Part shown: one piece after another, positions 1-64,000 of the stretch
How the letters are laid out: each line of letters starts with the position of its first letter
Position numbering within the stretch: position 1 is the stretch's first letter
Assembly: GCA_907165135.1 (NCBI GenBank)
Contig: OU015569.1
Location: 12,462,001 to 12,526,000 of the forward strand
Length of the DNA stretch: 64,000 bases
From: Oikopleura dioica
Taxonomy: Eukaryota > Animalia > Chordata
Direction of reading: 5' to 3'
Notes under the pieces: generated by a model
Told to the model about the DNA's origin: nothing
Databases searched by the model: none
What the model saw: only the letters and a program-made list of their open reading frames with translations
Program-made: the position numbers and the translations under genes

Positions 1-64
1 CATGCTTTTTCTTCACGTATGTTAACCGAGACTCGAGGACGAATTAAAATTGATTTAGGAAGAG

Positions 65-1500
65 ATGACTTTTCTGCTCAGCGCAAATCTAAATAATGTG
101 CGAGTCACTGGAGCTCTCAATCTTCACTCCTCCTCGCTGCCCTCGCTCAGGTTCGAAAAAAGTAATTCCGCTTTTCAAAGCGTAATCTTTTGCTTCAGCA
201 CTTGTTCCCTCGGAGTAGATCTGTCAGGGCGGCCGAATCTCGTTCCATCAGAAGACGTCTTCATCGACTTTACTTCTTCCTCCAGCGCGGCCAAGCTCGA
301 CTGCTGTCTCAGCAACGAAAATCTATTTCTGGCGCGTTACGACGTCGAAAACATCTCCTGTCCTCTCAAACTCAAAGTCACGGTCAGAATTAGGTTCGTT
401 TTCCTCCTGCGTGTTTTCGTGCACATTTTATTCTGTTAATCAATTTTTAGAGAAGCGGACAAGATCGTGGAGACGTCAATTTGTTGCAAAAGCGAGCTTC
501 CGAAGAACGTGCGGATGCAAGAGTTGAAGCTTCGTTTTCAGCTTCCGGAAGGGACGGTCAACGCCATCCTCCTCGGCGGCGGAACATCGCTGCTGGCTTC
601 TTTTTCGATGGAGAAGGAAACGAACGAAGGCATCTGGCAAGCGAAATCGCTCTTTGGCGGTGCTGAAGTCGACTCCACCATCTCCATCGCCGTTTCAACC
701 GTCGACGACGTCCAAAGCATCAAAAGAAGACTCAATAACTTCGTCTGTTCTTTTCACGTCGAGGACTTTTCCTTCTTCAGGTAAAGTGTGGCCTCGAATA
801 AGACTTAAAATGCCGTGCAGCTCAATTTTACGTAAACTCGAGTCTGGGCTCGGTAACCTGTCTAGAAAACCTGAGTCAGGCTTTGGAAGATCTTAAATCA
901 AGAGCCGCGTCGCATGATTACAATTACGCTTTGCGGCTTTTCATCCAAGATCTTCCCAAGCCTGACTCAGGTTTTCTAGACAGGTTGCCGAGCTCAGACT
1001 CGATCCCGCAAACGGCTTCTATCTTAGAATCTAAGTAGATTTATTCTATCTAAAAATGTTTAACAGTCGAAATCTCGCGAATTTTTACTCTATAAAAAGT
1101 GCACCTTTTGCAAAAAAAGTGACAAAAGTGATAAGTGAAAGTGAGGTGATTTCCCAAAAAAGTGCACTTTAAGGTGCACCTTCAAAATGCTTTTTTCAAA
1201 AAAGTTTAAGGTGAAGTGAAAGTGCTAAAATTTCCCAAAAAGTGCACTTTTAGGTGCACCTTCAAAGTGGTCTTTTTGAAAGATTAAAAGGTGAGGTGGG
1301 TGAGGTGATAATTTCACTTTCGATCACTTTCCAAAAAGTGCACCCTAAAGTGAGGTGATTTCGAACCCTGTTTCAGGCTAGCAGTTTCCAAGTTCAAAAT
1401 CTGCGATCAATCGCGTTCGCCGATTCCCGTCGAGAGAAAAACGCGTCAGCGGCTTTCCTGCGCCAACGCTAGAATTAATCTGTACACCGAAAACACGCCT
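65..1500 (+). CDS. 3' part of a mu-homology-domain (adaptin mu-like, possibly AP-4 mu-like) protein; multi-exon, 5' end probably outside the window
   Basis: Spliced reading LARYDVENISCPLKLKVTV..CKSELPKNVRMQELKLRFQLPEG..GIWQAKSLFGG..SFHVEDFSFF|RLAVSKFKI resembles the C-terminal MHD layout (MRY..P.PF..C.S.L....V.L..PLP..W.L..L.GG..SFE...SGL.V..L). GT-AG introns, e.g. 781-1376. 3' end approximate. Confidence 0.5.
844..997. mobile_element. MITE family A copy (CTGGGCTCGG..CCTGAGTCAGG terminal inverted repeats)
   Basis: ctgggctcggtaacctgtctagaaaacctgagtcaggc ... gcctgactcaggttttctagacaggttgccgagctcag; flanks actcgagt / actcgatc (decayed 8-bp TSD). Confidence 0.8.
1095..1372. repeat. Intronic array of AAAGTGCAC/GTGCACCTT and AAGTGAGGTG motifs (degenerate MITE or minisatellite)
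   Basis: Repeated aaaaagtgcacttt(t/a)aggtgcaccttcaaa units visible at about 1160-1190 and 1238-1266, plus partial copies. Confidence 0.55.
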
Positions 1501-1941
1501 TAGTCCAGTAGTTCTTTCTCTTCTGTCCTTTTCATTCGCTTTACAACACTTGTACTTATATTTACCTGCTCTGCGAAAAATAACTTAGTGATGCGCTTCA
1601 TCAACTATTCAGTTCAATAAAAATAAATACATACAGATTCAAAAAAAGTATTCGCTCTTGAGTTCTCCTCTCTCTCAGAAAGAAATCAGCAGAAATAATG
1701 ATAGTTATTGTTAGTTTTTCTGCCCAATTTGGTGCAAGAATCGTTCGAAACTCGCTGCAGGGAAAAATGCTCCAGGCCGAGTTTTTGTTAAAAGGAGCAA
1801 TACAAGATGGAAGAGTTGTTTTGACGAGAGTGCTTTTTAGAATGTGTTTCCGGCTGGTGATTTTATAGTCCTTTCCCTTACTTCTGGCCTTGATAGCTTA
1901 GAAGAGACTCTCCCAACTTGTCCGTAGGAGAAACAAAAAAG

Positions 1942-2376
1942 ATGTCGCAGAGTGACAATTCGCCGCCTTTGCAAAATGCCCCGGTGAGTATGCTCGCTCA
2001 AACAATTATCAAGAGAATAGTGAGCTTCAGCTTCCAGTGAATGAAGCATCATCTTACTAGCTACCTGCCTAAAATGTTTTTCTTTCAGTCGCAGCAAGTG
2101 TACAATCTGAAGTTCTTGCCCTACCAGCCGTCGAACCAACGTCCGGCAAAGCAGCAAAAGACTAAGCGCCGCGAAAAAGACGGAAATGACGAGAATCCGC
2201 CGAACAAAGTGCGTCCGCGCTCATCGATGGATCCACCCGCCGTGCCGAGTCCACAGTCGCGGATGAAGAACTACTTTGGGAAGACGCGCACTTCCGTCTC
2301 AACTTCCCAGGCGAATCTCGACCTCCTCGGCAGCCGACGACTAAACAGGAAAACGGCCAAAGATAATCTAAACTAA
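1942..2376 (+). CDS. Small basic hypothetical protein (2 exons)
   Basis: ATG 1942, exon 1942-1983, GT-AG intron 1984-2088 (phase 0), exon 2089-2376 in frame: MSQSDNSPPLQNAP|SQQVYNLKFLPYQP... Confidence 0.5.
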
Positions 2377-3206
2377 CTTTACAATTGTTTTATCGAATGT
2401 CCGCTTGCAACTTCGAGAAAGAAATAAATCCAAACCTCGAAGTTCAAGCGTCTTCTTGAATTTACTATCTGAGGCTGTTTCAGTTCGACCAGCTCGCTCG
2501 ATGATGCGCTGCACTTGAGCGGGGCGATCCCACGAACGAATTTTACGCAAGTGTTGAAAATATATACGAACAGGTCTTCACCCAAGGCTCGCCAACATGT
2601 TTAATAATCTTGATCAAATAATAGGAAACTACTGATAGGTGCTAGCTACTGATATTAAAACTACTCATTTTGAACAACACAGCAAATAATTTTTCGACAC
2701 TTGAAAAGCACCCAATTCGCCTGCAACCAAATTCAAGAGTCAGTTTCGGACTCTGAGATCTCGCTGACTTTGATCGACACGGAAGCGGCGCATCGCAATC
2801 CAGCTGATGAGCTCAGGTACGAATCTATATTTATTTCTGCTCTTTTTCCGCTCCAGCGCTCCTTTTTCTATTTCGACTCCTTTTTTGAAATACAGATTCT
2901 GAGGGTTCCGTTTTTTGAAATCATGGCCAGCTCCTGCGAAGAAGATATAGCCTGGCTTTGCAATAAAATTAAACAAAATAATTACGGCTAATAATAATAA
3001 TTTGAATACACTCAAAACATCGAAAAACCCTGAGTTTATAATCGAGTTTTTAAAAAGGAAAGCTGACTTTAGATTTTATTTTCAAAGCCAGAACTAGACT
3101 TCCTGGAAATGGAATACCAAACGTTAATTTCTATTTTGTTAATATTCAAGCGTTTTAAAACTGTTGTAGCGCGCGCTTCGAGCACTGCTTCTCGAGCAAC
3201 CAGGGA

Positions 3207-6200
3207 ATGAGCAACAACGAGACCATTTCGATGTCGGACGTGCTCGAGCTCGACATGTTCAACAACACGGACAGCGTCTACGTTCAAACCAGCCAGGGAC
3301 AAGACATCAACTTCTCCGCGCTCGACATCAAAAGCTCCCCTCCAGGTAGGGCAACCTAAAAGCAATTCTTGCTATTATTTTATGAAGGCTCGCGGCAAAG
3401 CTGGGGCACAGTCCAGCCAAGCAGCCGTCCAGACTCGGCGCAAGGAAGCTCGCCCGTCGTCGTCAACACGCACATTCAGCCGAAGTCGAACCAGAAGTTT
3501 ACCATTCACAATCCCGACAGTGGTCAAAGAACACAAACTAAGGTAAATTCTCCTCTTCTTTTCAAAGATTTTTTGATTGGATTAGTTGGTTGAAGAAGCG
3601 TACGACGACACGGGAACGCTGGCTGAGATCATCGAAAACGGACAGATCCAGCCGCTGGAATTCATTCTCGTCCAGAACACCTCGCCGCTACAAAAAGTCA
3701 ACGAGGAAAGTCTCACCTATCTCAACCAGGGGCAGGCTTACGGCGTCCGTCTCAAACGAAGGAACACTTTTGAAATCATGGAAGACTAATACTAAGCGGA
3801 GTTTAAAGCTGTCTACTAGACATTGTTTAGTCATGATGTCAAAGTAATAGCGAAAGAACCTGTCGCTTATAAGTTATAACTCACTTTTCTTTGTATAAGA
3901 TGCGAATTCTGAGTATTATTGTTGATTCTATCAACACTAATATAAATACTGATTTGAAAAGTCGAAAAAAGACCCGAAGCTTGCAAGCAAATGGGCTTGC
4001 AAATGGACACTCCTTTTCGAATTTGCTTGAGGTAAGTCGAAGGCGCCACTTTCCTAAAACGTAGGGGCGATAAACCAGATCAACCTGGCATCATTTTTCT
4101 CGAAAGAGCAACGCATGACTCACATTTATTTTCCAGCCTTTTTGAAAACGAAAAACAGTGGAAATTAAAAAAAAACAGTAAACATGCGTTTCTGAGATCT
4201 CAAACAGTGAGTCCTCGTTGATTGCAAAAAAAAAACCGAAAAACCGAAAAACAAGAGTTAGAGAGCCAAGTAGCAAAAGTATGCATTAGGGTGATTTTCC
4301 ACGACCGTCGCTTGCAGAATACGGAAGCGGAGCAGATCGAGTCCTGGAGCCAGGCGAATCCTGGAAAACGCTTCATCGAGATCGACAAGGAGCTCAGCAC
4401 AGAGATCAGCTGCGTCAGCAACAAAAAGGAGGAGCTCAACTGCTCCGAGCTGGTCTGGGCGAGTTCCAAAGACGCCGTCGTTTTCATCAAAATCAACTGC
4501 ATTTCGACCGAGTTCACTCAGAAGAAACACGGCGGCGAAAAGGGAGCGCCTTTCCGGTATTCTAGTAATAGGCGTTTTGAGTGAAACCTGAAAACTTAGG
4601 CTGCAACTGGACGCGTTCAAGGAGGACCCCTCGGTGATGCAGTTTAACTCGTCGCAGTGTATCCAGGCGAGCAGTTGCCAAATCCGCGTCTTCAAGGTTC
4701 GAGTGAAAACGAGTCCGAGCGAGTTCGAGAAAGTGAAATTTTCAGCCCCGCGGAGCGGACCGAAAGCAGAAAAGCGACCACCAGCGCGTGTCGAAGGAAA
4801 TGGCGGACGAGAGCTGCAAAGGCAAATACATTCCCTGCTACGAGCGGACGCGGCTGCAGCCGACCCAGCCCTGGGAGCCGCGGCTTCCACTGACGCCCTC
4901 GTTGAAGAGCTCGCCCAGCCAGAATTTGGGCTTTCGAGAAACTCAATCTGACGACACAATGATTTTGGATCAGAATCAATCCGTCGATCAGAGTGTTTTC
5001 GCGTAAGTGTCCTGTTTACACTCATTTCAGAAGCACTGTTACTAGCCCTAATGCTTCTTTAGGGTAGACATCGTGAATTGATTTTTCTTCAGTTTTCTTT
5101 TTCTTAAAATTAACCTCTAGTTTGTTACGCCCTTATTTTATTTCGACGGATTATAGTCTGAAGAAAAGCTCAATTCATGATGGAAATACCTTTTGATAAC
5201 TTTCCTATGCCAAAATATCATCTTGTAAATCTAACGATCTTGACGATTAAAATCGAGTTTTTTTCCCTCAAAGCTTTATTCTATTCTTTCTGATAAAAGA
5301 AGTATATTTTGGCATATTTGATTGACAAAATCAAAGCAGGTCTATTTTGATTTCTCTTCTTTGATTTTGCGAATCAGAATCTGGTGGAAACAGAACTCCT
5401 CTTTTCAAGCTAATCGACGGTTAAATTAATTTTAAAAATAAAATCCCCTTTCGATCAATTTTCAAGCCGTAATTTCTTGCAAAAGGATTCTGGAAAGTAC
5501 AAATTCTATCACTTCCGAAGATTTAAGGCTAGGGTGGTCGATTTGGCCCAAAGCAGGGCTCATAAACTCTGGACTTGTTAATGCCAGAGTACCCCATAAT
5601 AGCTTTAAATAGAGATCCATCCTAGATCTTATGAATTACAGAAGCTTTTTCCGTCATCCAAAGAAAAAAGCCACTTCCGGTGCCTTCAAAGTTGGCATCT
5701 CGGCCAAAATCGCGAAAATAGCCCATCTTCAAGGCTCCAAAACTCCAAAGTTTGCATTATGGTCCTATCAACTCTTACTATTTTTCGATTTCTTAGACCC
5801 TAATCTTAAAATTTACAGAAGATTTTTTTTATTTGATCATTTTTTCTTTAGAAAATTTTTCAATAAACCAAGGTAACTATTTTTGACTATTCATTCCTAT
5901 GAAATGCCCTGCGGGCATAGCCTAGACGCCACAAGCCCTACCCTAAATGAATGTCCTTAGAGTTAGCTTTCCAAAAATGTATCATATGCCACTATTGTAA
6001 AGGGTTGAAATTTCAAAATATTTGGTTCACTTTCAAAATACACTAATTTTCTGCAGCTTTAGTCGCAATTTCCGGGAGATCGAGTAGAGATAGCCAAAAA
6101 GTGCATAAGGAGTTTTTTGCTCCAAATTTTCCGAGGAATCCAAAAATGCGGGTCAAAAAAAAGAACCTGAGACTTGGCCAAAATCGACCACCCTAGCCTT

Positions 6201-7067
6201 AAATTATGAAAATAGTGGCGTCGGCAATATCACTCACTCCTCCTCCGTCGGCTTCGTCCAGGTACTTTTCTAGCGCCCAAGCAGACGCTCCTGAGTCTCA
6301 ATTCTTTCAGGCCTGGCTCAAACGGCGCAACTTTCACGCTTTCACGCAGAAATTCGCCAACTTCAGCGGCAGCGACTTGCTCAGCCTCTCCCGCGAAGAC
6401 ATGCTTCAAATCGGCCTCGCGCCGCCGCAAATCCACGTCGCCGAGGTTATCCGATTGCACAACGCAATTATGAAGTAAGGGCGAAGTCCCGATAGGTATC
6501 AACTAGTCTTTGTTTAGTCCCGCGAACGGGCCGGAAAAGTCGGTAACCTGTTTCTACATTCGAACAGTGGACGAAGACCTCCACTATCCGGTTTTCCTGA
6601 AAGCTCCGACTGTGCAAAATCTGACCGAGTGCCTGGCGATGGTCACTCAAGTCGACCCGGCGCAGATCAACCGCGTCATCAACCGTCGCAAATCCGCCTC
6701 GCAATCCAACAGTGAGTCCTCCTTGATTCCAACAAAAACCCAAAGTTCGATAGCTCAATAAGACTTTCAGAATCGACAATCCGCTCGGGTCAATCAAAAT
6801 TGAGCAGCTCATAGCGCGGCTTTTTCATTCTTTTTTGCTCAAAGTCTCAAGCGGCTTTTCGATTTCCGAAGCATAATTGATGAATTAGATTTAAATTTTG
6901 ACTTCCAGAGAAATAAAGGGGTTCAAATAATCTTAAATTCCTTTTCAGACGATATCAAAGTGATCGTGACCGACGAAATGGTGGCCACTTTCCAGAACGA
7001 AACGAGTTTCACCGTGCTTTTGGTCGGAAGCCCCGAAGAAGGCCTTACTGCCGTAATTCACAGATAA
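3207..7067 (+). CDS. TFCP2: CP2/LSF-family (TFCP2/UBP1-like) transcription factor: CP2 DNA-binding domain, SAM domain, C-terminal domain
   Basis: N-terminal SMSDVL; LTYLNQGQAY; IRVIFHDRRLQNTE; INCISTEFTQKKHGGEKGAPFR; SCQIRVFK|PRGADRKQK; SAM QAWLKRRNF..FANFSGSDLLSLSREDMLQI; ends KVIVTDEMVATFQNETSF..IHR*. These match the LSF rather than the GRHL subfamily. Confidence 0.88.
5527..6198. mobile_element. Non-autonomous DNA transposon with TTAA target duplication and GG...CC ends (Kolobok-like), in a TFCP2 intron
   Basis: ttaa|ggctagggtggtcgattt ... aaatcgaccaccctagcc|ttaa: perfect 18-bp TIR, TTAA at 5523-5526 and 6199-6202; no transposase ORF. Confidence 0.8.
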
Positions 7068-7483
7068 ACCCATGTGGCCCTTTTTTCTACTTTTTCTGTG
7101 AGCACTTTTTCTTTAATAATACCTTGCTAAAAATGTTTCTTTATTCGCGAGACCGAAAACCCTTTTTGCTATTTGCCGAGTTCAATGATTCCAGTTCCAT
7201 GATTAAATAAAACGCCTTCTGATAAATTCAATCATTTCTTGTTTTTTGATGCAGGTGCAGACTGTAGAGTTGTGAATATTTTGGAAATGGCGAGCTGCGT
7301 AGAAATCTGAGTCAAGGTCCTAATGGAGCTTCGAAACGAAGCCGCGTGTGACTATTGGCCGTTTGTCCGCTCGATAGTTAGGATAGAGAACCCTTGCGCG
7401 TGTTTTTGTATAAGCTCCTTCAGGATCCTACAGAGCTGGCCCTCATGTAACAGAATTATCAACTGTACTCGAAATATTCTAGA

Positions 7484-9037
7484 ATGAGCCTTGAAGAGTT
7501 ATATTCCCTGTACGAGAAAAATGTGAATGTCCCGAATCGAAAGAAAACCCTCAATGCCATCTCAGACCACCCGAACGCTAATCTTCTTGGTGAACTTATT
7601 TTCAATCGAATGACGAGAACCGATTATGTGTCGGCGAAAAGTCAGCTTCTTCCGATCGAAGATAACGAACATGGCCCGTTCGATCATTTGCTCGGGGCAC
7701 ATCAATGCGACTGGATCCTAGAATTGATGGCTCGGGAAGATTATGTGATCGACTTGTTGAAAGACGAGTTTCTGGTCAAATACGATCGCGAGCCCAGCTC
7801 GTTGAGCGACATCGTCAAGATTGCTGCCCAGCGAGAAAAGATCTCCAAAAATCAGTCTGTTCCAAAAGCAGTCTTCGAAACAAGACATGACACTTGTCAA
7901 ATGGGGAGTACATGGATTGTCACTTTTCATAAGATCAATGGTGTGGACGAGCAACAGAGAACCCTCCCAAACGTATACGTTCACAAGATTGTTCGAGCAC
8001 CTGAAATTCGTCTCGAGAGGCTACGTCTTCCGATCAATTACCGCAGAAGAGTCCTTTGCGTTCTCTACGAGCCGTTCCTCATCGTTTTTGAGAGCGAGAA
8101 AAGGATTGATTTTTTCAATCTACTAAAACCGAACGAGCAACCAAAGAGCCTTACTGGAGAAGGCGAATTTATGAAGCCAGAAGGATACTACCAAGCTGAC
8201 GTGCGTCGTAATGGGAAGATTCTTGACGATGTCATCTTTCCAATTGTGCGAAAAAAAGATGCAAGAACCATTTGTGTCGACTTTGCCCTCATCACAAGAT
8301 TATCCGTGGACATTATTTTGCAGGAAACGATCAAATTACCTGAAAAGGATGTAGATTCTTGTGATCTGCATTTTTTAGACCGCCACAATTTTCTACTAAC
8401 AATCTGTTTCGTTGACGATGAAGACCTGGATAATTTTCGTGGATGCGCTGCTTTTCTCATTATACCAGCAAAGAAGAAGATAGTAAGCTACTATCTCCCC
8501 GAGCTTTCAGGAGTTTTCGATTTTCCTGAATATGGAATGGTCGATGAGCGTTGTGGATTGATTGTTTGGGATGCCGCATTCAATGACGATGATGACGATC
8601 ATAGAATTGCAGCCTATGGATTGTTGTCGGAAAAAATAGGTCTCGAAGTTATTTGCTTTTTCAAGCTTCCGATCGACGAGGAAATTTATATGGAAGAGGA
8701 TTTGATTCTGCAATTCAACCAAGCGGAAGGAAAATTTAAGACAGTGTCTTTTAAGGCCCTCATCAATCACTTGGAGGAGATGGGTCAAGCGATGCCTTCT
8801 CTTACTAGACCAGTAAATGGTTGCATTGTTACAAGACCAATTGTTGAGATAGGTAATCTTCAACAACATGCCATTACATCTATTTTATTTATGAATTTTT
8901 TAGAAAAGCTGCGTTCTGAGGGCTTTGTGAAAGACGTTTGCAAAGTGCCGGAGACAGGATTGTGTCTCACCTTATGCAACATTGGTCGCATTATTTGGAA
9001 ACCATCCGGCCTGATGGAGATCCAAATTTTCGTCTAA
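7484..9037 (+). CDS. Intronless 517-aa hypothetical protein; possible degenerate N-terminal F-box followed by a beta-rich region
   Basis: Long uninterrupted ORF with acceptor-like ttctag|aATG. Segment HPNANLLGELIFNRMTRTDYVSAK weakly resembles an F-box. Confidence 0.7.
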   Translation: MSLEELYSLYEKNVNVPNRKKTLNAISDHPNANLLGELIFNRMTRTDYVSAKSQLLPIEDNEHGPFDHLLGAHQCDWILELMAREDYVIDLLKDEFLVKYDREPSSLSDIVKIAAQREKISKNQSVPKAVFETRHDTCQMGSTWIVTFHKINGVDEQQRTLPNVYVHKIVRAPEIRLERLRLPINYRRRVLCVLYEPFLIVFESEKRIDFFNLLKPNEQPKSLTGEGEFMKPEGYYQADVRRNGKILDDVIFPIVRKKDARTICVDFALITRLSVDIILQETIKLPEKDVDSCDLHFLDRHNFLLTICFVDDEDLDNFRGCAAFLIIPAKKKIVSYYLPELSGVFDFPEYGMVDERCGLIVWDAAFNDDDDDHRIAAYGLLSEKIGLEVICFFKLPIDEEIYMEEDLILQFNQAEGKFKTVSFKALINHLEEMGQAMPSLTRPVNGCIVTRPIVEIGNLQQHAITSILFMNFLEKLRSEGFVKDVCKVPETGLCLTLCNIGRIIWKPSGLMEIQIFV

Positions 9038-9377
9038 GAAGATTGTTTTTGAAAGCTTCCTCTTTTTCATCATAGGAATAATGACCCTTTTTTATCGTTC
9101 TCTGCTCACTTCGAACACCTGCTATTTTCACTTACAAATATTCTTTTTCTATCTTCAATCCCGATTCCCAACCCATTTCAGATCACCTCCTGTCACCCCA
9201 AATCCAAGCCTATACTATTGTAATATTCACAATTTTGCCTTACTTCTATCAACCGTCGTCTATCAGTTTCAACTGCCACAAATAAAAACTAAAAGAAAAA
9301 TGCTTGAAATAAGTCCTACAAGAATCGGCTCTGTCAGAAAAAATTCAATCAGAAATTTTTAGATTGAACTGAGCGCT

Positions 9378-10727
9378 ATGAGCGCGAACCGGGTCCAAGC
9401 GGCGGAAAGACTCATCGCTGAGGCAGAGAAGCACATGAAAACGAGCTTCATCGCTCTCAAATTCTCGCCAGATGTCGACTCCGCGATCGAAGCTTACGAG
9501 AAAGGTATCTCCGATTCTTTTTCCTTTTCCAAAACTGTTATTTAGCCGCGATTCAGCTGAAGAACGCTTCCGAATACAAACGAGCAATCGAAGTCTACCT
9601 CAAAGTGGCGGCGATGAACGAGAGTCGCCGCTCTTATTTCAACGCTGGAAAAGCGCTGGATTCAGCCTCGAGCTGCTGCCGCGACTTGGAAGATCTCGAC
9701 GGAGTCCTGGCTTACGCTGATCAAGGTAACAAGCCGCCTATTGCTAGTGACAAAAATACTTCTGTAGCTGCTGAACTGTTCCGAAGTAATGGACAGCCAG
9801 ACACAGCTTACCACACTTTAATCCGCGCTGCGAAACATGCCGAACCAAAGAGGCCCGACGCGTCGATCGAGTTCTACCAGAAAGCGGCGAATATGTACAG
9901 AATGGAAGGCGGGCGCGTCAGGGAAGCGGCAGATGTGCTCAACAGAGTCGCCTGTCTTCAGGAAAGGGAAACTCTGATTCTAATCAAGTGATCACTTTGA
10001 AATCGAGCAAGAAAGAAAGAAACAAGCGTCCATTGCGCGGCGTAATCTTCTCGGACTCGAAGCCGCAAGCGGCTTCTCAGTTTCTTACGCAAGTAAAAAT
10101 GAGAGTGTTCCCTTTTTTAAGTCGAGAGCGGGGCGATTCAACGAGGTAATAAGCACGCTAGAGCGCGAACGCGAGCTCCGACTTGAAGCAAAATCGAACG
10201 AAGCGGCTGCGCGAACGCATTTGATCCTCATTCTCGTCTACTTGAAAATCGGGAAAGAAGGCGAGGCCAGGGAGAGCCACCAAAAGGGCGAGTCGATCAT
10301 CCACGGATACGACACCACCGACAGCGCCCGTGTTCTTGACGGTTAAAAATCAGCCGCAGGAAAACAATCCGAATTCCATTTTTCAGAAGTGTTCGAGGCA
10401 ATCGACGGAGGAAACGAGGAAGAGTTCACCGCCGCTATCCGACAGCCTTACTTCAGAAGTCTCGAGAATGACTTTGTCAAGCTCTCGCGAGGCATCTCTC
10501 TGCCAGACTCCGTCCCTCAAGAGCTCGATCTCAACGCGGCGCCGACAAATAGTAGCTCCAATGTTCCAGGTAAAAAATGGGGTTTGTAGAACCTGACTCA
10601 GGTTTTCTACTTTGGTTGCCGAAGGCAGATAAACGCCCTTATTTCATTAGAGAAAATAACCAAATTTGATTAAGAGTTCAACGCCGCCACATCGCAACTG
10701 TCCGCGCCCGAGCCCGACATCCTCTGA
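9378..10727 (+). CDS. NAPG: Gamma-soluble NSF attachment protein
   Basis: AEKHMKTSFIALKFSPDVDSA; YFNAGKALDSA; NGQPDTAYHTLIRAAK; FYQKAANMY; RAGRFNE; YFRSLENDFVKL match the gamma-SNAP layout. Includes a GA-AG intron 9962-10121. Confidence 0.88.
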
Positions 10728-11322
10728 TTTCGAATTTCGAAGAAAAAAGATTCTGAAAAAAATACTGTCATTTCTCAAAAATCGTTCCCATGTTCTTCAC
10801 TTATCATTCTTCCTTTATGTGCAAATATCCCTCATTATCTCATGTCGTATTCATACAGTTATTTTCCACTTTTGTGGACATTTTTTGTCCCAAATTTTCG
10901 GAAAAATGTCCACAAAAGTGGGCAAGGGTTCCCAAAAAAATGTCCCGCCGTAGTATATGTAAATTTTTTCAAATATAAGTTTTTATGGAAAAATGGCGAA
11001 TTTCATCCTCGAAACGCCTTTCTCTTGCTTATGTTTATCTTTTTTCGACAAATTTAAATGCTTTAGTCCTTCATTTCTTGAAAATAACCCTTGATTTTTG
11101 AAAAAAATATGCCATTTTTGCCTCTAAAATTTTCTTATCAGGGAAAATGTCCACAAAATTGGAACATTATCTTTGCAATAGTGTCCCACGGAAACCCCTT
11201 AAAATGAAGAAAATGTCCACAAACTTGGGGTCCACAAAAGAGGAAAAAAACTGTATTTAAAAAGAGCCAGGAAATAGCAGAAGACTTCAGACTTGCGAGA
11301 TCGAAAACTCTCTAGAATAAAA

Positions 11323-12272
11323 ATGATGCGTGTTATTCCGAGACGGTGGATTTTCTCCAAGCCAGTCTCGGACCTGCCAAGTCGCCCTTATGAGCCGAGT
11401 TTTGTTCAACGATTCGCGGAAAAGTACTCGATCGCGAAAAAGGAAGAAACGAGAGATTACGTGACGATTCTAGAGGAAAACCAGAGCATGATCGTGGGAG
11501 CGACGAATATGCACGCGCCGACAAAGTGGAAAATTAATTATTATATCGGATTCTTCGTGATTCTTTTCGTCAGAATGGGGTAAGCTTCTATTGTTTCAAG
11601 GGGCTGCAAAATTCGAGCTAGATTTTCTAGCCTAAATAAGTAGAAAAGCCGCGCGTAGCATGTTTTTATTCTTGCGGCTTCAATAAATCAATCTGAGCTT
11701 CGCGCGGCTTTTTTTTTCCTTATTCCTCGGAGCCGCAAGCGGCATCTCGATCTCAATAAGCCCTGCCTGGGCTCTGCAGCCTGTTTACCAAACCTGAGTC
11801 AGGATCTTGGAAGAGCGAAATCAGCGAAATGGCTTCGCCGAACATACATCCTCAATCTGATTCTTTCAAGACTCTCACTCCGTTTTTTTTTTAAACAGGT
11901 TGCCGATCCCAGAACCCTGCCTTATTCTGCCTAATTTCTCTTGCATTTTTCAGTTATCGTGAATCTCAAGAGCCTGGCGGATATTTACGAAACACGATTC
12001 TGGGCGAAATGGGTCCAAACAATCGATTTAAATGCGCTCGGTAGGAGCATCTTTCCCAATTCTGACCATAACGTTATTTCAGCGACGATTTTTTGAAAAT
12101 CAAAGGCATCGTGTTCGAGCTGTTCGAAATGGCGGCGCAAGAAGAGTTGTTTTATTCGATGAATCCGCACATGCGCGAGTTCAAAAACGTTAAATTTTAT
12201 TCTTTTCCAGAAGATGAAAACAGAATGTGCCCGATTGAGCGCGTTAATATTCCAGTGCTCGGCTCCTGCTGA
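11323..12272 (+). CDS. Hypothetical single-TM protein with a mitochondrial-presequence-like N-terminus (weak TIM29 resemblance)
   Basis: Three exons join in frame: MMRVIPRRWIFSK..RDYVTILEE..KINYYIGFFVILFVRMG|YRESQEP..R|DDFLKIKG..VLGSC*. Confidence 0.5.
11767..11912. mobile_element. MITE family A copy with near-intact 8-bp TSD
   Basis: ctgggctctgcagcctg...caggttgccgatcccag; flanks agccctgc / aaccctgc. Confidence 0.75.
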
Positions 12273-12329
12273 AAATTCCAAATTCCGATCCTTCATTCTT
12301 TCAACGATACACTTGATTCTTGCTTTAGA

Positions 12330-13279
12330 ATGCCCTTTTTGAAGCATAATCTGCCGTATACAGAGCCGCTGTGGCACGAATCGGACCGAAAGGCGCAAAA
12401 GGATGGTTACAGGAGCACATTTTATTACACAAACAGGTGCGCTTTCTTCTTTTCAGGGTCCCGAAAAAGCTCTAGTAAAAATATAAATTTGAGTTCAGAG
12501 ATGAATACTGGGGAATGTGGAAGGACAACAAGCGGCACGGACGGGGGCGGCATTACTATCACAAGGGAAAGGTTAGAAAGCTCCTTTATTTCTGTTGCTG
12601 ATTTCATTTTACAGGCGATGTACAACGGGCTCTGGGAAGCGGACAAGCGCGCTGGAAAGGGAAGCTACGCGCTGCTGGATCCGAAGAGCAAGGAGTACAG
12701 AACGATCTACTACGGCGAGTGGCAGGACGACATGAAGCACGGAAACGGAATCTATTACTACGAGTCGGTCCTTTTGCGTATTACGAAGGGAGGGGTTAAA
12801 TTTGCTTGTTTAGCCACGAAGTAGAGTCCTACTACGAAGGTAACTGGAGCTGCGACAAGCGCCACGGCTTCGGAAAAATGTTCTTTCCAGACGGGTCGAT
12901 TTACGAAGGCGGCTGGGTGGACGACCAGGAACACGGCCGCGGAACTCTTTATCTCTCAAATGGAGACGTCTACGATGGACAGTGGGAACACGGAGTCAAG
13001 CACGGAAACGGAAACTTTCATCTTCGAGTAAGTCCTCGCATTCTTCGACTCTGGGCTCGGCAAGCTGTACTCTTTTCTTATTTTTTTCAGTCGCGCGGGC
13101 ACGTTCTAGTCGGCAGCTGGTTCCAAGGCACTTCGAAATGCGGCGAAATCAAGAGCGTCAACGACAGCAGCGCTGACAAGCCGTTCGAGTACGAAATTCC
13201 CGAATTGAAACTGGCCGATCCGACGGGCGTTCTTGCCGAGGCGCGCTCACATCTCATGGAAGAAAAGCAGAAAAGCTAA
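12330..13279 (+). CDS. MORN3: MORN repeat-containing protein 3
   Basis: MPFLK..EPLWHESDRKAQKDGYRS; MORN repeats (YWGMWKDNKRHGRG, YEGNWSCDKRHGFGKMFFPDGSIYEGGW); C-terminal YEIPELKLADPTGVLAEA typical of MORN3. Confidence 0.85.
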
Positions 13280-13453
13280 AGATTAAAATATGCAGAACTT
13301 TTGTACTTGAAAATTGCACTCTCCGAATTCATATCTTCTATTTTCTTACTTCAACTAAATAAACAATATTCTATTTTTTTAAATTTGAGAATCAAAAATG
13401 CTGCAAGACAGATCAGGTCAGGATCCTGACTCAGGTTTTCTTTTTCTCTCTAG

Positions 13454-13802
13454 AATGACTTCTGAAACAGAATTCGAAGTGGAAGCGATCACCGATTTCC
13501 GCGAAGAAGACTCGGACAATGAGCCAGTCATCGAGTACAGAGTCAAGTGGAGAGGATTTCCAGATGAACAGAGCACCTGGGAGCCGGTGGAGAGCCTCAC
13601 CGAAGACAAGGGGACGCGCAGAATGGTAGAAGGCTTCAACAAGCATTATACAGAGCGCATCTTGTACAAAATCAGAAAATACTCGAAAAAGGGATTCTCC
13701 GGAATCGAACGCGTCAAAGAATGTAAGTTTTTATCTGTTTCTCTCAAGATTTGTATGCGCCTTTCTTATTGCAAGAGAAGACCCGGTTCAAATATGAAAT
13801 AA
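13454..13802 (+). CDS. Chromodomain-containing protein (3' end unresolved)
   Basis: FEVEAITD..EYRVKWRGFPDEQSTWEPVESL chromodomain with aromatic-cage residues; ctctag|aATG start; donor at 13723. Confidence 0.75.
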
Positions 13803-13816
13803 ATTTTATTGGGCAA

Positions 13817-14385
13817 TTAGGCTTGCACAAGAGCTGCATCGGAGCTTTCTTTCGCTTCGGCTTCGGCGGAGGAGGTGATGACGGGATCGCTGGAGTTCTC
13901 CTCGTTTTTTTTGTCGCCTGAATATTTAGTAAAAATTTTTTTTTTATGCTATGGTATTACCTTGGTTCTCTTCGATTGGATCCAAGCGTTTTCCTACAAC
14001 CAAGTCATCTTCGTCAGCAGCTAATCGAAATAATTTTAGATAATTTCTTACTTAATAAATTCTTACTTTGATCGAACGAGACGAAAGAACAGTCTGACGA
14101 TGAAGAGAGAATCGTGAGATTCTGCGAATCTGTTCGAAGTACATGTACTCCTGAGGCTGATTCTTCCTCAATGACGGATAGTCTAATATGATATTATTTA
14201 TTAGTATAGCTTATATTATATAAGTTATATACGCATTACCTTGCTCCTTCCTGCTCTTCCTGCTCTTCTTGCCGAGCCCAGCTCCGCAGAGCCTGCTCTT
14301 CGAAAACATCATCTTCTGATGCAGGCTCTGGGAGTGGCAGGTCCTCTAAGCAGGCGGGAAGGCTAATCGCTCGTCTCTCGCTCAT
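13817..14385 (-). CDS. Acidic low-complexity hypothetical protein (4 exons)
   Basis: GT-AG introns join MSERRAISLP..EEQEGAR|LSVIEEES..FDQ|..DEDDLVVG..NQ|GDKKNEENSS..VQA* in frame. Confidence 0.55.
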
Positions 14386-14615
14386 CGTAAATTAAACCTC
14401 TTTTTTTTTCTGCACTGCTAACTAGGAGGCAATAACGTTTTCAAGCTCGAGATTTCGGTTAAGATTGCCATCTAAAAAACGACCTGATCGCGGAAAATGA
14501 TCTTCGAGAGTTTTCTCGAATTTTTCAAGGCGCAAAGTCGAAAATTCGCCAGTACTCCCCAAAATTATGCTTTCATTATTATTCAATATTATATATATTA
14601 TTTGAAGACGAACGG

Positions 14616-15119
14616 ATGCTGAAACACCGCGATTACGTCTTGGCAGGAAAACACATCGCTAAAGCGCGCTCTAGAAAGCGGGCAAGATCGCCAGACAGCT
14701 CGGAAGAGGAAGAAGATCTCGTCGAAGGAAACATCGTCACTCCTGGACAGACCTCGGCCAGAGAGGAGCAAGAATTCAAAGTAAAACGGAGAAATTCATA
14801 AACCTTTCGAAAATTGATTTCTCAGGAATTTTTGGAGCAACAGGCAGCCGAGCAGCAGCGAGCAGAAGAAAAGGCTAGAAAAGAAAAAGAAAGAAAAAAG
14901 CTGGAAAGGTAAAGTTTAGTTTTTTGGTAAGTCGCTAAAGAAATGCTTTTCAGTCAAAAACAAGCAGTCCCGAAAGCGTTTTTGGAAGCAGACGCGCCAG
15001 ACGTGAAGAAAGTCAAACTTGACCCGAAGAACACAGGCGAATTGAAGAGCTACGAACGACTCGTCATGGAAAAAGAACATCCCTGCATGACAATCCCAAA
15101 CGTCCTCAGCGAATTCTGA
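14616..15119 (+). CDS. Charged, coiled-coil-like hypothetical nuclear protein (3 exons)
   Basis: MLKHRDYVLAG..RKRARSPDSSEEEE..EFK|EFLEQQAAEQ..|..KKVKLDP..LSEF* with canonical short introns. Confidence 0.6.
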
Positions 15120-15350
15120 TTTACCCGACTTTAACCTTCAATTTTTGTTATTTTTCAAATCATCGTTTCTCAACTTTTTATTCCGGTTTGAAAAAATATA
15201 TCTTTCAAAATCTTCTATGATATTCGAAAATCCCAATTCCAAGCCAGCATTTTTACATTCACGTTTCGTTTTAAATCAGTTCCGAGTTTCGTAAACTTTC
15301 CGCAATAAACAACAAATTAGAAGAAATCGCATAAATGTGTTCAGAGTAGA

Positions 15351-18212
15351 ATGCATGTTCTTTGGTTAGCCTTAATCGTCATCGGCGACGCGAAAAAAGT
15401 GCCCAACTCGAAGCTGGACAGCATTATCTACGACTATCTGACGATCGATGACCAGCAACGCTCGTTCTGTTTTCGCCGGCTCAATCAAACCGGCCAGATC
15501 GGCTGCCAAAGCCTCCAGGAACCCGGCAACAGCGGCACGCTCATTTACCTTGGCAACGATCAAGCCAAACTCGACGAGTATTTGAACGACGCGCAAAAAG
15601 TAAAGTTTTTCGCCCCCTACGTCTTTCTTCTTGAACTCTCTCTCCTAAACAAGAAAAATATTGAAGTCCTTTCTTCTGAAAAATCCCTCGGAGTTGCCGC
15701 GCTTCTTGTTTACAGGCAAAGAGTGGAATCTTGAAAAAAAAATAAACATCAAGGTCTCTTCCTTGATTTCACTCCAAAAAAGAAACTCTTCAATCGAGCT
15801 CGAGAGCTTTTCTCCTGACTACGTTTGCCCTGGCATCGGCGATACTTGCACCCACGAGTGGAATCCCTCAGGATCTGGTATCTTCTGGCGCGATTATTCC
15901 TTCCCCCTGATTTTCTACAAAAATGAGACGATCGTCGAGAAGCTGCGCGACGACTTCTTCAAGTACAACAGCGACACCGAGTATCCCCTGCTGCAGTATC
16001 AGGTGGCAACGTTCATGCGCGCCGCCGTGGACACGCCGACTTGCAAGCGTCGCAGCGACCTGAGCGAGCGATCCACCGGTCTTGAAGGGACAAGTTCTCC
16101 GCGCTGCGATCTCTACAATGGCTACGCCACGTTTTCGATGTTTCCCAAGCGGCAGAACGGCGGAAACGAGCCCGAGTCCCTCCCCGAAAAGTCGACAGTG
16201 GCAATTGTGACGCGATCCGACTCGCTCGCTTTTTTCCACTCGACCACTAGCGGCGTCGGCGCCCACACGGCCGCGATGATGATCCAACTGGCGATCGGAA
16301 AGGCGCTCAAGGAAAGCGGCCTCGTTGACAAGCTGGAAAGTTACGGCAGAAATGTTGTGTTGATGACGCTTCCGGCCGAGGAGCTCAAGAACATCGGGTC
16401 CTCTTCGGTGGTTTTCGATATGGCGAACTACAACAAAATCCCCGTCAAGTTTCAAAGCGGCGAAAGCGTTCTTGGCGGTCCAAACTCGAGCATTCGAAAG
16501 TCGTACGGATCCTACACTGTCGAGAAAGAAATCTCCGAGTACCTCGGCCCCGTCCAGTTGAAAGTCAAGTCGTTGCGACATTTGATTGAGCTTGGACAGC
16601 TGGACGCCAATCCTGAAAATCTCTTCCTCCACGGCGAAAGCGTAGTCGATTCACAAGTCTTGGACGCATTCACGCGCAACGCAGCTAGTCCAGAAAACGG
16701 CTCTAGAAATTAGCAATTGAACATATTCAAGTATCTTGTATATATATTATATCTATTGAGGGCCGTTTTTTTGATATCGCTTTATTTTCTCGAGCCAAAA
16801 TTCAGAGCTTTCCTTCTCGCCTGCATCTGGCAGCAACGGACTTCCATCAACCCTGATGAAGGCCTTCTTTGATTCGTCAACGGAAGACTCTGAACTCAGC
16901 GCCAAATCCGTCTACGTCGGCAACTTCGACACCCAGTTCACCAACAAGTTCCACAACTCAATGCTTGACGACCTCAATAATTTCGGATTTTCGGCAGATT
17001 ATTGCACTGACAACTCGTTCAAAAATGAAGGTCAGCAACTTAGAGGATTTTTTCGATGATTTATTTCCAAAAATTTAGGCGCGAAACTAGCGAATTATGC
17101 GACGTCCTTGGCGCGAACAGCTGTCGACCTCGCTCTAAAAGAAACCGAATTTTCTCCGGACGAGCTTTCATCCCTTTCCGTCTCAGAAGAGACAATTCAA
17201 GAACTCTTCTGTTGTTTCCTCGGAAATCCCCAGCAATGTGACTTGATCTCGCCACTTTTCAACACGACGTTTTCGGGGCGAAAGTTTTCGACTACAGGTT
17301 AGAAATTTTTAACTGTCGTATCTTCATTGACATTGATCCTCTTCGTTTAGGCGCTCAGGTTTTACCCCACTGGAGACCTCCTCGATTCGACTTTTCTTCG
17401 ACTGTATCTGGAAGCAATCCACCCGTCCCGCTTGACGTAAGAGCATTAACTTTGATTGTCGTTTTGAATTGGGGGAAATTAGTCTTCCTTGATTTCAACC
17501 AGCGGCCGTAGTTGATAACATTTTGTGTTCTCAGGTGTTTACGAATACGATGATCTACTTCACGGGCGAAGACGTGGAATGCGACTCGAGCAATGTTACC
17601 GACTGCTGGGAAAAGTGCTCTCAAGAAAACATCCAGAGCGGCGTTGTTGACAGGTATTTTTATTCGAGGATCTTTGGGTCTATGCAGATCCAACTGGACA
17701 CGAGCTTTTTAGGCTATTCGAATATCGATTGCTCCGAAACAACACAATCTGCAAAAAGTCGCCAGTGTATCAAGTGTTTGCGCAGAGCCCAGCGGGGAGG
17801 ATCGAGAACTACGACTTCGAGAAGAATGAAGCTGGCTTCTCTCTTTGGAGCGAATCACGTGAGTTCACTTTCAATTATCAGCCTAGTTGAATTATTAAAT
17901 GCCTTGTTTGCTACGAAGTTCTCGAACGGAATCGTTCTAGCGAAATCGAGGTTTTAACTTGAGCACTAGAAACAAAAAAGCAATATTTGCGAGAAAAAAT
18001 TTAATCGATCTTTCTCAGAATGGAACGGCGGCCTCGCCGAAGGAAGACTATTCCTGAAGCAGTCGCCGACGAGCGAGAACATCATCCTCTCAGTCGGCGT
18101 CATCTCGGTCTTCTTCGCCTATTTGATCTCCTGGCTGGTCAAGTGGAAGTCTGCCTCGCTGTTTACGCCCTCGCAAGGGTTTCTGAATCCAGTCTCGACA
18201 GTCGCCTCGTGA
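15351..18212 (+). CDS. NCSTN: Nicastrin (gamma-secretase subunit)
   Basis: Signal peptide; FCFRRLNQTGQIGCQS; FSPDYVCP; WNPSGSGIFWRDYSFPLIF; TCKRR; EELKNIGSSSVVFDM; LIELGQL; C-terminal TM ILSVGVISVFFAYLISWLV. Confidence 0.9.
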
Positions 18213-18434
18213 GTTCACTTCATTCTGTATTTTACTGTACAATTTTAAAAACTGCATCCCCAACTGATTCCCTCACTCGACCGGAAATCGCTTATTTCTT
18301 CTTTGGGAGTTTTTTTTTTATTCAAAGTTCCAGCATTCATTTCCTTTTCAAAAAATCTGTTTCTATCCTGCCCTTCTTTATCTTATGCTTGTAGTTTAAA
18401 TTTCTTCATTGTTTCTTCAACCTGTTAACGGCCA

Positions 18435-18960
18435 ACCACTCACTTGTGATGAAAATAAATTAAGCAAAAATTCAAAAAAAAAGAAATAAAGAAAAAGAGC
18501 TGATTCTCGTGCATAAAAAGAACGAGGATCATTTGTTGTTGAAATTGAGGCAGCATTTATTCGCAAAAATAACGATCTGTTTGAGACGATAGCTTTGTAT
18601 CTGTTTATAAGAGCCACTAGAAACACTTAACATCGACCGGGACCAGATTATGATAAACTGGGATCTACAACCTGTGCAGAAAACATGAGTTAGGTTTCGA
18701 GAAGCTTACGCAGCTTTTCATTTTAGCCCTTTCAGACGCTAACTCAGGTTTTCTACGCAGGTTGCCAAGCCCAGATGAGAGAATGCCTGGAGTAAATTTG
18801 TTGCTAGCCCTTCGACGATGATTTGTTGGCTCTTCTCTGCTTTTCGTTTTTGCCACTATCGAGCTCGCTGTCCTTGCCAAGGACTCCTTGGTGCCGAAGC
18901 TGTTTTTCAAGGGGGTGAAATCATGGAAGAGACCTCCTTATTTTGCAGACTTTTGCGGTG
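18435..18960. repeat. Copy 1 of a roughly 0.5-kb local duplication (contains a family A MITE)
   Basis: aaccactcacttgtgatgaaaataaattaagcaaaaattc... through gggtgaaatcatggaagag is repeated at about 19777-20300. Confidence 0.8.
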
Positions 18961-19195
18961 ATTTTTTAGCGGGATCTTCTCGCAGGTGCGGCGAATCTCC
19001 TTTCCTTATTTGGAGATGAGCAAAGCGAGTCCACAACAAAAAAACAACGAGTTGTGTCAGAAAAGAACCGGGGAATTCGGCTGGAAAAAAACTTTTTCAT
19101 GTCAATATCGATGTATAAAAAGCCCTGTCCCACCAGGAAAACTCACAAATAATTTTTATTATTTGAGAAAACGCGAAAACTAAGAGAATTTGTTG

Positions 19196-19763
19196 ATGGG
19201 TTCCCAGCAAGAGGAAATCAAAGAGGAAACCAATAAACGTCCAGAGAAGAAAGCCAAGCAAGATGATTCCTCTTCTTCTGATGATAAAGGTATAAAAGCG
19301 TAAATTCTCTATGTATAGACAGTTTTTTGTTTTTTACGGTCAGATCTTGTCCAGTGTGCTTTCGATGATTGCGCTCTCGACCTTGCTCGCAAGCACCACG
19401 ATCGTGATCGACATGAAGCAATAAGTTTTATTGAGAAGAGAATCATTCAAGTAAGTTTGAGAAGCTGGTAATTTGTGAGTCTATAAAATACCTTAAGCTC
19501 GAAGGTATTCTCGAAAATAGAAAAGATCCACGTCCAATACAGCGACCTTGCAGAGTGGAGGCTATAGATGGTCCCAACGCATGCTTATTGGACAGATTAG
19601 AGACGGAAGATGAGATTTTCAAGCTCAGAACGAAAACAAATCGGTCGCTTCAGATCCTCCAAGCTTGCCTATCAATCTATAAAGTCACTTTGACACAGGT
19701 AAAAGCGTCTTACTAACAATTGTAAGCAAGATTGTCTTTCAGCTGCGGAAATTCAATAAATGA
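19196..19763 (+). CDS. Hypothetical protein, about 140 aa (4 exons)
   Basis: MGSQQEEIKEE..DDK|DLVQCAFDDC..RIIQ|LEGILEN..LTQ|LRKFNK* with canonical introns in frame. Confidence 0.55.
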
Positions 19764-19776
19764 TGAAGATCCCTGA

Positions 19777-20300
19777 ACCACTCACTTGTGATGAAAATAA
19801 ATTAAGCAAAAATTCAAAACAAAGAAAAAAAGAAAAAGAGATGATTCTCATGCATAAAAAAAGCACGAGGATCATCTGTTGTTGAAAACGAGGCAGGGCA
19901 GCATTTATTCGCAAAAATTATGTTCTATTCGAGACGATAGATTTGTATCTGTTTATAAGAGCCACTAGAAACACTTAACATCGACCGGGACCAGATAATA
20001 AGAAATTGTGATTGGCAACCTGTGCAGAAAACCTGAGTTAGGCTTCGAGAAGCTTACGCAATATTTCATTTTAGCCCTTTCAGACCCTGACTCAGGTTTT
20101 CTACGCAGGTTGCCAAGCCCAGATGAGAAAATACCTGGAGTAAATTTGTTGCTAGCCCTTCGACGATGATTTGCTGGGTCTTCTCTGCGCTTCGTCTTTG
20201 CCACTATCGAGCTCGCTGTCCTTGGTGCCTGTTTTTGACAGGGGTGAAATCATGGAAGAGTTCATCTTCTCTTTCTTTTCGCATCGCTTGTGTTTCTTGA
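19777..20300. repeat. Copy 2 of the 0.5-kb local duplication
   Basis: Diverged direct repeat of 18435-18960, including the same MITE A insertion. Confidence 0.8.
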
Positions 20301-20520
20301 AGGAAAAGTATTTCATGCTATTCTTGGAAATCAAAGTTGTTATTCTTTGCTTCTTTTTTCAGATGGAGATTTCCGAAGTGCTTCTTTAAGTATATGCTTT
20401 GTAAAATCAATTTTGAAAATTCCATCAGTTGTTAAGATTTTTTGGTGGCAATATCCAGGGCAGTAAGTCTCGTAGAAGTTGAAGGTTCAAATTTAAACTG
20501 CTCTAACCTAGGTTAGATCT

Positions 20521-20870
20521 AGAGCGGCGTTTTGTCGTTGACAGGTATTTTTATTGAAAAGGGGAAGGAATTGATCTTTGGGGCGCGGTCTTTGCAGATC
20601 CAATTGGACACGAGTGTTTTAGGCTATTCGAATATCGATTGCTCCGAAACAACACAATCTGTAAAAAGTCGCTAGTGTATCAAGTGTTTGCGCAGAGCCC
20701 AGCGGGGAGGATCGAGAACTACGACTTCGAAAAAAAAATGAAGCTGGCTAACGACCGGAAATCGTGATATTCGCTTTCTTATCCAAAGCTCCAGGCCAAT
20801 CTTCACTTCTTCTCAGAAAATCTGTTTCTAACTCGCCCTTCTTTATCTTTCGCTTGTAGTTTAAAACTCC
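20521..20870 (+). pseudogene. Decayed duplicated fragments of the nicastrin 3' region
   Basis: 20521-20750 matches about 17634-17835 (gcagatcca.ctggacacgag..gctattcgaatatcgattgctccgaaacaacacaatctg..ggggaggatcgagaactacgacttcga). About 20752-20865 matches the downstream 18277-18398 region. Confidence 0.75.
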
Positions 20871-20891
20871 TATATTTTCGTGTTTCAGAGG

Positions 20892-22652
20892 ATGATCGGA
20901 GGATTGTTCATTTACAATCATAAAGGAGAAGTTCTCCTTTCTCGCCTCTACAGACAGGACTTGAATAGGGGCCACATTGATGCATTCAGGTAACAAATTT
21001 TAAATTTTGCACTTGAAAAATCGACTTGATTTTTAGGGTTTCAGTGGTGCACTCCCGCTCAGCGGTGCGCTCCCCCATCGTCAACATCGCCAGGACTTCC
21101 TTCATGTACATCAAGTTCAACAACATCTGGATCGTGGCGGCGACGAGGACGAACGCAAATGTGGCGATGATCTTTACGCTTCTCAATAAAATCCTTATCG
21201 CAATGAAAGGTAGCTCTAGATAACACTATCACAGGAAATAGAATATATTTATATTAATTATTATAAAATTAATTTTATTTTTTTGAAATTAATTTATTAT
21301 TAATATCTTTTATAAATTATTATTAATAATTTATAAAATTATTTAATTTTTTTTATTAATAACATTTATTTTTTTTTCAAATACATCCACAAATTTAGGG
21401 ATCATGAGCAAAGTGAACGAGGAACACGTCAAGAATAATTTCGTCGTACTCTACGAGCTGCTGGACGAAGTACTCGACTACGGCTACCCTCAACAGGCGG
21501 AGCTTGGCGCACTCAAGGGAGTCGTCAACACTCATGCTGGGCTAAAGGTACTTTCAGCAGCTGGAATCGATCCATTTCGATTGTAGGCGGCGATGGAAGA
21601 CTTCGGCATCACTTCGTTGCGTTCACGCTCGCCCAGCAAGGAACCGTCTCACGTGACTTCGGCAGTGACGGGCCAAGTGGGCTGGCGTCGCGAAGGCATA
21701 AAATACCGTCGAAACGAAATCTTCCTCGACGTCCTGGAGAGCGTGAATTTGCTGATGAGCCAGGGCGGAAAGGTGCTTTCCTCGCACGTGGCGGGCCGAA
21801 TCGCGATGAAGAGCTACTTGTCCGGCATGCCAGAGTGCAAATTCGGCATGAACGACAAAATAGTCGGCGACAGCAAACCCGACAATACGGTAGGCAAAGC
21901 TTTCAAGCCGCTTTTTCAAATTCCGATTTCAGACAAGCGACTTCCACAAAGACGACAAGAAAGTGGGCGCGATCGCCATCGACGACTGCACTTTCCATCA
22001 ATGCGTTCGACTCTCGAAGTTGCACACCGAAAAGGCAGTTTCTTTCATTCCTCCCGACGGCGAGTTCGACCTGATGAAGTATAGAACCACGAAGGTAAGT
22101 TTTTTTTCTTTGAAGTTGAGAGCCTAAGCAGCATTTTCCAGGACGTGTTTCTGCCGTTCAAAGTGATCCCGATGGTTCGCGAGATCTCCCGCCAGAAGAT
22201 GGAAGTCCGAATCGTCGTCAAGTCTCAATTCGCGGCCGGCCTCTTTGGACAGAAAATCGAGATCAAAATCCCCACGCCAAAGAACACAGCTTCTGTTCAG
22301 CTGCTCTGTATGAAAGGAAAAGCCAAGTATAAGGCGGCCGAAAACGCGATCATTTGGAAAATGAAGGTATTTTTTTCTGATTTCATCTTGAGCACTTGAA
22401 ACTTTGTAATTTTAGCGAATGGCGGGCATGAAGGACAATCAAATGTCTGCCGAAATCGAGCTTCTTCCGACTTCGGAGAAGAAGTGCTCCCGGCCGCCGA
22501 TTTCGATGAACTTCGAGGTTCCCTTTTCTCCCTCCGGACTCAAGGTTCGCTATCTCAAAGTCTTCGAATCGAAGCTCAACTACTCGGACACCGACGTCGT
22601 CAAATGGGTCCGCTACATCGGCAAGAGCGGCCTTTACGAAACCAGATGCTAA
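20892..22652 (+). CDS. AP2M1: AP-2 complex subunit mu
   Basis: [21 protein letters not shown]; [21 protein letters not shown]; [32 protein letters not shown]; [16 protein letters not shown]; [13 protein letters not shown]; [17 protein letters not shown]. Confidence 0.96.
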
Positions 22653-23047
22653 AAGCTGCAAAGTTCGCGATTTCTTCATCTTTCTTTTACTCGTTATATT
22701 CTTCATCGTCAACTTCTTCAAAAACTATTTATACCGCCAAAGAATAAACACTTAAATGATCTACGAAATCGAGACTTGGATAATCTCGTTGAGTTTTTAT
22801 TTTTGTGTTGAAATATTTTAAGGTTGTAGCGAGTCAAAAGTTAATTTAATTAAAAAGGACTCAAAGAAAAATGGACTCTTTTTCGTGGTTCTCTTTGTTG
22901 TTTTCAGTTCTTTATTAATTCCAAAGCTTGTTTTCTGCCAAGGCAATGATTGCAGATTTTGAGGCACAGAAAATTGAAAAAAAGAAACTGTTTTTTTTAT
23001 TCCAAAGCTTTTAAAATATAATTGCAGACTTTGCGGCAGAGAAAAGG

Positions 23048-24044
23048 TTACTCGTTGAAGTTAGTGCCCTGTACAAAAAACTCGGGCTCGGAAAAGTGTT
23101 GTCCAGGTAGCCCATCTCTTCCTGGTGCGCCTTCCAGTCCCGGTGGTCCGATTTTACCGTCAGTTCCATCGTCGCCGGGGTATCCCTTTTCACCTTTTCG
23201 CCCAACATAACCCTGAACAAAGGGATTCGAGAGAAGGTTAACGATTTATTAAGAGAACCTTTTGACCAATCGGTCCTTTGACTCCTCTGTCTCCGTAGTC
23301 GCCGTCGCGTCCTTCTCGCCCTGGAAAGCCAGGATTTCCTTTTGCGCCAGCTGGCCCGGGCTCTCCGTCTTTGCCAGCGAACCCTTTCGGTCCTCGATCG
23401 CCTCGTTGCCCCGGCATGCCCTTTTCTCCCTTTGCGCCTGAATCTCCATGTCTCCCGCTTGCTCCATCGCGTCCTGAAAATATTTTCAAAATATTAAATA
23501 ATTACCACGATCGTCATTTTAGAATGATTAAATTTGGAGTTAATCAAATCATAAGCACTTTCCACAATGCTCAAAACATTCGTTTTATAAACTTGAGAAG
23601 CCACTCACGACTTCGAGAAAGCCGCGTTTTGCGGCTTGGTTTTTTGAAGCCGCTAGCGGCTTTTCCAGTTTTCGTAACAATTGTTCTCAACATTGTCGAA
23701 TGCACCACTAGTTTGATGAACTCAAAATTTACTCACTCAAAAATCGCGGTTCTTTTCAAGTAACTTTCCTGGCGCTCCAGCAGGCCCTCGTTGACCGCCA
23801 AGGCCCTGTCTTCCAGAGCTAGTCGCTCGCATTCGCGAAAGACGAGTCAACTTCCTCGTCAAGTAATCGACTTTGTTCTCCAAATCGCCGAGAAGAGGAT
23901 CATCTTCGCATCTGCAACTGTTCGAGTACTTTTCAAAGCGTTCTCTTTTTGTAAAACTCGCCTTTGCTTATTCAACTTGAGAAAACTTTCCTGTGCAAAA
24001 AGAACATCAACGAAAAATAGAAAAAGAAAATTTGAAGTTTTCAT
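23048..24044 (-). CDS. Short secreted collagen-like protein (signal peptide, short helical N-region, Gly-X-Y repeats)
   Basis: MKTSNFLFLFFVD|ASFTKRE..CRCEDD..GLGGQRGPAGAPGK|..GRDGASGRHGDSGAKGEKGMPG..GQK|GYVGRKGEKGYPG..FNE*. Confidence 0.75.
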
Positions 24045-24209
24045 TGCTCGAAAAACGAAATTTCTCTCGAGAAAGTTGTAATTGAAAACGACGAATTAAT
24101 GATTACGACGTCAATAAAAAAATTCGACACTGATGGTAATCGTTTATTGACGCCTCAACAAAAACCTTATTTATTCATTCAAAGAGCCTTGTGGGGATCC
24201 ACCCCGAAG

Positions 24210-24409
24210 CAGGGTTGTAAATTACCCTAACCACCCCACCTCGAGGGTGGGGTGCTTGCATATCACCTTGATATTTTTGAGGTGGGGTGGGGTGGTCACG
24301 GAAGCACCTCAATTTTCTCAGGGTGGGGTGGGTTGGTTCTCACGGCGAAGTTGAAATGTTGGGGTGGTGTTAGGGTGGGGTGGCTGGGGTGGGGTGATTT
24401 ACATCCCTG
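24210..24409. mobile_element. 200-bp CAGGG-ended MITE with a G-rich (GGGGT)n interior
   Basis: cagggttgtaaattaccc ... ggggtgatttacatccctg imperfect TIR; multiple GGGGTGGGGT runs inside; no clean TSD. Confidence 0.6.
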
Positions 24410-25403
24410 CCCGACCATCGGAACACCCTTGTTATCAGGAATTTGCGCGGTAACTCCGCAATTTCCCACCGAGACTCTCAGTTCCTTGCGGAGAAGGGCA
24501 GTCTGGCCTGTCAACCGCTTGGTCTGGCCATTTTGGTCACCCGCCAGATGCAGAGCTCACGAATTCCTCTTTCCCCTATGATTTTCATCTCATTTTAGAA
24601 TTCAAATTTCAAATTTGCTTTGCAAATCCTGATTTGCACAGAAATCCCGGTACGCACATCTTCCCGTTTTGCCCACAATGGGCAATCAAGGAAAATGGGC
24701 AAAACGGGATGTGGGTAAACCGGGAAAATGGGCAATCCAGGCGCTGCCAGTACTATGTCCATTGTAAATGTCATTAAAGTTTTCTACATATATTGAAAAT
24801 TCGAAATAAATCTCTGATCAACGTTTGTTCCTTTGAAATCAACAAGGACACCGCCTTGGTCGATAGAATGCTAACTTTGGAATTTGACAGTCAACGGCAC
24901 CCAAATATCAAGCTCCTTTCGCTCGAGTTCAGTCTTGACTGAGTTCCAAAAATCGTGATGATTTGAAGCAAAGTCAGCGGTGATACTGGCCAGCTAGAGT
25001 AGTAAAGAAGAGTGGGTGAACTTTTAAACGCGCTGGAGAATAAGGTCACTTTGCGAGTCTATTTATTCCGTTTATTTTTGGCGATTCTGCTGATGCTGCG
25101 AGTGATCAATTTTTTGCATGCTGAGATAATTTGTTTTTGCTTTCGACCGCGGAGCCACGGCCAAGTTATCCCAAAATAAAACACTGAGCGCAACGCCGCT
25201 CTTCTAGCAAAGATCAGCACAACTTTCAGCAACAGCTTTATTTTTTCAGTTTTTCAAATCGCAAATTTTTTGTTCGATCAGTACAAATCTTCAGTGCAAT
25301 TCTTCAGTTGCAAGCTTTGCCGAAGCTCTCGAGCAGTCCGGGCTCTAGAAATACACAGTTACAGTAAGAAGAATAGTCTTTTTGAAACAGTCAGTGCTAG
25401 AGG

Positions 25404-25530
25404 CTGGGTTCAGAAACCTGTGTAGAAAACCTGAGTCAGGGTCCCAAAAGAGGTGTAGTTCCCGTTTTTGTTAAAAAAAACTGCTACGTGGACCCTGACT
25501 CAGGGTTTTTTCACAGGTTTTTGATCCCAG
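25404..25530. mobile_element. MITE family A copy
   Basis: ctgggttcagaaacctgtgtagaaaacctgagtcagggtcc ... ggaccctgactcagggttttttcacaggtttttgatcccag. Confidence 0.75.
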
Positions 25531-27067
25531 GCTGAGTAAATGGGTCGAAAATTTTAGAAATTTCCACTTTTTCCCGCAATAAGGATATCCAACTTGCCAC
25601 CCTTGACTGTACAGTTATAGTAGCACAGTAAAATCGACTTACTTTTGTATGGATTGTGAGTTGGCTTGTTCAACAAATAGTCGTCGTTCATGTTTACCAG
25701 TACTGAAACAAGGGATTTTCTACTAGCAGGTATTTCTAATTTTGTGTCTTTAGTAGAATGAATCCCTTAACAAAATCTCTCAGTTCCGTGGCGCTATCTC
25801 CAAATGACTGGCCTTGTAACTCACTCTCTGGTCCGGAACTCTCCATTTTTCTTTGTTTTATTTCTTCTCTGTCTTTCGACTTGTGGCTCAGGAGCACTAG
25901 AAATGAATTGTTATTGAATTCGATTAGGAAGCCCTTGGGCCGGTCTTTGCCCATTAAAAATGTCTCTGCTCAGCATACATTTTTTTTATCTTGTCTGGAA
26001 AGAAGAGAGAGAGGAGAGAATGAGATTGAACAGGGCTTGTTTGAGAAAAAGCAAACTTGACCTCGCTGAGGTCATAAAAAAGGCACGCTGATTCGCCTCC
26101 GGTATAAACTCTGCCTGAGAGTCTCTTAAAAACGCGCTTACGAGCTCGCAAATCGGGAATCTCTTAAATGAAAAAATTTCTCACCGGAATTCGTCGTTGA
26201 AAAAAGCAACCTGAAATTTTGAAATTTTGAAATTTCGTCGTTCAAAAATTCGCCAATTCCTACTTTTTGAATAAATATTTCAAAAGGAAGCTGCTCCTCT
26301 TTTCTTTTCTCGTTGGTGGCGTTTTATTTTGCCGTATTCAATCCGGCACGGTTGGCTTCTCAGCTGGAACAGTTTCATTTTTCACCCGCAAAGGAGAATA
26401 TTACTTTTAATATGCCTTGAAATTCAGGTCGGAAAAATAATCGATCCAAAGAAATTTCTTTTTGATTTCCGTTAAATAACGGATTTTTAACGTAGACCTG
26501 ACCAATCAGGGAGATGCCTCTGTAAGAAAAAAGAGGGTTGTAAATAACCGAGTCTTCTTTTTCTACAGAGGTTTCCTTCGATAACGAATTTTCCATCTTG
26601 TCCCTGATTGGTCCGCTTTGATGAAAGTAAGCAACATTCAACAACTTGATGAAAAACCTAATTTTATTGAAAAAAATAAGTTGATAGAATTACCAGATTC
26701 TACGATTTCCCTCATTTTTTAACAAAAAGGAAGTACCTGTGGGTTGAAAATTAGTCGTCTTGAACTTCTCAAAAATATAAAAACACGCTCTTGTTTAAAA
26801 AGAAACTGTATGGGTGTAAATGGCCCGTTCGAAAATGTCAAAAATATGCGAAAGAGCCAAGCTGAGCTGGTCGATAATGATGAGACACTTTTGCGCAGTG
26901 CCCCGGGCCGCAGCTCATCGTCCTCCTGCGTTTTTATTTGCGGATATGCGGTTGCCGATCATATTTTTAAATATCCGATACTTGCTATCTCGAAAGAAAA
27001 AGAGCCCGGGATAATCCTAAGCATAATACACTGTAGCGGCATCGGACTAAAATCAGTCTTTTCTGGT

Positions 27068-27205
27068 CTTGGTTCGGCAACCTGCCTATAAACCTGAGTC
27101 AGGGTTGAAACAGCTGAAACAGCTCTAGTTTTCAACGAAAGCCACTACTCTTACTAAAAATTTCAGTACCTGACTCAGGTTTTTAACACTGATTGCCGAG
27201 CCTAG
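27068..27205. mobile_element. MITE family A copy (diverged)
   Basis: cttggttcggcaacctgcctataaacctgagtcaggg ... cctgactcaggtttttaacactgattgccgagcctag. Confidence 0.7.
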
Positions 27206-28025
27206 CGCAGTGGCATCTGTTTTTTCATGTTGAATAACAAAGGGACACCCTTATTTTTCATACGAAAGCAAAGATTGAGTTTTCTGACTTAAAAATTTTA
27301 AGGGTATACACATCGAAAACTAAAAATAAAGGATCGAGCCTTATTTTCATATGTTAAAATAAGGGTGTCTCTTTGTTAATTCTAGCAGAAAAGACAGGAG
27401 CGTCCCTAAAGCTTCGTCCACTTTTTCCATGTATTTCATTATTTGTGGCTTTGCATTTTCGTGGTCTGTGATCATTTTTTCCGATACTCTCTTCTTCGAT
27501 CCCTGGATTATCCAGATGCCAATTGCGAAAAACTGACTATTCTTAATTAAATATGCATCGCAACAGTTTGCGATCAATTGATGAAGATAAAAGATGAAGA
27601 GCGACAAAAATATGAGGGATTTTCAACCCAATCAGCTCTGTTTGGATTTTGGTGAGTTGATTCTAGAACAAAGTGTGTCCTTTGTTTCCTTATGAGTGGT
27701 GTGCATTTGATTATCGAGAGGGCTCAGCGAAAACATGGACCGACAAGGATAGGGTTTAGCAGCTTCTTTTCAAGCAGACAGAGCAGACAGTAGTTAGAAA
27801 AGAACATAGTATAAAATCTAAACCAGGGTGAGTCTCAATAAGGATCTAACCCTAATAAAACAGGAAAATTCAAATCATTTTTCGACTTATTTTTTTTAAA
27901 TTAAAAAAATTGGAATCTATTTGATTTTGTATTTTTTAATTGCTAAGCCTAATAAAAAGCGTAAGCAAAACTTCGAAATCTTAGCCAAGAATAAAAACGG
28001 TATTTGAAATTTTAGAAACGATCAG

Positions 28026-29180
28026 ATTTCTGGTTTTGACTCTGTGACTGAGTTGTCCAGCTCGACGAGCGTTTTGAAGATTCGACAAAGTGAGGAAGTC
28101 GTCCGATTTTCTTCTGTTGCTCCTGCTCCTTCGAAGGTAACGGCGAATTTTTAAAGGCTACAGCGGGATAGTGGGACAACGAATATTTTCATCAATGCCG
28201 CTGATTGGTTACCTTTGTCGCCAGCCTAAAAGGGGAATAACATAGTGACGCCCTTATTAAATTTCCTAGAAAATCGGGTTTTGACTGCCCTGCTAGCTCC
28301 TAAAATAATTCATGGTGATTCTGTTCGGAACCAGTGTAGAAAACCTGAGTCAGGTTCTGAAGAGCAAAGCGGCTTCCCATCTAAGCCCTCAAAACCTGAC
28401 TCAGGGTCCAAGCAGATTTCCGAGCCCAATGGCGAGTACCGTTAATCCCTAACCCTATCTTGTCAGGACTTTTTGACGATGACCGTCCACGGGAACGAAG
28501 ACGAGTACCACTGCATTTTGGACGTGGTCCCCATCTCGGCTACCAACATCACTCGACGTAGCTCAAACTGTATCTTGCCGTCTACTTCCGTCTCTACGTA
28601 AGTCACCTCAAATCGCGCAGATTCTCTTCTGACGCTTAATCCGCTGAATAAAAAGTACTTCAGATTTACAGGATATGATGAGATGTAAACAGATCATCTG
28701 AGTCTCAGATTCTGAGATAATTAAATAATCCTCTTCCGCCATTTCCCAAAGGAGTTTTTTTCTAAAGAATCTTCCATTTTCATATAGAAATCATTTTTAC
28801 TAGAAATCTATGCTCCGTAACCTGAGTATAAATCCTGAGTCAGGGTCTTCAAACCCTGACTCAGGATTGTTACATAGGCTATCAAACATATGTTTCTGAG
28901 TCGAGAACCTGTGTAAGAACCTGAGTCACGGACCTGAGTCAGAGCTGACAAAACTGCCTAGCCCTGACTCAGGTTTTTGCACAGGTTGTCGACTCCAAAT
29001 ACGTATCATGAACTTCCTTTTTCGACTTAATTTTCAGCGTCTTCAAATTAGAAATTAAGCATTTTTCTTGTAGCATCGACAACGTACGCGCCTCAAAGGC
29101 TACTCGAGATGACATCTGCCGAATTTTCGGCGAAGACGCTCTGGCTAAGGTCTTGGCTTTGTCTCCCGAAAGCGAATGAA
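28026..29180 (+). CDS. Possible multi-exon hypothetical gene (internal and last exons)
   Basis: Exon-like blocks 28026-28136, 28467-28597 and a phase-compatible last exon at 28664-28688 or 29074-29180; start not resolved. Confidence 0.35.
28818..28990. repeat. Cluster of MITE A arm fragments (multiple CCTGAGTCA/TGACTCAGG)
   Basis: At least five cctgagtca/cctgactcagg cores within 170 bp. Confidence 0.7.
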
Positions 29181-29329
29181 CAGAAGGCAACAACTCTCTA
29201 AAATCAACAGATCAACAATCAACTCTCTAATGTCTATATTTATTATCTAATAAAAATAATAACCACCAAGCAACGAAAAAACTCGTGTGACTGAAAGCTG
29301 AAATCAATCGGTTTTCTGGGCACACATCC

Positions 29330-29660
29330 TTATTTCAAGCCTTTTTCTTTCAGGGTTGACATTATATTAGTGATACCCATATTTTTCATAGTAATAATGA
29401 ATCTGAGCTTATATCGAGTGATATAACCCAAAATTAAGGGTGTAGAGTACGTTAAATTGGAGTTATACTGGGGAGATAATTTTCGATAGGATAACATTAT
29501 GAGACCCTTATTTCTTAATACGAAAATGAGGTTTTTATTTTCAGTTATTTCTTTTTTAAGGGAATCAAAAATTAAGGGTATCACCATCTTTATTTCAAAG
29601 GGATGACGTAGATAGAGGTTCATACACCTTTATTTGTCCAAACTTAAGGATGTCACTTCG
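29330..29660. repeat. Degenerate copies of repeat family B (AATAAGGGTG / CACCCTTATT)
   Basis: Repeated atccttattt, acccttattt, attaagggtg and aagggtatcacc motifs. Confidence 0.55.
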
Positions 29661-31328
29661 TTAAATTTCGACAAAAATGAAAAAGAAAGATGGACCTAGC
29701 TCTAAGTTTTCGCTTTTGTCTTCCATGATTTCAAGATTTCTTGGTCGAGTTACCTATTGAGGAGAGATACGGTATTTCGGGAATTAGGAAGAGTTGGGGT
29801 CTACAGTACTTGAGCGCGCTACTTCCAGGAAGGGATTACCAATTATGTGACTTTGGTTATATCTGCAGCGCGCTTCCCATTGGCGAAAGCATGAAAGTGG
29901 AGTACATGGCGGTGCAGTAGTACCGCGGTATGGTGCTGTGGCGCAATTTGGTGGAGTAACGTGGGTTCGGTAGCGTCTAAATGATCGTTCACTTCTTAGA
30001 GTAGCTGGTGGTGGCGAACGTGAATTCTTCAATTCAAGAAGCGTCGCTACCGCACACCTGCAGCACAATACATACACCGCTCCACCACCGACTAGGGTGC
30101 TCCCGCTCAAATCGCCAATACGAGAAAAAACTTTCAGAAGGCGTTTATTTTTACCACTCGGATTGAAAAAACAGCGAGTTTGACCTTTTGCCAGTGCAAA
30201 TTTGAAATTGCGAACTTTTCGAAAACAACTTTGTCGTAAATGATAAAAAATAGTGGCCGATAAAAATAGTTTTGCGAATAATTTTTGATAAAGAAACTGC
30301 CTCGATTGATAACCCTAACTAAGGTTAACTTTTCTCCCTAATTTTTCGTAAGATTTGCCCTTATCTTTCTTAAGATATTATTTTAAGGGTGTCACTATAC
30401 TAACTATCGATACAGTGAAATATCCAAAAACGCGTACCCCCTTCCTAACTTTTTCATTTCTAGTGACGGTTTTTCAAAACTTAAATTTATTCGCTTAGTT
30501 TGTATTCAGAAAAGATCCAAATCAGCACTAGAATCCCAGTTTCCTCATTCTTGTAACTTGAATTACTGTTCTTTTAATTCAAAATTAAGCGAAAAACAGT
30601 TTTAATTTCATTTTATTATCAACCTCTTTTTTAGCAAATGATGATTTTAGCAATAGTTTTTCGAAAAAGTAGCGTTAAAAATTTTCTCCCACAGTGAGAC
30701 TTTTTTTATTCAAATAAAAATACAACGATATTCTGTCGACTTCTACTTCCAACGAGTACAAGTTAAGGGTGTAGCCCTAAACAAGGCTCAATTTCGCATC
30801 AGGCTCTTTTGCCAAAAGTTAAGATAGGTACACCCTTATTTTTTCTCATTTACAGAAAGTCAGTGTTTTTACTATTTCTCTTCAAAGTCCAAAAGAAGAT
30901 GTGATTCTGTACGTAACTATAAGGTAGAAGATATAAAAAGAGTTATTTTTTGCCCGAATGAGGTGGAGGTACAGAATCAGAAGAAACCCAACCGCCCGGT
31001 CAGCCTGGCACTCCCTAGCTCGGCGGGGACCAGACTTGAGAGGGTCGGACGGTACAGCACCGCGGCGCTAGCTTATGCAACGCACAGATGAGCTTACGTG
31101 CACAAGGCCACCCGTAGTCACCCGATCATCGCCAAAGAAAACACAACATTAAAAAGAACGAGCAGAATCCACTGAAAACACTTTTTGGTAAACGTGACGA
31201 ATTTTCAGATTTTCGATTTTTCAGAAACTTTATTTTTTGAAATTTCAAAAGAAAATTTCTCGAGTTTTTAGTAAAGAATTTTTATACGGGCTTTCCATTC
31301 TTTCTTTCCTTCTTTCCTCTATCACGAG

Positions 31329-31438
31329 CTGGGCTCGGCAGCCTGTGTAGAAAACCTGAGTCAGGGTCTGAAAGCGGCTTTTCGTTTCAGCTCTTTCAGA
31401 CCCTGACTCAGGTTTTCAACACAGGCTGCCGAGCCCAG
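31329..31438. mobile_element. MITE family A, best copy: 110 bp with a perfect 8-bp TSD
   Basis: atcacgag|ctgggctcggcagcctgtgtagaaaacctgagtcagggtctgaaag ... ctttcagaccctgactcaggttttcaacacaggctgccgagcccag|atcacgag. Confidence 0.9.
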
Positions 31439-31852
31439 ATCACGAGGCCAAGGTGGTCTAAAACAGCAAGAGAGTGTAGCTCCATCAATCGAATTTGTCT
31501 GTTTATGAGGCAAAATGTCAACGGATTTCCGTTAAATCTCCATTATTCGTTGACAAGGCAAATGTCCCACCAAATGATTTTTTGCCAAATGAGTACATTT
31601 TTTAAATCACAAAAATCGTGTCTCACGTGACTGTATACAACTGTCGTTCATGCTCACACAGTGGGACACAGTAGAAAAAAAAACAGGAAAGGGCCAAATC
31701 CACGGCCAGCTGGGTTCGCAGAAGCAGCTCTAAATAGATTTCCGGTTGAGCGGCCTTGACTGACTTTATGACAGCTTTCCGGAATTTCGACGAGTGAAAT
31801 TTGCAATTTGAAAGTTTCAAATGGAAATATCAATTTCCGAAAGTTTGAAACT

Positions 31853-32135
31853 GAGCTCGACAACCTGTGAAGAAAACCTGAGTCAGGATCCTGAAAGCCG
31901 CGAAGTTCTTTCAGGATCCTAATTCAGGTTTTTCTACTCAGGTTGCCGAGTCAGGAACCTGAGTCAGGATCCTAAAAGCGCATAGGTCTCTAAAGACCCT
32001 GACTCAGGTTTTTCTACACAGGTTACTGAGCCTGGCTCGGCAGCCAATGCAGAAAACCTGAGTCAGGATTCGGAAAAGAGCTGAGTAGCTCTTTAAAGAC
32101 CCTGACTCAGGTTTCTACACAGGTGGCCGAACCCA
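31853..32135. mobile_element. Three head-to-tail MITE A copies
   Basis: Three successive aacctgagtcagg...cctgactcagg palindromic units with shared or truncated ends. Confidence 0.8.
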
Positions 32136-32547
32136 GCTCTGAAAGTTCCAAAACAGCAACTCTGACTCTTCTGGTCTATTTTCTATTTACATACCGACAT
32201 AACGAAAACGGCGGCTTTTACAAAATAATCTTTGTTTTGAAACAACGCATTTTCTCCAATTTTAAATTGAGAATTATTCAATTTAAAAACTAGAAGCAAA
32301 AAAAGGGCATTTGGTTATGCATTTGATAAAATGAAATAAAAGTTGGGCAGTTTTTGAAACATCATTTGCGCAATTGACAAAACAGTTGATTCTAGCGTTC
32401 GTGCCTCATTGTCGATATATAAATACATCTTGTTGAAAATATTATTTTAAGGGGCCAGGCACCTTAAGACGCATTTTCAGAAGAATACACATTAGGGCGA
32501 CTGGCCCTTAAAAAACCTTTTCTCCAGTAAGATTTAAGGGGGTAGAA

Positions 32548-32663
32548 CTGGGCTTGGCAACCTGTGTAGAAACCTGAGTCAGGGTCCGGAAAAGGCTTAA
32601 ATAAAAGACGTGGAGATCTTTTAGGACCCTGACTCAGGTTTCTACGCAGGTTCCTGAGCCCAA
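32548..32663. mobile_element. MITE family A copy
   Basis: ctgggcttggcaacctgtgtagaaacctgagtcagggtcc...ggaccctgactcaggtttctacgcaggttcctgagcccaa; flanks gggtagaa / cactagaa. Confidence 0.75.
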
Positions 32664-33189
32664 CACTAGAAGACACTAATTTCATTAAATTGATGAAGCA
32701 AAATAAGGGTGCAACTATGAAAACTTTACCAAAAAAAGAACGAAGAAAAATCCTTGTTTTTCGGGAGATACCCCTTAAAACGAGCACCTGAAGAGTCTGA
32801 AAACAGGTGTCTTTTATTAACATTTGGCGAACAACAAGTGCTCCGGTAATATTTTCTGCTGATTAATTTTAAGGCGCGAGGCAATGTAAATATAATTTTT
32901 GATGAGCTCGAGTGAGCGGCCACGTTGAGCATGTTGAACAAAATTAATGTTTGAGTAGGGCCAGCTACTGCTCAGTCAAAAATTCATCTCAGCTGCTTGA
33001 ATAGCTAAATTTTAAGTTTGTCTGAACGTGGCGAGCGCATCTATAATGCAGCCAGTACCCACCCGCCGACTCGTTCATTTTTCACGAGTCCGCGACGATC
33101 ATTTAAAAAATAGAACAAAAAAGATGCGAATCAAATCAAATTCTAGCAATCATGGCTATTTTTGCTAGGAAACTTGATGTTCTGGCGTA

Positions 33190-33634
33190 AATAAGGGTTT
33201 CGGCTTTTCATTGGTAAATAAAATAAGGGTGTCACTATGTTAACTTTCAAAGAAAAATCTTACTTTTCAAAAGAATTTTTGTTTTGAAAATATGACATAA
33301 CTGGGTTTTTCTTTCAAAGTTAACATAGTGATACCCTTATTTTATTTTATCGATAGATAAGTGAAACCCTTATTTATCTTCTCAAATTTAAAGCAATCAT
33401 GCTCATTTCTGCTCGAAAACCTGAATTTGTTAACTAAATAAGGGTTTCAGTTTTTTATTTGTAAAATAAAATAAGGGTGCCACTATGTTAACTTTCAAAG
33501 AAAAATCTTAATAAATAATTTTTTTCTTTTGAGAAAAAAGTTACATATAGGCGAAAAAGTGGGTGTTTCTTTGATAGTTAACATAGTGACACCCTTATTT
33601 CATTTTATCGATAGAAAAGTGAAACCCTTATTTA
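33190..33634. mobile_element. Two tandem palindromic MITEs of family B, about 190 bp each
   Basis: aaataagggtttc..aaaataagggtgtcactatgttaactttcaaagaaaaa ... tttcaaagttaacatagtgatacccttatt..gaaacccttattt, occurring twice. Confidence 0.75.
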
Positions 33635-34908
33635 GCGTCTAAGTGAGCAAGAATTTAAATTTTTTAAAGAAATCCTAGAATTTTTCCTAGAATTCTTTTG
33701 AAACAACAGAAGCACCTCACTGCTTGTATTGGTTTTCAAAGTCAAGTTATCCCCCGAGACGGAAGTGGCCTACTGCTTTTGCCACTGTAGCATGAAAAAA
33801 AACGTCAATCCTTCAAATCGACCCAGATTCAGCCGGAAGCTGAGAAGAATGAAAGCGGCGAACACTGATTCAAGCGCGCGATACATTACCTTCATGGTCA
33901 TTAACTTCCCTTTTTCTTCAATTTCTGATTATCATCATTTGATCATTGCCATAAAAAGTACAGACTTGAAAAGAGCGAGTGCAATAAACTTGAATGCTTC
34001 CCATCAAGTCAGAGTGATTGACTTTCTCAATTTTTTTTACCAGAGGGGCAATAATCGTACATCGAGCAGCGACTGTGAAACGAGCGGTTGTTACCACTGG
34101 GAAGGACGATTCCAGCCCCTGATCGCCGATCGCAAAAGCTGATCTGATCGAAGTCGATTCCCTAATTAACCGTTATTTCCGGCCATTATCAATTAACTGA
34201 CAGGGGAAGAATGGACAGTAATTGGCATATTCTTGATTCAAATTCGTAGCATCTGGAAAAGCAATTGCGAATAAGGGGGTACTCATGAAGCAAGTTTCTT
34301 GGCTTACCCAGGCTGGCTACGGTTTCAGCAACGATGGAGTCTCATTTCTGTACATACACTCTCTTCGAAGATCAATTTACAGTCACTTTTTCTTAGAAAA
34401 CACTTTTTTTCGTCTGGGGCTTTCTTTTTTTACTCCTTTTTTTGACCCCCAAGAGTGGATATATCCATTTTTTGGTCCCTTCAGAATGGTCGTTTTCTTT
34501 TCTTCGAAACACTTTTTCCTCTCTTTCTCCTTTTTGTAATGAGCCCACGTTGCTGAGGTAATCAAAGATGCTGATCTGGAGGTCCTTCGACTCTAACCTG
34601 ACTGTCTCGGGTCTAACTCGATTATCTGGATTTAACCAATAACGCTGGAAAGCTACGCTAATCCCACTATTCGCCCTTTTAACCCAACCGTTCGATTCCT
34701 TCATCAATTTCAATTTGCTGCTGCCAGCGCTGCTGCTTAATCACTTCGTCATGTACTGTCGAATATACTGTCGGATGTGGAGCCAGCACCACGGAACAAT
34801 TCAAATTTCCGCCAAAAAGGCAACCTTCTTTCTTTTTCTTATTCCAAAAAAGTTCATCATCAAAAATCCGAAATTTAGCTCATTTTTTTTGAAGAAAAAC
34901 TGGGGGGC

Positions 34909-35217
34909 GGGCGGCCACGGTACAAAAGTGAAATTTGTACCGCGGGTACAAATTTTGTACCGCGGGTACAAATTTTGTACCGCCGGTACAAAAAATGATG
35001 ATTTTTTTGACAATAAAAAACGATTTTTACCCAAAATAATGCTCATTTTTGGACAGAACTCTACCTTAGCTATACCAATAAGGAGTTTCCTCCAATTCTA
35101 GCGCGAAGCGCACACTTTTTCTCGGATTTTATTTTTAGCTTGTACCGGCGGTACAAAAATTTTTGTACCGGCGGTACAAATTTGTAACGGCGGTACAAAT
35201 TTGTACCGTGGCCGCCC
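34909..35217. mobile_element. MITE with TIRs built from tandem TTTGTACCGCGGGTACAAA palindromes
   Basis: gggcggccacggtacaaa ... tttgtaccgtggccgccc, with 3-4 GTAC palindromic subrepeats at each end. Confidence 0.75.
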
Positions 35218-36073
35218 TACACCCGAAAAACTCCCTTTTTTCCATCATCAATACTTCCATCATCCTTTTTTTTATCGAAGAAATTCTTCAAAAGCTGCTG
35301 AAAACAGAAAAAAATGATGAAAAATCCGGGCTTGGGACTTATTTTCGACTGGTCGTCTAATTCCACGCCGCTACAAACAGCTGTCTTTCGGATAAACTCC
35401 GTTGCTAGAATCGCAGCGAAGAAGAACCCCCTTCTTAGCAAAAATGATCCAACAAAAATGACGATGAAGGAAATTAATTAAAACGTTGATTGGAAAGAAG
35501 ATAGAGCAAGAAATGGCGATGTTTCTTACGGTGGATTTTCAGGGAGAAGGGTCTTATGTGTATAGCACAAGAAGGCTCTTCTTTTGGTCGGCTCGGTTGG
35601 TGTGGTTTGGTGCTGTATCTGGGCGGCGAGGCTCGCTTACCGGGAACACTGCCGCGCGCTCGCGCTGGTGCTAGAACGAGCGCGGCGCTGCTGAGCCCAC
35701 CCCGCCGTGACCATACCCGCCCGTCGCAGCCGCTAAACCCTAAAGTCCGACAAGTAGTCCTTTACGTAAGAAGCAAACAGCAGCTTCTTGAATTTTTATC
35801 TTCACCCTTTTTTTTATACAACTCAAAAAGCAAAAAGCAAACTCAAAGTGAGTCTAAGAGAATCCTTTTACCGAAGAAGCGCTAACAGATAACCGACCCT
35901 ACTAAATCAAAACAGCTGCTACCTGAATTAAATTAAATTCTTGTGCCACCAAAAGTCGATCGAACAGTAAGTTTTATCAGAGATTGCTTTTTTTGATTAT
36001 AGAAGAGAAAAAAAAAGAGTCGGAAGAGATTTGGCCTAACAACTTGAACTAGGAACAGACGAAGCAAGACAGG

Positions 36074-39000
36074 ATGAATTACAACAATTGGATAGGCGGT
36101 ATGCCGGATCCGAGCTTTCTCGACACAGATTCCATCCACCTCGATGATCTGTTCATCCAAAGCCAAGCTCTCAAGATCGAAGCTGGAACTAGCAAATCAA
36201 AGGTACCAAAGCAGTTTTTTTTCCTCTCGGAAACCCATGCTTGCGCAAATCGCCAAAACCATCATTTTTTTCTCAGGATGACGACAGTGGCATTTCCACG
36301 GGTTTAAACTCCGATGCCGGAGCCAGCTCGCCCGAGTCCGCCACTTTCCCCGACACAACTCCTCTCCTTTCGATCAAGCAAGAAGCCACTGAAAGTTTAC
36401 AAATGGGGATGCCTCTGCCCGCCCTTTCCTCGCCCGAAACATCTGGCCAGCTTTCCGACAGCTACTACAGCAACCATTCCAGCTCGCCGGAAGCCGAACG
36501 CACTGGATCCAAGAAAACAGCGTACAACGAAAAGTGGGGCGTCAAAGTACTCAAAGGTAAAGCCAGATCAAATTATTCAATTTTTCGAATAGAAAAATAG
36601 AAAGAAAGAAAGAATGCTGATTTAGACAGCTCAACCGTTCGGTTGTCGCGCTCTGAAATTTTAATGGCGAGAATCAAAATTGACGTCAGCTCAGTTAATT
36701 TTTAAAAGCGCTACTTTTTTTTAACTTACTAATTTTCAAAAAGGGCTGGGAATTTTTACGATATTTGGAATTTCTATTTCTGCTATTATTTCCGTTATTT
36801 GTGTGTTTTGGTTTTCCCTGGTGACCCGGTTGTTCATGTCCGAACGTCAAACATACAGTCAGCTACAGTCAGGCTTAGTGAGCTGCTCAGCCAACCGTTC
36901 CTCCGCCCCCCTTGACTTTGGTAATTAACAAAAACAGGATTTTTCCCTCGTTTCAGTTTCGCACCGTCAGGTTCGAGGTCAAACCCGGGATTTGTCAATC
37001 AGAGTGATTTTGGTTTAGCAAAGCACCTGGCTTCTTTTAGCGCCTCTTCCTGACCATGACCACTCGCACTGTTTTTGCTATTTTGGCGCTAGTTTTTCGC
37101 TATTGTGGAAAAACCATGCTGAAAATGTCTAATCACGCGCCCTCTTTGTTTTTGTTGATTAGGTCAATTTTCCCTCGGTCAAGTTTTTTTTCTTCTTTTT
37201 CGAAGAAATTCAATTGCCTTTCGTTTTTTTCGCTTCACGTTCAGAGCAGGGTTAAGGCTCTCGTTCCAAATATGGTGTAATGCGATAACAAGTGATGTCA
37301 TGGCGCTGGGCCAAGACTGATAGCGGTCCAGCTCAGCAGGGGATGTAATTTACAACCCCCCGCGCGGTAGCAGCTCTTTCTTCCTTTTTTCTTAGAGCTA
37401 CCCTTAATTTTAAACGGGTAACTTATGTAACCGAAATTTAAGGGGCTACCTATCCTTATTGATCATTTCATGATTTCTGCAAATTTAAAGAGGGAGAGCC
37501 TTAATGTTCTCTTAAAAAAGGGCAATTTTTAGCGCGAAAATTAACGAGGTGCATCCCCTTAATTAATCTCAAAATCCGTATAGATATAGTAAAATAGCTC
37601 GTATTCTTCTTTCTGTGAAGAGGTAATCTTCAGACTAAATTTCCCCATCCATAGCGTTTCCGATTTGAAGATAGTATGAATTCTGAATAATGGAATTATT
37701 CATCCGTTCGATCATCTTCTTCGTTTAATTTATATATTAACAAATTCTTTACGAAAGCATTTTTTCCCACGAGCTCGGCCCTCCTCCTCCCCGCTTCTTT
37801 TCTTCTTAGACGAGTCTCCCGCTCGGGAGCCGCTGCGGGAGACGCTTGCGAGTGTGGTGATAAGCGCTTGCGCCATGCAGGAGCAGCGGCGGATGGTGGA
37901 GACGCCTTCGCGCGCGCTAAAAGAGGGCTACTAGCCTCAGTTTTACTTAGACACGTTTGGCGCAACGTGGCGCCGCTGCTCTCTGAAGGGAACCTCGCTG
38001 CCACCACCGTCTTCGCGGAAATTTGAGTGATTGCGAAATTCCAACAACAAAAATATCGCGAAAAACAGTTCAAACATTTTTTCGTGACACTAACACAATA
38101 CAACAAGAATTTTTTCTTTAAAAATCGGAGCCATAAAGATCGATTTGCGGCTATATTTTTAAAGAAGCCGCTGTGCGGCTTTTTATTTGAGCTGTTCAGA
38201 ACCTGACTCAGGTTTTCAAGGCGAGGATGAGATATTCTATTTTTCGGCTGAAAAAATCTGTTGAACAAAATTAGTAATAGAATTGAATGAAATTAGGATT
38301 TAAATCTGGATGAGCCTAAAATTAAGGATTATTTTATTCATGAGACCGGGAAGGATTAATCCACAGTATGAAATAAAAATGCTTTTTGTTCCGTTTTACG
38401 GTTTCTTGAATATTCTCACTTCATACCTATAATTACTCCTCTCGGCGGATAAAAATCGACAAATTTTGACTTTGATTATCAAAAATTTTCGCCGAGTTTG
38501 TGTTCTAAGAAAAGGGTTGTATCGCTCGGGCGGCTTCCTGGAACCTTCTTGCGATTTCTTCAATTAAGCACGGAGGTGTTGCTCTCGCGCGCCCCCTGAG
38601 CACTCACCACACTTGGATGAGATAACTGGACTCATTTGAATGACAATTACTCGCCTCAGCCCCCAAATCTCGGCTTCTTTCTTTGGCCCAAAATAACTTA
38701 AGGACCTAACTTTCTTTTCTTTCTCAAATATTTTCATAAAACATAAATCTTACATAATCTTTCAGCCTGGGCAATTGAAAATGGAGAGCAGTCAGACTTC
38801 GAAAACCTGCCGCCAGATGAGCTCAACAACATCCTCGCCAAGTTCTGGTCAGAGGTCAGAAAGTCAAACGGCGATTACTACGGAAGAAACTCGCTTTTCA
38901 ACCTTCGAGCCATGATCAACAAGCATCTCAAAGGTAACAGAAAAGAACAAGAATCGATGAGCAGTTTGAATGCCAATTTCGGCGATTTCAAGGGGAGGTG

Positions 39001-41411
39001 TCTGGAACCGACAAAAATTTCGACAAATTTTGTGTGGAAATTGTCAACCAATCAGAAGCCTAGATTCGGTCCATCGGCCAATCAGAAGCCGAGTAGCCGC
39101 CCACGCAAATTTTGTCAAAATTCTTTTGTCGGTTCTAGACACTATCCCGATTTTAGCCGTTTTTCATCGAAACAGTCTTTATTGTAGTGAAACCCTTATT
39201 TTGTATCATCAAATGAATCTTTCATCAACTGTCTTTTCTGAATTTTGAAGGTCAAAATTTCAAATTCAAACGAAATTTTTGACAAAATTCTTCACCAAAA
39301 ATCTTCTTTCTTTGAGTTCGATCGTTTCTTAACTTGTTTCTTTTCAGGAAAGCCATACTGTGTCCCCTTCGACATCGTGACTGACGAGCGATTCCGAACT
39401 TCAAACGAGCGACTGGAGAAGCAACTCAAGCTCTTGAAGGGCATCGGCCGAACAATCACGCACAAGCAACCGATCAGCATTGGCGATCTTCGAAGAATGT
39501 ACGACTCAGGCGTCCTCGGCACGTCTAATCCTCTTTCCCTCCTCAGAAAGGTAACAAATCCCCCTCACTATCCCGCTAACTTCTTCCTTTTCCAGGTCTG
39601 GTTCGAAATCACACTTCATTTCTGCCACAAAGGATCAGAAAGCCAAGAAAAACTTCTCAAATCTTCATTCGAGGTAAAGCCGAAAAATCCAACTTACAGT
39701 CAACTAACTGTTGTTTTTTGTAGATTTACAGAGATGCATCTGGAAGAGCATACGTTTCTCGAGGGCGACCGCATCAGAATCGGGGCGAAATTGACGACGT
39801 AAGTTTTTAAACCCTGACTCAGGATTTCAATACAGGTTGCTAAGCCTTTCGTAGCTCTGAATTGATATGTTTTGATGGATTCTAACAGATTTCTTTCTAG
39901 GTTCGAATGTACGAGACTGGAGGCGATCTCTGTCCAGTAAAGTCTTACCAACTTTACCTGATGAAATTGCACCCACTCCAGCCGCGTCTCTTCCAACAGC
40001 CCCGACGCAAGGCGACCCCGACTCGCCCATGTGGTACGGCAAGGCGCCGATCGGAGAGAAGGCTCTGCAGCAAATGATGGCCAATATTTCTGGTTTCTAC
40101 CCGCTCACAAAACTCACAAAACACATCATTCCATACGACATCGTGGGAGACTCCAGAGATCCCTGCGATGTGGTATTTCGTCTAGATAGGAGGCCCGGGG
40201 ACCAGTGTAGCCACTCCTCGTTGTTTTCGCTCTTTGGGAAAATCGCAAGCGTTTCTGTGCGCTTGGTGGCGGTGTCCGAGTTTTGGAAAAGCGTGAACTG
40301 ACACCGACCAAGGCCGGACACCACCACCTCCACAGAAAACCAGCTGCTGGGGCACAATTTCCACAACAGCTTGATTCTCCCGAGCGTTCACTTTCACTGC
40401 CTCCGCCCGGGCTTACTTGAGACGATGCTTTTGTCGAAAAATATTTTGAGATTTCACGAATTCATTTCATTTCATTTTTTGACGGCGAAACTTAAACTTT
40501 TTTGTTTAACACTTTTTTAGCCGCCGCCAAGTTGTCGAAGCGATACACCAACCACTGCGTTCGCACCACCGCGCTGGAGCAGTTTTCGACGAGCAGACGA
40601 GTTCGACCCGCCCAGAGCAGCTCGGTCGGCAGCTCACCGAATAGTAGTCCTAAGATTAGCTCCCCAGAACAGTCGCCTAACTCGCGAACGAGTCCTACTG
40701 TCAGTCAAAGCCCACAGATGTCGCCAAGACAATCTCTTCAGGTAAAAACATCAGCACTTTCATTTTCGATTTTGCAAGTGAAAACCACTTTTTTGCGCCT
40801 AAAAATTGAGCTACAGTGAAACTAACATCAAAATTCTAGCTGAAGGCGGCGCAACAAGCCGCCCAGTACCAGCAGTCTCTCCAAGCCTACGCTCAGAACC
40901 AGATCATGGAGCACAGTTTGAATCAAATGAAGCAGAACATCTCGCAGTTGAACTCGTTCCTGGCGCCGCAGTCCGCTTCCTCGCACTCGATCAACCCGCT
41001 GAGCTCGATTGGCTCCGATCCTCTCTACGACGCGCCACCAGCCACGCCGGTCTACCACGCTGACGACGAGGCCGCTCCCTCTCCCACGTGAGCGCGAATC
41101 ACGGTGGCATGAACTCGCCGACGAACGTCTCCTTCGACAGCGGCGCCAGCTCGCCCAACAGCCGCGCTTCTTCCGAGCACCGCGACTCGATCTGCAAAAT
41201 CTCCTCCGAAGACCTTTTGAACTTCCAGGCTTCGGCCGAGGCGCAGGCCTTGATGCTCCAGTCGCTCAACAGCCTCCAGCCCCAGGACATCCAGGAGCGC
41301 ATCCAAGCAATGGGCTCCCTCTTCGGCCTCGACTCCGACCCATTCGCCATCAATTTGAAGCACATCTCGTCGCTCAGCGGACTCGGCTCCGGCTCCCCCG
41401 TCTCTTGCTGA
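36074..41411 (+). CDS. DUF3504 / Crypton tyrosine-recombinase-derived protein (ZMYM/QRICH1/KCTD1-type domain) with S/P/Q-rich termini; 9 exons; two apparent 1-bp frameshifts
   Basis: KKTAYNEKWGVKVLK|AW..ELNNILAKFWSEVRKSNGDYY..SLFNLRAMINKHLK; GTSNPLSLLRK|VWFEITLHFC; LCPVKSYQLYL; MWYGKAPIGEKALQQMM; YTNHCVRTTA. Frame breaks at about 40017 and 41078. Confidence 0.8.
38993..39148. mobile_element. MITE family C (carries two CCAAT boxes), intronic copy
   Basis: gtctggaaccgacaaaaatttcgacaaattttg ... caaattttgtcaaaattcttttgtcggttctagac; second copy at 60129-60305. Confidence 0.75.
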
Positions 41412-42285
41412 AAACGGCGATTTGAAACGTTCTCCTCCTTGATTTCAGAATCGAAGTCGAAATCAAAAACCAAAAAACAACCATCCTTATCACCTTTCTA
41501 CTCTTCATTCACAGTGTTATAGGTTCACTCCTTTCCGAATCTAAAATTCTAATTCTAATTCTAAAATTCGCAGCCAATTTTTTCTTCTTACCAATTTCAA
41601 CTCTAAAAATAACGACTACACAAATTTTGAAATTTAAAATTTCCGAATTCTGAAAACCCCTAAAAGTGCCTTTTTTCTTTATTTTTTTTTTCTATTTAAA
41701 AATGTTTCTGAAAGTTCGTTCAAAAAAGCTAGAATCTCCGAGTTTTAGCGATTTATTTATTATTTCCCCTTTTATTTTATTTTCATCCTTTTTTGTTTTT
41801 GATATTTTTGCGACCCTAATTCTACTATTTAACGTATGTAACTATGATTTTTTCTTGTAAATAGCCACAACTGCCGCCTTTTGAACCCAAAAGTAGGCCG
41901 CGATTTGGAACAGAAAAATGCCAAAAAAGAACCGAAAATCGGGCATAATTTCGCGCGTTCCAAATGCCTACCGAAAGGGTGTTTCTGCGACCCTAGCCTA
42001 AACCAAACCTAAAAAAGAAAAACGCGTATAACGTAAGAGTTAAACACAAAGAGTCGAGTTTTCGCGAAAGTACAAAAAGTACAATTCTGAATCGATTATA
42101 AAAACAACAACAACTACTGTACAAACTGTAAAGACAACCAAATAAAATACTTTTATAGACTATTCACTGTTATTTTTGATTGACAAAAAATGCTAAAATA
42201 TGTTTCTTATTTCAAGAAAAATTGACATAAAGTCCTCAATCGGTCTTCAGTTGAGCTTAAGGGATCCCCTCCCGATTTGAAAAAT
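40988..42285 (+). repeat. 1.3-kb direct repeat, copy 1 (last exon, 3' UTR and flank of the DUF3504 gene)
   Basis: Aligns by eye from cgatcaacccg to gggatcccctcccgatttgaaaaat with 45566-46841. Confidence 0.92.
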
Positions 42286-42443
42286 GCCATCGAGAGCTTT
42301 TCTGTGATAAAAAATGCTGAAATACGACTTTTTAACTACTTTTTTTAACGATGCAGCGCACGGATTCTCATCTGACCCGGCAACACATTATTCAGAAGAG
42401 TTAGCTCTCAGAAAACTTTGTAAGAAAATATAACTTTTCGAAA

Positions 42444-44933
42444 ATGCCGAAGGTAACGGGGCATCCAGAAGAATTGACAAAAGAGGTCATTAAGAACTGG
42501 CTTGACGGTTTTCATATGCTTTTGAAGAGAAAAACAACGAGGGACGATTTGGACAGACTTATCTTGTCCGTCGAGAGAATGGAGATTGAAGATGTTTATG
42601 GTGGTAAATGGAAAGAGGTTACTTTTGAGGATGGAGAAGGCAAAATTGATTTCCCTCCAGAAAAGTGGACTGTCACTAAATTTCAAAAGAAAATTCTTGA
42701 GCGAAATCCAGATTTAAAAGGAAAAAAACTTGAGCGATCGAAGTTAAAAAGAGAAGAGGGAGAATGGATTCTTGATCCGACTTTGGAGGAGAAAAAAATA
42801 AAAGCTGGCGGAGAAGCAATTATCTTAAACGAAACTTTTGGGAAGTTGGATGTCGCCATTCGAGTCCAATGTTTCGATCCGGCCCTTTTTACGAAGGAGT
42901 TTCCAGAAGCTTCGAATAATGAGCGATTAATTAAGAACTCGGATGAGCTCCATTTTAAAATTCATCTTTCAGGAGGTAATTTAATTAATTGAACTTCGAA
43001 GCTAGAAAAATAAAAATTCAGACTGCGAAGTTGCAGAAAACAAATATGGAAACGACAGTGCGATCCCGTTTCATAAAAATGTCATAAAGAATTTCTCAAA
43101 TATTGAGATTTTCTTGAAGGAAGATATAGAGAAACAGGACTGTCTTGGCTGGATAACAGTCATGGAGAAATGTGATGGTGATTTGAGAACACGGCTAAGA
43201 GGAAACAGTTTGAAAATAGAAGAGAGAAAAGAAATAGCAAAAGGAGTCATGGAGGGATTAAACTATTTGGAAGACGTAGGGATCCGACATCTTGATGCGA
43301 AACCGGAGAATGTTCTCCTAAAAAAGGGAGACTCTGGTATTGTACCCGTGTGGACAGATTTCGGCATCATCGAAGTAGACTCAAAAAGCGAGAAATTTCG
43401 ACAAATGGGTTATACAAGGAGAGGCGACAAATTTAGTTTGGCCCAATACATTGGTTGGTTTAATTTTCATATCATGAAAAAAATAATCCTCCGATTTTTT
43501 TAGGGGCAGGTACACCGGCTTTTACGCAAATTCATCAGTTGGTCAGTAGAGCCAGTGGTAGCGGAACACCTGAGTTTCCAGTGCACATTTGGACCCTTTG
43601 TGACTGGAAAACCGCCTGGAGTCTTTTGTTTATGCCAATTGAAACGGAGGAAAAAAGATTAGAAATCGAAAAAGAGCTCAAGGTACTATATTTCGATAAA
43701 AAAGCGAAGAATTGACTTGTATAATATCTTTAATCTTATTATTTTAGTCTGGCACGGCGGAATGGTTCTTCTCAGAAAACCCGTCAATCGAAGAAATCAA
43801 TAGCGTTTCAGAAATAATTTCCTTGAAAGACACTTCATTTGATTACGCTCTCGATTCAGATCTAACGACATCGAAAGACGTCGCGTATTGGAAGGCTCAA
43901 TACACGAAGCAAATGAACAAAGACTTTGATAATCTGACGCAGAATATTGTCGACCAAAAAGACACGAATCTTTGTGTCCCAATTTCAGTCAGTACTCTTC
44001 TCAGATGGGCACTCAAAAATGACTTGGGTATAGACGATGATACAATGGAAGAATCTTTTACTATAGAAAGAGTTTTGACAGCAATCACAATGATTGTTTA
44101 TCCCCGCAGCTTGGCCGGATTGACTCTCAATCCCAAAAAAGGAGAGCAGTCTTTTCAACACAATGAAATCGAAACGCTTCTCAAAAGACTCAAGTTCAAA
44201 ACTTATTTTCATCCAACTGGCTGGGACATGATCGACGAATTAAAGCGATCACGAGCTGATTTCGATTTTGAACAAGGTAAGGTCACATTATCACTCGTTT
44301 TCCAGAACTTTTCATTGATAAGTGCCACTTCACCAATATTTTAACTTTATCCGTCCGCTGACAGTCACCGGCGCTTTTATGAGGCCCAACGGAACTGTCT
44401 TGATACACCAAATGCTGCTCGACCGAGTTGAAAACTATAAATACGTTCTCCAAAATACTCTCATCAAGAAGTCTGGATCTAAAAATTTCAAAAATCAAAT
44501 CGAAATTCCACTCGACCAACCATACTACGCTTCTTTCGAAATGATGGAAGATTCCTATGCTTTGTACAAGGACTTTGTTTTTTGTGCTGATAACGGCATG
44601 GTCCTAGGAAGATTAGTAAATGAAAACTTCAGCATGAAGAGTGGAACATGGTATCTTCTTCCTCAAGCTTATTCAATCACTTTGAGTTACAAGCCTGCGA
44701 TAGCAACTGCAATCGAAAATTTAAAAGCGGTAAAATTTAATATCAATAATAATGAGAAATTACTCTTTAATTTTGCGATTTAGAAGGGGTTTGAAAAAGG
44801 AAAAGTAATATACGCTGCTACAGTCTACAATGGTGATGAAGAAAGAGCGCTGAGATACTTACGTACCGGTCGCTCGAAGTACCTGAAAGAAGAAAAGTAT
44901 TTTTCAAATACGAATTCAATTCATTTCAACTGA
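42444..44933 (+). CDS. Divergent protein kinase - papain-like cysteine protease - UBA-like fusion protein, about 742 aa, 6 exons
   Basis: Exons 42444-42975, 43022-43453, 43504-43682, 43748-44276, 44323-44729, 44784-44933 join in frame (2229 nt). Kinase: AGGEA, VAIR, VMEKC, HLDAKPENVLL, DFG. Protease: DQKDTNLCVPIS and HQMLL..YVLQNT. UBA: IENLKA|KGFEKGKVIYAATVYNGDEERALRYL. Confidence 0.8.
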
Positions 44934-45555
44934 TTTCTTTAACGAAAAAACTGACTATTTTAACACCCCTCGGGGGTATTTTATGAAAAAAAAAACATTA
45001 ACAAAAACTTACAGAATATTTAACCCGTTGAATTTTACTTGAGGAATTTGCCTGTTAAAATGTTAAAATAAATTACTAAAATATGATAATGACTATTCAT
45101 TTGAAAAAGTTCTCTTGTGATTTATTGGTTTGAATCGTTAAATGACATCTGGAGATAAATGAGTTCGTTTATTGCAGGCTTAACGTTTTCGGAACAGAAA
45201 TTCCATCATCAGAGCAAGTTGCTTGTATGAAAAATTTGACGATCTTTGAAATTTTTCAAAAATTAGGGTTGAAGTGGGGGTGTCTCCTGACCAAAAAATC
45301 TCGAAAACCGAGTTTTTTTTTCTTCGTCAAATATAATTTATAAATAGTTTAGACTCTAAACTTTAGACCTTTAAAAATTAACCGGCGATCAAAAAATTAA
45401 GGGTAACTTTGATAAATTTTTTTTTCTTATTGATTAAAAATATTCGATTTTCGTCAAAATCGATATTTTTAGCAATTTTTTCATGGAAATTTCTACAAAA
45501 ATTACAAAGACTAGGATTTTTTTAAGAATAATTAGTCAAAAATAATTTTAAAACA

Positions 45556-45990
45556 ATGCCTAGTGCGATCAACCCGTTGAGCTCGATTGGCTCCGATCCT
45601 CTCTACGACGCTCCACCAGCAACGCCGGTCTACCACGCTGACGACGAGGCCGCTCCCCTCTCCCACGTGAGCGCTAACCACGGCGGCATGAACTCGCCGA
45701 CGAACGTCTCCTTCGACAGCGGCGCCAGCTCGCCCAACAGCCGCGCTTCTTCGGAGCACCGCGACTCGATCTGCAAAATCTCCTCCGAAGACCTTTTGAA
45801 CTTCCAGGCTTCGGCCGAGGCGCAGGCCTTGATGCTCCAGTCGCTCAACAGCCTCCAGCCCCAGGACATCCAGGAGCGCATCCAAGCAATGGGCTCCCTC
45901 TTCGGCCTCGACTCCGACCCATTCGCCATCAATTTGAAGCACATCTCGTCGCTTAGCGGACTCGGCTCCGGCTCCCCCGTCTCTTGCTGA
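45556..45990 (+). CDS. 144-aa ORF formed from the duplicated DUF3504 last exon plus a new upstream ATG
   Basis: aaaacaATGcctagtg joined to the duplicated sequence; open frame; peptide identical to the parent C-terminus. Confidence 0.4.
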   Translation: MPSAINPLSSIGSDPLYDAPPATPVYHADDEAAPLSHVSANHGGMNSPTNVSFDSGASSPNSRASSEHRDSICKISSEDLLNFQASAEAQALMLQSLNSLQPQDIQERIQAMGSLFGLDSDPFAINLKHISSLSGLGSGSPVSC

Positions 45991-46841
45991 AAACGGCGTT
46001 CTCCTCCTTGATTTCAGAATCGAAGTCGAAATCAAAAACCAAAAAGCAACCATCCTTATCACCTTTCTACTCTTCATTCACAGTGTTATAGGTTCACTCC
46101 TTTCCGAATCTAAAATTCTAATTCTAAAAATTCGCAGCCAATTTTTTCTTCTTACCAATTTCAACTCTAAAAATAACGACTACACAAATTTTGAAATTTA
46201 AAATTTCCCTAAAAATCCCTAAAAGTGCCTTTTTTCCTTATTTTTTTTCTATTTAAAAATGTTTCTGAAAGTTCGTTCAAAAAGCTAGAATCTCCGAGTT
46301 TTAGCGATTTATTTATTATTTCCCCTTTTATTTTATTTTCATCCTTTTTTGTTTTTGATATTTTTGCGACCCTAATTCTACTATTTAACGTATGTAACTA
46401 TGATTTTTTCTTGTAAATAGCCACAACTGCCGCCTTTTGAACCCAAAAGTAGGCCGCGATTTGGAACAGAAAAATGCCAAAAAAGAACCGAAAATCGGGC
46501 ATAATTTCGCGCGTTCCAAATGCCTACCGGAAGGGTGTTTCTGCGACCCTAGCCTAAACCAAACCTAAAAAAGAAAAACGCGTATAACGTAAGAGTTAAT
46601 CACAAAGAGTCGAGTTTTCGCGAAAGTACAAAAAGTACAATTCTGAATCGATTATAAAAACAACAACAACTACTGTACAAACTGTAAAGACAACCAAATA
46701 AAATACTTTTATAGACCATTCACTGTTATTTTTGATAGACGAAAAATGCTAAAATATGTTTCTTATTTGAAGAAAAAGTGACATAAAGTCCTCAATCAGT
46801 CTCCCGTTGAGCTTAAGGGATCCCCTCCCGATTTGAAAAAT
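45566..46841 (+). repeat. 1.3-kb direct repeat, copy 2
   Basis: Matches 40988-42285 with scattered substitutions and small indels. Confidence 0.92.
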
Positions 46842-46912
46842 CAATGAGGAGGTTACTTTCTATGTATATTTTTTTCTCAGCAAACATTAAGGATTATTGC
46901 TTTGATACAGTT

Positions 46913-49900
46913 TCAATCATTTTTACAGTCGTCGCCAGTTTCGGAAGTGCATTCTGGGTCGCCTTCGATAATATTGTCGAGCTTCATTTTTTTCATCAAA
47001 TCGTTGAAATTCGACGGATTGAAGTCGGCTTTTATTATCTCCAGATCCGCGAAGCCGTCCGATGCTGATTTCGGCGGGAGATCTTTCTTCAATTCTAAAA
47101 GACAAAAAAAATAAAACAAATTATCTTGTCTCTCTTTTTACCGCGGAGCTTATCCTTATTTTCCTTCTTTTTAATTTGATCCAGCGTATCGAGGACGATT
47201 TTCGGCGTTTCTTCCCGCAACAGTGGCTGATAATCGGTGTAAAAGTGGCATAAATCGTGACTGTAGCTGAAGTGATCGGCCAGAGTCAATTTCAAATTCC
47301 CGCAGCTGAAGTCAGTCACTGTCAAATTTCCGTCAGAGATCTTGAGAGGATCTTCGTACTAGAATCGAATGATAAGAGAGAAGCGACCCGCAGTTTACGA
47401 GATGACACCCTTATTTCTTTTAATAATCTTCAATTTCTCAGCAAATCTGATTTCAGAAATAAGATTATGACATTCGCCTACTTTTCAAAACAAACAAAAA
47501 TAAGGGTATCACTGAGATAAAGCCTCAATCTTCAATCTTAAAATATAAAATAAGGATTTCATTATGCTATGTAGTAGTTTTACACTTATATAAAAACAAA
47601 AATTCTCTCTTGTTAAAGCGCCAAGCTGAAATACAAATCCGTCCGCGTGAAATATTCACCCGCGCGCACGAACGCTCTCGCCGCCGCGACGAGTACACTC
47701 ACCGCCACTACAGCGCAAGTCACTCTACCCAGCACAGACTGCTAATTCAACTCAAACTACAAGTTACTCATCTCCATCTACACATAGCCCGCCAAAGAAT
47801 ACTTTTTATTCACCCTTACTTACAACTCGTTCGCGTGAACTAAAGCTCTATTCACGCGAACACAAGCACTATATAAGTAACCTGCTTCTGCCTTACACAA
47901 CACACAACACGACACACTTTTATAAACTTCTAAAAACACCAATACACTTTTTATCAAGCTCACACCAACCGCCTTGTAGTTTTTATATGCATAAAACCAC
48001 TACAAATGGTGACTGAGTCTTGAAACGAACCAAACTCCCCGAAGAATAAAAACAAACACCGCCGAGAGATTCTTACTAGAGAGCTGCTGCCTTTACACAG
48101 AGGGAAGATCCTGTTTCACAATGAAAATCATAGATAAGGAAAGAGCTAGAAAACTCATCGAAGAGCAATGGGTTCCACTTACCCTTGATGCAGAGATGAT
48201 CGATGCAAATCTCAAAACTGAGCTCAGCGAGCTTGTAAAAAGATCCAAGTCTTGTCAAACAAACGGACCGAAATCCGTTGCGTCGACTTGGCACTGAAAA
48301 AGCGATCTTTATTTTCAAAAATCCATTGGTTGACTTTCTTTCCATGAATGAAACGCAGCAAAATGCAAATTCAGAAGAAGCGAAAAACTTCCTCGAATCT
48401 GAAAATGATGGATTGATTTTCGCAATTGAAAGAGTAAGATCAGCTAGTGGAATGACAGTGAAAAAGGAGGAGCCTCGACAAAATCAAACTGCACCCGAAA
48501 GCAACCAAACAATTTCAGAAGTGAGCAAGCTCGTTGATGCTGGAAAAATCTCAATGAACGAGCTGGAAGTTCTCCTTACAGCCTTTCGCGAACAAAATGC
48601 TCAGGATGATCGCGCGCAGAAGGAAGAGCTAGTTGAACCTAAGCCTCAACTTAGTGAAAACGAACTCACTGCTGACATCCTAAACATCCAGAAACTTGTT
48701 GACACGGGAAAAGTTTCTCCTGCAGAAATTCGACTTCTTGTTGGTGCCTTCCGAGAGCCAGATATCCGAATATCAAGTGTTCCTGAATCAAGAAAAGGTG
48801 TCACTAAGAAAACTTCGAAGTCCACTCCAATTAAAACACCAAATGTGAAGGTCAAAAGCCCGAAATTCGATTCAAGCCTTCCTGTTTCAGCATGGATTCG
48901 CAATATGGAAATCTACGGCCGAGTTTCTAATTTGGATGACGAGTCTCTTATCACAGTAGCTCTAAGCAGTTTGCTTTCCGAAGAGGAGGGAAGTCACATA
49001 ATAGAATCCCTCACTAACGAAGAACTCTGCGACTGGAACTCCTTCAAAATGAGACTTCTTGAAACATTGGGAAAGACACGTGATCACTACAAGCACGAAT
49101 TCGAGAACTACATGCGTGGCAGTGATTCTTTTGGAGTTTGCATGGCGAAGCTGTCCTCATACTACAAGCAAGGATATGATGTAACAGAGCTTCGACGAAC
49201 AGATGAAGAACTATTGATTTCACGTTTCTGTCGAGCACAAGATGACAAACTGCAAGAGCTCCTCTTACGCGAAAAGGGATCACTCAACATGCAGAGCATA
49301 GTACGTCGAGCAAACGAACTTCAACGCAGTCTTCCAAAGGAGAAAGAAGTCAACTTTGCAATTCCTCAAGTTGCACTTCATGAGAATCTTGAGAAGAAAA
49401 TCGAAAGCCTGACTGAAATTGTGCAAAAGATGATAAAAGCGGATTCTGACCGTAAGAAAAAGAATCAACCAGCAAAGAAACGTCCATCAATTGATCAGGA
49501 GAAAACCCAAGGTTACTGCATGAAATTTTTGAGAGATCAAAAATGCTCATATGGAACAAAATGCAAGTACATTCATGACCTTGAAAACGCGCCTGCTTCG
49601 GTTCAAGAATACGCGAAAAACTTATGACTAGGTCAAACAGAACTGTCATGTCCGAATTATCTTACTTGCCCGAAAAATCTCAAATTTATCAACGTGAAAA
49701 TCAACGATCTTACCTACCCTGCTCTCGTGGACACAGCGTGTTCTCGAACATGTATAAACTCGTCTTTACCGTTTATTGGAAAAACAACAAAATCAACGCT
49801 TCAAGTCTACTGCGCAAACAACCAGATCATAACTCCTGATGTTCTTTCAACGCCGCTCTTTATGCAAATAAATAGTCAGGATGGTCCACTAATTCTGAGA

Positions 49901-52900
49901 ACAAAGCCGCTTATCATCAAAAATCTCTGTTGCCCAATCATTCTTGGACTGGACCAGCTTCATGATCTACAAATCAGTGCAGATAACGATTTCATTCTCA
50001 TCAATCAAAAAAGAATCAAGACTGTATATCCAAATCTCAACGAAAAAACAAAAGTTAATGTCAGTGCAATTGTAGAAATTGACGATGACGACAAAAACGA
50101 AAAAAAATCATTAAAAAAATTTCAAAAAATTCGAAGTCAAAAAGCCGCTCAAATCAACTTCAAACCGGAGATTGGCTCTTACGGACAGACTACCGAAGAA
50201 CAAAAACAAAAACTTTTCGCGCTTAATTGTAAATATCGCCTTTCATATTCTATGGGTGATACTGATCTCGGTAAAATCCATGGATATCGATTCTCAATGC
50301 CTTTCCATGATGAGCAAGCAACAACTCATCAACCACCGCGCCCTATCGCAATTCATCTGCAACCAGTAGTTGATTCACAATTCGAAGTTTGGAAATCACT
50401 CGATGTAATTGGAGAAACGCAATCACCGAATAACGTGCCCCTACTGGTACTCAAAAAGGCCGATGGTACTTTTAGAGTCTCTGCTGATGCAAGAAACCTT
50501 AACAACCTTCTTATCAAAGACAGATATCCACTTCCAGCTATGCAGCAAATTTTCTACGAGATTGGAAAACGCCTATCTAACGAAAACTCGTGCTTTATAT
50601 CAAATTTCGACTTGCACCGAGGTTACTGGCAACTACAAACACTTGAAAAAGATCGACCGAAATTGGCCTTCTCTCATAATAATAAACACTACGCAGCGCA
50701 TAGAATGCTTTATGGAGTAGCAACCGGTCCAGCTGCATTTTCAAGATGTATGGCCAAAATCCTTGAGCACAGGAGTATATTGATCTATATTGACGATATC
50801 ATCGCAGTGGATAACACTTTCGAAGAGCATTACAAAACAATCGAATTCATTCTAAAAAGCTGTCAAGAGCACGGAATGCTGCTCTCGCCAAAAAAGGTCT
50901 TCATGTGTAAATCAGAACTCAACTTTCTTGGACATACGATTTCAAAAGATGGTATTCGACCCACCGAAAAACACTTGGAAGTCATCAAAAATCTCAAACC
51001 ACCGCAAAGCCGAAACGAAATCAAGCGATTGCTCGGTACAATAAACTTCAACCTCAAATTCGTGAAGGATGGCTCAGCAATTCTACAACCACTTTATGAG
51101 CTGACATCGAAAAACAGGGAATTCAAGTGGGAAGAAAAACATGAATCAGCATTCGAAACGATAAAGAAACTTTTGCTTGAACGACCATGCTTAGCTCACT
51201 ATAAAGAAGGATCAGAACTGATTCTCGTAACTGACAGCTCTGGATCAAAAATTGGTGGCTGCTTGTATCAAAAAGAAGATGATCAACTGCATCCGATCGG
51301 ATATTTCTCGAAAGCCCTTACAGGACCTGATCTGAGACGAAGCATGCGAGAAAAGGAACTTTTCGCACTGGGATTATCAATCAGCTTCTTCGAATTCTAC
51401 TTGTTGAATACGACCTTTACCGCTGTAGTAGATCATAAAAGCCTACTATTCTTATTCAAAGAGCAAGGAGAACTAAAGAAAAATGATATTAAGAAGATGA
51501 ATATCCTGAATTATCTTCTGCGCTTTGATTTCCGAATTCTACACTTTGATGGAAATTCACCGATCATGGCAACTGCTGACTGGCTAAGTCGTCTTCCTGA
51601 ATACAAAAGCACTGAACTCGAAAAAGATGCTGAAACCTTCGATGGAATCCCAAATACTGTCCTGCTGCTTCATACAGTTGTCCCAGATAGCAAAAAGGAA
51701 GTCTTGCTTACGTTCAGCGATAGAATATTCGACGAAAAACAAATAAACGAGCTGCAAATGAAGTGCAAATTAACACGTAACCTGTTCGAAAAAGCAAGAC
51801 GAAACTCAAAATCAAACTTTCAAATCAAGAAGAATGTCCTTTACAAAGATAATCGCCTGGTATTGCCTAACAATCTAAGCGACGAATTTTTGCAGTATTT
51901 ACACTGTATCACCGGACACTGTGGATCAAAGCAACTGAACATTCTTTGCAGAAAGTTCTACATCCACCAAATTCAAAAGAAAACAAGTCAGCTTACTCGA
52001 TTCTGCCCGACATGTATCCAGATAAAGCCAATGCCAAAGCTAAAACCATCAATGATTGAAAATCGCCGATTCGCAGAAACTCCATTTTCAAAAACGCATT
52101 TTGACCTTGTTGATTACAACAGGCCCGATGCCAATGGAAAAAGATACCTTCTAACAGCCATGGATTCATTAACTGGATTTCTGGATGGTATACCCTTAAC
52201 TCGTAAGACTGATGAAGTTGTTGCAAAACAACTCCTCAATCTAATACTCACACACGGCATAACTGGTGATGCAATTACAGACAACGGAGCCGAGCTAAAT
52301 GGACCACTTGTCACAGAAATCTTCAAACGTTTTGAAATCCGTCATACGACAACTACAGCTTATCGAAGCCAAAGTAATGGTCAACTCGAACGAGTTCACC
52401 GGGAAATACACATGAAGCTTAAAAGCTTGAATGCTTCAAATAAAAACTGGTCCTCAGCGTGGCCAATGAGCAAATACTTTGTCAACAATCTTCCAAAAAG
52501 AAATCTTGATGGACTTAGCGCAAATGAAGCCTACTATGGAAGAAGTTTTCACCCACCATTCCAGACAAATTTCGACGCAAAAGGCCATGGAAAACCTTGG
52601 ATAAAATCAATTGAAAACTACTTCCGAGAACTTCACCCTTCGATTCTAGCGCACCAAATTGCAAAGCACCGCAAACTTTTCGCCGCCGACAAAAACAGCT
52701 GCCCTACCCTTAAAATTGGTCAAAAATGTATGATCTGGAAACCTGCTCTAGGCAAACTCAGCAGAGTTTGGCACGGTCCTTATACGATTCATAAACGAAT
52801 TGCAAAGGATTCCTACATTGTGAAAAACGTGCATACAGGACGCGAATACAGAAGACACATAAATCTGATTCGGCCCTGCAAAATAATACAGCTGGACAAA

Positions 52901-55900
52901 AGCGACTATAATCAAAACGAGAGTATGAAAACCGACAAAGCAGAATCAACCGATGTAAAAATGTCAACCGTGACACAAACAGAAAACGATGATCTTCCAG
53001 CGAAAGAATCAATCAAACAAACGCAAAATTGTTTTGATAAGATTTTGTCAACCGAGACAATAATCGACAAAAATGAAAATTCTTGGTCAAACCGACTTCG
53101 ACCGAGAAAGCAAATCTGAATATAAAGGGGGAGGAAGGGCCTCAACAACCCTTTTTGTAAAATCCACTTTCAAGCAAGAATAAGTGGTTGCCAAAGATGA
53201 AAGACCATAGGACGTCCGACTTGCCAAATTATCCAACTGTAGCTCATGAAGAAGGGACCTTCAACAAACAATGCAAATTCGTCAAAACCCTTTTGGATAA
53301 CTCAATAAAACAAGTCAAATGTGGCCAGTCTTCGACTTTACCGCTGTTGCTGAATATACAGTTATTCAATTGGCCAAACGAATTTCTGTCATATCTGCGA
53401 AAATGTAACTGCCGAGCACGACTGTGGAAAACAAAATTGCTAGAATTCCAATTGGCATTAACAATTTGTGATAACGAAGAAAATTTCAGCGAAATCTTCA
53501 AATACAAAACATCGAAATAAAATCCGCGAAACGAAATCAAAACCGGGAAGGAAAAACCGAAAGCAAACAGATGAGCGCAGCGCAGCTCGTAAATCATAAG
53601 GGAGTAGCCATTGTGAAAGCGTCGAGCGAGGAGCACACACACCGAACCTCTCCCGTCGTTACGTCCCAACAGCAAAACCCTGACGGGGAAACCCCCCCTT
53701 CAAAATGTACCGACGAAAATTCAGAAAATGGAAAAACGTCAGCTTTTATTTAAAATATTTCAAAAAAAAAAGAGCTTATAACGAAGAAAAATGTCCGGCA
53801 GCCGATTTGGCATAATTGAAAATATACCGTATTTGCAAAGAGAAGACCCTAAACGAAGATATATTCAATTCTCACTTTCCTTCATCATTGGATTCAAAGT
53901 TAACCTTCATTGCCTCCGGAATGAACCCAAAACGCGCATTTTACGAGAGTATCTCATCAAAATTGAGGAAGCCCTGCTGAAGGTTGCCCAGAACAGAGAA
54001 TTCACTTTTCTAGCGAGCAATCTACAAGTCCAAGGAGCCACTACGATTGAAGCCCTCCTCAACTGGTCTTATAAAGCACTCATCCTACGATTCTCTAACA
54101 TAAATGAAGAGCAATCGAGAACGGAGATTATCAAGTCTTTCGAGACCGAATTCTATGGAAAAAGATCTCTGTGGAGCGCAATGGCGAATATCACTCCTTC
54201 GGAATTATCATCAATGACAACGAGAGCAGAAATCGTCTGCTATGACTATCTCAACTCATTGAATATTGGGAATTTCAAGCTTTGCGTTGCTCAAGGACCA
54301 ATGCTTACAAACTCGACTTCTGAACAACAAAATAGGAATGCAGAGGAAGTTCAATCGACCTCAACCGCTTGTACCCGCGTAGACAACGTTTACTTCGACC
54401 AAGATCAACTCGACGATCAGTGGATAAATTTTATAGATGGAAACAACCTGAACGATCCGACTCCTGGCTTCACATCTGCATTCGAACAAAAAGCCAGGTC
54501 CAATCAGATGAATGATTTTCCAAAACGAGGATGTTTCTAAAAAGGAGGAGGAATATGTAGTAGTTTTACACTTATATAAAAACAAAAATTCTCTCTTGTT
54601 AAAGCGCCAAGCTGAAATACAAATCCGTCCGCGTGAAATATTCACCCGCGCGCACGAACGCTCTCGCCGCCGCGACGAGTACACTCACCGCCACTACAGC
54701 GCAAGTCACTCTACCCAGCACAGACTGCTAATTCAACTCAAACTACAAGTTACTCATCTCCATCTACACATAGCCCGCCAAAGAATACTTTTTATTCACC
54801 CTTACTTACAACTCGTTCGCGTGAACTAAAGCTCTATTCACGCGAACACAAGCACTATATAAGTAACCTGCTTCTGCCTTACACAACACACAACACGACA
54901 CACTTTTATAAACTTCTAAAAACACCAATACACTTTTTATCAAGCTCACACCAACCGCCTTGTAGTTTTTATATGCATAAAACCACTACAGCTATCTCCC
55001 AGCAAAAATAAAACCTTTAAAAACAAGATAAAGGCCAAAACTAATTTTGAATATCAAAAAATAAGGGGGTAGCTATGCTGACTCAAGGAGAAAATACGTA
55101 TATATCATACCACGAGTGAAATAATATTAGTCCGCATGTAGACGCCGACAATTGCAATCCAAAACGCGCATTTCGTCTGTCGATAATCCTTCTTCGTCCT
55201 TTTCGTTTGAAAGACCTTGCCGATAAAGTACGAGCCGAGAAGTAATGAGGTAATAATGAGTTCTGATTTTTCCGTGGCCCAGTGAACGCGGCCCTCGCAA
55301 TCGCACTTGGGCCGGCCATCTTCTCGGTGGCTCTTTCCTTCGGCGAGGAATTGGAAGGAAACAAAGTTGCCAAAGAAGAGGTTGCTGCCAGTCAACTTTC
55401 CGCAAAACGCTGCCTCATCGTCTGGCACGCCTGATGCTACACACATGGGCGAGAATATCACTCCCAAAAGGTCCAGTGCGTCCAGTTCCGGGAGATTCAG
55501 TTTCTCGCCAACGAGCTCGTAGAAAAAGTCGAAGAGACTCTTTAAATGGGTCTTAAAAATTTTCAGACTGTCATTATTGAAATTCGGGCTTTCGATTTAT
55601 CTAACCGAGAATATAGACTTTTGATTGGCTCATCCAAAAATTCCTCAATTTTATTGGCTGAAATGCGTTTCTTATTGGTTCAAAAAGAAATTTCGCGACC
55701 CTTTCTTGAAAAGCTCCAGCGTCGGAATTGTGCATAAAATCAACCCTGAAAGTCTCAAACAAGACGAAATAGCTCCACAAGCGCCGTCTAATAGTTCTTC
55801 AATCACTGGCTTTGGCGAAGATCTGGACTTGATTTTCCCTGGAAGATCAAGTCGCCGATTCTCTGGCAAGACGAAGTTGTTTATCAGCAGGTGGATGAAG

Positions 55901-56190
55901 ACGCTCATCAAGAAGCACATGATCAAATTCTCGCTTTTGATCGTCATCTTTGCAAACATGATCAAATTCGACAAAAGAATGCTTCCGAACTCGCTGGAGA
56001 ACTTGGCCAGTTTCTTGCAACTGTTCAAGTTCTCTATTCTTCGATCCTCTTCTTCCTCCAAGTTTGAAAACAAAAACGATTCAAGGAAGCATTGGCAATC
56101 GAGGAAGGAAATTCCAGATAACGCGGCAAGGGGCAGGGCGAAAAACTCGATCAGAAAGTTGAAAGTTCGAAAAGAATGAAACACTTTCAA
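46913..56190 (-). CDS. Multi-exon hypothetical gene hosting the LTR retrotransposon in an intron
   Basis: Exons near 56190-55700, 55540-55111, 47358-47141 and the last exon ending 46913. Phase-0 donor gtg|gtatga (55110) matches phase-0 acceptor attctag|tac (47359). Junctions upstream of 55540 are uncertain. Confidence 0.5.
47570..48004 (+). repeat. 5' LTR
   Basis: TGTAGTAG...CCACTACA with inverted termini; TATA-like tatataag at 47870. Confidence 0.97.
48007..48019 (+). promoter_or_regulatory. Primer-binding site (tRNA not identified)
   Basis: TGGTGACTGAGTC begins 2 nt after the 5' LTR; TGG is complementary to tRNA CCA. Confidence 0.75.
48121..48297 (+). CDS. 58-aa leader ORF upstream of gag
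   Basis: MKIIDKERARKLIEEQWVPLTLDAEMIDANLKTELSELVKRSKSCQTNGPKSVASTWH*, in a different frame from gag. Confidence 0.4.
   Translation: MKIIDKERARKLIEEQWVPLTLDAEMIDANLKTELSELVKRSKSCQTNGPKSVASTWH
48344..49627 (+). CDS. gag: Gag with C-terminal CCCH zinc finger
   Basis: First ATG 48344; capsid-like PKFDSSLPVSAWIRNMEIY..; CMKFLRDQKCSYGTKCKYIH (C-x8-C-x5-C-x3-H). Confidence 0.88.
   Translation: MNETQQNANSEEAKNFLESENDGLIFAIERVRSASGMTVKKEEPRQNQTAPESNQTISEVSKLVDAGKISMNELEVLLTAFREQNAQDDRAQKEELVEPKPQLSENELTADILNIQKLVDTGKVSPAEIRLLVGAFREPDIRISSVPESRKGVTKKTSKSTPIKTPNVKVKSPKFDSSLPVSAWIRNMEIYGRVSNLDDESLITVALSSLLSEEEGSHIIESLTNEELCDWNSFKMRLLETLGKTRDHYKHEFENYMRGSDSFGVCMAKLSSYYKQGYDVTELRRTDEELLISRFCRAQDDKLQELLLREKGSLNMQSIVRRANELQRSLPKEKEVNFAIPQVALHENLEKKIESLTEIVQKMIKADSDRKKKNQPAKKRPSIDQEKTQGYCMKFLRDQKCSYGTKCKYIHDLENAPASVQEYAKNL
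49628..53119 (+). CDS. pol: Pol (protease, RT, RNase H, integrase), in frame with gag after a single TGA
   Basis: LVDTACS protease; YIDD RT; TDSS..KELFAL RNase H; HCITGH..CPTC; FDLV / TDNG / ERVH (DDE) integrase; GPY motif. No stops from 49628 to 53116. Confidence 0.96.
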   Translation, partial: LGQTELSCPNYLTCPKNLKFINVKINDLTYPALVDTACSRTCINSSLPFIGKTTKSTLQVYCANNQIITPDVLSTPLFMQINSQDGPLILRTKPLIIKNLCCPIILGLDQLHDLQISADNDFILINQKRIKTVYPNLNEKTKVNVSAIVEIDDDDKNEKKSLKKFQKIRSQKAAQINFKPEIGSYGQTTEEQKQKLFALNCKYRLSYSMGDTDLGKIHGYRFSMPFHDEQATTHQPPRPIAIHLQPVVDSQFEVWKSLDVIGETQSPNNVPLLVLKKADGTFRVSADARNLNNLLIKDRYPLPAMQQIFYEIGKRLSNENSCFISNFDLHRGYWQLQTLEKDRPKLAFSHNNKHYAAHRMLYGVATGPAAFSRCMAKILEHRSILIYIDDIIAVDNTFEEHYKTIEFILKSCQEHGMLLSPKKVFMCKSELNFLGHTISKDGIRPTEKHLEVIKNLKPPQSRNEIKRLLGTINFNLKFVKDGSAILQPLYELTSKNREFKWEEKHESAFETIKKLLLERPCLAHYKEGSELILVTDSSGSKIGGCLYQKEDDQLHPIGYFSKALTGPDLRRSMREKELFALGLSISFFEFYLLNTTFTAVVDHKSLLFLFKEQGELKKNDIKKMNILNYLLRFDFRILHFDGNSPIMATADWLSRLPEYKSTELEKDAETFDGIPNTVLLLHTVVPDSKKEVLLTFSDRIFDEKQINELQMKCKLTRNLFEKARRNSKSNFQIKKNVLYKDNRLVLPNNLSDEFLQYLHCITGHCGSKQLNILCRKFYIHQIQKKTSQLTRFCPTCIQIKPMPKLKPSMIENRRFAETPFSKTHFDLVDYNRPDANGKRYLLTAMDSLTGFLDGIPLTRKTDEVVAKQLLNLILTHGITGDAITDNGAELNGPLVTEIFKRFEIRHTTTTAYRSQSNGQLERVHREIHMKLKSLNASNKNWSSAWPMSKYFVNNLPKRNLDGLSANEAYYGRSFHPPFQTNFDAKGHGKPWIKSIENYFRELHPSILAHQIAKHRKLFAADKNSCPTLKIGQKCMIWKPALGKLSRVWHGPYTIHKRIAKDSYIVKNVHTGREYRRHINLIRPCKIIQLDKSDYNQNESMKTDKAESTDVKMSTVTQTENDDLPAKESIKQTQNCFDKILSTETIIDKNENSWSNRLRPRKQI
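53197..53520 (+). CDS. Accessory ORF3 of the retrotransposon (107 aa)
   Basis: Open frame downstream of pol; weak similarity to the RNase H C-terminal RLARW..KLQEF motif (RARLWKTKLLEFQL). Confidence 0.45.
   Translation: MKDHRTSDLPNYPTVAHEEGTFNKQCKFVKTLLDNSIKQVKCGQSSTLPLLLNIQLFNWPNEFLSYLRKCNCRARLWKTKLLEFQLALTICDNEENFSEIFKYKTSK
53791..54540 (+). CDS. Accessory ORF4 of the retrotransposon (249 aa, no signal peptide or TM, not env-like)
   Basis: Intact ORF ending exactly at the PPT; good aaaaATG context. Confidence 0.7.
   Translation: MSGSRFGIIENIPYLQREDPKRRYIQFSLSFIIGFKVNLHCLRNEPKTRILREYLIKIEEALLKVAQNREFTFLASNLQVQGATTIEALLNWSYKALILRFSNINEEQSRTEIIKSFETEFYGKRSLWSAMANITPSELSSMTTRAEIVCYDYLNSLNIGNFKLCVAQGPMLTNSTSEQQNRNAEEVQSTSTACTRVDNVYFDQDQLDDQWINFIDGNNLNDPTPGFTSAFEQKARSNQMNDFPKRGCF
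54541..54553 (+). promoter_or_regulatory. Polypurine tract
   Basis: aaaggaggaggaa, 2 nt before the 3' LTR. Confidence 0.9.
54556..54990 (+). repeat. 3' LTR
   Basis: Same 435-bp sequence as the 5' LTR; no differences found by eye. Confidence 0.97.
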
Positions 56191-56820
56191 AATCGCCGAA
56201 AACTAAAATGAGAGGAAAAATTGTTGAATACCAAAAATCGATCATTACCAAAATGTGCGTTGAAAAAACGGAGCACAAAAGCTCGATGCATCGCCCTCCA
56301 TTCCACCATAAATCCACAAGCTTCCGGAATCAGCGTAGCTAATGATCTTTTCGAGAACCCAGCTGAGACTTTTGATGATCATCTTTCCCGTGATATGTCT
56401 TCGAAAGAATATTGAATCAAGTAAAGGATGTTTTCTATTTTACCTTTGGAAGAAAATCGCAGCGACGAGATTGAGTAAAAGTAAATTGATGATGTTTAGT
56501 GGACGGATGTTTTGAGGAAATTCTAAACTAGATAATGAGGCTAGAATATTCATGGCTAAACCAAGAGCTTAGCTTAGCTCAGCGAAATTTCTGAAAAATA
56601 AATAGGTAATTAAACTCTGGGCTCGGCAACTTGTGTAGGAAACCTGAGCCAAGGCTGAAAGAAGTTTAGTGAAAAGCCGCGTAGCGGCTTTTAGTTACAA
56701 AGCCGCGAAGCGGCTTCGCGAATTAAAAGATTGATCCAGTCTTCAGTTCGTAGCTTAGCTTGCTTAGCCTACAACATTAGTAATTATGGGCACCCTCTGA
56801 AAGTTCATCTTATGAACTCT

Positions 56821-57806
56821 TTAGTAGAGAAAGGCTGAGGAGATTGATTCGTATGATTTGACGTATTTCTTCCTTCCAAGAATCATGTTTTACCTGTCAG
56901 GAAGAAGAGCAAAATGAGGCATGTGAATATATTTGAAGATTGAAGAATGAAATTTTTGTCGATTGACAATTCTAGCGTCGCAATCAAATAGGCTGCGATG
57001 GCGATGAGAATGAGGTTGATGACTATTGAGAAGACGAAAAAGGCTTCCTTGAGGCTTCCACTGATTTTCGTCTTCAAAAAGCTAGAGGCGATAGTGACGA
57101 GCTTGATACAAAATAAAAGGCCGGGGAAATAGGAAACTCTTCGATATGCTAGAAACAGAAACGACGCCCCGACTAAGCAGAGGAAGAGTGCTTTGCCGAT
57201 GATGACCAGTTGTGTTGGCGACTTAAGGGGGTAGGCGTTGATAATAGGGTTGTCTTGGAGACTTTTTTCTTCCTAAATTAACTCAGGGACACCATTATTT
57301 TGCTTACAAAAATTTACTGTGGACCTTTCTTATAGACTCTAATATAGGGATTTTATCAATTCTGGACGAATTCTAGAGCAGAAATCTTCTTCAAAAGAGC
57401 AGATTTTATCCAATAAAGGAACTATTTTATTATTTTTTGCTTTTAAATATTTCAAATTTCGGAAGTTTGATTGAAAAAATAAGGGTATCACTTCGTTAAT
57501 TCTCGGAGAAAATTGTCCTCGAAGATTAGCATTATCGACGCTTACCCCCTTTAGGATGATATTACGGGGCATTGCTGTGCACTTGTCTTGAACGCTGGAA
57601 ATGGCTCTCATGATTCTTCCAATTGGAGTTGGTTCCGTCGGATAATCGAATGACTGTGACTCCCAGGGCGTTGGAACGCCAGGAAGGGCTGTTCCGTTTT
57701 GCTGGAGAACAAGATCGTACGGCGAGGTCGACGGATTTTCGATGAAAATCGAGTCATCTCCGTTCTCCTCTTCTTCTTGGAGAGTATTTTGAGTTTCCTC
57801 GCTCAT
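56821..57806 (-). CDS. Hypothetical membrane protein with about 4 TM segments and an acidic N-tail (3 exons)
   Basis: MSEETQNTLQEEEE..NIILKG|SPTQLVIIGKALFLCLVGASFLFLAY..FFVFSIVINLILIAIAAYLIA..LILLFFLT|AFLY* with GT-AG introns. Confidence 0.6.
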
Positions 57807-58269
57807 GATACTTTGAAGAATTTGCTGAGCGGAGTAGCAACTTGCATCAAAGTAGCGCGCAGTTCTCTATTCTGTTCTTTTTCTTCAAATTTAATTCAAA
57901 TTCTAGCCGAGAAATTATCATATGATGTGATGCGGATCGAAGCACTGGGACCTCCCTCGTGATCTATTGATTTCTGACAGCTTCGTTTTAGATAAAGCAA
58001 GCAACTACCATCTTGGACTCAAAGTCACGTAGATACACATTCTACTACGAAGGCTGGCAGCTTCCCGAATCTTCTGAAAATACAGTAGCTGGCCAGATAG
58101 TTTCGTAAAGTTTTGTTTCCTTAATCTGTTCTCGATCCTTTTGTGCTCATAAATACTCATCTGGTGCGTCGATGTTCATTTCAAAATCGTTCACTTGAGA
58201 GATAAGTGGTGAGATAAATCTTCGACTTTACATATTTCTCACAAAATAAATCTTCAGGGAGCGTCAAAA

Positions 58270-58905
58270 ATGAAGCTGTTTGATATTCTTCTTTCTGCTA
58301 CTGCTACTGTCGGAGTACAGGCGATGGATCAGCCTGCTGGGGGTGAAACTAGTGTCATCATGATCAATATGAATACAGCCAATATTCAGGTAATACCGGG
58401 AATTAGGGACTGGGAACTCTAAAGGGGGGACCGGGGGCCAAGCCCACTGGTTTAGGCCTTAGGTGGGTGGGGGTCCCGGGGCCGTTGCCCTCTGGGTTAG
58501 GTTTAGGGTTAGGGGCTGCTCGAATGATAACCCCCTACTACCGGTAATACAGTACAAAGGGCACGAAAGCAATTTTATTAGCGCCAAGAATTATTTTTTT
58601 GGTAGAAAAAAAGAGTCCTATTTTGGTTACTTTTGGTCCTAATTTCCGACTTTCAGATGAACATGGGCGACTTTTCCGGCTCCAGTGTGCCTGGACAAGA
58701 AGGCGAATCCACCCAAGTGAGCTGGATCGAAGGCCTGAGTAACGCGGACCGAGATACTCTTACTGAACTTCTGGCCAACGAGGAAGTCAACGCTGGGATG
58801 AAACTGCTCGTTGAGAAGCTGCCGGGTTTTTCGAGCTTCTACGACGCCCTCTATCCGGAAGAAACTGCTACTGAAGCGACTGGCACTGGAGGAATGGGCA
58901 AATGA
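58270..58905 (+). CDS. Small secreted hypothetical protein (2 exons)
   Basis: Signal-like MKLFDILLSATATVGVQA; intron 58391-58657 (phase 0); second exon MNMGDFSG..GGMGK*. Confidence 0.6.
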
Positions 58906-59356
58906 AGACTTCGATGTGGGTTATTATGTCAATCTTCGAATAAACTCTTTGAAGAGAAAAGACTGTTGTCAAATTTCTTATCATAAAAATTTGCTGAAAT
59001 TGATAATTTTTTATTTTATTTTTTCTTTTTCCCTTCTTGATGTGGCTCTTTCTTACTTGAATAAAGCCGATTTCAGCAGTTACATCTTTTTCTAAGAAGA
59101 AAAGCACTTGAAAAATTGTAAAACTCGTCAAAAAAGAAGATTAAAAACAGAGTGCTTGTTACGAGTTGAACCGTCTCTGGAACGTGCCCCACTCGAATTG
59201 ACAAGCTTCTACTTTCGGGGCGGGCATACTTCGAATTCATTATACAACTGCGCCAGGACGGATTTGGGGGGAAGAAACGATAACTTTGCTAAAAAGTTCA
59301 TTTGCCAAAAAATTAATTTTGAGAATTAAGTGTTTTGAAATTAAGTGAACTTTCAT

Positions 59357-59530
59357 CTAGGCTCGGCAACCTGTGTAGAAAACCTGAGTCAGGGTCCAAA
59401 AATAAAAAATGAAAAGCCGCTTCGCAAAAATTTAAAAATAGATTAGATACAGTAAAATATGCGAGGCGGCTTTTTATTAAAGATTTTTTAGACCCTGACT
59501 CAGGTTTTCTACGCAGGTTGCCGTGCCGAG
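59357..59530. mobile_element. MITE family A copy
   Basis: ctaggctcggcaacctgtgtagaaaacctgagtcagggtc ... gaccctgactcaggttttctacgcaggttgccgtgccgag; flanks actttcat / atattcat. Confidence 0.8.
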
Positions 59531-60128
59531 ATATTCATGCGACATGAACTTTTTTTTGCCCGAATAGTAAGGTCCGGTGTGTTATGTTAGTAGTGCCAAC
59601 TTCAAGGTCAATTTCTGTGGCTTTTTCTTTTCGATAGGTACAAATGGTAAATACATTTTTGTTGATTTTGATCTGAGCTATTCAAAAAATGATTAAAGAA
59701 TTTAAAAAAGGGCATTCTTCATCACTACAGGGGTCGGCAATTTTTGTGACATTTTTTACATAGTTCAGTTTTGAGGATTATATGCGACTTTAAAGAATTT
59801 GAAATATTTAGTTTCTTAAAAAATTAAGAACTAATTTCTTCGGCGGGGAAAATAATGTATTTTGACTATAAGCGCGCGAATTAAAAAAACCCTTAAATGT
59901 TATGAGATAAAACAGATGCACATCCTTGCTTGCGAATTGGGATCACGTGGCTTAAAATGTGTGTATACTGAAAACATAGGGAGATAAAAGCTTATTTTGG
60001 AGTAGATATCAGAAAAGAAGATGCTGCTTTTCGATTTCATTTGCAATAGCGATATCCTAATTTTTCTCTTTCATAAGACGTCTACTAGACAGTCTAAGTC
60101 AAAAAGACGAGATTGGTCTAAAAATACG

Positions 60129-60305
60129 CCAAAATTTTGGGATGGTGTCTGGAACCGACAAAAAATTTCGACAAATTTTGCGCGGAAATTTTCAACCAAT
60201 CAGAAGCCTGGATTCAGCTCACCGGCCAATCAGCAGCCGAGTAGCCGCCCACGCAAAATTTGTCGAAATTTTTTGTCGGCTCCAGACACCATCCCAAAAT
60301 TTTGG
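60129..60305. mobile_element. MITE family C (two CCAAT boxes), second copy
   Basis: ccaaaattttgggatggtgtctggaaccgacaaaaaatttcgacaaattttg ... caaaatttgtcgaaattttttgtcggctccagacaccatcccaaaattttgg. Confidence 0.82.
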
Positions 60306-60413
60306 GAAAATTGTCACAGTCTAGTCACTAGACTAAGAAAAACTTAAAAATCTGAAAATAACTAATTATTGTTTAGCCAAAATCATCGCATAAATTCTTA
60401 TTTTTTCGATTTA

Positions 60414-61261
60414 CAGTCGACTCTGGCAATTACGAGTAGCAGAATTACGAGTATTTTGACAAAAACCCGCCAATTTTGAAAACAAGGGATCATCGACCGA
60501 AAATAATTTTTTTCGAAAAAATTGAGAATGCTTGATTTTAATCATTAACCCGCTAACAGGGTGGTCGATTTTGCCTACGCTTTTGCCTGTCTGTGATTGA
60601 GTGAAAACATGGATCCGGGCATGCGATTGGCAACTCATTTCCACGCGTGGCCGTGAGACGGCCACGCGCCTGTTACCGGGTTAAATCTTTGGCTTAAGAG
60701 TCTCCGGCTCTTCAGATGGTTTTAAAGCAGCTTTAACAGATTGAAAATTTGCATTATTTTTTTTATGAAAGTCTCTGAATATTATTTTAATTTTTCGTTG
60801 ACAAAAAACTTTCCAAAGGGGTACGGTGGTAGCTTAGAGCCTTAGCTCTCTCCTGAAAAAAATTAAGGGTTTCCCTCAGCTTAAATCCCTGAAAAAGCTT
60901 GATCCTATCAACCTGATCTTTAACGGCCTGTAAGCTTGATTCTATCAACCTGATCTTTAACGGCATATATTTCATTGAGGAGGTAGAACTAGATTTTTTG
61001 AACAACCGTGATTTTCGGGATCATCATAAGGGAAGCGGTTGTATTCGAGTGTTAAATTCGAGTTCCAATTAAATTAAGGGTGTAAATAAGATAGCTTCGG
61101 AGAAATACTAACTTCAAGGAGGCCCATTTTCGCAATTCTTGATGGAGGGTCTTTAAAAATGAAATCGAGAGAAAATCGAGCCAAATTTTCCAACTCGGAG
61201 AATTACGAGTATTTCACGAAATTCCCGACAAAAAAAGGCTCGTAATTGCCAGAGTCGACTG
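60414..61261. mobile_element. 848-bp non-autonomous Tc1/mariner-pogo-type element with TA target duplication
   Basis: ta|cagtcgactctggcaattacgag ... ctcgtaattgccagagtcgactg|ta: perfect 23-bp TIR; subterminal aattacgagtattt repeats; no transposase ORF. Confidence 0.85.
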
Positions 61262-61632
61262 TAACTCATCGTTTAGTCTTAACTAGACTAAGACTACTGT
61301 CAGTAGCCTCATTAAGCCAGTTAAGGCTTAGATTAAGAACCTTACAGGGCTTGGAAAACCTCACGATAGCGAGAAGTTCAAATTTGAACCTTCTTATCCC
61401 GAATTCTTGCCGCTGCCTTACCCGCGTGGTGGACATAGGCACGTGGGATGAGAACCTTGCGCCAGATGCAAAACACGGGCGCCGCCCCGTACTCAGCGCC
61501 GCCGCCAGGTCAATAAGTCGAAAGCAGCTTGGGGCCTTCTACCTCCCCTATATAAGCGACGCCCGCCCCACTTTTCACTCTTATCACTTTCTTTCCAAGC
61601 TAAGAAACAACTTAGCTCTGGTTTGAAAGAAA

Positions 61633-62064
61633 ATGAGAGAGCAGTTTTTGACGAGTTTTTTGGCTCTTCACGGGGCGAAATTCGCCCGCGCGGATTTCCA
61701 ATTCATTGAATTTTGGGAAGCGGCCGATGAGTACGCTTCCGAGCTCTTTTCAGCGCTAGGAGCAGCGAGCAAGAAGCACGCTTCCGCCTTCGAAAACAGA
61801 TATGAGCGAGCGAAACGAGCCGTCGAATTCTACCAGGACAGCGGCCCATGCGACTCGGGATTCACCAATCCAAGCTACGAGCCCGTCGAGATGAGGAGCT
61901 TCGACACTAGAGCCTCTCTAGCCACGAATTTGAACCAATTCGCGGATATGCTCGATGACTGGATCGACTCATACGCTTGCCTCGCTTCCCACAATCGTGT
62001 TGAGGGTAAGAAAATTCGAGTTCCTGAACGATCTGTCAAGGAAAGGTTCAAGCTGAGAAAATAA
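61633..62064 (+). CDS. Hypothetical protein, 143 aa (possibly secreted; possible 3' intron)
   Basis: ORF with host-like codon usage; TATA box ctatataag at about 61549 and GC boxes upstream. Confidence 0.6.
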   Translation: MREQFLTSFLALHGAKFARADFQFIEFWEAADEYASELFSALGAASKKHASAFENRYERAKRAVEFYQDSGPCDSGFTNPSYEPVEMRSFDTRASLATNLNQFADMLDDWIDSYACLASHNRVEGKKIRVPERSVKERFKLRK

Positions 62065-62140
62065 AACCAGATAAGAAAGGATAGAAATATTGAGGAAGGT
62101 TGCAGTTAGAATTGGTACAGGACGAATTCTTCTATAATAT

Positions 62141-62287
62141 AGCTAGAATTGGTATGGTATCAAGCCTTTTTCTTGGTTAAGAATAAGGGTTAGGGGACTG
62201 GGAGTACCTATTGGAGGGTCACGGGGGGGCTGGGTTAGGCTTTAGGCCCTAAAGTTTAGGGTTAGGGATATCATACCAATTCCAGCT
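62141..62287. mobile_element. Small TIR element with an internal TTAGGG/G-rich tract
   Basis: agctagaattggtatggtatc ... gatatcataccaattccagct inverted repeat; a related G-rich interior occurs at 58404-58515. Confidence 0.6.
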
Positions 62288-62687
62288 TAATTATAGAATA
62301 ATTGGTCCTTATTTTCAACAATGTTATACGTAAATTGACAAATATATTTAATATCATACCATGGACCATGGTAGTAGATCATAAAAAAGGATGAATAATT
62401 GATAACGCTTAGCAGGGGTCCGGGGAAAGCCTATTGCTTTGGCTTTAGGTCCGAAAAATCTACGAAATAGACCTTTTTTAGCTATAAATTATATATTAGA
62501 TCATATAATGATGCTAAAGAAAATTTACGAAACAAAAAGTTGTTGATATAAGAAACTTGGCTACGTAATAACTTTTCATATATTTCTCTTAATTCTTATG
62601 TTTACTTTCAAAACGGATTAGACCAAACGCAATTCTTTGTCGTACCGATTAATTACAATTTGTATCACAATTTGAATCTTGAAAAAG

Positions 62688-64000
62688 GACATTCGAAAAC
62701 TCGCCAAAAACAAAGCCTACCAGGATCAAGAATTCGCCTACCACATCTCCCCAACTACGATGGACTACGATGAGGCTTTGGCGTATTGCTACCTTCGTGG
62801 GAGCTGGCTCGCCCAACCTGACGGCGACAAGAACCGTTTTGGAGCGATGAGTGCTGCTCTTCACGAAAACCGATTCTACTGGTATCAAGGAGATGAATCC
62901 TGCACTGCCACGTACGGAGGCTATCGATATAGCTACCGTCGAAACTGTCAAGAACAGTATCCTGCTGTTTGCGAGACAGGACAGTATACCGACAAGTGCT
63001 ACCCAGCTTCAGGATCAGCTGGATTTGGACGGTGCACGGCCTGGGGTGATCCTCACTACACCACCTTTGACGGGGAATACCATCACTTTCAGGGAAGCTG
63101 TGAATACACGATGGTCGAAGTCGACAGCGTTCAATACCCAAACATGCCTTGGTTCAAAATCGTCGCCGATCTCGACTACTTCAGAACGGGCGTGTACACG
63201 CATACTCGCGGATTCACTTTCGAGTTCCCTGGCCAAGGCCAATCTCCCGATGAAATCCCACGATACGTCGTTTCCGCGGATGGTTGGCGCTGGCAAATGC
63301 GCAGTGCTGTCCTCGAAGATCGTCAGCTTGGAGTTTCCTACACGAGATCGTTCTACGGAAATCCAGATTTTTACTTTTACGTCGGCTGGGATAGTGTCTA
63401 TATTAGAACCTATTTTGACGTTAGGGCGTACTACAACGCTCGAAATGATGCAAAATTCGACATCTGGGTTCCTGATTGCTACAAAGACAACGTCAAGGGT
63501 CTCTGCGGCAATTTCAACGGACAGAAGTACGATGAGTTCAGCCAAACTAGTTTGACTCATCAAATGCACAACTGGAGAGATGTGCAGCAGGACCTTTGGA
63601 TTGGGCGACGAGTTTCGAAGTTCCCGACGAACGATGTCGCCAAATTCACGACTTCGAATGCGACGTTCATGTTTCCGACGCAATCAATTCCTGCCAGCCC
63701 ATCGACCCAGAGAATTCGGAAGGCCTCTTCAACGAGCACTGTTCCGTCGATCAGGCACCATTCAACACAGCTTGCGTTTTGGAAGTTTGCGACGGAACTG
63801 ATCGATGCAGCGCACTCCAATCCTACGCGAAAGCATGTCTCAACGATCTGGCACCAGAAGATCGCGCACCTGTCTGTGATTGGGCCGCTGAGTTCGGTTG
63901 CGAGCCAGAATGCGGCGCCAATTCCGAATTCGATGGCTGCGCGGATTCTTGTGCCGCCACTAGAACCTGCGAAAATCGTCATTTGGACGATTTCGAGCGA
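62688..64000 (+). CDS. C-type-lectin-like + VWD + C8 + TIL extracellular (mucin/zonadhesin/FCGBP-like) protein, running off the window end
   Basis: Frame open 62688-64000: YDEALAYC..YW..C..YPAVCE; CTAWGDPHYTTFDG..FQGSCEY..KGLCGNFNG; CQPID..CVLEVC..CSALQSYAKAC; PECGANSEFDGCADSC. Confidence 0.88.

What the first reader, a model, noticed from the sequence alone, without database searches (positions are those of the whole stretch)
42444..44933. Kinase-papain protease-UBA three-domain fusion protein
Splicing six exons at canonical GT-AG junctions gives an intact protein of about 742 aa; the ORF track shows it only as fragments. Seen in sequence: (i) a kinase fold with HLDAKPEN and DFG; (ii) a second domain in which Gln 43955 and Cys 43973 are 6 residues apart with Ser at C+4 (DQKDTNLCVPIS), and His 44406 and Asn 44454 are 16 residues apart (HQMLLDRVENYKYVLQNT). 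These are exactly the papain Q19/C25/S29 and H159/N175 spacings. (iii) The last exon completes IENLKAKGFEKGKVIYAATVYNGDEERALRYL, matching the UBA pattern (..L..MGF.......AL....GD.E.A..YL). Inference: a ubiquitin-binding, kinase-regulated cysteine protease, for example a DUB-like or effector/defence module. I do not know of this architecture in characterised animal proteins.
Basis: partly seen in the sequence, partly recalled or inferred. Interest (0 to 1): 0.88.

Follow-up and report, generated by a model that had tools for sequence, protein, structure and literature searches.

The report
Kinase, papain-fold protease, UBA fusion gene
This is an apparently intact six-exon gene of the tunicate Oikopleura. 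It joins an unusual protein kinase, a very divergent papain-type cysteine protease and, unusually for its large and unstudied gene family, a ubiquitin-binding-type (UBA) tail. No experiment has yet shown what it does.

Summary

- **Kinase.** The kinase part is a real eukaryotic-type kinase fold (Pfam Pkinase, above cut-off). The ATP-binding Lys of strand beta3 is Arg in the whole family.
- **Protease.** The second domain matches no Pfam or PDB sequence. An AlphaFold model of a paralogue matches only papain-clan (CA) peptidases, up to Z 9.8. Gln, Cys, His and Asn are almost invariant across about 40 paralogues.
- **UBA tail.** Exon 6 alone is recognised as UBA. Two marine metagenome relatives keep the same intron and the same UBA core.

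The gene belongs to a large family (44 full-length-range homologues, 256 including fragments). Every named member is Oikopleura dioica. I found no paper on the family. This scan has already noted it at other places in this genome.

Only this gene and two metagenome relatives carry the UBA tail. The other 43 family C-termini I could read lack it.

Function is inferred, not shown. The best guess is a cytosolic cysteine protease steered by the UBA towards ubiquitin or ubiquitin-like conjugates, with the kinase-like domain regulating it. No RNA read covered the gene. Comparison with close relatives gives dN/dS of 0.5-1.1, which indicates fast or relaxed evolution.

The parts
42444..42975 (+). Exon 1. 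It encodes an N-terminal domain of about 115 aa with no family match, then the first kinase strands: glycine-rich motif GGEA at 42807-42818 and beta3 'VAIRV', with Arg (42861-63) where kinases have the ATP-binding Lys.
   Evidence: ORF and splice model. No Pfam hit. GGEA is invariant and Arg is present in 32/33 family members.
42976..43021 (+). Intron 1, 46 nt, GTAATT..TTCAG, phase 1.
   Evidence: The joined frame aligns with the paralogues.
43022..43453 (+). Exon 2, the kinase core. Catalytic loop HLDAKPEN is at 43288-43311, DFG at 43357-43365, followed by the start of the activation segment.
   Evidence: Pfam Pkinase E 3.2e-11, 43.6 bits (cut-off 31.7). The Asp, Lys and Asn of the catalytic loop and the DFG motif are invariant in the family.
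43454..43503 (+). Intron 2, 50 nt, GTTGGT..TTTAG, phase 1.
   Evidence: The junction 'QYIG|AGTPAF' aligns with 'ALSAATPGF' of the paralogues.
43504..43682 (+). Exon 3, kinase C-lobe: the 'GTPAF' P+1/APE-like motif and helix F 'CDWKTAWSLLF'.
   Evidence: Family alignment. 89.9% nucleotide identity to L004.
43683..43747 (+). Intron 3, 65 nt, GTACTA..TTTAG, phase 0.
   Evidence: 93.8% identical to L004.
43748..44276 (+). Exon 4: a linker, then the helical half of the papain-fold domain. Gln 43955-57 and Cys 43973-75 lie in 'DQKDTNLCVPIS'. The conserved 'YPRSLAGL' and 'TGW' motifs follow.
   Evidence: phmmer finds 67 relatives. In the AF2 model of the paralogue, Cys opens a long helix. Clan CA fold matches begin at the Gln.
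44277..44322 (+). Intron 4, 46 nt, GTAAGG..GATAAG, phase 1.
   Evidence: The acceptor at 44322 restores the family motif 'VPLHQYFNFIRPLTVTG'. The same junction is present in L004, where the intron is 95.7% identical.
44323..44729 (+). Exon 5: the beta-sheet half of the papain-fold domain. His 44406-08 and Asn 44454-56 lie in 'IHQMLLDRVENYKYVLQNT'. The C-terminal family motif 'WYLLPQAYS' follows, and then UBA helix 1, 'AIATAIENLKA', at 44697-44729.
   Evidence: Family alignment. In the model, His and Asn sit on the two strands of one hairpin.
44730..44783 (+). Intron 5, 54 nt, GTAAAA..TTTAG, phase 0. If it were retained, the protein would end at the TAG at 44781-83 and would have no UBA.
   Evidence: Position, phase and GT..AG ends are kept in L003 (54 nt) and L004 (46 nt). 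There is no RNA evidence.
44784..44933 (+). Exon 6. It holds the UBA loop and helices 2-3, 'KGFEKGKVIYAATVYNGDEERALRYL' (44784-44861), then a basic tail of 23 aa that is not conserved, and the stop codon at 44931-33.
   Evidence: Exon 6 alone matches Atlas UBA/TS-N clusters at 0.92 with 190 shared features. The joined 49-aa stretch hits RAD23A/B and UBE2K UBA domains in the PDB. In L003, 13 of the first 26 codons encode the same residue, against 1 of the next 13.

Best explanation
The region is an apparently intact six-exon gene of Oikopleura. It encodes a 742-aa protein with no signal peptide and no membrane segment, built of four parts.

1. An N-terminal domain of about 115 aa with no known relatives.
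2. A eukaryotic-type protein kinase fold. The catalytic-loop Asp, Lys and Asn and the DFG motif are kept, but the ATP-anchoring Lys of strand beta3 is Arg, as in the whole family.
3. A very divergent papain-fold (clan CA) cysteine peptidase domain with an intact Gln-Cys-His-Asn set, following the kinase C-lobe after a conserved linker of about 50 aa.
4. A UBA domain made by joining the end of exon 5 to a short last exon.

Shown: the gene model, the three folds, the conservation of the catalytic residues, membership of a large family whose named members are all Oikopleura dioica, and the restriction of the UBA tail to a small sub-branch.

Inferred: the papain-fold domain is an active thiol peptidase or isopeptidase. 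The UBA brings it to ubiquitin or ubiquitin-like conjugates, giving a deubiquitinase-like or ubiquitin-directed protease. The kinase-like domain is modelled as one compact body with the protease and regulates it, either by binding nucleotide or by phosphorylation, in the way the kinase modules of IRE1 and RNase L control their fused enzymes. The fast, mosaic evolution of the family fits a defence or conflict role, but this is the weakest step.
For: **Gene model.**. Introns 4 and 5 are supported by comparison with L003 and L004.

**Kinase.**
- Pfam Pkinase scores 43.6 bits against a cut-off of 31.7.
- The full-length paralogue model has pLDDT 81 and pTM 0.82. Foldseek matches it to IRE1, Pho85, MAPK and IRAK4 kinases at E about 1e-7.
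- The catalytic-loop Asp (37/38), Lys (38/38) and Asn (38/38) and the DFG motif (Asp and Gly 37/37, Phe 35/37) are kept in the family.

**Protease.**
- The AF2 model of P0089:405-697 has pLDDT above 90 over most of residues 68-293.
- All 50 best VIA-align matches are clan CA peptidases: C1 papains and cathepsins, C39, C47, UfSP, ATG4. Z reaches 9.8 and the matches cover residues 63-293.
- The starts of the alignments to cathepsin B (chain residue 21), caricain (18) and ComA (9) place Gln65 and Cys71 of the model on Gln23/Cys29, Gln19/Cys25 and Gln11/Cys17. Those residue numbers come from my own knowledge.
- Cys is the first residue of a long helix. His and Asn sit on the two strands of one hairpin.
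- Gln is kept in 39/39 sequences, Cys in 38/39, His in 25/26 and Asn in 22/23.
- In AlphaFold DB, one paralogue carries the automatic name 'Peptidase C39-like domain-containing protein'.

**UBA.**. The same exon-intron-exon structure and the same UBA core are present in L003 and L004.

**Cytosolic location.** The N-terminus is not hydrophobic and the highest 19-residue hydropathy is 1.44.

**Family size.** 44 homologues in the full-length size range and 256 domain homologues were found. Every named one is O. dioica.
Against: - None of the four RNA runs of the species gave a read on this gene at 90% likeness or more, although paralogues are expressed in them. Expression and all five splice junctions therefore rest on sequence comparison alone.
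- dN/dS against the closest relatives is 0.5-1.1, which relaxed constraint would also produce.
- The papain-fold domain has no sequence-level match to any peptidase family in Pfam or the PDB. Foldseek gave no match at E <= 0.001.
- The fold was modelled on a paralogue that is 40-46% identical, not on this protein. The tools return no coordinates, so I could not measure the triad geometry.
- The beta3 Lys-to-Arg change normally abolishes kinase activity.
- The UBA scores below the Pfam cut-off (UBA_3, 13.1 bits against 20.4). Many UBA-like domains do not bind ubiquitin.
Confidence: 0.6

Rival explanations
1. The architecture is real, but the UBA-like tail does not bind ubiquitin. It acts inside the protein or as a pairing module. 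In MARK and other AMPK-related kinases, for example, the UBA packs against the kinase domain and tunes its conformation.
For: The tail is below the Pfam UBA cut-off. Its best PDB domain scores are weak, at 9.5 bits per domain. It lies in the same chain as a kinase fold. That AMPK-related kinases have UBAs that do not bind ubiquitin is my own knowledge.
Against: Its nearest sequence relatives are the ubiquitin-binding UBAs of RAD23 and UBE2K. The G-F loop is kept, as KGF here and as MGF in L003 and L004. In MARK the UBA follows the kinase directly, whereas here it lies about 310 residues away, after the protease.
Confidence: 0.25
2. The papain-fold domain is not a peptidase. It is either another thiol enzyme of the same fold (transglutaminase, acyltransferase or deamidase) or a binding module with no catalytic activity.
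For: No peptidase family matches by sequence. The papain-like superfamily includes many enzymes that are not proteases (PMC10318531). The best Z of 9.8 is only a little above the 7-8 that the tool's own notes call common.
Against: The Gln at C-6, the Cys at the start of a helix and the His-x15-Asn hairpin are the peptidase-type set with papain spacing, and they are almost invariant. The top fold matches are true peptidases of families C1 and C39.
Confidence: 0.15
3. This copy is a silent or decaying member of a fast-turnover family. The frame is still open, but the gene is not used.
For: No RNA read matched it, although paralogue transcripts are present. dN/dS is 0.5-1.1. The gene lies between 1.3-kb direct repeats and next to a young LTR element. 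Earlier notes of this scan report broken copies elsewhere in the genome.
Against: The frame stays open for 742 codons across six exons in AT-rich DNA, and all five introns keep canonical ends. Every catalytic and core motif is kept. Conservation in exon 6 is limited to the UBA core, which points to selection. The RNA runs may come from a divergent lineage of the species.
Confidence: 0.15
4. Intron 5 is not removed. The protein then ends 17 residues after 'ENLKA' with no UBA, and exon 6 is a chance open frame.
For: There is no RNA evidence for the junction. Most paralogues end 5-9 residues after the 'AYS' motif.
Against: Exon 6 on its own is recognised as UBA. The junction completes the UBA, with helix 1 in exon 5. 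Two relatives keep the donor, the acceptor, the phase and the UBA core, while the residues after the UBA diverge.
Confidence: 0.08

Closest known systems
Papain-clan (CA) peptidases: family C1 (papain, cathepsin B, Der p 1, xylellain) and C39/C39-like bacteriocin-processing peptidases (ComA, PCAT1; Pfam PF03412, PF13529)
   Same: The two-lobe fold is the same (Z 8.7-9.8). The order Gln, Cys, His, Asn is the same, with papain spacing (Q+6=C, H+16=N). Cys sits at the N-terminus of the central helix. One paralogue is auto-named 'Peptidase C39-like' in AlphaFold DB.
   Different: No Pfam or PDB sequence profile recognises it. It has no signal peptide, no propeptide and no ABC transporter. It is fused behind a kinase. 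It carries its own conserved motifs (YPRSLAGLNLNP, TGW, WYLLPxAYS).
Plant EDR1/CTR1 Raf-like kinases, which carry an EDR1 domain (PF14381)
   Same: A papain-like-fold domain and a protein kinase lie in one chain (PMC10318531).
   Different: The order is reversed: the papain-like domain comes first and the kinase last. The EDR1 domain belongs to a different papain-like cluster, near C71/C93. These proteins are found in plants, and they have no UBA.
IRE1 and RNase L (a kinase or pseudokinase with a C-terminal KEN ribonuclease)
   Same: An effector enzyme is fused to the C-lobe of a kinase fold. IRE1 is the top Foldseek match of the full-length paralogue model. This gives a working analogy for nucleotide-controlled activation.
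   Different: The effector is a nuclease, not a protease. The match is to the kinase part only (rmsd about 20 Angstrom over the long alignments). No homology of the effector domains is implied.
UBA domains of RAD23A/B and UBE2K
   Same: These are the best sequence matches of the tail. The pattern helix 1, x-G-F loop, helix 2, N-G-D turn, helix 3 (A-L-x-[YF]-L) is kept.
   Different: The tail is below Pfam thresholds. It is attached to a protease-kinase body rather than to a shuttle factor or an E2 enzyme.
KSR-type kinases with Arg in place of the beta3 Lys
   Same: The VAIK Lys is replaced by Arg while the catalytic loop and the DFG motif are kept. That KSR shares this feature is my own knowledge.
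   Different: I tested no sequence relationship. The N-lobe here is far more divergent: Pfam aligns only profile positions 74-160.

Membership tests
Eukaryotic protein kinase superfamily (Pfam PF00069) | Profile HMM match above the curated cut-off | tested here: met
   Exon 2 scores 43.6 bits against a cut-off of 31.7, E 3.2e-11. Only profile positions 74-160 align.
Eukaryotic protein kinase superfamily (Pfam PF00069) | Bilobal kinase fold | tested here: met
   The full-length paralogue model (pTM 0.82) matches IRE1, Pho85, MAPK and IRAK4 at E about 1e-7, probability 1.0. This was tested on a paralogue 40% identical to this protein.
Eukaryotic protein kinase superfamily (Pfam PF00069) | Catalytic residues: beta3 Lys, catalytic-loop Asp/Lys/Asn, DFG Asp | tested here: inconclusive
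   HLDAKPEN and DFG are present and invariant in the family. The beta3 Lys is Arg in this gene and in 32/33 members. I did not identify the helix C Glu.
Clan CA (papain-like) cysteine peptidases | Papain fold: a helical lobe and a beta lobe | tested here: met
   All 50 best VIA-align matches are clan CA peptidases. Z reaches 9.8, with 128-169 residues aligned over model residues 63-293. Foldseek alone was not significant. The model is of paralogue P0089.
Clan CA (papain-like) cysteine peptidases | Gln, Cys, His and Asn/Asp in this order, with Cys at the start of a helix and His and Asn on neighbouring strands | tested here: met
   Sequence positions come, secondary structure, and conservation. 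The alignment starts place Gln and Cys on the catalytic Gln and Cys of cathepsin B, caricain and ComA.
Clan CA (papain-like) cysteine peptidases | Cys and His within bonding distance (triad geometry), and thiol peptidase activity | not testable with these tools
Peptidase family C1 (PF00112) or C39 / C39-like (PF03412, PF13529) | Sequence-profile membership | tested here: not met
   No Pfam match at E up to 10 for this gene's exons or for 41 + 10 family members. The family profile finds no peptidase in the PDB. I therefore do not file it as a member of either family, only of the clan-level fold.
UBA domain (PF00627 and relatives) | Sequence-profile match | tested here: inconclusive
   The only Pfam hit is UBA_3, at 13.1 bits against a cut-off of 20.4. 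PDB phmmer gives RAD23B at E 0.0066, and 10 of its 12 hits are UBA-bearing proteins. Atlas features for exon 6 alone score 0.92 with 190 shared features, and 9 of the 10 best named hits share a family or clan with the top UBA hit.
UBA domain (PF00627 and relatives) | Three-helix bundle that binds ubiquitin through the G-F loop and helix 3 | not tested
   The tail spans a splice junction and has no single sequence reference, so I did not fold it. Binding needs an experiment.

The most novel reading that the evidence does not exclude
The family is a previously unrecognised type of animal enzyme. In it, a nucleotide-sensing kinase-like module switches on a fused papain-fold protease, following the logic of IRE1 and RNase L but with a protease as the output. 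It has expanded and diversified in larvaceans as a defence or genetic-conflict system. The UBA-tailed sub-branch found here would then be a new class of deubiquitinase or ubiquitin-directed protease.
Probability: 0.15. Interest if true: 0.85.

Novelty: new variant of a known kind. Interest (0 to 1): 0.6.

Why it matters
All three folds are well known. What is new is their combination in one animal protein, within a family of dozens of fast-evolving copies in one of the most compact chordate genomes.

I found no paper describing the family. Public databases list the members only as unnamed kinase-domain or uncharacterised proteins. The papain-fold domain is invisible to Pfam.

If the protease is active, the family adds a new sequence family to clan CA. 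It would also give a new example of a kinase fold wired to an effector enzyme.

The UBA-tailed copy gives the clearest experimental handle on substrate, because it points to ubiquitin or a ubiquitin-like modifier. It is therefore the natural first member to express and assay.

The pattern of introns being more conserved than exons, together with the mosaic divergence, suggests diversifying selection or gene conversion. That pattern is typical of immune or conflict genes, about which very little is known in larvaceans.

Tried and rejected
1. My first splice model used the acceptor at 44364 for intron 4 and gave 728 aa. I rejected it because it removes 14 residues that all paralogues and L004 keep.
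2. Sequence searches of the protease half found nothing useful. These were Pfam on the exons and on 51 family members, phmmer and a family profile against PDB sequences, and Atlas features of exon 5. Atlas features of exon 4 gave only a weak lead to Peptidase_C1.
3. Foldseek of the domain model against the PDB gave no match at E <= 0.001. Only the VIA-align wide search gave a clear result.
4. The RNA read check found no read on this gene. It therefore argues neither for nor against any junction.
5. I looked for an upstream first exon. The small ORF at 42314-42433 begins 'MLKYDFL', like 'MLTEFCFL' of the paralogues. No GT..AG junction joins it in frame: the only good donor, at 42420, paired with the acceptor at 42468, creates a stop codon. 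I left it open.
6. I searched the window for a second copy of the gene with tblastn and found none.
7. I looked for the UBA tail in other family members. BLAST of the tail and a motif scan found it only in P0215 and P0216.
8. I did not fold this window's own spliced protein or its UBA. Paralogue P0089 served as proxy.
Full report
**Gene model**

I read 42000-45400 and translated all three forward frames. Joining the open pieces at GT..AG sites gives six exons: 42444-42975, 43022-43453, 43504-43682, 43748-44276, 44323-44729 and 44784-44933. The introns are 46, 50, 65, 46 and 54 nt, and the open frame is 742 aa.

My first try used a later acceptor for intron 4 (44364) and gave 728 aa. Alignment with paralogues showed that 14 conserved residues were then missing. 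The acceptor at 44322 restores them, and contig L004 has the same junction.

The named residues are at the stated coordinates: Gln 43955, Cys 43973, His 44406 and Asn 44454. HLDAKPEN is at 43288-43311 and DFG at 43357-65 (read).

**Family**

A phmmer search of exon 4 against 1.84 billion representative proteins found 67 relatives. A word-seeded search with paralogue P0012 (CBY13560.1) found 44 proteins of 365-1160 aa. A profile of the C-terminal domain found 256.

- Every hit that carries a name is an Oikopleura dioica 'unnamed protein product', listed as 'Protein kinase domain-containing protein' or 'Uncharacterized protein'.
- The remaining hits are short ORFs from marine metagenomes.
- The window's protein is only about 40% identical to the full-length database paralogues, and none of them is its own entry.
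- There is no second copy in the window.
- Three literature searches found no paper on the family.
- Earlier notes of this scan describe the same kinase-papain family at several other places in this genome. Their headlines and follow-up summaries do not mention a UBA tail.

**Kinase part**

- Pfam Pkinase matches exon 2 above its cut-off, at 43.6 bits against 31.7, but only over profile positions 74-160.
- A full-length AlphaFold2 model of paralogue P0089, built with a 48-row family alignment, has mean pLDDT 81 and pTM 0.82. This suggests that the domains form one compact body.
- Foldseek matches that model to many eukaryotic protein kinases at E about 1e-7. IRE1, Pho85, MAP kinases and IRAK4 lead the list.
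- Across the family, the catalytic-loop Asp (37/38), Lys (38/38) and Asn (38/38), the DFG motif (Asp and Gly 37/37, Phe 35/37), the [ST]-P-[GA]-F motif and the helix F 'CDW..W' motif are invariant or nearly so. The beta3 Lys is Arg in 32 of 33 sequences, including this gene, which reads 'VAIRV'.

The domain is therefore under constraint but atypical. I cannot say whether it transfers phosphate, only binds nucleotide, or does neither.

**Papain-fold part**

No Pfam model and no PDB sequence matches this half. That holds for the single exons, for 51 family members and for a family profile.

An AlphaFold2 model of P0089:405-697, built with a 41-row alignment, is confident from residue 68 to the end: most ten-residue blocks have pLDDT above 90, and pTM is 0.72.

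Foldseek against the PDB gave nothing at E <= 0.001, although its weak hits were mostly clan CA peptidases.

The VIA-align wide search, which does not depend on Foldseek, gave 17 chains at Z >= 8. All 50 listed matches are clan CA enzymes. They include xylellain, calotropain, Der f 1, Der p 1, cathepsin B, caricain and falcipain (family C1), PCAT1 and ComA (C39), staphopain, streptopain, UfSP, ATG4 and ZUFSP. The matches cover model residues 63-293. A Z of 9.8 is only moderately above the tool's stated background of 7-8. What carries the weight is that the whole list belongs to one clan.

The alignment to cathepsin B starts at model residue 63 and chain residue 21, to caricain at 64 and 18, and to ComA at 63 and 9. 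If the first residues are ungapped, model Gln65 and Cys71 fall on Gln23/Cys29, Gln19/Cys25 and Gln11/Cys17. From my own knowledge, these are the oxyanion-hole Gln and the nucleophile Cys of those enzymes.

In the model, Cys71 is the first residue of a 16-residue helix. His204 and Asn220 lie on the two strands of one hairpin. This is the arrangement in papain.

In the family, Gln is kept in 39/39 sequences, Cys in 38/39, His in 25/26 and Asn in 22/23.

In AlphaFold DB, the nearest clusters are Oikopleura paralogues. One of them is auto-named 'Peptidase C39-like domain-containing protein'. Bacterial C39-like proteins follow with low TM-scores.

I conclude that the domain has the papain fold and an intact peptidase-type residue set. 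It belongs to no described sequence family. I could not measure the triad distances, because the tools return no coordinates.

**UBA tail**

- The joined 49-aa stretch gives only a sub-threshold Pfam hit: UBA_3 at 13.1 bits against a cut-off of 20.4.
- In the PDB, 10 of its 12 hits are UBA-bearing proteins: RAD23B at E 0.0066, RAD23A at 0.017, and UBE2K. The alignments fall on their UBA1 and UBA2 domains.
- Exon 6 alone, given by reference and so independent of my splice choice, matches Atlas clusters of 'UBA/TS-N domain-containing protein' (PF00627). The score is 0.92 with 190 shared features, above the level the tool reports for true family members.

The strongest support is comparative. A search with exon 5 found P0215 (73% identical) and P0216 (53% identical), both from metagenome contigs. 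P0215's contig, L003, is a Tara Oceans scaffold.

| | Window | L003 | L004 |
|---|---|---|---|
| End of exon 5 | KPAIATAIENLKA | KPAIATAIQNLKA | KPAITTAIKNLKA |
| Intron 5 length (GT..AG in all three) | 54 nt | 54 nt | 46 nt |
| Start of exon 6 | KGFEKGKVIYAATVYNGDEERALRYL | MGFEEGEVTAAVRCNNGDEKQALGFL | MGFEEGKVIEAV (contig ends) |

Between the window and L003, 13 of the first 26 codons of exon 6 encode the same residue, at the G-F loop, the N-G-D-E turn and the A-L..L positions. Only 1 of the next 13 does. Conservation therefore stops where the UBA stops.

Of 46 family C-termini I could inspect, only P0215 and P0216 have this tail. Most of the others end 5-9 residues after 'AYS', and a few carry acidic Ser-rich tails.

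**Expression and evolution**

No indexed RNA run holds the stretch. I laid three bulk RNA-seq runs and one single-cell run of the same species label on 42300-45100. They gave reads only on two short conserved patches, at 90-95% likeness. The loose ends of those reads match other paralogues, for example the 'LNRLEDSSDS' tail of P0084. Paralogues are therefore expressed. This copy is either silent in those samples or too diverged from the sampled lineage to be matched.

Against L004, the introns are 92-96% identical, while exons 3, 4 and 5 are 90, 89 and 70% identical.

Nei-Gojobori estimates give dN/dS of 0.5-1.1. The estimates also show mosaic divergence:

| Comparison | dS |
|---|---|
| Exons 3-4, window vs L004 | 0.14-0.16 |
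| Exon 5, window vs L004 | 0.57 |
| Exon 5, window vs L003 | 0.14 |

This fits gene conversion together with diversifying or relaxed evolution. It does not by itself separate a fast-evolving working gene from a decaying one. The open 742-codon frame, the intact splice sites and the intact motifs favour a working gene.

**Location in the cell and the genome**

The protein has no hydrophobic N-terminus and no membrane-like segment, so I read it as cytosolic or nuclear.

The gene lies between two 1.3-kb direct repeats, 40988-42285 and 45566-46841, which are 96.5% identical. A young LTR element with identical 437-bp LTRs lies just downstream, at 47568-54990.

**Comparison with known systems**

- A kinase joined to a papain-like fold is known in plant EDR1/CTR1 kinases (PMC10318531). 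There the order is reversed and the papain-like cluster is a different one.
- IRE1 and RNase L are working analogies for a kinase fold that controls a fused enzyme.
- UBA-bearing deubiquitinases and UBA-bearing kinases exist separately.
- I know of no described protein with all three parts, and my searches found none.

**Verdict**

The functional reading is plausible but untested. The kinase-protease pairing belongs to a whole unstudied Oikopleura family that this scan has already seen elsewhere in the genome. The UBA tail, shared with two metagenome relatives, is what sets this locus apart.

Noticed in passing
window 40988-42285 and 45566-46841: A 1.3-kb direct repeat, 96.5% identical, brackets the gene with a start-to-start spacing of about 4.57 kb. 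It contains a GC-rich stretch with open frames of 138-181 aa on both strands and no convincing family match. The only hit was weak: DUF3701, 21 bits, below its cut-off. It could be a partial tandem duplication, a carrier element or an assembly effect.
   Followed up: partly
window 47568-54990: An LTR retrotransposon with two identical 437-bp LTRs (47568-48004 and 54554-54990), so it was probably inserted recently. Other first-stage notes on this window describe its gag-pol region.
   Followed up: no
window 42314-42433: A small upstream ORF starts 'MLKYDFLTTFF', which resembles the 'MLTEFCFLAAL' or 'MLEFSILAI' N-termini of the paralogues. I found no in-frame GT..AG junction to exon 1, so it may be a decayed or unused first exon. 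The paralogues' hydrophobic N-terminal helix is missing from this copy.
   Followed up: partly
window 43504-44783 compared with L004: Introns are more conserved (92-96%) than the exons they separate (70-90%). Synonymous divergence jumps from 0.14-0.16 in exons 3-4 to 0.57 in exon 5, while exon 5 is close to a different contig (L003, dS 0.14). This mosaic suggests gene conversion or recombination among family members.
   Followed up: partly
L001 (ENA ERZ508537 contig, 5032 nt), 403-3455: On a metagenome contig of unknown origin, a 297-aa ORF with a more canonical kinase (HLDVKPSN, DFG, ASPE) is followed by an intron-free 686-aa ORF (P0065). That ORF reads papain-like domain, kinase-like segment, papain-like domain, and its second copy has canonical 'HAVILF...KNS' motifs. 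The pairing of kinase and protease may therefore be older or wider than the O. dioica family.
   Followed up: partly
window 43141-43175 and 44645-44681 (RNA runs X4-X6, X1): RNA reads from other family members pile up on the 'CLGWITVMEKC' and 'WYLLPQAYS' patches. Their loose ends match paralogue tails such as 'LNRLEDSSDS'. Several paralogues are therefore transcribed in the sampled animals.
   Followed up: no
family members P0084, P0098, P0197, P0227 (C-terminal tails): Some paralogues end in acidic, Ser-rich tails (for example 'EDSSDSDSSEQ') instead of stopping after 'AYS..'. P0092 and P0225 have other tails of about 80 aa. The C-terminus seems to be a place where the family tries out add-ons, and the UBA is one of them.
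   Followed up: no
window 18434-18876 / 19776-20224, 17677-17837 / 20587-20749 and 33136-33634: The self-comparison of the window showed further repeats of 79.5-94% identity.
   Followed up: no

What the first reader, a model, noticed from the sequence alone, without database searches (positions are those of the whole stretch)
49622..49696. gag-pol joined by UGA-CUAG stop-codon readthrough
Gag ends TTA TGA (49625-49627). It is followed in the same frame by CTA GGT CAA ... with no further stop into the protease (NVKINDLTYPALVDTA); pol has no ATG of its own upstream of the protease. UGA CUA G is an established leaky readthrough context (alphavirus UGA-CUA; mammalian AQP4/OPRL1/MDH1/LDHB UGA-CUAG). 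Most Ty3/gypsy elements use frameshifting or a single ORF. In an element with identical LTRs a chance nonsense mutation is less likely than a programmed signal.
Basis: partly seen in the sequence, partly recalled or inferred. Interest (0 to 1): 0.75.

Follow-up and report, generated by a model that had tools for sequence, protein, structure and literature searches.

The report
Leaky stop joins gag and pol
An intact retrovirus-like mobile element of the tunicate Oikopleura separates its coat gene (gag) from its enzyme gene (pol) by one in-frame UGA stop followed by CUA, a known "leaky" context kept across the whole element family, so the enzymes are most likely made by occasional readthrough of the stop, a known strategy seen here in a new host group.

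Summary
Gag ends TTA TGA at 49625-49627. The same frame continues CTA GGT and stays open for 1163 codons through protease, RT, RNase H and integrase. The first in-frame Met lies 44 residues past the protease Asp. The LTRs are 437/437 identical.

This is not a quirk of one copy. In 21 diverged lineages in this genome (Oikopleura dioica OKI2018_I69; Pol N-terminal identity down to about 23%) the junction is always an in-frame TGA followed by CTA (20 lineages) or CTT (1), while flanking bases are nearly random. A Norwegian O. dioica scaffold and marine-metagenome relatives show the same layout (TGA CTA, TGA CTT, or TGA CAA T).

The conserved signal is UGA-CUA, not UGA-CUAG. The next base is G in only 9 of 21 lineages.

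Codons on both sides of the stop are under purifying selection. The pol terminators of the same elements use mixed stops and contexts. No downstream RNA structure, SECIS or Rfam element was found.

This matches the Beier-Grimm type II readthrough context (Sindbis and O'nyong-nyong viruses). It closely parallels the fission-yeast Ty3/gypsy elements Tj1, Tcry1 and Tosmo (GAA TGA CT). It is therefore a new member of a known kind.

Readthrough itself is inferred, not measured. The scan's notes held no earlier report of this.

The parts
47566..47569 (+). Target-site duplication GCTA, left copy (right copy at 54991-54994)
   Evidence: GCTA immediately precedes TGTAG... of the 5' LTR and immediately follows ...CTACA of the 3' LTR.
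47568..48004 (+). 5' LTR (437 nt identical stretch; TG..CA ends from 47570)
   Evidence: 100% identical to 54554-54990.
48007..48019 (+). Putative primer-binding site beginning TGG, 2 nt after the LTR (inferred; primer tRNA not identified)
   Evidence: flank sequence. One search found no tRNA gene in the window to compare.
48344..49627 (+). gag ORF, from the first ATG to the TGA stop
   Evidence: The only Pfam match is the C-terminal CCCH finger. Its identity as gag rests on position and on the zinc finger.
49517..49576 (+). CCCH zinc finger (C-x8-C-x5-C-x3-H) in Gag, 36 codons before the stop
   Evidence: PF00642 at 23.6 bits against a cutoff of 20.5; conserved at this position in all lineages of the main clade.
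49625..49630 (+). Proposed readthrough signal: in-frame UGA plus CUA (this copy continues with G at 49631)
   Evidence: The six positions carry 2.0, 2.0, 2.0, 2.0, 2.0 and 1.72 bits across 21 lineages, against 0-0.9 bits in the flanks. CTA makes up only 10.9% of Leu codons in these ORFs (binomial 1e-18).
49628..53119 (+). pol frame (1163 codons plus TGA stop), with no AUG before the protease
49730..49732 (+). Protease catalytic Asp codon (VDTA motif, residue 35 after the stop)
   Evidence: The motif was recognised by eye; there was no Pfam protease hit for this copy.
50453..50941 (+). Reverse transcriptase domain
   Evidence: PF00078, E 5e-20, residues 276-438.
51128..51469 (+). RNase H domain
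   Evidence: PF17919 and PF17917, residues 501-614.
51866..52369 (+). Integrase zinc-binding domain and catalytic core
   Evidence: PF17921 (residues 747-801) and PF00665 (residues 819-914). Both are below the curated cutoff but have E values of 8e-5 and 5e-6.
53120..54538 (+). Post-pol region with ORFs of unknown function (e.g. 53791-54540, 249 aa); no env-like family match
   Evidence: no Pfam hit. This region is the subject of another note of the scan.
54539..54553 (+). Polypurine tract directly upstream of the 3' LTR
   Evidence: flank sequence (a purine run ending in ggaggaggaa).
54554..54990 (+). 3' LTR

Best explanation
The element is a structurally complete Tor-type Ty3/gypsy LTR retrotransposon of Oikopleura dioica. 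Its genomic RNA is translated from the gag AUG. Most ribosomes terminate at the UGA at 49625-49627 and yield Gag. A minority decode the UGA with a near-cognate tRNA, because the stop sits in the leaky UGA-CUA context (Beier-Grimm type II). Those ribosomes continue in frame to give a Gag-Pol fusion, and the protease then releases PR, RT/RNase H and IN from it. The signal appears to be the hexanucleotide alone, with no 3' stimulatory structure. Shown here: the anatomy, the family-wide conservation of the hexamer, coding constraint on both sides of the stop, and the contrast with pol terminators. Inferred: that readthrough actually occurs, its efficiency (by analogy a few per cent), and the inserted residue (Trp, Arg or Cys by analogy).
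For: (1) Same-frame gag-TGA-pol with no AUG before the protease.
(2) In 25 of the first 30 pol-bearing loci the pol frame is preceded by an in-frame TGA. Most of these keep a gag-length open frame (427-496 aa) in the same frame. Distant clades at 23-29% Pol identity show the same.
(3) Across 21 lineages TGACTA is invariant apart from one CTT, while flanking positions carry 0-0.9 bits. CTA is a minor Leu codon at 10.9%; P is about 1e-18 under independence.
(4) UGA-CUA occurs on both sides of the deepest split of the Pol tree, whose branches are about 2.8 changes per site apart.
(5) pS exceeds pN on both sides: 0.55 vs 0.23 in the first 30 codons after the stop and 0.67 vs 0.24 in the last 30 of gag. 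Codon +1 shows no change at all.
(6) Internal control: in the same 22 elements the pol terminators are TAA 9, TGA 9, TAG 4, with +4 C in 3 and none TGACTA. Gag stops are TGA-C in 22 of 22 (Fisher 2e-5 and 2e-9).
(7) A Norwegian O. dioica scaffold has CTA TGA CTA AAC. Metagenome relatives have TGA CTA, TGA CTT, or TGA CAA T, the last resembling the type I CAA-UYA context.
(8) Literature: UGA CUA is the type II context of Sindbis, O'nyong-nyong and PSIV (PMC13517186). The same junction is known in fission-yeast Ty3/gypsy elements, and the stop is essential in Tj1 (PMC10085805).
Against: There is no direct evidence of translation through the stop: no ribosome profiling, no junction peptide, no reporter assay. 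The Tca2 precedent shows that an in-frame UGA with a plausible signal need not work by simple readthrough (PMC2194720). No stimulatory 3' structure was found, so efficiency could be low. The G of CUAG, which raises efficiency in mammalian reporters, is not conserved. The lineages are related, so the binomial and Fisher values overstate independence.
Confidence: 0.8

Rival explanations
1. Pol is made from a separate, internally initiated or reinitiated translation product (internal promoter, IRES, non-AUG start or termination-reinitiation). The UGA simply ends gag.
For: Tor elements are known to use internal promoters for env (PMC4402516). The Tca2 junction showed promoter activity in reporters.
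Against: No conserved in-frame AUG lies between the stop and the protease Asp in any lineage. Coding constraint starts right after the stop. Reinitiation would not explain selection for UGA specifically (never UAA or UAG) or for CUA at +4 to +6.
Confidence: 0.08
2. The stop is removed from a fraction of transcripts by splicing of a small in-frame intron, giving a fused gag-pol mRNA.
For: Oikopleura has very short introns. Tor env mRNAs can use non-canonical splice donors.
Against: Only the six bases TGACTA are conserved; no donor or acceptor motif is conserved around them. Codons -20 to +20 all show pS above pN, so no stretch long enough for an intron is free of coding constraint. Indels between lineages after the stop are in multiples of three.
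Confidence: 0.05
3. The hexamer is conserved for another reason (a protease cleavage site, or an RNA or DNA cis-element), and the stop is bypassed by some other recoding event such as hopping or selenocysteine insertion.
For: Leu at +1 could be part of a cleavage site. The function of the hexamer was not tested.
Against: Codon-level conservation (CTA rather than any Leu codon) is not explained by a protein-level need. One clade replaces Leu with Gln (CAA) yet keeps TGA-C. No SECIS or other Rfam family occurs in the element. The hexamer equals a published leaky context.
Confidence: 0.04
4. The stop is a chance nonsense mutation in a dead copy.
For: None beyond the prior that many genomic copies are defective.
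Against: Identical LTRs, an intact 1163-codon pol, and the same stop in all other lineages.
Confidence: 0.01

Closest known systems
Fission-yeast Ty3/gypsy retrotransposons Tj1, Tcry1, Tosmo1-3 (Jia et al. 2023, PMC10085805; Guo et al. 2015 as cited there)
   Same: They are Ty3/gypsy elements with gag and pol in one frame. The two genes are separated by TGA followed by CT(A/G). The arrangement is interpreted as context-driven readthrough, and in Tj1 the stop is essential for transposition.
   Different: They belong to the fungal Tf1/sushi group. Their conserved block is the 8-mer GAA TGA CT, whereas in Tor the codon before the stop varies (TTA, TTG, CTT, GAG, GCA, GAA, AAA, CAT, CAA...). The Tor host is a chordate, and Tor Gag carries a CCCH finger.
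Alphavirus opal readthrough, Beier-Grimm type II (Sindbis UAC UGA CUA ACC; O'nyong-nyong UUA UGA CUA GAC; also PSIV UGA CUA UGU), review PMC13517186
   Same: The hexamer UGA CUA is identical, and the -1 codon UUA of O'nyong-nyong virus is the same as in the window copy. The logic is also shared: a minor extended product carries the polymerase.
   Different: These are RNA viruses, and the listed examples usually carry an extended 3' stem-loop starting at +9 to +16. None is predicted in Tor.
Cellular UGA-CUAG readthrough genes (OPRL1, AQP4, MDH1, LDHB; Loughran 2014 and Stiebler 2014 as cited in PMC10085805)
   Same: Readthrough is driven by short context alone. The window copy and 8 further lineages have the full UGA CUAG, and three lineages have UGA CUA GGC, the OPRL1-type motif mentioned in PMC13517186.
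   Different: In Tor the G at +7 is not conserved (9 of 21 lineages). The product is a retroelement polyprotein, not a C-terminal extension.
Gammaretrovirus (MuLV) gag-pol readthrough, type III
   Same: An in-frame stop between gag and pol sets the Gag to Gag-Pol ratio.
   Different: MuLV uses UAG, a purine-rich spacer and an H-type pseudoknot at +12. Tor uses UGA and shows no structure.
Candida albicans Tca2 (Ty1/copia), PMC2194720
   Same: An in-frame UGA between gag and pol.
   Different: Tca2 belongs to the copia superfamily and has a predicted pseudoknot. Its bypass mechanism remained unresolved experimentally, which is a caution for Tor.

Membership tests
Programmed stop-codon readthrough, type II context (UGA-CUA or UGA-CGG) | In-frame UGA between two coding regions | tested here: met
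   for the window; for relatives.
Programmed stop-codon readthrough, type II context (UGA-CUA or UGA-CGG) | CUA (or CGG) immediately 3' of the stop, conserved at nucleotide level | tested here: met
   20 of 21 lineages have CTA and 1 has CTT; not explained by codon usage.
Programmed stop-codon readthrough, type II context (UGA-CUA or UGA-CGG) | Downstream frame shows a protein-coding signature from the first codons after the stop | tested here: met
   pS 0.55 vs pN 0.23 in codons +1 to +30, and pS above pN in every 4- or 5-codon bin.
Programmed stop-codon readthrough, type II context (UGA-CUA or UGA-CGG) | Extended product demonstrated (reporter, ribosome profiling or peptide) | not testable with these tools
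   No expression or proteomic data were available.
Programmed stop-codon readthrough, type II context (UGA-CUA or UGA-CGG) | Extended 3' stem-loop (frequent in viral type II cases, not obligatory) | tested here: not met
   the downstream 90 and 180 nt fold more weakly than control windows (mean z +1.3 and +1.1); z +0.91. RNAalifold predicts 0 pairs in 13 lineages.
MuLV-type (type III) readthrough | UAG, an 8-nt purine-rich spacer and a pseudoknot | tested here: not met
   The stop is UGA in all lineages, and no structure was found.
-1 programmed ribosomal frameshifting | pol in the -1 frame, overlapping gag, with an X XXY YYZ heptamer | tested here: not met
   The window and all intact Tor lineages have pol in frame 0. 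By contrast another gypsy-like family in the same genome has T TTA AAC or A AAA AAC just before its gag stop.
Selenocysteine recoding of UGA | SECIS element in the transcript | tested here: not met
   no Rfam match at E<=1 in 47500-55050 on either strand.
Ty3/gypsy (Metaviridae-type) LTR retrotransposon | LTRs, target duplication, and domain order PR-RT-RH-IN | tested here: met
   LTRs, TG..CA ends, 4-bp duplication; RT, RNase H and integrase in that order; the protease motif was seen by eye.
Tor family of Oikopleura dioica (Volff 2004; Henriet 2015) | Ty3/gypsy-like Pol restricted to Oikopleura, grouping with the named Tor1-4 references | tested here: inconclusive
Relatives were found only in O. 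dioica and marine metagenomes. No named Tor reference sequences were available, so the subgroup (Tor1-4) was not assigned.

The most novel reading that the evidence does not exclude
Tor elements may be an independent, ancient and family-wide adoption of structure-free UGA-CUA readthrough in a chordate retroelement lineage. The signal is kept across more than 2.8 amino-acid changes per Pol site. One marine clade switches to UGA-CAA-U (type I-like) and three lineages drift to CUU. This would be a natural comparative 'mutagenesis' series of leaky stop contexts, and it appears undescribed in the literature that could be read here.
Probability: 0.55. Interest if true: 0.5.

Novelty: new member of a known kind. 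Interest (0 to 1): 0.42.

Why it matters
The result gives the expression strategy for pol in the only abundant LTR-element family of a model chordate with an extremely compact genome. It shows that a six-base context alone has been kept by selection for a very long time. It also offers about 30 natural variants of the context (different -1 codons, different +7 to +9 bases, and CUU and CAA-U variants) for testing what makes UGA leaky in a non-vertebrate chordate. For annotation, gag and pol of Tor elements should be modelled as one readthrough unit. They should not be modelled as two genes or joined by invented introns.

Tried and rejected
- Downstream stimulatory structure was sought four ways and not found: 90-nt and 180-nt MFE against native control windows, a dinucleotide-shuffle z-score for the window, and RNAalifold on 13 lineages.
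- An Rfam scan of the whole element gave nothing, so no SECIS, frameshift or readthrough element is present.
- The TAG-ending subfamily (L005-7, L011, L015, L020) first looked like a -1 frameshift variant. It has no slippery heptamer, a -1-frame stop lies 9 nt upstream, and its pol carries several further frame breaks. It is better read as degraded copies whose hexamer is disrupted by an apparent 4-nt gap.
- L004 has frame breaks on both sides of the stop and is likewise degraded.
- Literature: Volff et al. 2004 (the original Tor description) and Gao et al. 2003 (gag-pol recoding survey) are not held, so I could not check whether the Tor in-frame stop was already reported. Henriet 2015 does not mention it. 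A full-text search for Oikopleura + retrotransposon + readthrough found nothing.
- The scan's own notes searched by words were blank.
- Stop-context usage in host genes was not examined because no annotation was available.
- No gag-pol joined protein was submitted to any tool; the pieces were searched apart.

Full report
**What is at the coordinates**

One search shows gag ending ...AAA AAC TTA TGA, with TGA at 49625-49627, followed by CTA GGT CAA ACA. The gag open frame (48278-49627, first ATG at 48344) and the pol open frame share one reading frame.

Translated apart, the upstream piece is a 449-residue Gag-like protein. Its only family match is a C-terminal C-x8-C-x5-C-x3-H zinc finger. The downstream piece is open for 1163 codons. 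It contains the protease motif ALVDTA, RT (PF00078), RNase H (PF17919/PF17917) and integrase (PF17921, PF00665), in the Ty3/gypsy order.

The first in-frame Met after the stop is residue 79. The protease Asp is residue 35. An AUG-initiated Pol would therefore lack the active site.

The element is structurally complete:
- Two 437-nt LTRs that are 100% identical (47568-48004 and 54554-54990).
- TG..CA termini from 47570.
- A 4-bp target duplication, GCTA.
- A TGG-initiated primer-binding-like site 2 nt after the 5' LTR.
- A polypurine tract abutting the 3' LTR.

**Host and family**

I checked this partly. A homologue, P0006, carries the source name Oidioi.mRNA.OKI2018_I69.YSR... [Oikopleura dioica], and it sits on a contig of 2,916,375 bases, exactly the length of contig C3 of this assembly. 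The element therefore belongs to the Ty3/gypsy-like 'Tor' elements described for O. dioica (PMC4402516). I could not assign a Tor subgroup because no named reference sequences were available.

**The comparative test**

A DNA search of the genome found six diverged copies at 67-77% identity. A protein search with the Pol N-terminus found 96 matches. I examined 30 fetched loci and then 18 more from distant hits.

In 25 of the first 30 loci the pol frame is bounded upstream by TGA. Most of these keep a gag-length open frame (427-496 residues) in the same frame. The following codon is CTA in every case but one. The post-stop sequences seen are CTA GGT, GGA, AGA, AGT, GAC, TGC, TCA, GCT and GAA, and once CTT CTA.

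Clades with only 23-29% identity to the window's Pol N-terminus show the same pattern (TGA CTA GGC, TGA CTA GAA, TGA CTA TTT).

After collapsing to 21 lineages (below 90% identity around the junction), the per-position picture is as follows:
- Positions +1 to +5 are invariant.
- Position +6 is A in 20 of 21.
- The flanks carry 0-0.9 bits.
- Position +7 is G 9, T 8, A 3, C 1, so the conserved unit is UGA-CUA, not UGA-CUAG.
- The base before the stop is A in 15 of 21.

CTA supplies only 10.9% of Leu codons in these ORFs. Twenty of 21 by chance would be about 1e-18 if the lineages were independent. They are not fully independent. However, synonymous sites around the stop differ at pS 0.43-0.87 between the pairs compared, so inheritance alone cannot explain the conservation.

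On a Pol tree the hexamer lies on both sides of the deepest split, whose branches sum to about 2.8 changes per site.

**Outside this assembly**

A scaffold of the Norwegian O. dioica reference (GCA_000209535.1, FN653029.1) has CTA TGA CTA AAC in frame. Eight marine-metagenome contigs carry Tor-like elements at 38-51% Pol identity. All have gag and pol in one frame separated by TGA. The next bases are:
- CTA in L058 and L060.
- CTT in L056, L057 and L059.
- CAA T in L061-L063.

 CAA followed by pyrimidines recalls the type I context (TMV UAG CAA UUA; PMC13517186). In every lineage the stop is UGA and the next base is C.

**Is the downstream frame translated from the stop onward?**

- Codons +1 to +30: pooled pS 0.55 against pN 0.23.
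- Last 30 codons of gag: pooled pS 0.67 against pN 0.24.
- In 4- or 5-codon bins from -20 to +20, pS exceeds pN everywhere, and codon +1 shows no change of either kind.
- Both alternative frames contain stops in every pair compared.

This leaves no room for an intron spanning the stop. It also argues against a start well downstream.

**Internal control**

In 22 elements with a complete pol, the pol terminator is TAA in 9, TGA in 9 and TAG in 4. It is followed by C in only 3, and it is never TGACTA. The gag stop is TGA-C in 22 of 22 (Fisher 2e-5 and 2e-9). UGA is therefore an ordinary terminator in this organism, and the gag stop is specifically the leaky kind.

**No helper structure**

- The 90 nt and 180 nt after the stop fold more weakly than control windows of the same loci (mean z +1.3 and +1.1; 18 of 20 lineages positive at 180 nt).
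- The window's junction has z +0.91 against dinucleotide shuffles.
- RNAalifold predicts no pair in 13 lineages.
- Rfam finds nothing in the element, including no SECIS.

The signal looks like bare context, as in the cellular UGA-CUAG genes. It does not resemble MuLV (UAG plus pseudoknot) or most alphaviruses (extended stem-loop).

**Exceptions**

- L033 has TGG in place of TGA, in a copy that carries other stops.
- One subfamily of degraded copies on C3 ends gag in TAG with pol in the -1 frame. It has no slippery heptamer, and the hexamer is interrupted by an apparent 4-nt gap relative to the other lineages.
- L035 and L004 are also degraded (L004).

None of these weakens the pattern among intact copies.

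**Mechanism and confidence**

Programmed, context-driven readthrough of the gag UGA, producing a minor Gag-Pol fusion, is the best-supported reading (0.8).

Rivals are internal initiation or reinitiation (0.08), splicing (0.05), another role for the hexamer with some other bypass (0.04), and a chance mutation (0.01). The Tca2 case, in which an in-frame UGA did not behave as simple readthrough in reporters (PMC2194720), is the main reason for caution.

**Comparison with known systems and novelty**

UGA-CUA is the Beier-Grimm type II context. It is found in Sindbis virus, in O'nyong-nyong virus (UUA UGA CUA GAC, almost the window's sequence) and in PSIV (PMC13517186).

Among LTR retrotransposons, in-frame stops are known in Tca2, SIRE1, Skipper (cited as Leng et al. 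1998 in PMC10085805) and candidate rice gypsy elements. The closest parallels are the fission-yeast Ty3/gypsy elements Tj1, Tcry1 and Tosmo1-3. They share a conserved GAA TGA CT(A/G) junction, and the stop is essential in Tj1 (PMC10085805).

The Tor case is therefore a new member of a known kind. I could not read Volff et al. 2004, which may already mention the in-frame stop.

Interest is moderate. The mechanism is familiar. What is new is the depth of conservation, the absence of structure, and the natural series of context variants in a chordate host.

**Constraints observed**

Gag and pol were always searched as separate pieces. No copy is singled out for revival.

Noticed in passing
window 49517-49576, and the same position in L009-L063: Gag carries a C-x8-C-x5-C-x3-H (CCCH, tristetraprolin-type) zinc finger about 36 codons before the stop, instead of the usual retroviral CCHC knuckle. 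It is conserved in every lineage of the main Tor clade and in the metagenome relatives. It is absent from the deep clade (L038-L040, L054).
   Followed up: partly
L044 (G000:C4:64678-68600), L045 (C13), L047 (C13); further hits at C4:27-84 kb, C5:56 kb, C5:16.14 Mb, C3:2.887 Mb, C12: A second gypsy-like family (27-30% RT identity to Tor) lies almost entirely within about 100 kb of contig ends or on small contigs. It has pol in the -1 frame, with classical slippery heptamers (T TTA AAC or A AAA AAC) directly before the gag stop. The same genome thus hosts one frameshifting and one readthrough LTR family. The end-of-contig location may indicate a subtelomeric niche.
   Followed up: partly
G000 contig C3 (2,916,375 bases; named YSR in a source protein name): 51 of the 96 Pol matches lie on this one 2.9-Mb contig, apparently the Y-specific region. 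Most of the degraded copies are there too. Tor copies seem to pile up there.
   Followed up: no
L061, L062, L063 (marine metagenome contigs): A Tor-like clade replaces CUA with CAA U(C/U)N after the UGA. This resembles the type I (TMV-like) leaky context, which suggests a switch between two classical readthrough contexts within one element family.
   Followed up: partly
90-180 nt downstream of the gag stop in 20 lineages (e.g. window 49628-49807): This stretch is predicted to be less structured than the rest of the element at equal G+C (mean z +1.1 to +1.3). Whether low structure is itself selected is unknown.
   Followed up: partly
L033:1477 (oriented), G000:C3:736339-740655: One degraded copy has TGG (Trp) where all others have TGA. 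Trp is one of the residues expected to be inserted at a leaky UGA.
   Followed up: no
window 53120-54553: A 1.4-kb post-pol region holds ORFs (110 aa; 249 aa at 53791-54540) with no Pfam match. This copy has no recognisable env, whereas the metagenome relatives carry a 560-650-residue third ORF overlapping the end of pol.
   Followed up: no
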